From Burkholderiaceae bacterium (lineage in GTDB: Bacteria; Pseudomonadota; Gammaproteobacteria; Burkholderiales; Burkholderiaceae_C): a stretch of DNA of 24,393 bases. This document shows, piece after piece, positions 1 through 24,393 of this stretch. The stretch spans positions 1 to 24,393 of the forward strand of contig JBEBHW010000001.1 in assembly GCA_040081145.1 (NCBI GenBank), in the 5' to 3' direction. Under the pieces are notes generated by a model. The model made no database searches. It had not been told where the DNA came from and worked only from the letters and a program-made list of their open reading frames with translations. The translations under genes and the position numbers were made by a program. Position 1 is the first letter of the stretch. Each line of letters opens with the position of its first letter.

Positions 1-1240
1 CGGTCCACACATAACTCGACAAACCGTACGCCGTCGCGTTGGCGAGTTGAATGGCTTGTGCTTCATCGGCAAACGGAATCAGGCACGCGACCGGGCCGAA
101 AATCTCTTCCTGCGCAATGCGCATCCGGTTGTCGACGTCGGCGAATACGGTCGGGCGAACGAAGTTGCCGCGTTGCATCGGCGTCGGCAAGTCAGGCGCT
201 TCGAGACCACCGCACAGCAGCGTCGCACCCTCTTTCGGCCCGAGCTCGATGTAGCCGCGCACCTTGGCCAGATGCGCCGGACTGATCATGGGGCCGATGG
301 TGGTTGCGGGATCGAGCGGGTCGCCCACCGCGATGCGCTTGGCGCGCTCGACAAAACGCTCGACGAACTTCGCATACACGCCGCGTTGCACAAGGACTCG
401 CGAGCCCGCCGTGCAGCGCTCGCCGTTGTTGCTGAAGATCATGAACACGGCAGCGTCCAGCGCACGCTCGAAGTCGGCGTCGTCGAAGATCACGAACGGG
501 CTTTTGCCCCCGAGCTCCATGCTGAACTTCTTCAGCCCTGCGCTCCTGACGATGCGGTTCCCGGTGAGCGTGGAGCCGGTGAAGGAAATGGCGCGCACGT
601 CCGGGTGAGCCACAAGCGGCTCGCCCGCTTCGGTACCGTAGCCGTGCACGATGTTCAGAACGCCGGCCGGTACGCCGGCCTCCAACGCCAGCTCGCCCAG
701 GCGCGCCGCGCTCATCGGCGAGAGTTCGCTCATCTTCAGCACCGCCGTGTTGCCGAAGGCGAGTGCCGGCGCCGTCTTCCACGTCGCCGTCATGAACGGC
801 ACGTTCCACGGACTGATCAGCGCGCACACGCCCACAGGGTGGAACAGGGTGTAGTTGAGGTGCGTGGGCGTCGGGTAGGTGTGGCCGTCGACGCGCGTGC
901 ACATCTCCGCGAAGTAGTAAAAATTGTCGGCCGCGCGCGGGATGAGTTGTTTGCCGGTCTGCGCGATGACCTGGCCGGTGTCGCGCGTTTCCGTTTGCGC
1001 AAGCTCATCGACGTGCCGCGCAATCAGGTCGCCCAGGCGCCGCATGACCGATGCGCGCTGCGCCGCAGCGAGGCCGGCCCACGCGGGAAACGCCGCCTTG
1101 GCTGCGGCGACCGCGGCGTTCACCTCGTTCGCACCGCCGCGTGCCACCTCCGCCAAGACCTCCTGCGTCGCCGGATTCAGCGTCGTGAAGTAGTCGTTTC
1201 CCGCGACGGGCTTGCCGGCAATCAGGTGGTCGATTCGCAT
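1..1240 (-). CDS. hpaE: 5-carboxymethyl-2-hydroxymuconate semialdehyde dehydrogenase (ALDH family), 3' end runs off the window
   Basis: Not in the ORF track (no stop in window); translated by hand from ATG at 1240: MRIDHLIAGKPVAGNDYFTTLNPATQEVLAEVA... ALDH motifs MELGGKSP, FSNNGERCTAGS (catalytic Cys) and QLANATAYGLSSYVWT are in frame. Lies directly after an hpaG pair. Confidence 0.9.
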   Translation of the reverse strand, partial: MRIDHLIAGKPVAGNDYFTTLNPATQEVLAEVARGGANEVNAAVAAAKAAFPAWAGLAAAQRASVMRRLGDLIARHVDELAQTETRDTGQVIAQTGKQLIPRAADNFYYFAEMCTRVDGHTYPTPTHLNYTLFHPVGVCALISPWNVPFMTATWKTAPALAFGNTAVLKMSELSPMSAARLGELALEAGVPAGVLNIVHGYGTEAGEPLVAHPDVRAISFTGSTLTGNRIVRSAGLKKFSMELGGKSPFVIFDDADFERALDAAVFMIFSNNGERCTAGSRVLVQRGVYAKFVERFVERAKRIAVGDPLDPATTIGPMISPAHLAKVRGYIELGPKEGATLLCGGLEAPDLPTPMQRGNFVRPTVFADVDNRMRIAQEEIFGPVACLIPFADEAQAIQLANATAYGLSSYVWT

Positions 1241-1258
1241 GCGTGGGTCCAGATGAAA

Positions 1259-2026
1259 TCAGCGCTTGAACGACGCATCGTCGCCAATCGTGTTGCGCAG
1301 CGTGCCGATGCCGTCGATCTCAGTGACCACGTCGTCGCCGCAGTTCACGTTGACCACGCCGTCGGGCGTGCCGGTGAGGATCACGTCGCCCGCCTGCAGC
1401 GTCATGAACTCGCTGAGGTATTCGATGAGTTCGGGAATTCGATTGATCATTTGACCGGTGTGGCCCTGTTGCGTGCGTTTGCCGTTGACGAAGGTGCGCA
1501 GCTCCAGCGCGTGCGGGTCGGCAACTTCGGCGGCTGGAACGAACCACGGGCCCAGAACGGTCGCGCCGTCGCGATTCTTCACGCGCAGGTTCGGCCGGTA
1601 CCAGTTCTCCAGGTAGTCGCGAAACGCGTAGTCGTTGCAGACGCAATACCCACCGACGAATGCCATGGCGTCGGCGCGCTTCACGCGCTTCGCGCGCGCA
1701 CCGATGATCACGGCCAGTTCGCACTCGTAATGCATGAAGCTCACGTCGGCCGGGCGACGCGTGACGCCGCGGTGCCCGAGCACGCTGTTCGGCCCTTTCA
1801 GGAACACGAGCGGCTCGTCTTGCGCCGTCACGGTCAACTCTTTCGCGAGTTCCTTCGCGTGATCGGCGTAGTTCAGACCGAGTGCGACGATCGTTCCCAC
1901 ATCAAAGGGCGCGAGCCACACCACCTCGTCTTCGGCGACGATGCGCCCGTCGTGCAAGCGCAAGCGCTCGCCGTGCGGCGTGGCCTCGAAGAGTGCGCCG
2001 ACGTAGGCGATCCGTGCCGTCTTCAT
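1259..2026 (-). CDS. hpaG: Fumarylacetoacetate hydrolase family protein, HpaG C-terminal-type subunit (4-hydroxyphenylacetate degradation isomerase/decarboxylase)
   Basis: FAH motifs LGLNYADH, EPLVFLK, YECELAVIIG, NDY, GDVILTGTP. 4-nt overlap with upstream partner; upstream of hpaE. Confidence 0.88.
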   Translation of the reverse strand: MKTARIAYVGALFEATPHGERLRLHDGRIVAEDEVVWLAPFDVGTIVALGLNYADHAKELAKELTVTAQDEPLVFLKGPNSVLGHRGVTRRPADVSFMHYECELAVIIGARAKRVKRADAMAFVGGYCVCNDYAFRDYLENWYRPNLRVKNRDGATVLGPWFVPAAEVADPHALELRTFVNGKRTQQGHTGQMINRIPELIEYLSEFMTLQAGDVILTGTPDGVVNVNCGDDVVTEIDGIGTLRNTIGDDASFKR

Positions 2027-2715
2027 GGCACGTTCTCCGGCGCGATGTGCAAGCTGATGTCGAGCCGGCCCAGACCGTCGATCTCGACCGCTGCGCGCTG
2101 CCCGGCGCGCGCGCGCGGCGCGCCGTGGGCGACGCCGAGCAGCAGCACGTCGCCGGCCTGGAACGTCATGAAGTCGCTGACCTCAGCGATCAGCCGCGCC
2201 GCCGGGCGCAGCATGTCCTGCGTGCCGGCGCGCTGCACCACGTGGCCGTCGATGGCGATCCGAACTTCCAGATCGTCCGGATTCGGAATGTCCGCGCGCG
2301 GTATCAGCCGCGGCCCCATCGGGCAATAGCCGTCACGCGCCTTGAGGCGAACGCTGGGGCGATAGAACACGCTGTGCGGCACGCTGATGTCGGCGACGAT
2401 GATGTAGCCCTGCACGAAGTCGAGCGCCGACGCCTCGCTCACCCGGCACGCCGTGCGCGCGAACACCATGCCCAGGCTGGCGCCGATTTCGAGTTCGCTC
2501 GCCCCGGCGGGAATCATCACCTCGGCGCCTGAGGTGGCAAACGTATTGCGCGGCTTGATGTACAGCACCGGGGCGCGCGGTGGCGCTTTGTACGGCGGCT
2601 GGTGAACCGCGTCGCCCAAGGCGTGCAGCGCGGCGCGGTGATTCAGCAAGGTGCCGTAGACCGTTCCGGCGCAGCGATACGCAGGCGCGTCCGTCATGTG
2701 CGCCTGCGCACTCAC
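2023..2715 (-). CDS. hpaG: Fumarylacetoacetate hydrolase family protein, HpaG N-terminal-type subunit
   Basis: GTVYGTLLNH...PPYKAPPRAPVLYIKPRNT is typical of the split HpaG N-subunit; GDVLLLG near the C-terminus. Start uncertain: GTG 2733, GTG 2715 (AAGGG upstream) or ATG 2697. Confidence 0.85.
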   Translation of the reverse strand: MSAQAHMTDAPAYRCAGTVYGTLLNHRAALHALGDAVHQPPYKAPPRAPVLYIKPRNTFATSGAEVMIPAGASELEIGASLGMVFARTACRVSEASALDFVQGYIIVADISVPHSVFYRPSVRLKARDGYCPMGPRLIPRADIPNPDDLEVRIAIDGHVVQRAGTQDMLRPAARLIAEVSDFMTFQAGDVLLLGVAHGAPRARAGQRAAVEIDGLGRLDISLHIAPENVP

Positions 2716-2770
2716 TGGTGCACCCTTCGGCACGGGCGACGAACGGCCCCTGCGGGCGGCCGAGCGGGCC

Positions 2771-4081
2771 TCATGTCCGCACCGCGGGCTTGGACATGCG
2801 GTCCGCGAGCCCGGCCCAGCAGTCGCTGTAGGCGGGGTCGAGGGCGCCGCAGGTGATCGCGTAGTCGGTGGGCACGAAGCGCCAGCGGCTTTCGAACATG
2901 AAGGCGAGCGTGTTGTCGAGCTTGTGCGGCGCCAAGGTCATCGTGCTGGCTTTGTCGAAGGCTGCGGCGTCCGGCCCATGCGGCACCATGCAGTTGTGCA
3001 GGCTCGCGCCGCCGGGCTTGAAGCCATCGGGCTTGGCGTCGTACTGGCCGTACACGAGGCCCATGAATTCGCTCATCAGGTTGCGGTGATACCAGGCCGG
3101 GCGGAACGTGTCTTCGGCGACCATCCAGCGCGGCGGGAAGATCACGAAGTCGCAGTTCGCCGTGCCTGGCGTGTCCGAAGGCGATGTGAGCACGGTGAAG
3201 ATCGAGGGATCGGGGTGGTCGAAACTGATCGAGCCGATTGTCATGAAGTTCGCCGTGTCGTACTTGCACGGCGTGAGGTTGCCGTGCCAGGCGACCACGT
3301 TGAAGGGGCTCGCGGCTTGCGTATTGCGCCAGAGGCGCCCACCGAATTTCTTGACGACGTGCGTCTCGCCTTGCGCGTCTTCAAATGCCGCCACGGGGCT
3401 CAGGAAGTCGCGCGGGTTGGCCAGGCCGTTGGCGCCGATCGGCCCGAGTTCGGGCAAGCGAAACGGCGCGCCGTAGTTCTCGGCGACATAACCGCGCGAC
3501 GGGCCGTCGGGAAGCTCGACACGAAACGCCAAGCCGCGCGGCAGCAACAGCACCTCGCCGGGTTTCGCGTGCAAGACCCCGAGTTCGGTGCGAACGATCA
3601 ACCGCCCCTGTTGCGGGACGAGCAGCATTTCGGCGTCGGCGTTCACGAGCGCGCGCCGCGTCATCGAGACATTCGCCACGTAGATGAGTGCGGCCAGGCC
3701 CGATTGCGCTTCGACATCGCCGTTGGCGACGAGGGTGCGCAGCCCGTCGACGAAGTCGAGATCTTCAGCGGGAATCGGAAACGCATTCCAGCGCATTGGG
3801 TCGGGTGCGACCGCTCGGCCGCCCGCCGCGCCACTCGTCCACCAGGGCTGCGAATACGCTTCATAGCGCCCCGTCACGACAGAGGGCTGGCGCCGGTACA
3901 TCCAGGTGCGCCGGTTCTCGGCGCGCGGCGCGGTGAACGCGGTTCCCGAAATTTGCTCGGCGTAGAGCCCGAGCGGCGCGCGCTGCGGGCTGTTGCGCCC
4001 CTGCGGCAACGCGCCCGCGACCGCCTCGCTGGCGAATTCATTGCCAAAGCCGGAAAGGTATTGCAGGTCGGTGCTGCTCAC
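2771..4081 (-). CDS. hmgA: Homogentisate 1,2-dioxygenase
   Basis: [13 protein letters not shown]...[12 protein letters not shown]-terminus, [14 protein letters not shown], Fe ligands in [11 protein letters not shown] (His, Glu) and [10 protein letters not shown] (His); 436 aa. Confidence 0.97.
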
Positions 4082-4134
4082 AGTAGTGCTCGAGTGAAGG
4101 GTGTCAGGCGGCCGTGGCGTTGGCGCCGATTGTC

Positions 4135-4356
4135 CTATGCCGGGACACCCGCCTCAGCCTTGCCGAGCGTACTCGCCCGCGCGGCGCCCAAGGCCTCGCG
4201 CAGCACGTCGAAGTCGCCGACGTGATTGGCCAGCAGCAGCACGAGTTTGGCATTCAGCTCGTGACTCTGCGAAGTCGCCAGGTCGCGGTGCGCGTCGATC
4301 AAGGCTTCGTAAAAATCATCGGGGGCGGCAAGGTTGGTGGCAGTGACGAGGGGCAC
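4135..4356 (-). CDS. DUF2783-type small protein
   Basis: 73 aa, [17 protein letters not shown]...[22 protein letters not shown] pattern recognised as DUF2783. AAGGAG SD upstream of GTG 4356. Confidence 0.85.
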
Positions 4357-4380
4357 GACGAACTCCTTGATTCAGGTCAA

Positions 4381-6102
4381 TCAGGTCAGCAGGTCCGGCA
4401 GCGCCAGCGCGCGCCGCAGCGCTGCGCGCAGGGCGTGCGGGTCGGTGCGGCGCCAGCGTGCGCAGACGTGCTGATCGGGGCGCAGCAGGATCAGCGTGCC
4501 GTCGCGGCCATCGTAGCGCTGCGTCAGCAGCCCTTGCACGTCAACGAGGCTGCGTGCACCCTCGACTTGCGCAGGCGAAGAACCCGGGCGCACGACCACC
4601 AGCACCTGCAGTGGCGCGAGTCCGTGAGCTGCCTGCTGCAAGTCCTGAACGCGTGCCGCGACATTCGTGCCGCCGAACAGCAGCGCCTTGAATCTTGCGC
4701 CGTGCAGCTCGCGCAACAACCACCCCGGTGCCGCGCCTTCGGCCTGAACCGGCGCGTCGGCGGCCGGCGCGCCCGGCTGCATCGCGCCGCTGAAGGTGTC
4801 GGTGTCGGGCGTGTTGAGCGGCGATTCGCGCAATGTGGCCGGCACCGACAAGCGCCCGCTGTTCACGAGCGAGCGTGCGAAGCGGTGCGTCTTCGCCAGG
4901 TCGAGGGTTGCGTCACGGAAGAGGCGGCTGACCTCGCTCTTGGGCGTGATGAAGTCGGTGGCGCGCGTCGAGTTCGCAATGTTCTCGTCGGCGGCGTAGT
5001 CGCGCTCCGCGGCGTAGCTGTCGAGCAGCAGATCGCCGGCGCGCCCTTGCAAGACTGCGGCGAGTTTCCACGCCAGGTTCTCGGCGTCTTGCACGCCCGA
5101 GTTCGCGCCGCGCGCGCCGAAGGGCGAGACGCCGTGCGCCGCGTCGCCGGCGAAGATCACCCGGCCATGGCGGAATCGCTCGAGCCGCTGGCAGGCGAAG
5201 GTGTAGACGCTCGCCCAGCCGATCTCGAATTCAACGTGAGGCGCGCCGATGCTGTCGAGCAAGGCGCGTATCCGCGGCCGGATGCGCTCGGGCTGACGCT
5301 CGGCTTGCGGGTCCGCATGCCAGCCGAGCTGGAAGTCGGTGCGCCACAGGCCGTCGGCCTGCTTGTGCAGGAGCACGCTTTGGCCCGGATGGAACGTCGG
5401 GTCGAACCAGAAGCGCCGCTCGGCAGGGAAATCGGGCGCGTCCATTCTGATGTCGGCAATCAGGAAGCGGTCGCGAAAGGTTCTCCCTGTCGCTTCGAGC
5501 CCCAGCAAGCCGCGCAGCGCCGACTTCGAGCCGTCGCACGCCGCCACGTACTCGGCCTCCAACACGTAAGGCCCATCCGGCGTCTCGACCGTCAGGCGCA
5601 CATGGTCGGCGCGAACCTCGACGCCGTTGACCGCGCTCTTCCAGCGCATCTCGAGGTTCGGCAACGCTGCGGCGCGGTCGGCCAGATACCCCTCAACGTA
5701 ATACTGCTGCAAGTTGATGAACGCCGGCCGCTCGTGGCCGGGTTCGGGCAACAAGTTGAAGGTGTAGAGCTGCGCCTCGCGAAAGTAGACCCGGCCCACA
5801 TTCCACGACACACCCTTGGCCACCATCGGATCGGCGCAGCCCAGGCGATCGAAGATTTCCAGCGTGCGTTTGGCAAAGCAGATCGCGCGCGAGCCGCTCG
5901 AGAGGCGATCGTCGTCATCGAGCAGCAGCACGGATACGCCTTGCTGCGCCAGATCGATCGCCAGCGCCAGCCCTACCGGTCCGGCGCCGACGATCACCAC
6001 CGGGTAGCGCAGCGGCGCCGGCGCGGCGTGGTCGGGCGCTTTGCGATAGGGGAACTGCAACGCCTCGTAGTCGCGCGACTCAGGCAGCGTTCTGCCGCTC
6101 AT
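4381..6102 (-). CDS. FAD-dependent aromatic monooxygenase (MhpA/PheA-like, group A)
   Basis: GAGPVG Rossmann motif, ACDGSKS (DG motif), FAGDAAH (GD motif), PFGARGANSG, C-terminal LLRPDQHV thioredoxin-like domain; 573 aa. Confidence 0.92.
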   Translation of the reverse strand: MSGRTLPESRDYEALQFPYRKAPDHAAPAPLRYPVVIVGAGPVGLALAIDLAQQGVSVLLLDDDDRLSSGSRAICFAKRTLEIFDRLGCADPMVAKGVSWNVGRVYFREAQLYTFNLLPEPGHERPAFINLQQYYVEGYLADRAAALPNLEMRWKSAVNGVEVRADHVRLTVETPDGPYVLEAEYVAACDGSKSALRGLLGLEATGRTFRDRFLIADIRMDAPDFPAERRFWFDPTFHPGQSVLLHKQADGLWRTDFQLGWHADPQAERQPERIRPRIRALLDSIGAPHVEFEIGWASVYTFACQRLERFRHGRVIFAGDAAHGVSPFGARGANSGVQDAENLAWKLAAVLQGRAGDLLLDSYAAERDYAADENIANSTRATDFITPKSEVSRLFRDATLDLAKTHRFARSLVNSGRLSVPATLRESPLNTPDTDTFSGAMQPGAPAADAPVQAEGAAPGWLLRELHGARFKALLFGGTNVAARVQDLQQAAHGLAPLQVLVVVRPGSSPAQVEGARSLVDVQGLLTQRYDGRDGTLILLRPDQHVCARWRRTDPHALRAALRRALALPDLLT

Positions 6103-6141
6103 CGGGCGCGCCTCGGGCCGCGCATCAAAGGCGGCCGCACG

Positions 6142-7095
6142 TCATTTTTCCAACGCAGCCCACATCTCGATGTCGCGCTGCGCGGTCCAGATGCGCGGGT
6201 CCGCGTACTTCGTCGCTTCGTCATAACAGCGTGTCACGTCGAACGGCATGCAGTGGTTGAAGATCACCCAGTGGCCATACTTGGGCTGCAGCTTGGCGAA
6301 AGTCTGCTTGTAGACCGCGTTCAAGTCCTTGCCTGCGGCCACCCCGGCTTTGACGCTGCGCCACACGTCAGCGATGAAGCCGCGCGTGCTTTTCAAACCT
6401 TGCGCCACCGCAGCAGGCGTCGTGAGCGCCGCGCCACGGCCCGGCACGAGGGCGCGGGGCGCAAGCGCGGCAAGCTTGTCGAGCGTCTTCGGCCAGTCTT
6501 GAAAATAGGCGTCTCCGGCGTACGGCGTCGCGTCGAACTCGACCAGATCGCCGGAGAACAGAATCTTCTGCTCGGGCAGCCACGCCACCGTATCCCCCTT
6601 GGTGTGGCCACGGCCGAGCTGAAGCAGCTGCACCTCCAACTTGCCGAGCCACAGGCTCATGCTGCCGACAAACGTCAGCGTCGGCCACGTCATTCCCGGC
6701 GGCACCGATTCGACGGCTTGAAAGAGGCGCGGAAAGCGCCCGATCTCGCTCGCCTTGTCGGCCTCGCCACGCTCGACGATCAGGTCATACGTGTCGCGGC
6801 TCGCGATGATGTGCTGCGGCTGATACGCGGTGGCACCGAGTACACGCACCGCGTGGTAGTGGCTCAGCACGACGTATTTGATGGGCAGATCGGTCACCGT
6901 GCGTATATGGCGGATCACGTCTTGCGCCATCACCGGCGTGGCTTGCGTGTCGATCACCATCACCGCGTCGTCGCCAATGATGACGCCGGTGTTCGGGTCG
7001 CCTTCGGCGGTGTAGGCGTAGGCGTTTTCGCTCAGGCGCGTGAACGTGACCTTTTTTTCTTCGAGGTCGGCTTGGGAGGCGAAGGTCTTGCTCAA
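6142..7095 (-). CDS. Metallo-beta-lactamase-fold protein with non-canonical metal motif
   Basis: DPNTGVIIGDDAVMVIDT, SHYHAVR, GHTKGD, FSGDL, LVPGRG. Start set at TTG 7095 because GGAG lies 5 nt upstream; the track ORF starts at 7122. Confidence 0.88.
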   Translation of the reverse strand: MSKTFASQADLEEKKVTFTRLSENAYAYTAEGDPNTGVIIGDDAVMVIDTQATPVMAQDVIRHIRTVTDLPIKYVVLSHYHAVRVLGATAYQPQHIIASRDTYDLIVERGEADKASEIGRFPRLFQAVESVPPGMTWPTLTFVGSMSLWLGKLEVQLLQLGRGHTKGDTVAWLPEQKILFSGDLVEFDATPYAGDAYFQDWPKTLDKLAALAPRALVPGRGAALTTPAAVAQGLKSTRGFIADVWRSVKAGVAAGKDLNAVYKQTFAKLQPKYGHWVIFNHCMPFDVTRCYDEATKYADPRIWTAQRDIEMWAALEK

Positions 7096-7289
7096 GGCAG
7101 CTCCAAAAAAGTCAGATGGCAAGCCAAGTATCGCGCCTGCCCGATCGCCACGGCACTCGCGAGCTCGGCGGCGCCGGCGGCCGCGGCATTCGATGGCGCC
7201 ACCAATGCGTAACAGCGTGGCGGTTTTGGGCGGCGCATGCCGTATCTGTCAGCGAGGCCTCTGCAACTCGGCAAACCAAGGACCGACCC

Positions 7290-7839
7290 ATGCGCGCACG
7301 TCACCCCACAGCTTTCGCTCCTGTCGCGCTTGCATTCGGCGCAGTTGCAGCAACGGCGACCTGGCCACGCCCGTCGCGGCGCGGCGCAGTCGCCGCGATG
7401 CGCAGCTCGGGCTGGGCCTGGACCGTCGTGCTCGCCGGCATGCTGCCCGGTTGCGGGGGCGGCGGCGGGGGTGGCGCAGCGCCGCCGGCCGTCGCGGCCA
7501 GCTACAGCGTCGGCGGCAACGTCGGCGGACTGACGGGCACGGTCGTGCTGCAGAACAACGGCGGCGACGCGCTGTCCCTGTCGACGAATTCCGGGTTCGT
7601 CTTCAGCGCCGCGGTACCCGACGGCGGCAGCTACGCGCTTGCGGTCCTGACCCAACCCGCCGGGCAGACCTGCTCTGTGAGCAACGGCTCGGGCACAGTG
7701 AACGGCGGCAACGTGATCAACGTGTCGGTCACCTGCACGACGGAGAGCACCGCCGTGCGATTCGAGCGGCAACGGCATGCTGGTATGGGTTGAGTTCGAA
7801 GGCACGAGCGCCTTCGTCTGGGCGCGGCGCTTCCAGTGA
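7290..7839 (+). pseudogene. Lipoprotein with an Ig-like 'YSVGG..V.GL.G..VLQNNG' domain; appears internally deleted and frameshifted
   Basis: AAGGA SD then ATG 7290 (alternative ATG 7398). Lipobox-like MLPGC followed by a poly-Gly linker, then one complete domain ending NVSVTC; frame stops at 7793. A different frame at 7759-7839 reads DSSGNGMLVWVEFEGTSAFVWARRFQ*, which resembles a terminal repeat of such proteins. Confidence 0.65.
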
Positions 7840-7865
7840 CTGCGCCGGCGAGTCCCCTCTAGAAT
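7836..7865 (+). promoter_or_regulatory. Candidate sigma70 promoter for DUF3460-scpA
   Basis: GTGACT (7836-7841), 18 nt spacer, TAGAAT (7860-7865), about 40 nt upstream of ATG 7906. Confidence 0.4.
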
Positions 7866-7905
7866 GATGCGCACGGCACCCCAGCCGACACTTTTGCGGA
7901 CCGCC

Positions 7906-8103
7906 ATGCCTCTGTTCTGGAAACATTACAAGTCCGACACCACGTCGTTCATCGAACACCTCAAGGCGCGCAAGCCCACGCTGGAGGCCGAACAACGCCA
8001 GGGGCGCGCCCTGCTCTGGGACCGCCGCATCGACCGCGACGCGCAGGCCGATTACGGCGACGCCAAAGTGGCGCAACAGCCTTACGTCTACCAGACCAAG
8101 TAG
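7906..8103 (+). CDS. DUF3460 family protein
   Basis: Y.SD.T.FI..LK...P.LEA.Q..GRALLWD...PYVYQ pattern; typical neighbour of scpA in Burkholderiales. Start ATG 7906 preferred over 7864. Confidence 0.85.
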   Translation: MPLFWKHYKSDTTSFIEHLKARKPTLEAEQRQGRALLWDRRIDRDAQADYGDAKVAQQPYVYQTK

Positions 8104-8122
8104 CCGCGGGCGCGCGCAAGCC

Positions 8123-8986
8123 GTGAGTGAGGTTGTGACGTCGGGCGCCACGCCCCCCCTGGCGGCGCCCGACGCTGCGGAGCGCTCGGTGCCCTCCGTC
8201 GTCGACGGCGTCGCGGTAGCGCGCCTGTACGGCGAGCCGCTGTTCACGCTGCCCAGCGACCTCTACATCCCGCCTGACGCGCTGGAAGTCTTTCTCGAGG
8301 CCTTCGAAGGCCCGCTGGACCTGTTGCTGTACCTGATCCGACGCCAAAACTTCAACATCCTGGACATCCCGCTGGCCGACGTGACGCGCCAGTACCTCAC
8401 CTACGTAGAGCAGATCCGCAAGCACAACCTCGAGCTCGCCAGCGAGTACCTGTTGATGGCGGCGATGTTGATCGAGATCAAGTCGCGCATGCTGTTGCCG
8501 CCGAAGAAGACGCGCGACGGCGAAGAGGCCGAAGACCCACGCGCCGAACTGGTGCGGCGCCTCATCGAATACGAGCAGATGAAGCTCGCCGCAGCCGGCC
8601 TGGACGCGCTGCCGCTGCTCGGGCGCGATTTCCTGCGCGCGCAGGTGACGATCGAGCAGGCGCTCGCGCCGCGCCTGCCGGAGGTGAACGCCGACGAACT
8701 GCGCGCCGCGTGGGCCGACATCCTGCGCCGCGCCAAGCTCGTCGAGCACCACACGATCACGCGCGAGCAATTGAGCGTTCGCGAGCACATGAGCATCGTG
8801 CTGCGCGCCCTGCAGGGGCGCCGCTTTGCCGTGTTCGAAGACTTGTTCGACGCGTCGCGCGGACCGCAAGTGATGGTCGTGACCTTCATCGCCCTGCTCG
8901 AACTCGCGCGCGAACACTTGCTGGAAGTGACACAGGCCGAGGCGTTTGCGCCGATCTATGTTCGTTTGGCGTTTTCGCCAAGCTGA
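8123..8986 (+). CDS. scpA: Segregation and condensation protein A (SMC kleisin)
   Basis: FLEAFEGPLDLLLYLIRRQN, LASEYLLMAAMLIEIKSRMLLP, DPRAELVRRLIEYE, VVTFIALLEL. Confidence 0.95.
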   Translation: MSEVVTSGATPPLAAPDAAERSVPSVVDGVAVARLYGEPLFTLPSDLYIPPDALEVFLEAFEGPLDLLLYLIRRQNFNILDIPLADVTRQYLTYVEQIRKHNLELASEYLLMAAMLIEIKSRMLLPPKKTRDGEEAEDPRAELVRRLIEYEQMKLAAAGLDALPLLGRDFLRAQVTIEQALAPRLPEVNADELRAAWADILRRAKLVEHHTITREQLSVREHMSIVLRALQGRRFAVFEDLFDASRGPQVMVVTFIALLELAREHLLEVTQAEAFAPIYVRLAFSPS

Positions 8987-9001
8987 ATTCCGGCGCTGCG
9001 C

Positions 9002-9043
9002 CGCGACGCGATGGCGGCGAAAGCCGATCTCCGGCGTGTCGCG
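9002..9043 (+). other. GC-rich hairpin with GAAA tetraloop downstream of scpA
   Basis: CGCGACGCG (9002-9010) pairs with CGTGTCGCG (9035-9043), enclosing CGGC-GAAA-GCCG (9015-9026). No U-tract. Confidence 0.4.
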
Positions 9044-9125
9044 TGTTGCCAATTCACCTCAGTGGAGAACGCCGGGCGGCAGGATCACGTATTCTGCTCA
9101 GGCCCGACCCACCCCAAGGAACATC

Positions 9126-9698
9126 ATGAACAAGCTTTTGGCACTGGCTTTTCTGCTGCTCGGCACCGCTGCACACGCCGCCGACGGTGACCGACCCTTC
9201 AAGTTTGTTGCCGGCCTGGGCATCACGGGAGGCGGCTCAAAGCTGGCGACCGTGCAATACACGAACGGCGAATCACAGAACATCAACGCCGGCTCCGGCG
9301 TCCACTTTTATTTTGGCGGCGAGACGCGCATCGGCACCCTCGTCACGCTGCAAGCCACCGTGGGCTACCACGTCGACACGACACGCCCGTCCAACGGCGA
9401 AGTGACGTTCAGCCGCTACCCGGTGGACGTGATCGCCTCGGTGCCCGCCACCGACAATTTGCGCTTCGGCCTTGGCGCGCAGTTCATCAACAACCCCCGG
9501 ATGAAGGGCAACGGCGTGGCGAGCAACATCGACGCCAAGTTCGATTCGACGGTGGGCGTACTGCTCGAGGGCGAGTACCGCTTCACGTCCTGGGTCGGCG
9601 TCAAGTTGCGCGGCGTGAGCGCGACATTCAAGGAATCCACGACCGGGCAATCGGCCAGCGCCGACCACATCGCCCTGATGGCCAACTTCTATTTCTGA
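9126..9698 (+). CDS. Small outer-membrane beta-barrel protein
   Basis: AAGGA SD, signal peptide MNKLLALAFLLLGTAAHA, alternating amphipathic strands, C-terminal ANFYF (aromatic terminal residue, BAM-type signal); 190 aa. Confidence 0.85.
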   Translation: MNKLLALAFLLLGTAAHAADGDRPFKFVAGLGITGGGSKLATVQYTNGESQNINAGSGVHFYFGGETRIGTLVTLQATVGYHVDTTRPSNGEVTFSRYPVDVIASVPATDNLRFGLGAQFINNPRMKGNGVASNIDAKFDSTVGVLLEGEYRFTSWVGVKLRGVSATFKESTTGQSASADHIALMANFYF

Positions 9699-11491
9699 AG
9701 ATCCGGCTGAAGCTTGAACGCAATCAACGCGCGCAGCTTGTTCGGCAGCACGGGCTTGAGCAGCAGGTGAAAGTTGTGAACCTGCGCAAGCTCGTCGACG
9801 TCGCTCATCGTGCTGCCGCTGACCATGATGGCAGGCAGGCCTGAGCCGAAGCGCGCGCGCAGTGCCTGCAGCGCCTGCACGCCGTCCCGTCCGTCTTCGA
9901 CGCGGTAGTCGACGATCGCCAGGTCGGGCGCAGGCTCGCTGGCGGCGCAGTCGCGTGCCCACGCTTCGCAATCCTGGACGCGGTCGAAGGCGCGAAGTTG
10001 CGCGCCCCAGCCGGTGAGCAGCGCCTCCAATCCGGCGAGGACGCGCGCATCGTCGTCGACGACGACGATGTGCCGGCTCTGCAGCGTCAGCTGCAGCACA
10101 GGGCTGCTGGTTTGTGCTTCAACGTCCGCTGAAGGCACCCGGCCCGCAGGCAGCTCGAGCATGAACACCGTGCCGCGCCCGGGCCAGGAGCGCAGCGTGA
10201 GCGGCGCGCCGATCAGCGCAGCCAGGCGCTTGGCGATCGCCAGGCCCAAGCCCAGCCCTTTGCGCTGGCCTGCCGCGGGGCCCGCGGGGTCGCGAACCTG
10301 ATAGAACTCTTCGAAGATGCGCAGTTGTTCGTCCGGCGCGATGCCGCAGCCGGTGTCCCACACCTGCAATTGCACCTTGTCGCCGCGGCGCCGGCAGCCC
10401 ACCAGCACGGTGCCGTCTTCGGTGTAGCGGATCGCGTTGGCGAGCAAATTGCGCACGATGCGCTCAACGAGCAACGGATCGGCGTGCACGATTCGCGCCG
10501 CACCGCGCAGGCGCAGCGCCAGGCCCTTCTCGAACGCGCCCGCCTCGAAGTGCAAGCGCAACCGGTGCAGCATGTCAGCCATGCGAAAGTCGCGCGGATT
10601 CACTTCGATCGCGCCGCTGTCGATGCGCGTGATGTCCAGCAGTTCGGTAAACAGGCCCTCGAGCGCGTTCACCGATTCGTTGATGCTGTTCACGAGCGGC
10701 GCCACGTCGGAATCGCGCGTGCGCTCGCGCAGCGCCTGGGCGAACAGGCCCATCGCGTGCAGCGGTTGGCGCAAGTCGTGGCTCGCTGCGGCGAAGAATT
10801 GCGTCTTCGCGCGGTTCGCGATTTCGGCGCTGTATCGCGCGCCTTCGGCGACTCTCTTCTCGTGACGCACTTGCACGAGCGCCTCGCTCAGTTGCAGCTT
10901 CAATGCGATGACGCGCGCCATCGCCTGTCGGTAGTTGCCGCCGAGCACCGCCGTCAGGCCGACGATGAGCGCGAGCAACCCGGCGAGTTGCAGGCTGTAG
11001 GCATCGGCGCCGGTGGCGATGCGCACGATCAGCGGCAGCGCCGCGAGCAGGAGGTAAGCAAAGTAAATTCGCGGCTGCGTCGCCAGGATGGGCATCGCCG
11101 CGACGCAAAACGTATATACAACGAGGATCAGCCCGGTCTGCTGGATGTGCTGGCCGCCGGCGTAGAACAGCCACCCCGCCAGGCCCCAGTTCGCGCCCGA
11201 GGCGAGCGTTCCCGCGTGGGCGCCGCGCTGCCATGTCTGCCAGTGCGCCAGGGTCAGCCGAACTGAGCGCGCAAAGTGCAGCCCCAGTGCCAGACGCGCG
11301 CACCAGATGGCCACGAAGCATCCGAGCCAAAGCCAGAGCAAGGCCTGCGCCGGCGTGCCCCAGAACAACAGGGTGAGCACGCCCGCGCCTGCGGCGTTGC
11401 CGGCGAGCGTAGTCGGAAGGTAGTCAAAAGCGGCCTGTACCTCGTCGGGCACGGCCGAGAGTTCAAGGTCAGTCGCGGGGGCAGCACTCAC
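9689..11491 (-). CDS. Hybrid sensor histidine kinase (membrane sensor + HisKA + HATPase + receiver)
   Basis: Several N-terminal TM helices, H-box ASHDLRQP, N-box RNLLANAIRYT, G1 DTGCGI, F-box FEEFYQ, G2 GLGLGL, C-terminal REC (VVDDD...IVDY...KP). Confidence 0.95.
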   Translation of the reverse strand: MSAAPATDLELSAVPDEVQAAFDYLPTTLAGNAAGAGVLTLLFWGTPAQALLWLWLGCFVAIWCARLALGLHFARSVRLTLAHWQTWQRGAHAGTLASGANWGLAGWLFYAGGQHIQQTGLILVVYTFCVAAMPILATQPRIYFAYLLLAALPLIVRIATGADAYSLQLAGLLALIVGLTAVLGGNYRQAMARVIALKLQLSEALVQVRHEKRVAEGARYSAEIANRAKTQFFAAASHDLRQPLHAMGLFAQALRERTRDSDVAPLVNSINESVNALEGLFTELLDITRIDSGAIEVNPRDFRMADMLHRLRLHFEAGAFEKGLALRLRGAARIVHADPLLVERIVRNLLANAIRYTEDGTVLVGCRRRGDKVQLQVWDTGCGIAPDEQLRIFEEFYQVRDPAGPAAGQRKGLGLGLAIAKRLAALIGAPLTLRSWPGRGTVFMLELPAGRVPSADVEAQTSSPVLQLTLQSRHIVVVDDDARVLAGLEALLTGWGAQLRAFDRVQDCEAWARDCAASEPAPDLAIVDYRVEDGRDGVQALQALRARFGSGLPAIMVSGSTMSDVDELAQVHNFHLLLKPVLPNKLRALIAFKLQPDLQK

Positions 11492-11541
11492 CGCAGAAAG
11501 ACCTCATGCGCAGCCCAGGCGCGTGCGGCGCGGTCGGAGAA

Positions 11542-12318
11542 TCAGCGCCCGGGCGGGCGCATCTCCGACGAGCCAGCGGCCCGGTTCATCTCACCCACGG
11601 CGAGAACCGCCTGGGTGCGCGTCGTGACATTGAGCGCGCGCAGCACGGCGGCGACATGATCCTTGACGGTGTCCACCGCGACGTTCAACTCGCGTGCGAT
11701 CAACTTGTTCGGTTTGCCTTGCAGCAACAGGGCGAGCACTTCGTTCTGGCGCGGCGTGAGGCCCAGTGTGGCGAGCGGTGGTGTCGCCGGCAATTCGGGA
11801 AGGCCGGCATGGAAACCCGTGTCCTGCGAACTCGGGCGGCCGATGTGGTGAATCATCGGCGTCGTTTCGGCAAACGTGGTGGGCATCGCGTAAGGACCCA
11901 CCTTGGGCGGCAGATTCGTCATCAGCGCGCGCGCGCCGGTCGGAATGAAAATTCCGCCTGACATCACCAGGCGCAGCGCCTCATGCAACTCCGGCGTGCT
12001 CGAACGCTTGGGAATGAAACCCATCGCGCCCGCATCGATGGCCTTGATCACGTCGCTGTAGCGATCCGAAGCCGACACCACGACCACAGGCAACTCCGGG
12101 TAGGTGGCGCGAAAATCGGTGAGCACGTCAAAGCCGTCGGTGTCACCCAGATTCAGGTCGAGCAGGATCAGGTCGAAGTCTTTTTCCGTCTTGAGCTTCT
12201 CGCGGCCGATGCGTGCAGTTGCTGCGCCAACCACCGTGACGTCGTCGCCCAACTCCTGGATCACGTTTTGCAGCGCCGACAAGATCAGCGGGTGGTCATC
12301 GATCAGCAAGACCTTCAT
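11542..12318 (-). CDS. NarL/FixJ (LuxR-HTH) response regulator
   Basis: MKVLLIDDHP...LILLDLNL...FIPK receiver; LTPRQNEVLALLLQGKPNKLIARELNVAVDTVKDHV LuxR HTH. Start ATG 12318. Confidence 0.95.
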   Translation of the reverse strand: MKVLLIDDHPLILSALQNVIQELGDDVTVVGAATARIGREKLKTEKDFDLILLDLNLGDTDGFDVLTDFRATYPELPVVVVSASDRYSDVIKAIDAGAMGFIPKRSSTPELHEALRLVMSGGIFIPTGARALMTNLPPKVGPYAMPTTFAETTPMIHHIGRPSSQDTGFHAGLPELPATPPLATLGLTPRQNEVLALLLQGKPNKLIARELNVAVDTVKDHVAAVLRALNVTTRTQAVLAVGEMNRAAGSSEMRPPGR

Positions 12319-12355
12319 GGGCGAGAGACTCCAGCGTGCGGCACAGCGGCTCAGC

Positions 12356-12808
12356 TTAAATGTAGCGGCGTGCCACCGACTCGGCGACGCAAACCGGCTT
12401 CGTGGAGCCCTCACGTTCCATCGTCACTTGTGTCGTCAATTGCGCACCACCTTCGAGCACCTCATAACTGAGCAGCTTGAACACGCCGCGCAAGCGGCTG
12501 CCCACGGGAACCGGCGCCGGAAAGCGCACCCGGTTCAAGCCGTAGTTCACACCCATGCGTGTGTCCTGGATCTCGAAGGCCGACGCACCCATCAGCGGCA
12601 GAAGCGACAAAGTGAGAAACCCATGCGCCACCGTCGCGCCAAAGGGGCCGGCCGCGGCGCGCTGCGGATCGACGTGAATCCATTGATGGTCGCCCGTCGC
12701 GTGGGCAAATGCGTCGATCATCGGCTGCTCGACGCTGAACCAGTCGCTGTGACCCAGGTCCTCGCCGACCAGGCCTTGCAGGTCGCTCAGTTTCGCGTAA
12801 GTTTTCAT
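12356..12808 (-). CDS. MaoC family dehydratase / (R)-enoyl-CoA hydratase-like
   Basis: Hydratase-2 motif IDAFAHATGDHQWIHVD, TVAHGFLTLSL, NYGLNRVRF. ATGA overlap with the upstream ParA gene. Confidence 0.92.
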   Translation of the reverse strand: MKTYAKLSDLQGLVGEDLGHSDWFSVEQPMIDAFAHATGDHQWIHVDPQRAAAGPFGATVAHGFLTLSLLPLMGASAFEIQDTRMGVNYGLNRVRFPAPVPVGSRLRGVFKLLSYEVLEGGAQLTTQVTMEREGSTKPVCVAESVARRYI

Positions 12809-13470
12809 TGCCGGTCCTCACCGTTTTCCACGACGAACTCTTCGTCGAATACTTCGTCGTTGAGCCACGCCGTGATCGGCTTCCACTGCTCCAGGTCGCG
12901 CTCGAAGCGGCTCGACGCCATGTCCCACAGCGTCAGGCCGTGCGCGCCCAGGTGCACGTAGTTTTGCGAGTCGCGCAGGAAGGCAATGACCGGCAATTTC
13001 ACGGTGGCCAGGAAATTGCGCAGTTGCTCGGTCGAGATCAGGCCTTCGCGCGTGCGCATTCCCACGAGGGCAAATTCGATGGATGCCGCCCTGCGGTGCG
13101 TGCGCAAGGTCTCGATGAACTGGTGCGTCGCATGAATGTCGAAGATGCCGGGTTGCAGCGGAATCAACACCTTGTCGGCAATCTTCAGGACTTCATCCAG
13201 CCGCTTGCCCGACAGGCCCGCCGGCGTGTCGAGCACCACGTGGGTCGTGCCGCGCGGCGGGCGCACCAGGCTGTCTTGCGAGGCATCCCAACTCTGGATC
13301 GGCGGCAGCCCCGCCGGGCGCAGGCTGAGCCAGGTGCGCGACGACTGTTGCCGATCCACGTCGCCCAACATCACGGCGTGGCCGCGCGCGGCAAGATAAC
13401 CCGCAAGATTGGTCGCGAGCGTGGACTTGCCCACCCCGCCCTTTGGATTCGCGACCGCGATCACCGGCAT
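12805..13470 (-). CDS. ParA/MinD family ATPase, copy 1 (orphan)
   Basis: Deviant Walker A NPKGGVGKST, GDVDRQ, Walker B VVLDTPAG, IPLQPG. GGAGG SD upstream of ATG 13470; 221 aa. Confidence 0.93.
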   Translation of the reverse strand: MPVIAVANPKGGVGKSTLATNLAGYLAARGHAVMLGDVDRQQSSRTWLSLRPAGLPPIQSWDASQDSLVRPPRGTTHVVLDTPAGLSGKRLDEVLKIADKVLIPLQPGIFDIHATHQFIETLRTHRRAASIEFALVGMRTREGLISTEQLRNFLATVKLPVIAFLRDSQNYVHLGAHGLTLWDMASSRFERDLEQWKPITAWLNDEVFDEEFVVENGEDRQ

Positions 13471-13595
13471 GACGCCCTCCCGACTCGACGCTTCGATTCG
13501 GGTTATGTTACAGGTGACCGACGCCCCTGCGACATTGCGGAATACCAGTGAAAGTACGGTCTGAAACAACCTCGCGCCTCACCGAAAGACTTGCC

Positions 13596-14213
13596 ATGCC
13601 CGAATCGCCCGCCCCGACTGCGCTTGTGATTGCAGCGCACCCGCACCTCCAGCAATCGCGAGTCAATCGCGCCGCACTGCGCGCCGCTGCGCAGACGCCA
13701 GCGCGGGTGCACGACCTCTACGCGCTCTACCCCGACTACCTGATCGACATCGCCGCCGAACAGGCTGCGCTCGCGCAAGCGCAGCTTGTCGTCTGGCAGC
13801 ACCCGATCCACTGGTACAGCACGCCGCCGCTCATGAAGTTGTGGATCGACGAAGTGCTCGCCTTCGGCTGGGCCTATGGCCCGGGCGGCACCGCCTTGCG
13901 CGGCAAAGACTTGTGGCTGGTTGCGAGCACCGGCGGGCCCGAAGACTCGTACCGGCCCGACAGCTACAACCGCTATTTTTTCGACGCCTTCTTGCCGCCC
14001 TATGAGCAGACGGCGGCGCTGTGCGGCATGCGCTTCCTGCCGCCGCTGCTGCTGCACGGCGCGCACCGGGCGACGAATGCACAAAGCGAGGCGCACGCAC
14101 AGACGTATGCGCAGCGTTTGCGCAGCTACCCCGATTGGCCGGAGCTCGCCGATCTGGAGGCGTGCCCGGCGTGCGCCGTGCCGCTCACCGCCCGGCCCGC
14201 GCAGGAGGCGTGA
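13596..14213 (+). CDS. kefF: Glutathione-regulated K+ efflux ancillary flavoprotein (NAD(P)H quinone oxidoreductase)
   Basis: AHP...SRVN, HDLYALYPDY.ID..AEQ, VWQHPIHWYSTPPLMKLWIDEV...GWAYG. TGATG coupling to kefC. Confidence 0.9.
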   Translation: MPESPAPTALVIAAHPHLQQSRVNRAALRAAAQTPARVHDLYALYPDYLIDIAAEQAALAQAQLVVWQHPIHWYSTPPLMKLWIDEVLAFGWAYGPGGTALRGKDLWLVASTGGPEDSYRPDSYNRYFFDAFLPPYEQTAALCGMRFLPPLLLHGAHRATNAQSEAHAQTYAQRLRSYPDWPELADLEACPACAVPLTARPAQEA

Positions 14214-16042
14214 TGGAACACAGCTCCTGGCTCACCGGCAGCCTCATCTACCTCGGCGCAGCGGTCCTCGCGGTGCCGATCGCTCGCGCGCTCGGGCTGG
14301 GGTCGATCATCGGTTATCTCAGTGCGGGAATCGCCATCGGGCCTTGGGGCTTGAAGCTCGTCACGGAAGCCCAAGACATGCTGCACTTCGCCGAATTCGG
14401 CGTCGTGCTGATGCTGTTCCTGGTGGGCCTGGAGCTCGAACCGCGGCGCTTGTGGGCGCTGCGCAAACCGATCTTCGGCTGGGGCAGCGTGCAACTGTTC
14501 GGCTCAGGCCTGCTGCTCGCTGCGGTGGCGTGGTCGTTCGGCGTGGACATGAATTTGGCCATCGTCGCGGCGCTTGGCCTGGCGATGTCGTCCACCGCGA
14601 TCGGCCTGGGCGTGCTGGCGGACCGCAACCTCATGCCCACCACCTCGGGCCAGGCGGTGCTGAGCGTCGCGCTGCTGCAAGACGTTGCGGCAATCCCGAT
14701 CCTCGCCCTGGTGCCTTTGCTCGCCGCAAGCAGCGTGCACGCGAGCGGCGCCGGCTGGCTCGGCGCGGCCAAGGCGATCGGCGTGATCGCCGCCATCATT
14801 CTGGGCGGGCGCCTGCTGCTGCGCCCGGCCTTGCGCTGGATCGCACGCAGCAAGACGCCCGAAATCTTCACCGCTGCGGCACTGTTGCTGGTGGTGGCCA
14901 CCGCGGCGCTGATGCAGGCGGTGGGGTTGTCGATGGCGCTCGGCGCATTCCTCGCCGGTGTGCTGCTCGCCGAAAGCGAATACCGGCGCGAGCTGGAGAC
15001 CGACATCGAGCCGTTCAAGGGCTTGCTGCTCGGCTTGTTTTTCATCGCGGTGGGAATGAGCATCGACTTTGCCGTCGTCTGGCAAAGCCCGGCCCTGGTG
15101 GCTTCGGTAGTGCTGGGGTTTCTCCTGCTCAAATCGCTCATCTTGTGGGCGATGTGCCGCAGCATGCCGATTCCGCTGCCCGAGCGGCCAGTGTTCGTGA
15201 TCCTGCTCGCGCAGGGTGGAGAGTTCGGCTTCGTCGTGTTTCAAAGCGCCTCGGGCGCGGGGGTGATCGGCGCGCCGATGACGTCGTTGCTCGTCGCCGC
15301 AGTCGCAATCTCGATGCTGCTCACGCCCCTGCTGCTCGTGCTCGCCGACCGCTGGTGGGCAGCGCACCTGGGGGAACACAAGAAGACGCAACACGCTGAG
15401 CTGAGCGAACCGCAAAGCGCGCCGGTCATCATTGCCGGCCTCGGGCGCTACGGCCAGATTGTCGGCCGCCTGCTCTACGCGAACGGCATCCTGCCCACGG
15501 TGCTTGACCACGACGCCGAGCAGATCGAGGCGCTGCGCCGCTTCGGTTGGCTCGCACACTATGGCGATGCGTCGCGCCTGGACCTGCTGCGCGTGGCCGG
15601 TGCCGCGCAGGCGCGTGTGCTCGTCCTCGCGATCGACGATGTCGACCAGAGCGTCGCCGTCGCGCGCATGGTGCGCGATCACTTTCCGAACCTGCAAATC
15701 GTTGCTCGAGCGCGCAACGTGCAGCATTACTTTCGCCTGCGCGAACTGGGCGTGACGCTGATCGAGCGTGAAACGCTCGATTCAGCCTTGATGAGCGCGC
15801 GCTCGGCGCTCGAGCTGCTCGGCTGGCAGCCGCACCAAGCGCGCAACCTGGCGCTGCGCTTTCGGCGCCACAACGTCGAGCAATTGGAAGCGACACTGCC
15901 GCACTGGAAAGACCAGGCCAAGCTCATCGCTTCGGCAAAGCAGGGGCGCCAGCAGTTGGAAGAGCTGTTCGCGCAGGAGCGCGAGGCCGGACGCGAGCAG
16001 CGGGCGCGTGCCAGCTGGAGCGATGAAGCTCCCGCCGCCTGA
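14213..16042 (+). CDS. kefC: Glutathione-regulated potassium efflux system protein (CPA2 + KTN domain)
   Basis: HFAEFGVVLMLFLVGLEL, SEYRRELETDIEPFKGLLLGLFFI, QGGEFGFV, KTN motif IIAGLGRYGQIVGRLL, YGDA.R.D.L. Confidence 0.93.
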   Translation: MEHSSWLTGSLIYLGAAVLAVPIARALGLGSIIGYLSAGIAIGPWGLKLVTEAQDMLHFAEFGVVLMLFLVGLELEPRRLWALRKPIFGWGSVQLFGSGLLLAAVAWSFGVDMNLAIVAALGLAMSSTAIGLGVLADRNLMPTTSGQAVLSVALLQDVAAIPILALVPLLAASSVHASGAGWLGAAKAIGVIAAIILGGRLLLRPALRWIARSKTPEIFTAAALLLVVATAALMQAVGLSMALGAFLAGVLLAESEYRRELETDIEPFKGLLLGLFFIAVGMSIDFAVVWQSPALVASVVLGFLLLKSLILWAMCRSMPIPLPERPVFVILLAQGGEFGFVVFQSASGAGVIGAPMTSLLVAAVAISMLLTPLLLVLADRWWAAHLGEHKKTQHAELSEPQSAPVIIAGLGRYGQIVGRLLYANGILPTVLDHDAEQIEALRRFGWLAHYGDASRLDLLRVAGAAQARVLVLAIDDVDQSVAVARMVRDHFPNLQIVARARNVQHYFRLRELGVTLIERETLDSALMSARSALELLGWQPHQARNLALRFRRHNVEQLEATLPHWKDQAKLIASAKQGRQQLEELFAQEREAGREQRARASWSDEAPAA

Positions 16043-16080
16043 AGCCTGTACCGACCGCGCGGCCAAACTTGCCCTGCCCC

Positions 16081-16120
16081 GGCCTTGTTCTGGCCTCGTT
16101 CAGGCCTCGTTCAGGTCTTG
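16081..16120 (+). repeat. Tandem 11-bp direct repeats
   Basis: GGCCTTGTTCT (16081), GGCCTCGTTCA (16092), GGCCTCGTTCA (16103), partial GGTCTTG (16114), between the convergent kefC and ParA copy 2 stops. Confidence 0.75.
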
Positions 16121-16144
16121 CCGGCGATCAGCCCCGCGCGGTCA

Positions 16145-16801
16145 TCACGCCGCCTGTTGCAAGTCCAGGCTCTCGTCGAACACTTCGTCGTTGATCCACG
16201 CGGTGATCGGCGCCCACTGCGCCAGGTCGCGCTCGAAACGGCTTGACGCCATGTCCCACAGCGTCACGCCATGCGCACCGAGGTGCACGTAGTTTTGCGA
16301 TTCGCGCAACATCGCCAGCACCGGCAGCTGGACTTCGGCGAGGAACCTGCGCAACTGATCGGTGGAGATCGTGCCCTCGCGGGTGCGCACGCCGACCAGC
16401 GCGATTTCAATCGAGTTCGCGCGGCGGTGCGCGCGCAGCGTTTCAATGAAGCGGTACGTCGCGTGAATGTCGAACATGCCCGGTTGCAGCGGAATCAGCA
16501 GCTTGTCGGCAACCTTCAACACTTCATCGAGCCGCTTGCCGCCCAAGCCTGCCGGCGTGTCGAGCACGACGTGCGTCGTGCCGCGCGGCGGCCGCACCAG
16601 TTGGTCTTGCGAGACCTCCCAGCTGTGGATTTTCGGCAAGCCCGCAGGGCGCATGCCGAGCCAGGTGTGCGTGGACTCCTGGCGGTCCGCATCGCCCAAC
16701 ATCACGGTGTGGCCAGTCACCGCAAGATAGCCCGCAAGATTGGTCGCCAGCGTGGACTTGCCAACACCGCCCTTTGGATTCGCGACCACGATCACCGGCA
16801 T
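16145..16801 (-). CDS. ParA/MinD family ATPase, copy 2 (orphan)
   Basis: Same motifs as copy 1; manual alignment gives 37 differences over 210 residues (~82% identity). AAGGAG SD upstream of ATG 16801; 218 aa. Confidence 0.93.
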   Translation of the reverse strand: MPVIVVANPKGGVGKSTLATNLAGYLAVTGHTVMLGDADRQESTHTWLGMRPAGLPKIHSWEVSQDQLVRPPRGTTHVVLDTPAGLGGKRLDEVLKVADKLLIPLQPGMFDIHATYRFIETLRAHRRANSIEIALVGVRTREGTISTDQLRRFLAEVQLPVLAMLRESQNYVHLGAHGVTLWDMASSRFERDLAQWAPITAWINDEVFDESLDLQQAA

Positions 16802-17009
16802 AACTGTCTCCTTATGGGTTTTGATACAGTGATTGTTACATGTGGTCACGCATCTGAGGCGAAGCAAAACCCCCGTGAAAACACCACCTGCGCGCATCAC
16901 TCAATTCAGCTAAAAGCGCGTCCGACTTGGCGCTGGGCCCCCAGCCGGGGGAAGGCGATCACGATGCTTGGCACGCCACCACTTCACCACACAATGCAGC
17001 GGGTTCATC

Positions 17010-17549
17010 ATGAAGACAATCAGCCTGGTTCTTGCGTTGCTTGCCGCCCCGCCCACCCTCGCACCCGAGCTGGCGCACGCGCAGGCGCATGAGCACGGCG
17101 CAGCCCGGCTCGATGTCTCGGTGGAGGGCAAGACCGTGAGCCTGCAGTTCGAGGCGCCACTCGACGCGCTGTTCGGCTTCGAACGTGCCCCGCGCAGCGC
17201 CGCCGAGAAGGCGCTTGTCGATGCAGGAATCGCCAGACTGAAGGCGGCGGATCGCTTGTTCCAGTTCGACGCGGCAGCGGATTGCCGCCTCGCGAGCGTG
17301 GCGCTGACGTCGGCCGCGCTGAAGCTCGGCGCGGCGGCCCCTGCCGCAGCACTGAGCGCCGAACACGCCGACCTTGAAGCAACGTTTGAATTCGCATGCA
17401 GGAGCGCGACGCTTCCGGGAACGATGGACATTGCCCTGTTCGGCGCGTTCCCCAGATTGCAGCGCATCGACATCCAGGTCGCCACACCCCAGGGCCAGTT
17501 CAAGCGCAGCCTGAAGCGCCCGACAACGCGCATTTCCTTGCGGCGTTGA
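17010..17549 (+). CDS. DUF2796 / ZrgA-like periplasmic metal-binding protein
   Basis: Signal peptide, AHEHG, LFGFERAP, Cys, HADLEATFEFAC. First gene of a DUF2796-ABC-ABC-DUF3299 cluster. Confidence 0.85.
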   Translation: MKTISLVLALLAAPPTLAPELAHAQAHEHGAARLDVSVEGKTVSLQFEAPLDALFGFERAPRSAAEKALVDAGIARLKAADRLFQFDAAADCRLASVALTSAALKLGAAAPAAALSAEHADLEATFEFACRSATLPGTMDIALFGAFPRLQRIDIQVATPQGQFKRSLKRPTTRISLRR

Positions 17550-17568
17550 CGCTCCGCAGGCGACTCCC

Positions 17569-18270
17569 GTGATCCGTATCGAACAGCTGCGCTTCGCCTG
17601 GCCGAACGATCAAGCGGACTGCCTGGCGCTTGACCACCTGGAAGTTCCCGCCGGCAAAACGCTGTTCCTGCACGGCCCCAGCGGCTCGGGCAAGAGCACG
17701 CTGCTCGGGCTGCTCGCGGGGGTGCTGCTGCCGCGCCAGGGCACGGTGGAGTTGCTCGGGGTGAACTGGGCGACGCTGGCGTCGAGTCGGCGTGATGCAC
17801 GCCGCGCCGACCACGTGGGCTACATCTTCCAGCAGTTCAACCTGCTGCCCTACCTCAGCGCGCTGGACAACGTGCTGCTGCCGTGCCGCTTTTCGGAAGC
17901 GCGGCGCAGGCGCGCAGCGGCGCAATCGGGCACGGCTGGCATGAGCGCGCTGTCGCTGCTCGAGCGCGTGGGCCTGCCGCGCAGCACCTGGGTCAAGCCT
18001 GCGTCGCAGTTGTCGGTGGGCCAGCAGCAGCGTGTCGCCGCGGCGCGCGCGTTGATCGGCGCGCCGGAAGTCGTGATCGCCGACGAGCCCACGTCGGCGC
18101 TGGACACCGAACTGCGCGACTCGTTCATGGCGCTGCTGCTCGCGCAATGCCGCGCCGCCGGGAGTTCGCTCGTGTTCGTCAGCCACGACCGGCAACTCGC
18201 GGCGCAGTTCGACATGACCGTCTCGCTCGCCGACCTGAACCAGGCCGTGCCGCAGGAGAGTGCGGCGTGA
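17569..18270 (+). CDS. ABC transporter ATP-binding protein (LolD/MacB-like; ZrgB-like)
   Basis: Walker A GPSGSGKST, YIFQQFNLLPYL, signature LSVGQQQRV, Walker B IADEPT, H-loop VSHD. Confidence 0.95.
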   Translation: MIRIEQLRFAWPNDQADCLALDHLEVPAGKTLFLHGPSGSGKSTLLGLLAGVLLPRQGTVELLGVNWATLASSRRDARRADHVGYIFQQFNLLPYLSALDNVLLPCRFSEARRRRAAAQSGTAGMSALSLLERVGLPRSTWVKPASQLSVGQQQRVAAARALIGAPEVVIADEPTSALDTELRDSFMALLLAQCRAAGSSLVFVSHDRQLAAQFDMTVSLADLNQAVPQESAA

Positions 18271-19556
18271 GCGCCTTGCTGCACCTGGCCGCACACAGTG
18301 CGTGGAACCGGCGCACGACGCTGGCGCTCGTCGTGCTCTCGATGGCGCTGTCCACGTTGCTGCTGCTCAGCCTGGAGCGCATGCGCAGCGACGTGCGCAG
18401 CAGCTTCTCGCAATCCGTGAGCGGCACGGACCTGGTGATGGGCGCACGAACCGGCTCGGTGCAACTGATGCTCTACGCGGTGTTTCGCATCGGCGCGGCG
18501 ACGAACAACATCCGCATCGACAGCGTGCGCAAAATCGCCTCGCACCGCGCAGTCGACTGGGTCGTGCCGATTTCTCTCGGCGATTCGCACCGCGGCATGC
18601 CGGTGCTCGGCACAAGCAGCGAGTACTTCGCGCGCTTTCGTTATGGGGATCGCGCACCGCTTGCGCTCGCTCAAGGCCGCGCATTTGCCGGCACACTCGA
18701 AGGCGTGTATGAAGCGGTGATCGGCGCCGAAGTCGCCGCGCAACTCGGCTACGGGCTGGGCACGCAGCTGATCCTGAGCCACGGCGCGGGCAGCGCCACG
18801 GCCGGCCCGGGCTTGAACCCGGACCACGCCGACAAGCCGTTTCACGTGGTCGGCGTGCTCGCACGCACCGGAACGCCGGTGGATCGGACCGTGCACGTCA
18901 GCCTGGAGGCGATCGAGGCGCTGCACCTCGAGTGGGGCGGCGGCGCGCCGATCCCGGGCCTGAAGATTCCCGCCGAGCAGGCACGCAAGTTCGACCTCGA
19001 ACCCAAACAAGTCACCGCTGCACTCATCGGCCTGAAAACCCGCGCCGCAGTCTTTGCCGTGCAGCGCCACATCGCCGACTTCAAGGAAGAACCCTTGATG
19101 GCGGTGCTGCCCGGCGTCGCGCTCGACGAACTGTGGGACGTGGTCGGCGTGGGCGAAAAAGCCTTGCTCGGCATGTCGCTGCTCGTCGCCGTCGTGAGCC
19201 TGGCCGGCCTGATTGCCGTCGTTCTTGCGGGCCTGAACGAGCGGCGCCGCGAACTCGCAGTGCTGAGGGCTGTGGGCGCAGGGCCGCGCCACGTCGCCGC
19301 GCTGCTTGCGGTAGAGGGCAGCCTCATCACCTTGATCGGCGTGGGCCTCGGGCTTCTGCTGACAATCGTTTTCATCGTGGCCGCCGGACCTTGGGTACAG
19401 TCGCGCTTCGGCATCACGCTGCACCTTGTTGCCCCGACACTGTCGCAATGGACGTTGCTCGCGGCGATCGTCGCCTCCGGGTTGCTCGCCAGCCTCGTGC
19501 CGGGATGGCGTGCGTATCGCCTGTCGCTGGCCGACGGCCTGTCACCGAAAGTCTGA
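18267..19556 (+). CDS. ABC transporter permease, FtsX/MacB type (ZrgC-like)
   Basis: SFSQSVSGTDLVMGARTGSVQLMLYAVF, PISLGDSHRG, LNERRRELAVLRAVGA. GTGA overlap with the ATPase gene, CAGGAG SD. Confidence 0.92.
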   Translation: MSALLHLAAHSAWNRRTTLALVVLSMALSTLLLLSLERMRSDVRSSFSQSVSGTDLVMGARTGSVQLMLYAVFRIGAATNNIRIDSVRKIASHRAVDWVVPISLGDSHRGMPVLGTSSEYFARFRYGDRAPLALAQGRAFAGTLEGVYEAVIGAEVAAQLGYGLGTQLILSHGAGSATAGPGLNPDHADKPFHVVGVLARTGTPVDRTVHVSLEAIEALHLEWGGGAPIPGLKIPAEQARKFDLEPKQVTAALIGLKTRAAVFAVQRHIADFKEEPLMAVLPGVALDELWDVVGVGEKALLGMSLLVAVVSLAGLIAVVLAGLNERRRELAVLRAVGAGPRHVAALLAVEGSLITLIGVGLGLLLTIVFIVAAGPWVQSRFGITLHLVAPTLSQWTLLAAIVASGLLASLVPGWRAYRLSLADGLSPKV

Positions 19557-19557
19557 A

Positions 19558-20151
19558 ATGACCCGCTTGTTGCTGATCGGAACAATCCTCGCCGCAGCCG
19601 CGGCGGTGGCCCTTGCGCAGAACAATTCTGCAGCGCCCGCCAAGACCGGCAACACCGCAGCCAAACCATCGAGCAGCGCGGCCAAGCCGACGTACCGCGA
19701 AATCAAGTGGGACGACCTCGTCCCCGCCGACTGGGACCCGTTCAAGGAGATGAAAGACATGAATCTCGCGGGGCTCTCCGACGCCGATCCGCGCGCCGCG
19801 GCAGCGCTCAAACGCATGCGCGAGTACTGGGACAACGCGCCGGTGAACCCCAAACTCGAAGATCAAGCGGTGCGCATTCCGGGCTACGTCGTGCCGCTGG
19901 ACGACAGCACCACGGGGCTCAAAGAGTTCCTTCTCGTGCCGTACTTCGGCGCCTGCATCCACACGCCGCCGCCGCCAGCGAACCAGATCGTGCACGTCGT
20001 GCCGCGCGTGGCAGCGAAAGGCTTTCGTTCCATGGACACGGTGTGGGTGAGCGGGACGCTGAAGGCGGCGAAGTCGGACACGGCGATGGGCGCGAGCGGC
20101 TACCGGCTCGATGCTGTGGTTGTCGAGCCTTACGTCGACAAGCCGAAGTAG
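19558..20151 (+). CDS. DUF3299 domain protein (ZrgD-like)
   Basis: EIKWDDLVP, VRIPGYVVPL, EFLLVPYFGACIHTPPPPANQIVHV. Signal peptide; starts 1 nt after the permease stop. Confidence 0.92.
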   Translation: MTRLLLIGTILAAAAAVALAQNNSAAPAKTGNTAAKPSSSAAKPTYREIKWDDLVPADWDPFKEMKDMNLAGLSDADPRAAAALKRMREYWDNAPVNPKLEDQAVRIPGYVVPLDDSTTGLKEFLLVPYFGACIHTPPPPANQIVHVVPRVAAKGFRSMDTVWVSGTLKAAKSDTAMGASGYRLDAVVVEPYVDKPK

Positions 20152-20174
20152 CGCGCCGTCAGGGTGGCGCCGCG

Positions 20175-21161
20175 TCACTCGATCAGTTCATCCGCGCGCA
20201 GCAAAACCGATTGGGGAATCTTCAAGCCGAGTTGCCGGGCGGTCTTCAAGTTGATGACAAGCTCGAACTTCGTCGGCTGCTCCACCGGCAAATCGGCGGG
20301 CTTGGCGCCCTTGAGAATCTTGTCGGCGTGCGCCGCCACATGGCGCCACATGTCTGACAGGCTGGCGCCGTAGTACATCAAGCCGCCGGCATCAACGAAG
20401 GCGCGCTCGGGATAGATCGCGGGCAGGCGGCGGCTCGCGGCAAGCTCGACGATCGCTTGGCGATGCGTCAGAAAGACGATGCCCGACAACACCGACAACG
20501 CTTGCGCACGTTCGCCTGTCGCGGCGGCAAAGGCCTGCTCGAACTGGCTCGGACCACTCGCCTCCACCACCTGAACCTTCAGTGCTAAGGCTCGCCCGAC
20601 CTCCTCTCGTTCTTTTGCGAACGCCGCGGCGTACGAGTCGCCCGGATTGGTGAGCACGGCCAAGCGCGTCATTCCGGAGACGCTTTCCTTGAGAAGTTGC
20701 ACGCGCTTCGCGTTCAATCCTTGCGCCAGCGTGGTCACGCCCGTGACGTTGCTCCCCGGGCGCGCCAGGCTCTGGACGAGACCATCCGCCACCGGATCAC
20801 CGGTCGTCACCGTCACCACGGGTATAGTGCGCGTCGCGTTCTTCACGGCCAAGGCGCCGGGCGACGACCCCACAACGATCAAGTCAACGCGGCGCTGCAC
20901 GAGCTCTGCCGCGAGCGAGGGCAGGCGATCCAGCTTGCCTTGCGCAAAGAGCGACTCCATCGTGTAGTTCTTCCCCTCGACCCAGCCGAGGTCTCGCATG
21001 CCACGTCGAAACGCCTCGTTCGACAGCGCAGCGGCTTCCTCCGACAGTGGCGACACGCGCCCGATCCTGAAGATCTTCGCGGTGTCCTGGGCCTGGGCAG
21101 CCGGTGGCAGCGCGGCAAGGACGGCCGCGGCCAAGCCGACCGCGATACCGGCGAAGTTCAT
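20175..21161 (-). CDS. ABC-type substrate-binding protein (ABC_sub_bind family), orphan
   Basis: Signal peptide ending AQAQ, AFRRGMRDLGWVEGKN, TIPVV..TGDPV..GLV.SLARPG.NVTG, ADLPVEQPTKFELVINLKTA..LG. Start ATG 21161 or GTG 21194. Confidence 0.92.
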   Translation of the reverse strand: MNFAGIAVGLAAAVLAALPPAAQAQDTAKIFRIGRVSPLSEEAAALSNEAFRRGMRDLGWVEGKNYTMESLFAQGKLDRLPSLAAELVQRRVDLIVVGSSPGALAVKNATRTIPVVTVTTGDPVADGLVQSLARPGSNVTGVTTLAQGLNAKRVQLLKESVSGMTRLAVLTNPGDSYAAAFAKEREEVGRALALKVQVVEASGPSQFEQAFAAATGERAQALSVLSGIVFLTHRQAIVELAASRRLPAIYPERAFVDAGGLMYYGASLSDMWRHVAAHADKILKGAKPADLPVEQPTKFELVINLKTARQLGLKIPQSVLLRADELIE

Positions 21162-21219
21162 GCTGAAACCTGCCGCGCGCAACTCGAACGACACACCGGG
21201 GGATCGGGTCGACGCAGCA

Positions 21220-21843
21220 CTACCTGCCGTAAGTCGCCGTGAACGACGCCTTGCCCAGCAGCCCCGGCCCGATGCCCTTGTTCATGACGAAGCTGTACAC
21301 CGCCGGTGTGGCGGTCTTGGGGATGCCACCGGCTTTGGTGACGCTGTCCATCCCCAGTGCGTAGAGCGTGAACACATAGCGATGCGGTTTGTCACCCGCA
21401 GGTGGGCAGGGACCACCATAGTTGCCGTTCGAGCCCGTCGCGCCGGTGTCTAGAAAGTCGGATTGCCCGCCGTAGGCACCCGATGGCAAAGACGCTGCGT
21501 TGTTGCCCGCGCCGCGCGCCAAGCCGGTGGTTGACGGCGAAATGTCGTACACCGCCCAATGCCAGAAGCCGCTGCCGGTGGGCGCGTCCGGGTCGTGAAT
21601 CTGCAGCGCGAGCGACTTCGTTCCCGCCGGAACGCCACTCCAGGTGAGTGCCGGCGACACATTGCCCCCGGTACAGCCGAAGCCGTTCAAGATGTACTGG
21701 GTGGCAAAGGTGCCGCTGGCGAGGTCAGGGCTGCTCAGCTTGAACGCCGAGGCCTGGGCACTCGCGCCCGTGCCGGCACATCCGCCGAGCGCCAACGCCG
21801 ACAGGGCCAATGAACCCACCAGCAGAACTTTCGAATATTTCAT
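21220..21843 (-). CDS. YbhB/YbcL (PEBP/Raf kinase inhibitor-like) lipoprotein
   Basis: GGNVSPALTWS, HDPDAPTGSGFWHW, YGGPCPP..D.PHRY. Lipobox ALGGC; AGGA SD upstream of ATG 21843. Confidence 0.92.
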   Translation of the reverse strand: MKYSKVLLVGSLALSALALGGCAGTGASAQASAFKLSSPDLASGTFATQYILNGFGCTGGNVSPALTWSGVPAGTKSLALQIHDPDAPTGSGFWHWAVYDISPSTTGLARGAGNNAASLPSGAYGGQSDFLDTGATGSNGNYGGPCPPAGDKPHRYVFTLYALGMDSVTKAGGIPKTATPAVYSFVMNKGIGPGLLGKASFTATYGR

Positions 21844-21946
21844 GTCGTCTTCCTGAGGTTGAGTGAAACCAAAGATGCACGTTGTGCGCTTGTTGTCCCG
21901 CTTCGAGTGTGCCAGCGCGCCCGAGCCTGGGCAAGAAGCGTTTTTC

Positions 21947-22705
21947 CTATGCCGCAAGGCCACTCCACAGCAGCTTCACGCCGGTGAAGAACATGCCCGT
22001 GTAGGCGATTGCGTAAAACCAGCGTGAATCGATGCGCCGTGCCAACCACAGCCCCAGCCACACGCCCAGCGGCGCGAGCGGCAGCAAGACCAGCGCCGTG
22101 CTCATGTTGCGCAGGTCGAGCAACCCGAGCCACGCGTACGGCAGCCACTTCGACAAATTGATCGCCGCGAAGAACACCGCCATCGTACCGGCGTAGGCCA
22201 TCGCGTTCATGCGCAAGGGCAAGACGTAGGCGTTGATCGGCGGGCTGCCGGCGTGCGCGACAAAACTCGTGAAGCCCGACGCGACTGCGAGCGCGGCGCC
22301 GAGCCAGCGTGGCGGTGGGCGTGCGTTCGCGCGCGGCGGGAACACGAGGCGCTGCGCCAGAAAGAGGAGCGTCAAACCCCCGACGACGGCCGCCACGGTG
22401 TGCGCCGACAACACGCCGAACAGCACCGTCCCCAGCACTGTGCCCAACAGCCCGGCCGGCAGAAGCAGGCGCAGCAGCACGCGATCGCGCTCGCGCCAGA
22501 GTTGTTGCAAGCCCGTCGCGTCCATCACGAGCAACAGCGGCAGCATGATCGCTGCGGCCTGCGGCACCGGCACCGCCAGGGCCAGCAGCGGTGTGGCGAG
22601 CGATCCGAAGCCGCCGAGGAAACCGCTCTTGGACAGGCCCATCAACAACACCGCGGGAACCGCGATGAAGTAAAAGGCCGGTTCGGCGATCAGAGGCAAT
22701 TCCAC
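21947..22705 (-). CDS. Sulfite exporter TauE/SafE family membrane protein
   Basis: AVPAVLLMGLSKSGF.GGFGSLATPL, AAAIMLPLL..MD, GFTSFVAHAGSPP; multiple TM helices. Start GTG 22705 preferred over 22732. Confidence 0.9.
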   Translation of the reverse strand: MELPLIAEPAFYFIAVPAVLLMGLSKSGFLGGFGSLATPLLALAVPVPQAAAIMLPLLLVMDATGLQQLWRERDRVLLRLLLPAGLLGTVLGTVLFGVLSAHTVAAVVGGLTLLFLAQRLVFPPRANARPPPRWLGAALAVASGFTSFVAHAGSPPINAYVLPLRMNAMAYAGTMAVFFAAINLSKWLPYAWLGLLDLRNMSTALVLLPLAPLGVWLGLWLARRIDSRWFYAIAYTGMFFTGVKLLWSGLAA

Positions 22706-22722
22706 AGAGCGAGAATTGTCCA

Positions 22723-23202
22723 ATGTTTGCACCTTCCCAGGCCGACGTGCGGCGATTCTTTTGCGAGACCTACCGCAAGCACCGCGAGGGCGCGCCGCTC
22801 ACGCCGATGGAAGGCGTGGCTTGCGACTGGATCGCGCTGCACCCCGAGTACCACGCTGATCTGCAGAATGTCGACCTTGCGCTGGCCGCGCAGTTCGACG
22901 TCGACGCGGGCCGCACGAATCCCTTCCTGCACCTGTCCATGCACCTGTCGATCAGCGAACAGCTCGGCATCGACCAGCCGCGCGGCATCAAGCAGGCGTT
23001 CGAGCTGCTGCGCGCGCGCCTGGGCTCGGCGCACGACGCGCAGCACGAAGTGATGGAGTGTCTGGGCGAGATGATCTGGGAGTCGCAGCGCAGCAGCACG
23101 CCACCCGACGGCGAGCGTTACATCGACTGCGTGCGGCGAAGGGCCACCGCATCGTCATCCCAGCGCACCCCACCGACGTCATCCCGGCGAAATCCGGGAT
23201 GA
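22723..23202 (+). CDS. DUF1841 family protein
   Basis: MF.PSQ.DVRRFFC, IALHPEYH, NPFLHLSMHLSISEQ.GIDQP.GI, AQHEVMECLGEMIW. The low-complexity C-terminal tail runs into a palindrome. Confidence 0.9.
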   Translation: MFAPSQADVRRFFCETYRKHREGAPLTPMEGVACDWIALHPEYHADLQNVDLALAAQFDVDAGRTNPFLHLSMHLSISEQLGIDQPRGIKQAFELLRARLGSAHDAQHEVMECLGEMIWESQRSSTPPDGERYIDCVRRRATASSSQRTPPTSSRRNPG

Positions 23203-23203
23203 C
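23154..23203. repeat. REP-like palindromic element (one intact hairpin plus a degenerate half copy)
   Basis: Perfect 10-bp stem GTCATCCCGG-CGAAAT-CCGGGATGAC (23178-23203), preceded by GTCATCCCAGCGCA (23154-23167); lies between convergent genes. Confidence 0.7.
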
Positions 23204-23230
23204 AGATCGTCGCCGAAACCGCTGCCGGGG

Positions 23231-24393
23231 CTACTCCTGCGCCGCGCGCCGCAGCGTCTCGATCACCGGCCGGCGCAGCACTTCGCGCAACCCCCACCAG
23301 CCCGCTGCGAGCGCGAGCAGGGCGCCCGTCACGGCGCCGATCAGTGGCACCCACGCCGAGGCGTTCCAGCTGAACTCGAAGACGTAGCGCGCCAGCGCCC
23401 AGCCCACCGCAATCGCCGCGAGCGAGGCCAGCACGCCGGCCAGGGCACCGACGCCGAGAAGCTCGGCGCGCTGCACCTGGGCGAGCAACTTGCCACTGGC
23501 CCCGAGCGCGCGCATCACGGCAAATTCGCGCGTCCGCGCTTCACGCGTCGCGCTCACCGAAGCGAACAGCACCACCAACCCCGCAGCCAGCGTGAAGCCG
23601 AAGAGGAATTCAACGGCGCGCACCACCTGGTCGAGCACACGCTGCACCTGCGCGATCGACGCCGACACGTCGACGTTCGTGATGTTCGGGAAATTGCGCG
23701 ACAGCGCGTTGTCGAAACCCGCCGTGGCGGGCGCGCGAAACGCGGCGATGTAAGTCGCGGGCAGTTCGGGCAATTTGGCGCGCGGAATGATGACGAAGAA
23801 GTTGACGCGCATCGAGCTCCAGTCGACCTTGCGCAGACTCGTGATGCGCCCCTCCGTCATCGCGCCGGCGATGTCGAAGCGCAGCGTGTCGCCGAGCTTG
23901 AGCTGCAGCGTCTGCGCCAGGCCGTCTTCCACGCTCACCGCGCCGGCTTCGTCGCCGCTCCAGCGCCCCGCGCTCACCTGGTTGTGCTCGGGCAATGCGG
24001 CGCCGTGGCTGAGGTTGAACTCGCGATCGAGCAGGCGTTTCGCGCGGGCGTCCAGCATGTCGTCGGGCACCACGGTCTTGCCGTTGATCGCGACGAGCCT
24101 GCCGCGGATCATCGGGAACCAGTCGAACTTCGCCACACCAGCGTCGCGCAACTGCTGCTGAAACGCATCGCCCTGTTCGGGTTGAATGTTGATGACGAAG
24201 CGGTTCGGCGCGTCGGCCGGCGTCGCCTGGCGCCAACTCGCGATCAGATCCGTGCGCAGCAGCACCAGCAGCACCAGGGCGAGCAGGCCCACGCTCAGCG
24301 CCGACACCTGGACGACGGCAAACGCCGGCCGCGCCGCGATCTGGCGCGTCGCCAGCACCAGCCAGCGCGGTGCGCTGGCGCCCAGGGTCCACC
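23231..24393 (-). CDS. YbbP-like FtsX-family ABC permease, 5' end outside the window
   Basis: PNRFVINIQP, PMIRGRLVAING, REFNLS, ITSLRKVDWSSMRVNFFVI, RTREFAVMRALGA. Frame stays open to the right edge (...WTLGASAPRWLVLATRQ). Confidence 0.92.
   Translation of the reverse strand, partial: WTLGASAPRWLVLATRQIAARPAFAVVQVSALSVGLLALVLLVLLRTDLIASWRQATPADAPNRFVINIQPEQGDAFQQQLRDAGVAKFDWFPMIRGRLVAINGKTVVPDDMLDARAKRLLDREFNLSHGAALPEHNQVSAGRWSGDEAGAVSVEDGLAQTLQLKLGDTLRFDIAGAMTEGRITSLRKVDWSSMRVNFFVIIPRAKLPELPATYIAAFRAPATAGFDNALSRNFPNITNVDVSASIAQVQRVLDQVVRAVEFLFGFTLAAGLVVLFASVSATREARTREFAVMRALGASGKLLAQVQRAELLGVGALAGVLASLAAIAVGWALARYVFEFSWNASAWVPLIGAVTGALLALAAGWWGLREVLRRPVIETLRRAAQE

Follow-up and report, generated by a model that had tools for sequence, protein, structure and literature searches.

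A candidate three-protein route into homogentisate, including an atypical metallo-beta-lactamase-fold protein, in a Burkholderiaceae bacterium

A homogentisate 1,2-dioxygenase gene preceded by three closely spaced genes raises the question of whether these encode a route by which homogentisate is formed. In the window, which is the whole stretch of 24,393 nt of Burkholderiaceae bacterium DNA analysed here, all four genes are located on the minus strand, in the order of an atypical metallo-beta-lactamase (MBL)-fold protein of 317 aa (7095-6142), a FAD monooxygenase of 573 aa (6102-4381), a DUF2783 protein of 73 aa (4356-4135) and hmgA (436 aa; 4081-2771). The gaps between them are 39, 24 and 53 nt, respectively, in agreement with the 24-53 nt given in the preliminary description. 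The hmgA product matched the equivalog model TIGR01015 at 648.6 bits (cut-off 510.75), as well as HgmA_N (E 1e-112) and HgmA_C (E 2e-76). The same description had pointed to the lack of a 4-hydroxyphenylpyruvate dioxygenase gene, and tblastn with the HppD and MaiA of the same genome detected neither hppD nor maiA in the window; this absence holds for the window, with hppD present on another contig (C41, 385.8 bits) and maiA on contig C149.

After a further gap of 37 nt, the operon extends beyond positions 2771-7095 into three more minus-strand genes (2..2733), which encode an HpaG-N-like protein (2023-2733; TIGR02305, 255 bits vs a cut-off of 228.65), an HpaG-C-like protein (1259-2026; TIGR02303, 335.9 bits vs 276.4) and an HpaE-like aldehyde dehydrogenase cut by the contig end (2-1240; TIGR02299, 635.6 vs 638.35). 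No terminator-like site was found within the three gaps of 2771-7095, the sole one in this segment being located inside hmgA (3543-3527), and the scan gave fewer such sites than in shuffled controls. The presumed promoter region, as read from the sequence, is 7096..7290, where the MBL gene and a plus-strand lipoprotein gene diverge; a consensus sigma-70 scan of it gave no match. It is slightly more probable than even that the window holds the beginning of an operon for hydroxyphenylacetate catabolism, composed of the MBL, hydroxylase, DUF2783, hmgA and hpaG/hpaE-like genes. Recurrence of the trio in dozens of families places the arrangement well outside what chance would produce.

The co-occurrence of the three upstream genes, an analysis proposed in the preliminary description, was followed in an order sample of 401 genomes and a phylum sample of 386 genomes. 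Comparison of the result tables for the order sample revealed 77 genomes with both DUF2783 and MBL, none with DUF2783 without MBL, and eight with MBL without DUF2783, three of which were MBL-hydroxylase pairs severed by a contig end. In the phylum sample, the corresponding numbers were 44, 0 and 2, with both genes within 3.5 kb in 37 of the 44, although the counts take in related, non-independent genomes and thus overstate the number of independent events. In other orders of the class, the co-occurrence of DUF2783 and MBL was 11/13, and a 95%-complete genome (G689) carried DUF2783 and the hydroxylase without MBL. The three genes show near-perfect phylogenetic coupling across Pseudomonadota, all DUF2783 genomes of both samples (77/77 and 44/44) carrying MBL; the failure to co-occur that the preliminary description had set out as a refutation was clearly not observed.

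The MBL gene was directly upstream in 42 of the 60 loci whose hydroxylase was at least 50% identical to that of the window, and both partners lay within 7 kb of it in 57 of the 80 named loci centred on MBL. In about 30% of orthologous loci it was unlinked, and for all 17 loci that lacked a nearby MBL despite room on the contig, an ortholog was found elsewhere in the genome. The orders MBL-hydroxylase-DUF2783, hydroxylase-DUF2783-MBL (L157, L177 and the f332 genomes) and hydroxylase-MBL-DUF2783 (L230) were all observed, the trio being kept in each. Unlinked MBL genes preceded hmgA by about 10 nt (L108-L110) or 33-379 nt (L111, L112, L203), and otherwise ended a paaA..paaC..paaE-TetR operon, in nine or more genomes; in family f14, MBL adjoined LysR and an indolepyruvate-oxidoreductase-like gene. 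Among the 57 named loci, 23 have hmgA no more than 1.5 kb beyond the trio, and among the 60 order-sample loci 18 have it within 3 kb, with a divergent HgmA-like gene following in a further 12 of these 60, and a fumarylacetoacetase-like gene after the latter in the one such locus annotated. The C. necator and P. kururiensis loci comprise IclR, MBL, hydroxylase, DUF2783 and an MFS transporter gene, whereas the window has no dedicated permease.

The monooxygenase is a class A FAD-dependent aromatic hydroxylase (FAD_binding_3, E 2.7e-65) that scored 835.7 bits against NF006002/PRK08132 (cut-off 416), its best PDB match being PnpA at only E 2e-42. Its clade comprises 30 rows, each with MBL adjacent, whereas in a long-branch clade of 17 rows MBL was adjacent in none. 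The small helical DUF2783 protein (PF10932, E 5.6e-28) starts with GTG, with AGGAG 6 nt upstream, and a strict rule places its gene directly after an MhaA-like one in 74 of the 81 loci, most of the remainder being due to contig ends, broken genes or a DUF2783 too divergent for tblastn; in L061, a P450 replaces the flavoprotein beside DUF2783. When the complex was folded with DUF2783 as the partner, the score was 0.33 vs 0.00 for the best control, on a test passed by 58 of 80 solved complexes but also by 2 of 110 mismatched pairs; passes at 0.60 or under came from only 7 of the 80 and from both passing mismatches. The predicted interface, between hydroxylase residues 394-412 and DUF2783 residues 32-44, disappeared when the hydroxylase was swapped and MBL retained. 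The model thus gives weak support to a docking of DUF2783 on the hydroxylase, as one part of the complex that the preliminary description had in mind, and no sign of contact between MBL and DUF2783 was seen in it. A role of MBL as a physical subunit of the hydroxylase is not supported by the prediction or by its frequent lack of linkage; of the claim that the three proteins act together, it is the evolutionary unit that stands.

HpaBC of E. coli W, also viewed at one time as a hydroxylase with a 'coupling protein', is a 4-hydroxyphenylacetate (4-HPA) 3-hydroxylase that starts hydroxyphenylacetate catabolism with homoprotocatechuate as its product. Its fold, an acyl-CoA-dehydrogenase-like oxygenase plus a flavin reductase, is unrelated to that of the window proteins, and no HpaB was found in the Burkholderiaceae bacterium genome. 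Closer in architecture is MhaAB of P. putida U (Arias-Barrau et al. 2005), described as a 3-HPA 6-hydroxylase made of a 566-aa flavoprotein and a 60-aa "coupling protein" (PMC3053370, PMC10983741), two-component and accepting 3-HPA but rejecting 4-HPA (PMC10983741). As in the window (573 and 73 aa), a large FAD flavoprotein is directly followed by a tiny protein, which in MhaAB is essential for hydroxylation, and the homogentisate formed feeds HmgA; no MBL is described in the P. putida system. Published work already applies the name MhaAB to Burkholderiales orthologs beside hmgA, such as Bxe_A2727/2726 of P. xenovorans LB400 (PMC3053370, PMC10983741). In the LB400 control strain, 3-HPA was a much stronger inducer of MhaA than 4-HPA (PMC10983741), a point in favour of 3-HPA.

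From the same bacterial order as the window, the 4-HPA 1-hydroxylase (EC 1.14.13.18) of Delftia (Pseudomonas) acidovorans was cloned as HpaH plus HpaC, also a flavoprotein hydroxylase with a second protein (patent US8124846B2; Raspail et al. 2011; both summarised in PMC9338888 and PMC8058095). According to these, HpaH forms metabolite Z, which HpaC turns into homogentisate, the classical activity requires Mg2+, and, according to a review, hpaH plus hpaC alone yielded no homogentisate and a further gene was suspected (PMC9338888, PMC8058095). For such a gene the trio supplies a candidate. The window type conserves three components rather than two and includes a metal-binding fold. Architecture, context and the published statements on Burkholderiales orthologs suggest that the window pair is homologous to MhaA/MhaB and HpaH/HpaC. 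The suspicion that such clusters were already partly characterised was thus borne out by both systems (PMC3053370, PMC10983741; PMC9338888, PMC8058095), and DUF2783 does have a likely function, although one already present in the literature (MhaB type) and absent from databases.

The MBL protein (PF00753, E 3e-11) starts at TTG 7095, with GGAG at 7101-7104, which makes the longer ORF to 7122 unnecessary. Its description as atypical was confirmed: the HxHxDH motif reads H-Y-H-A-V-R and is invariant in 12 orthologs (49-85% identity). V83-R84 stands in place of the D-H pair, and H79/H81/H164 (the His triad) and D183 are retained. No signal peptide was predicted, and the protein is cytoplasmic. 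PDB 8D2Z, released in 2023 under the title 'Metallo-beta-lactamase superfamily protein from Burkholderia cenocepacia', is an ortholog with the same HYHAVR motif (TM 0.92-0.95; full-length phmmer match at E 2e-131); it is a structure deposit without assigned function, for which our literature search found no paper. The nearest characterised full-length matches, C-terminal helical part included, were the chlorothalonil hydrolytic dehalogenase Chd (PDB 6UXU, TM 0.72) and the 2,4-dinitroanisole O-demethylase DnhAB (TM about 0.7 for both). Both enzymes target substituted aromatic rings directly, but with only 17-23% identity and as hydrolytic substitution enzymes they offer only a structural analogy for the chemistry.

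We put at about 0.6 the probability that the trio forms a three-protein route dedicated to homogentisate formation. With NAD(P)H and O2, the flavoprotein would hydroxylate hydroxyphenylacetate para to the phenolic OH, the DUF2783 protein would bind it as an MhaB-type small partner required for productive (coupled) hydroxylation, and MBL would be a separate soluble enzyme, probably mono-metal, with the hydroxylation product as its most likely substrate; HmgA would then open the homogentisate ring. Both the identity of the substrate (4-, 3- or 2-HPA) and the reaction catalysed by MBL are inferred. Hydroxylation of 3-HPA at C6 or of 2-HPA at C5 would give homogentisate directly, whereas 4-HPA would give an ipso-quinol (metabolite Z, quinolacetate) whose acetate side chain needs a 1,2-shift, and the most likely job of MBL would be to assist this shift with its metal, the carboxylate being held by the conserved R84. 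That 4-HPA is the substrate here and MBL performs the rearrangement is a tentative proposal, less likely than not. The MBL genes at the ends of paaA..E-TetR operons and beside the indolepyruvate-oxidoreductase-like gene speak against it, since a general arylacetate role (thioesterase, lactonase) fits these as well as rearrangement does.

The locus could instead encode an ordinary MhaAB 3-HPA 6-hydroxylase, in which flavoprotein and DUF2783 suffice and MBL is a co-regulated accessory outside hydroxylation. As the P. putida U enzyme is described as complete with two components and specific for 3-HPA (PMC3053370, PMC10983741), MBL would be unnecessary for that chemistry, and the 3-HPA induction of LB400 MhaA (PMC10983741), the unlinked 30% of loci and the lack of a predicted MBL-DUF2783 contact agree with it. 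Nevertheless, a dispensable accessory is not expected in all 77 and 44 DUF2783 genomes through three gene orders, and the 17-row clade without adjacent MBL indicates that loss of linkage tracks hydroxylase divergence; we consider this reading unlikely, but worth keeping in view. Thioesterases and lactonases with an MBL fold are well-established classes of enzyme, and MBL as an arylacetate hydrolase would feed free hydroxyphenylacetate to the hydroxylase, either from dead-end hydroxyphenylacetyl-CoA or from 2-coumaranone or homogentisate lactone, for example with 2-HPA that escapes from the phenylacetyl-CoA epoxide pathway. The paa and f14 contexts and a fungal MBL-type thioesterase among the weak structural matches favour such a role, which is nonetheless improbable: the invariant Val-Arg replaces the second-metal-site Asp-His used by typical di-metal MBL hydrolases, the closest characterised full-length neighbours act on rings and are neither thioesterases nor lactonases, and linkage is tightest to the hydroxylase and hmgA, not to paa genes.

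It is very doubtful that the hydroxylase uses another phenolic acid, such as 3-hydroxyphenylpropionate in an MhpA-like manner, with the hmgA adjacency being incidental. NCBIfam MhpA models match partially (171-254 bits) and LB400 Bxe_A2727 was formerly annotated as MhpA (PMC3053370), but every MhpA model stayed far under its cut-off while NF006002 was well over its own, and hmgA (23/57 and 18/60 loci) or a divergent HgmA-like gene (12/60) recurs after the trio. B1/B2 beta-lactamases and SoxH-related proteins turn up as weak sequence matches in NCBIfam and the PDB, which could be taken to indicate that MBL is a beta-lactamase, or a periplasmic hydrolase of the SoxH type, with no relation to the pathway. 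The chance of this is negligible, given that every beta-lactamase and SoxH model of NCBIfam stayed far under its cut-off, with scores of 79.8 vs 200 (B1) and 108 vs 280 (SoxH-related), a Val in place of D120 and an Asp in place of Cys221, the missing signal peptide and the conserved linkage to aromatic catabolism.

Overall, the interpretation of the preliminary description is partly supported. The flavoprotein and small-protein pair is of an already known kind, and MBL is the less expected part of the proposed three-protein route. If the HpaC of the patent is the small protein and carries out the step from metabolite Z to homogentisate, MBL would need another job; as it stands, the trio offers a testable candidate for the missing part of an enzyme never yet rebuilt from cloned genes.

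The operon under study lies on the minus strand of a window with a GC content of about 66%, in an assembly of 854 contigs that is 91.7% complete, and its closest named relatives, as judged from the best 80 MBL loci, put it in Burkholderiales, near Aquabacterium, Roseateles and Rubrivivax. The gene for the MBL-fold protein (7095-6142) begins with a TTG codon at 7095 behind a GGAG sequence. It is followed by the genes for a 573-aa class A FAD monooxygenase (6102-4381; FAD_binding_3, E 3e-65; NF006002, 835.7 bits against a cut-off of 416) and a 73-aa DUF2783 protein (4356-4135), the latter with a GTG start behind its own SD sequence, AGGAG, and then by hmgA (4081-2771; TIGR01015, 648.6 bits against a cut-off of 510.75, residues 5-427 covered). 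The successive gaps are 39, 24 and 53 nt, so the four closely spaced genes of the preliminary description were borne out and assigned to families. As the upstream gene, which encodes a small lipoprotein (7291-7793, plus strand; lipobox L-P-G-C, a glycine-rich linker and no Pfam match), diverges from the operon and points the opposite way from about 7291, the MBL gene is the head of the operon. The claim that hppD is missing held for the window, where neither hppD nor maiA was found, but not for the organism, which has hppD on contig C41, maiA on C149 and a short-type fumarylacetoacetase-like gene on C775.

Past hmgA, after 37 nt, the minus strand carries HpaG-N-like, HpaG-C-like and HpaE-like genes (2-2733), the contig ending inside the last of them. 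These are of the homoprotocatechuate meta-cleavage type, as if two hydroxyphenylacetate pathways had been fused in one operon, and such an arrangement after hmgA is rare in related loci. A complete homoprotocatechuate pathway was dropped as the explanation, since neither HpaB nor HpaD of either type was found in the 91.7%-complete assembly. Further along the window, two ParA/MinD-like ATPase genes of near-identical domain layout (12805-13569 and 16145-16900, minus strand) flank a plus-strand gene (14021-16042) for a TrkA-N-containing Na+/H+ exchanger. Long open frames of up to 557 aa occupy both strands at 16900-20200, where five minus-strand frames were scanned and gave no Pfam match.

The monooxygenase and DUF2783 genes were compared with MhaAB of Pseudomonas putida U, which, according to published accounts, pairs a flavoprotein of 566 aa with a "coupling protein" of 60 aa and hydroxylates 3-hydroxyphenylacetate (3-HPA) at C6 to give homogentisate, without accepting 4-HPA (PMC3053370, PMC10983741). 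The same accounts name as MhaAB orthologs Bxe_A2727 (560 aa) and Bxe_A2726 (60 aa) of Paraburkholderia xenovorans LB400, encoded beside hmgA1 (PMC3053370, PMC10983741), with 47% and 35% identity to MhaA and MhaB, respectively (PMC3053370). The window's pair resembles these systems in the size of the large class A FAD monooxygenase (573 aa, the range being about 560-570 aa), in the presence 24 nt downstream of a small protein, DUF2783, of 73 aa (about 60 aa in MhaB-type partners), and in the link to the homogentisate pathway through hmgA, 53 nt downstream.

A sample of 401 genomes of the order yielded 81 DUF2783 loci, and in 74 of these, under a strict rule, the gene immediately downstream of an MhaA-like gene is DUF2783; the other seven were mostly contig ends, broken genes or cases in which DUF2783 was too divergent for tblastn. 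The gene order in Cupriavidus necator and Paraburkholderia kururiensis is IclR, IclR, MBL, hydroxylase, DUF2783, MFS transporter, and in the Cupriavidus and Paraburkholderia loci DUF2783 occupies the position of LB400 Bxe_A2726. P. putida presumably also has a permease, MhaC. Database names go no further than 'DUF2783 domain-containing protein' and 'MBL fold metallo-hydrolase', and DUF2783, whose Pfam domain matched 6,700 cluster representatives, is mentioned in just one paper of the literature searched, and there in passing. The adjacency in 74/81 loci, the gene order in Cupriavidus and Paraburkholderia and the lack of a rival database name argue that DUF2783 is very probably the MhaB family, with a role that is present in the literature and absent from annotation.

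At one locus (L061:7327-9862, on contig C47 of genome G099), the gene immediately after MBL and DUF2783 encodes a cytochrome P450 (PF00067, E 1e-33). No flavoprotein was found on this 13-kb contig, and the only MhaA-like gene of the genome, a partial match with 46% identity, is on another contig; the P450 may be a replacement of the flavoprotein by a different class of hydroxylase.

A three-chain fold test, calibrated on 80 solved complexes and 110 mismatched pairs, gave a weak indication that DUF2783 may dock on the hydroxylase. With DUF2783 as the partner, the score was 0.33 compared to 0.00 for the best control, a mark reached by 58 of the 80 solved complexes and two of the 110 mismatched pairs, with just seven of the 80 solved complexes, plus both passing mismatches, standing at 0.60 or under. 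The predicted contact joins residues 32-44 of DUF2783 and residues 394-412 of the hydroxylase. When the hydroxylase was replaced and the MBL kept, the score fell to 0.00 and the contact was lost, so there is no sign of contact between DUF2783 and the MBL, which is not evidence against binding.

As related genomes are not independent, the counts of co-occurrence are a pattern and not a statistic: in the order sample, every one of the 77 genomes that matched DUF2783 strongly also has an ortholog of the window's MBL (49-83% identity), in two of them only in fragments; in a phylum sample of 386 genomes, both were found in 44, DUF2783 only in none and MBL only in two; and in other orders of the class, MBL was present in 11 of the 13 DUF2783 genomes, one exception being 58% complete. 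Eight genomes of the order sample gave MBL without DUF2783: in three of them a contig end truncates an MBL-hydroxylase pair, and a fourth has an assembly of 67% completeness. These order-sample tallies include genome G294, both among the 77 with DUF2783 and among the 85 with MBL, and none of the conclusions rests on that genome. The two genes lie within 3.5 kb of each other in 37 of the 44 phylum-sample genomes. A scan of named genomes, limited to the best 80 MBL-centred loci from the closest relatives (Aquabacterium, Roseateles, Variovorax, Acidovorax and others) and taking in no Delftia, P. xenovorans or P. putida locus, revealed both partners within 7 kb in 57 of them, with hmgA after the trio in 23 of these 57.

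The order of the genes varies, being mostly MBL-hydroxylase-DUF2783, in some cases hydroxylase-DUF2783-MBL and in one hydroxylase-MBL-DUF2783, and that the three stay together through such rearrangements argues well for a functional link between them. A tree of the hydroxylases groups the window's protein with sequences that all have an MBL next door (30 rows in the clade), and on a long branch it has another clade, of 17 rows (36-40% identical), in which DUF2783 is retained and an MBL neighbour is always absent. The preliminary description had proposed that the monooxygenase, MBL and DUF2783 act together as a three-component activity from hydroxyphenylacetate to homogentisate, had set co-occurrence of the three genes as a test, and had supposed that the cluster might already be partly characterised. 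Co-occurrence was found throughout the DUF2783 genomes of both samples, together with the frequent adjacency of DUF2783 and the hydroxylase, and the core pair of hydroxylase and small protein matches a known kind in architecture, that of MhaAB. The locus is representative of a module that is widespread and whose core pair is already known; its strictly co-inherited MBL is a variant for which the literature consulted has no description.

The single clear exception to the trio among well-assembled genomes is G689 (95% complete), where no MBL ortholog was found anywhere in the genome and where DUF2783 and a 44%-identical hydroxylase lie beside maiA and hppD (locus L228, contig C2). At L022 (9134-11495) and 11 more loci of the order sample, the gene after the trio is not canonical hmgA but one for a divergent protein with HgmA_N only and 23-29% identity to HmgA, which likewise follows the trio at L206, L209, L210, L215, L217 and L219; at L022, the sole such locus annotated, the next gene is fumarylacetoacetase-like (FAA_hydro_N_2 plus FAA_hydrolase). 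Two of these loci, L209 and L210, from Burkholderiales/Gammaproteobacteria metagenome-assembled genomes, have hppD (5853-6920 and 5765-6865, respectively) directly upstream of MBL-hydroxylase-DUF2783, and as hppD adjoins the trio, two entry routes to homogentisate stand there side by side.

The MBL is cytoplasmic, without a signal peptide, and its invariant residues are H79, H81, H164, D183, R84, E186, D195, H281 and C282. In place of the Asp-His that ends the canonical HxHxDH, the protein always has Val-Arg (motif H-Y-H-A-V-R), which suggests one metal site instead of two, and the conserved arginine could bind a carboxylate. The protein is an ortholog of PDB 8D2Z, a Burkholderia cenocepacia deposit without assigned function for which a literature search found no paper; among characterised proteins, those closest to it in structure over the full length are chlorothalonil dehalogenase and dinitroanisole O-demethylase subunits, and those enzymes act on aromatic rings. 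Assignment to the subclass B1/B2 beta-lactamases was rejected on the motif (H-Y-H-A-V-R versus HxHxD, with Asp120), on Asp at position 221 versus Cys221, on the lack of a secretion signal and on scores of 79.8 and 59.3 bits against cut-offs of 200 and 240, respectively. A reading as SoxH was ruled out by scores, motif and the absent signal peptide, and the paa-adjacent BCAL0211 of B. cenocepacia was ruled out as the MBL, being a DUF1835 protein.

MBL genes that are not linked to the other two were found directly before hmgA, at about 10 nt in L108-L110 and 33-379 nt in others, and, in at least nine genomes (L114-L116, L118-L122, L125), at the very end of a paaA..paaC..paaE-TetR operon. In one family (L134-L137), the MBL gene lies beside a LysR gene and a gene for a 1179-aa indolepyruvate-ferredoxin-oxidoreductase-like protein; the paa-operon and LysR-family orthologs are 58-64% identical. 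These contexts favour reading the MBL as a free-standing arylacetate/homogentisate enzyme rather than as an obligate subunit, a reading with which the three-chain fold test is in weak agreement.

Published accounts describe a 4-HPA 1-hydroxylase of Delftia acidovorans whose cloning, set out in a patent, gave two proteins: HpaH, a flavoprotein making an unidentified metabolite Z, and HpaC, also called 1,4-dihydroxyphenylacetate mutase, which converts Z to homogentisate; the classical activity requires FAD and Mg2+ (PMC9338888, PMC8058095). The two Delftia genes in plants, as well as Ruegeria and Halomonas orthologs in E. coli, gave no homogentisate according to these accounts, in which an additional gene is considered as maybe required (PMC9338888, PMC8058095). 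Whereas HpaH/HpaC comprises a flavoprotein and one second protein, the window has two candidate second proteins, MBL and DUF2783, strictly co-inherited.

In class A flavoprotein hydroxylases the new oxygen enters ortho or para to the activating hydroxyl. Attack at the para position would turn 3-HPA (C6) or 2-HPA (C5) straight into homogentisate, whereas with 4-HPA it would be an ipso attack at C1, yielding a quinol whose acetate side chain must undergo a 1,2-shift. Family membership and joint inheritance of the genes are observed facts; in the chemistry, each step of which we infer, the flavoprotein and DUF2783 would constitute the hydroxylase proper and the MBL would handle its product, most plausibly by a metal-assisted 1,2-shift, a role proposed because the 4-HPA route requires such a shift. 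The MBL would then be the missing third component of 4-HPA 1-hydroxylase, long an orphan enzyme, the DUF2783-coupled flavoprotein hydroxylating C1 and the MBL, with one metal and the invariant Arg84, shifting the acetate to form homogentisate, a tentative reading to which we give a probability of about 0.3.

The rare loss of the MBL, the need for Mg2+, the place next to hmgA and the failed two-gene constructs would all follow if the MBL performed the shift. Against this proposal, P. putida MhaAB is reported as complete without any MBL, and the response of LB400 MhaA, described as mainly to 3-HPA (PMC10983741), speaks against 4-HPA as the substrate. The paa-operon contexts would suit a thioesterase or lactonase equally well, and if HpaC were the small protein that performs the shift, the MBL would need a different job.

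Tyrosine and arylacetate degradation converge on homogentisate, from which pyomelanin is also formed. The bypass to it from 4-HPA (EC 1.14.13.18), reportedly known biochemically since 1975, has drawn interest as a means to make crops tolerant of herbicides and to produce homogentisate at low cost, and the near-exceptionless joint inheritance of the trio provides a concrete three-gene construct as a candidate. If the MBL is an ordinary accessory hydrolase, the locus is a routine MhaAB-type operon. If the trio route is true, it would provide working annotations for DUF2783 and for the function-less structure 8D2Z, and the three-component reading would explain the failed two-gene reconstitutions. 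The proposed MBL reaction would then be non-hydrolytic chemistry in the MBL fold, an isomerase (NIH-shift) activity new to the metallo-beta-lactamase superfamily.

Follow-up and report, generated by a model that had tools for sequence, protein, structure and literature searches.

A 4-hydroxyphenylacetate (4-HPA) 1-hydroxylase of Delftia acidovorans has been cloned (Zink et al., patent US 8,124,846 B2; as reported in PMC9338888 and PMC8058095), and in the accounts given by these two articles the hpaH flavoprotein converts 4-HPA to an unidentified 'metabolite Z'. According to PMC9338888, citing Raspail et al. (2011, JBC 286:26061), metabolite Z is converted to homogentisate by the hpaC product (HPAC), termed '1,4-dihydroxyphenylacetate mutase'; the title of the cited paper refers to a hydroxylated intermediate common to HPPD and a structurally unrelated enzyme. 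In Pseudomonas putida U, the 3-hydroxyphenylacetate (3-HPA) 6-hydroxylase consists of a 566-aa flavoprotein, MhaA, that needs a 60-aa coupling protein, MhaB (Arias-Barrau, 2005, as cited in PMC3053370), and, as PMC3053370 presents the system, homogentisate is formed from 3-HPA with these two components only. HcdA, a single flavoprotein, carries out both the hydroxylation and the NIH shift alone (PMC6222606). In view of the two-component MhaAB and the one-protein HcdA, the chemistry does not strictly require a separate mutase.

A stretch of 24,393 nucleotides from a Burkholderiaceae bacterium (GCA_040081145.1, JBEBHW010000001.1:1-24393), here called the window, carries a flavoprotein gene of this kind beside hmgA, together with genes for a DUF2783 protein and for a metallo-beta-lactamase (MBL)-fold protein (Table 1).

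The operon and the metal site of the MBL-fold protein

As a preliminary description of the window had stated, the MBL gene heads an operon with a flavin hydroxylase gene and hmgA. The same-strand chain consists of MBL, flavin hydroxylase, DUF2783, and hmgA, with gaps of 39, 24, and 53 nt between them; the preliminary description passed over the DUF2783 gene, the product of which is likely to be a MhaB coupling protein. Downstream of the MBL gene, on the same strand, are the FAD monooxygenase, DUF2783, hmgA, a split hpaG pair, and hpaE, the last of these six genes being cut off by the window's end; no convincing internal terminator was found in this gene chain. The MBL start codon is a TTG at 7095 and homologues begin at the same position. 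Judged by eye, the N-terminus of the protein (MSKTFASQADLEEKK...) is unlike a signal peptide. For the DUF2783 protein there is no model in NCBIfam, and the literature search found no paper on DUF2783 function or on BxeA2728.

Table 1. Features of the MBL-headed operon and residues of the MBL-fold protein in the window
Feature	Position	Strand	Evidence and remarks
MBL-fold protein gene, candidate HPAC-type quinol-to-homogentisate mutase	6142..7095	-	317 aa, TTG start; ORF and translation, PF00753
Ribosome-binding site GGAG	7101..7104	-	5 nt 5' of the TTG start, by sequence reading
Motif H79-Y-H81-A-V83-R84	6844..6861	-	Site-1 HxH kept, Val for D120, R84 equivalent to R121 of BcII; invariant in orthologues
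His164 of G-H-T (H196), third site-1 ligand	6604..6606	-	Sequence reading, BcII alignment, orthologue alignment
Asp183 of S-G-D (position 221), shared/bridging ligand, kept	6547..6549	-	Sequence reading, BcII alignment, orthologues
Arg220 of P-G-R-G (H263), Arg for site-2 His	6436..6438	-	Sequence reading, BcII alignment, orthologues
Arg289, C-terminal helical domain	6229..6231	-	Invariant in 20 aligned full-length representatives, including members without metal ligands
Group A FAD monooxygenase, MhaA/HPAH-type hydroxyphenylacetate hydroxylase, 573 aa	4381..6102	-	PF01494; NF006002 835.7 bits; adjoins MBL in 52 of 64 loci
DUF2783 protein, likely MhaB coupling protein, 73 aa	4135..4356	-	PF10932 96.9 bits; size and position as MhaB/BxeA2726 (PMC3053370)
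hmgA, homogentisate 1,2-dioxygenase	2771..4081	-	TIGR01015 648.6 bits, cut-off 510.75
Split hpaG pair then hpaE, in place of fahA after hmgA	2-2733	-	hpaG: TIGR02305 and TIGR02303 over cut-offs

In the 92%-complete draft genome from which the window derives, no TIGR01266-type fumarylacetoacetase scored over the cut-off; maiA and HPPD are present on other contigs. Because hmgC is missing from the operons, the MBL-fold protein was considered as a substitute for maleylacetoacetate isomerase. This was ruled out, because the genome of the window has maiA (TIGR01262 over cut-off), as do 57 of the 60 MBL-positive genomes; maiA is sometimes within the MBL operon itself (G297). Diverging from the MBL gene is a lipoprotein-like ORF (7398-7793, plus strand) with an L-P-G-C lipobox and a Gly-rich linker. 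A divergent IclR regulator, present in 37 related loci, is absent from the window.

The MBL-fold protein matches PF00753 with 44.1 bits (cut-off 22.7). Among NCBIfam models, those for SoxH-related hydrolases and for B1/B2 beta-lactamases score highest, but each falls far short of its cut-off. For the subclass B1/B2 equivalogs, the scores are 79.9 against 200 (NF033088) and 59.4 against 240 (NF033087), and for the SoxH-related quinoprotein relay zinc metallohydrolases they are 108.1 against 280 bits (TIGR04558) and 104.6 against 300 bits (TIGR04559). Residues were numbered using HMMER alignments to Sfh-I and a profile alignment to BcII. By these, H79, H81, V83, and R84 are equivalent to H116, H118, D120, and R121 of the standard numbering, and H164, D183, E186, and R220 to H196, C221 (in BcII), K224, and H263. 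The binuclear ligand set is thus incomplete, with H116, H118, H196, and D221 present, D120 replaced by Val83, and H263 replaced by Arg220. The protein keeps the three-His site 1 and Asp183, and two site-2 ligands (D120 and H263) are gone.

The preliminary description had reported a replaced second metal site, with arginine at two of the positions. On reading and translating the minus strand, the HYHAVR motif, the PGRG Arg, the GHT His, and the SGD Asp were all found exactly as it gave them (Table 1). Replacement of the second site also holds, in that all three dedicated site-2 ligands are replaced in the frame of the canonical HxHxDH motif, with the shared Asp kept. Of the two arginines, R220 does stand in for H263; R84, however, is the normal Arg121 of B1/B2 enzymes and is not a new replacement, because BcII (HAHADR) and Sfh-I (NYHTDR) also have Arg at 121. 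Departures from the nearest characterised relatives are D120V and H263R only.

An AF2 model of the protein (pLDDT 92.9) had 572 matches in the PDB at E <= 0.001, and among the matches listed all are MBL-fold. Foremost is 8D2Z ('Metallo-beta-lactamase superfamily protein' of Burkholderia cenocepacia, structural genomics, released 2023), an unpublished crystal structure that is 62-70% identical and has the same HYHAVR and PGRG motifs (E 4e-131; 62% identity in the Foldseek alignment; TM 0.94-0.97 and rmsd 1.1 A against the AF2 model). The entry is without an assigned function, and no paper on it was found in the literature search. After 8D2Z, the best full-length matches, including the C-terminal domain, are the chlorothalonil dehalogenase Chd (6UXU; TM 0.74/0.78) and both subunits of the 2,4-dinitroanisole O-demethylase DnhAB (TM 0.68), which are hydrolytic enzymes that act on aromatic rings, but the identity of these is just 16-23%. 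The shorter B1/B2 lactamases rank after Chd and DnhAB. With BcII, CphA, and Sfh-I the protein shares the core fold, H116, H118, R121, H196, and the L-V-P-G-x-G context of position 263; it differs from them in having Val for D120, Asp for C221, Glu for K224, and Arg for H263, so that the Cys221 and Lys224 of B1/B2 are both absent, and in an extra C-terminal helical domain of about 90 aa. A predicted complex of the MBL-fold protein, MhaA, and DUF2783 scored 0.00 and carries no weight either way.

Conservation and gene neighbourhood

Over 8000 relatives of the MBL-fold protein were scored, a representative library contains 270 clusters at E <= 1e-30, and the peptide pattern L[TS]HYHA[VIA]RV matched at least 600 genome stretches. 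Conservation of the motif is far above chance. In 17 syntenic orthologues, H79, Y80, H81, R84, H164, D183, E186, R220, and R289 are invariant, and, across 40 representatives, every full-length member with an identity of about 41% or more retains HYHAVR, H164, D183, and R220. The Arg residues, on the conservation of which the preliminary description had made its reading depend, are therefore conserved in homologues, as is the three-His site. Across 20 aligned full-length representatives, W201 and R289 are the only invariant residues, with E293 nearly so.

Distant members vary. For example, P0173 retains D120 and H263, P0147 and P0151 pair D120 with R263, and site-1 His residues have been lost in P0132, P0149, P0174, P0176, and P0247. 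All three site-1 His are gone from P0149 (38% identity), yet its gene shows translational coupling with HgmA_N-like and FAH genes; a metal role is therefore not universal in the family, and at least one lineage carries out the function without this metal site. At L123 (CP132542.1, 3795-6960), an HgmA_N-like dioxygenase gene lies upstream of a member with Ser, Arg, and Gln for the three site-1 His, the gene of which overlaps an FAH gene at the latter's end; this member may serve the same function without a metal. For the members at 33-34% identity, the neighbourhoods are unrelated and give no functional lead. Of P0129, P0213, P0192, P0147, P0151, and P0208, one carries a fused hemerythrin HHE domain and several others have acidic low-complexity C-terminal tails of 90-250 aa; as clues to function, both the fusion and the tails were uninformative.

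Synteny was assessed in 64 related loci in which the sequence continues for 3 kb or more downstream of MBL. On the same strand, mhaA is present in 52 of these, DUF2783 in 51, both in 50, and hmgA in 32, and the usual arrangement is MBL - mhaA - DUF2783 - hmgA - fahA - transporter with a divergent iclR. DUF2783 is located with mhaA in 50 of the 51 DUF2783-bearing loci, the exception being L044. The MBL gene is the most conserved of the cluster, with a median identity to the window of 79%, compared with 71.6% for HmgA, 62.5% for DUF2783, and 62% for MhaA. The cassette of MBL, mhaA, and DUF2783 is also found in genomes of other orders, with 46-70% GC, including one in which the genes are ordered mhaA - MBL - DUF2783 (G601), and it is carried on Ralstonia solanacearum megaplasmids and on pDSHI02 of Dinoroseobacter shibae, where it adjoins hmgA-fahA and paa genes. 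On Rhodococcus aetherivorans pN1, the MBL gene is paired with the flavoprotein gene, and DUF2783 is not annotated. The cassette spans the Beta-, Gamma-, and Alphaproteobacteria, beside homogentisate ring-cleavage genes.

When 301 genomes of the order were sampled, an MBL orthologue was identified in 60 and DUF2783 in 53, with MBL in all 53 of the DUF2783-bearing genomes; these tallies include the unpublished genome G294, the exclusion of which gives 59, 52, and 52 out of 52. Outside the order, MBL is within approximately 5 kb in 10 out of 12 DUF2783-bearing genomes, the two exceptions being a contig that ends where MBL would lie and a different, PnpCD-type operon. Loss of mhaA has occurred independently in six scattered cases in which MBL is still beside hmgA; in two of these six genomes DUF2783 was found nowhere. 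An HPPD-like gene adjoins MBL in L081 (8001-12086), followed by an amino-acid permease gene, and MBL follows HPPD in L071 and L073 (~6830-8950). A protein search for a named Delftia orthologue returned Acidovorax proteins alone.

For a paralogous clade and more divergent MBL copies, the neighbours are ABC transporters, LysR/TetR regulators, or a gene resembling 2-oxoacid:ferredoxin oxidoreductase. Within a single family of the order (f14; L099 of G166, 3189-8991), MBL is found without DUF2783 and mhaA and is instead accompanied by a LysR regulator and by a 1178-aa gene product of the 2-oxoacid:ferredoxin oxidoreductase-like type (POR, TPP, DUF6537). The conjugative IncP plasmid p2-T1 of Acidovorax sp. 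T1 (L117, NZ_CP021650.1) carries MBL - VOC with a divergent iclR, near phosphonate C-P lyase genes, chrA, and aroA. In the low-GC genome G589, locus L118 (7028-11918) has the arrangement HPPD-like - GST - MhaA-like - small ORF (weak DUF2783 match) - PnpD-like hydroquinone dioxygenase, which is a different ring-cleavage module on a related hydroxylase. Among L071, L073, L076, L077, L108, and L112, an HgmA_N-like protein (350-420 aa) replaces the canonical HmgA after the cassette in several lineages, and in others a VOC protein (~190 aa) adjoins MBL or mhaA. It follows that the enzyme for ring opening can be exchanged.

Function of the MBL-fold protein

Based on gene distribution, the MBL-fold protein is probably HPAC. 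It is encoded with an HPAH-type flavoprotein and is linked to homogentisate catabolism, as is expected of HPAC. It is favoured over DUF2783 in this role because its gene adjoins HPPD, for which the intermediate is the same, in L081, L071, and L073, and because it stays with hmgA after the six losses of mhaA. The unrelated enzyme of Raspail et al. is said to carry out the side-chain shift of HPPD. The near constant location of DUF2783 with mhaA is as expected of a coupling protein, and therefore also favours the MBL-fold protein as HPAC.

The preliminary description had proposed, for this protein, a 1,2-shift of the carboxymethyl side chain from an ipso-hydroxylated quinol to homogentisate. The same activity is published for HPAC, in the accounts of PMC9338888 and PMC8058095, and gene distribution fits the MBL-fold protein; that the two are one protein is what we infer. 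The reaction itself is no new idea, because the activity is already in patent US 8,124,846 and in the JBC paper (Raspail, 2011, as cited in PMC9338888). The earlier interpretation was therefore largely on target and is partly supported, yet it rediscovers a published activity and contains one misreading, that of Arg84.

The full explanation, which we consider about evenly balanced between right and wrong, is that the MBL-fold protein is the HPAC orthologue and the second enzyme of a 4-hydroxyphenylacetate 1-hydroxylase, acting with the flavoprotein and DUF2783. The flavoprotein and the small DUF2783/MhaB coupling protein would hydroxylate 4-HPA at C1, and the product would be a non-aromatic quinol, such that 'metabolite Z' would be 1,4-dihydroxyphenylacetate, or quinolacetate. 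The MBL-fold protein would then shift the carboxymethyl group to C2 and re-aromatise the ring, generating homogentisate for HmgA to cleave. It may be guessed that one Lewis-acid metal at site 1, or an Asp/Arg network alone, polarises the dienone oxygen, and that the carboxylate is held by Arg84, Arg220, and Arg289, placed where site 2 used to be. Against the identification with HPAC, MhaAB and HcdA are described as managing without a separate mutase (PMC3053370; PMC6222606), P0149 is still in an HgmA_N-FAH operon without its site-1 His, and the nearest characterised full-length structural relatives, Chd and DnhAB, are hydrolases. In addition, a review terms HPAC 'a peptide', which could mean the 73-aa DUF2783 protein.

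That wording also suits an alternative in which DUF2783 is HPAC and the MBL-fold protein is a pathway hydrolase, either a thioesterase freeing (hydroxy)phenylacetate from a CoA ester or a lactonase or esterase supplying the hydroxylase or HmgA. Such a fold is typically that of a hydrolase, the MBLAC2 acyl-CoA thioesterase is among the fold matches, and MBL is usually first in the operon, after transporter genes. The Dinoroseobacter cassette abuts pcaF and paaABCDE, with paaK close by, and the large oxidoreductase-like gene beside MBL in f14 is a possible arylacetyl-CoA source. However, the cassette has no conserved CoA ligase partner, and the protein is without two of the three dedicated site-2 ligands; to our knowledge, MBL thioesterases and lactonases are binuclear. 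A hydrolase would leave the HPPD adjacency and the retention with hmgA alone unexplained, and greater conservation than the hydroxylase is unexpected for a peripheral, substrate-supplying enzyme. It is therefore unlikely that the MBL-fold protein has this role. Loss of site 2 in all orthologues, and of site 1 also in the five divergent members, could instead be taken to indicate a non-catalytic or regulatory partner that binds homogentisate or a precursor, or docks on the hydroxylase or HmgA, with the metal centre a relic. P0149 remains with HgmA_N and FAH genes, the residues that are invariant in the 20 full-length representatives (W201, R289, and nearly E293) are not metal ligands, and very high conservation also fits a protein-interaction surface. 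Such a pseudoenzyme is nonetheless quite unlikely, since the three His and Asp183 are strictly invariant in the cassette orthologues of the Beta-, Gamma-, and Alphaproteobacteria, which argues for a working site, and the literature, in the accounts of PMC9338888 and PMC8058095, gives the catalytic step to the second component.

It is very improbable that the protein serves to protect the homogentisate node, removing an oxidised or reactive by-product (for example, benzoquinone acetate or an adduct) by means of a metal-bound hydroxide, as in chlorothalonil dehalogenase. Its closest full-length structural relatives do attack electron-poor aromatic rings with water, and the MBL gene is associated with every homogentisate route (MhaAB, HPPD) and with HmgA. 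Such a step is required by no known pathway, however, and the metal ligands of Chd are presumably those of the site that is lost in the MBL-fold protein. The strict coupling of MBL to DUF2783 and MhaA would also be unexplained, because organisms with HPPD only meet the same oxidation problem.

Identification of the MBL-fold protein as HPAC, if correct, would give a defined role to a widespread gene that is annotated just as 'MBL fold metallo-hydrolase' (over 8000 relatives and at least 600 genome matches), and the classic NIH-shift route from 4-hydroxyphenylacetate to homogentisate would be complete. The protein would then belong to the rare MBL-fold members that rearrange C-C bonds and are non-hydrolytic, with the 8D2Z crystal structure at hand for mechanistic work.

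Comparison with HPAH/HPAC and MhaAB

New here are the half-dismantled metal centre, documented with its conservation, and the conserved three-gene unit, which brings together the literature on MhaAB and that on HPAH/HPAC. Constructs with hpaH and hpaC, aimed at pyomelanin production and at HPPD-inhibitor-tolerant crops, are described as having failed (PMC9338888; PMC8058095). Co-inheritance of three genes, not two, provides a concrete reason for the lack of homogentisate from these constructs in plants and in E. coli, and the three-gene unit shows which gene, DUF2783 or MBL, to add to them.

The HPAH/HPAC system of Delftia (Pseudomonas) acidovorans (EC 1.14.13.18), as it is summarised in the articles cited above, is similar in that a flavoprotein generates a non-aromatic intermediate and a second protein generates homogentisate; the window is of a related, Sphaerotilaceae-like betaproteobacterial lineage, and its flavoprotein gene is beside hmgA. 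It differs in having two published components, compared with three in the conserved cassette. MhaAB, likewise, is matched in the window by the 573-aa PF01494 protein followed, after a 24-nt gap, by the 73-aa PF10932 protein, an equivalence suggested by size and position only. In contrast, no MBL-fold component is mentioned for P. putida in the account of MhaAB in PMC3053370, and the substrate 3-HPA requires no side-chain shift. Tentatively, at somewhat less than an even chance, the cassette can be proposed to be a three-component 4-hydroxyphenylacetate 1-hydroxylase, of which the MhaA and MhaB literature and the HPAH and HPAC literature are each a partial view. The MBL-fold protein would be its carbon-skeleton mutase, carrying out the NIH shift outside the oxygenase with Arg in place of the second metal, and omission of the third gene would explain the failed reconstitution.
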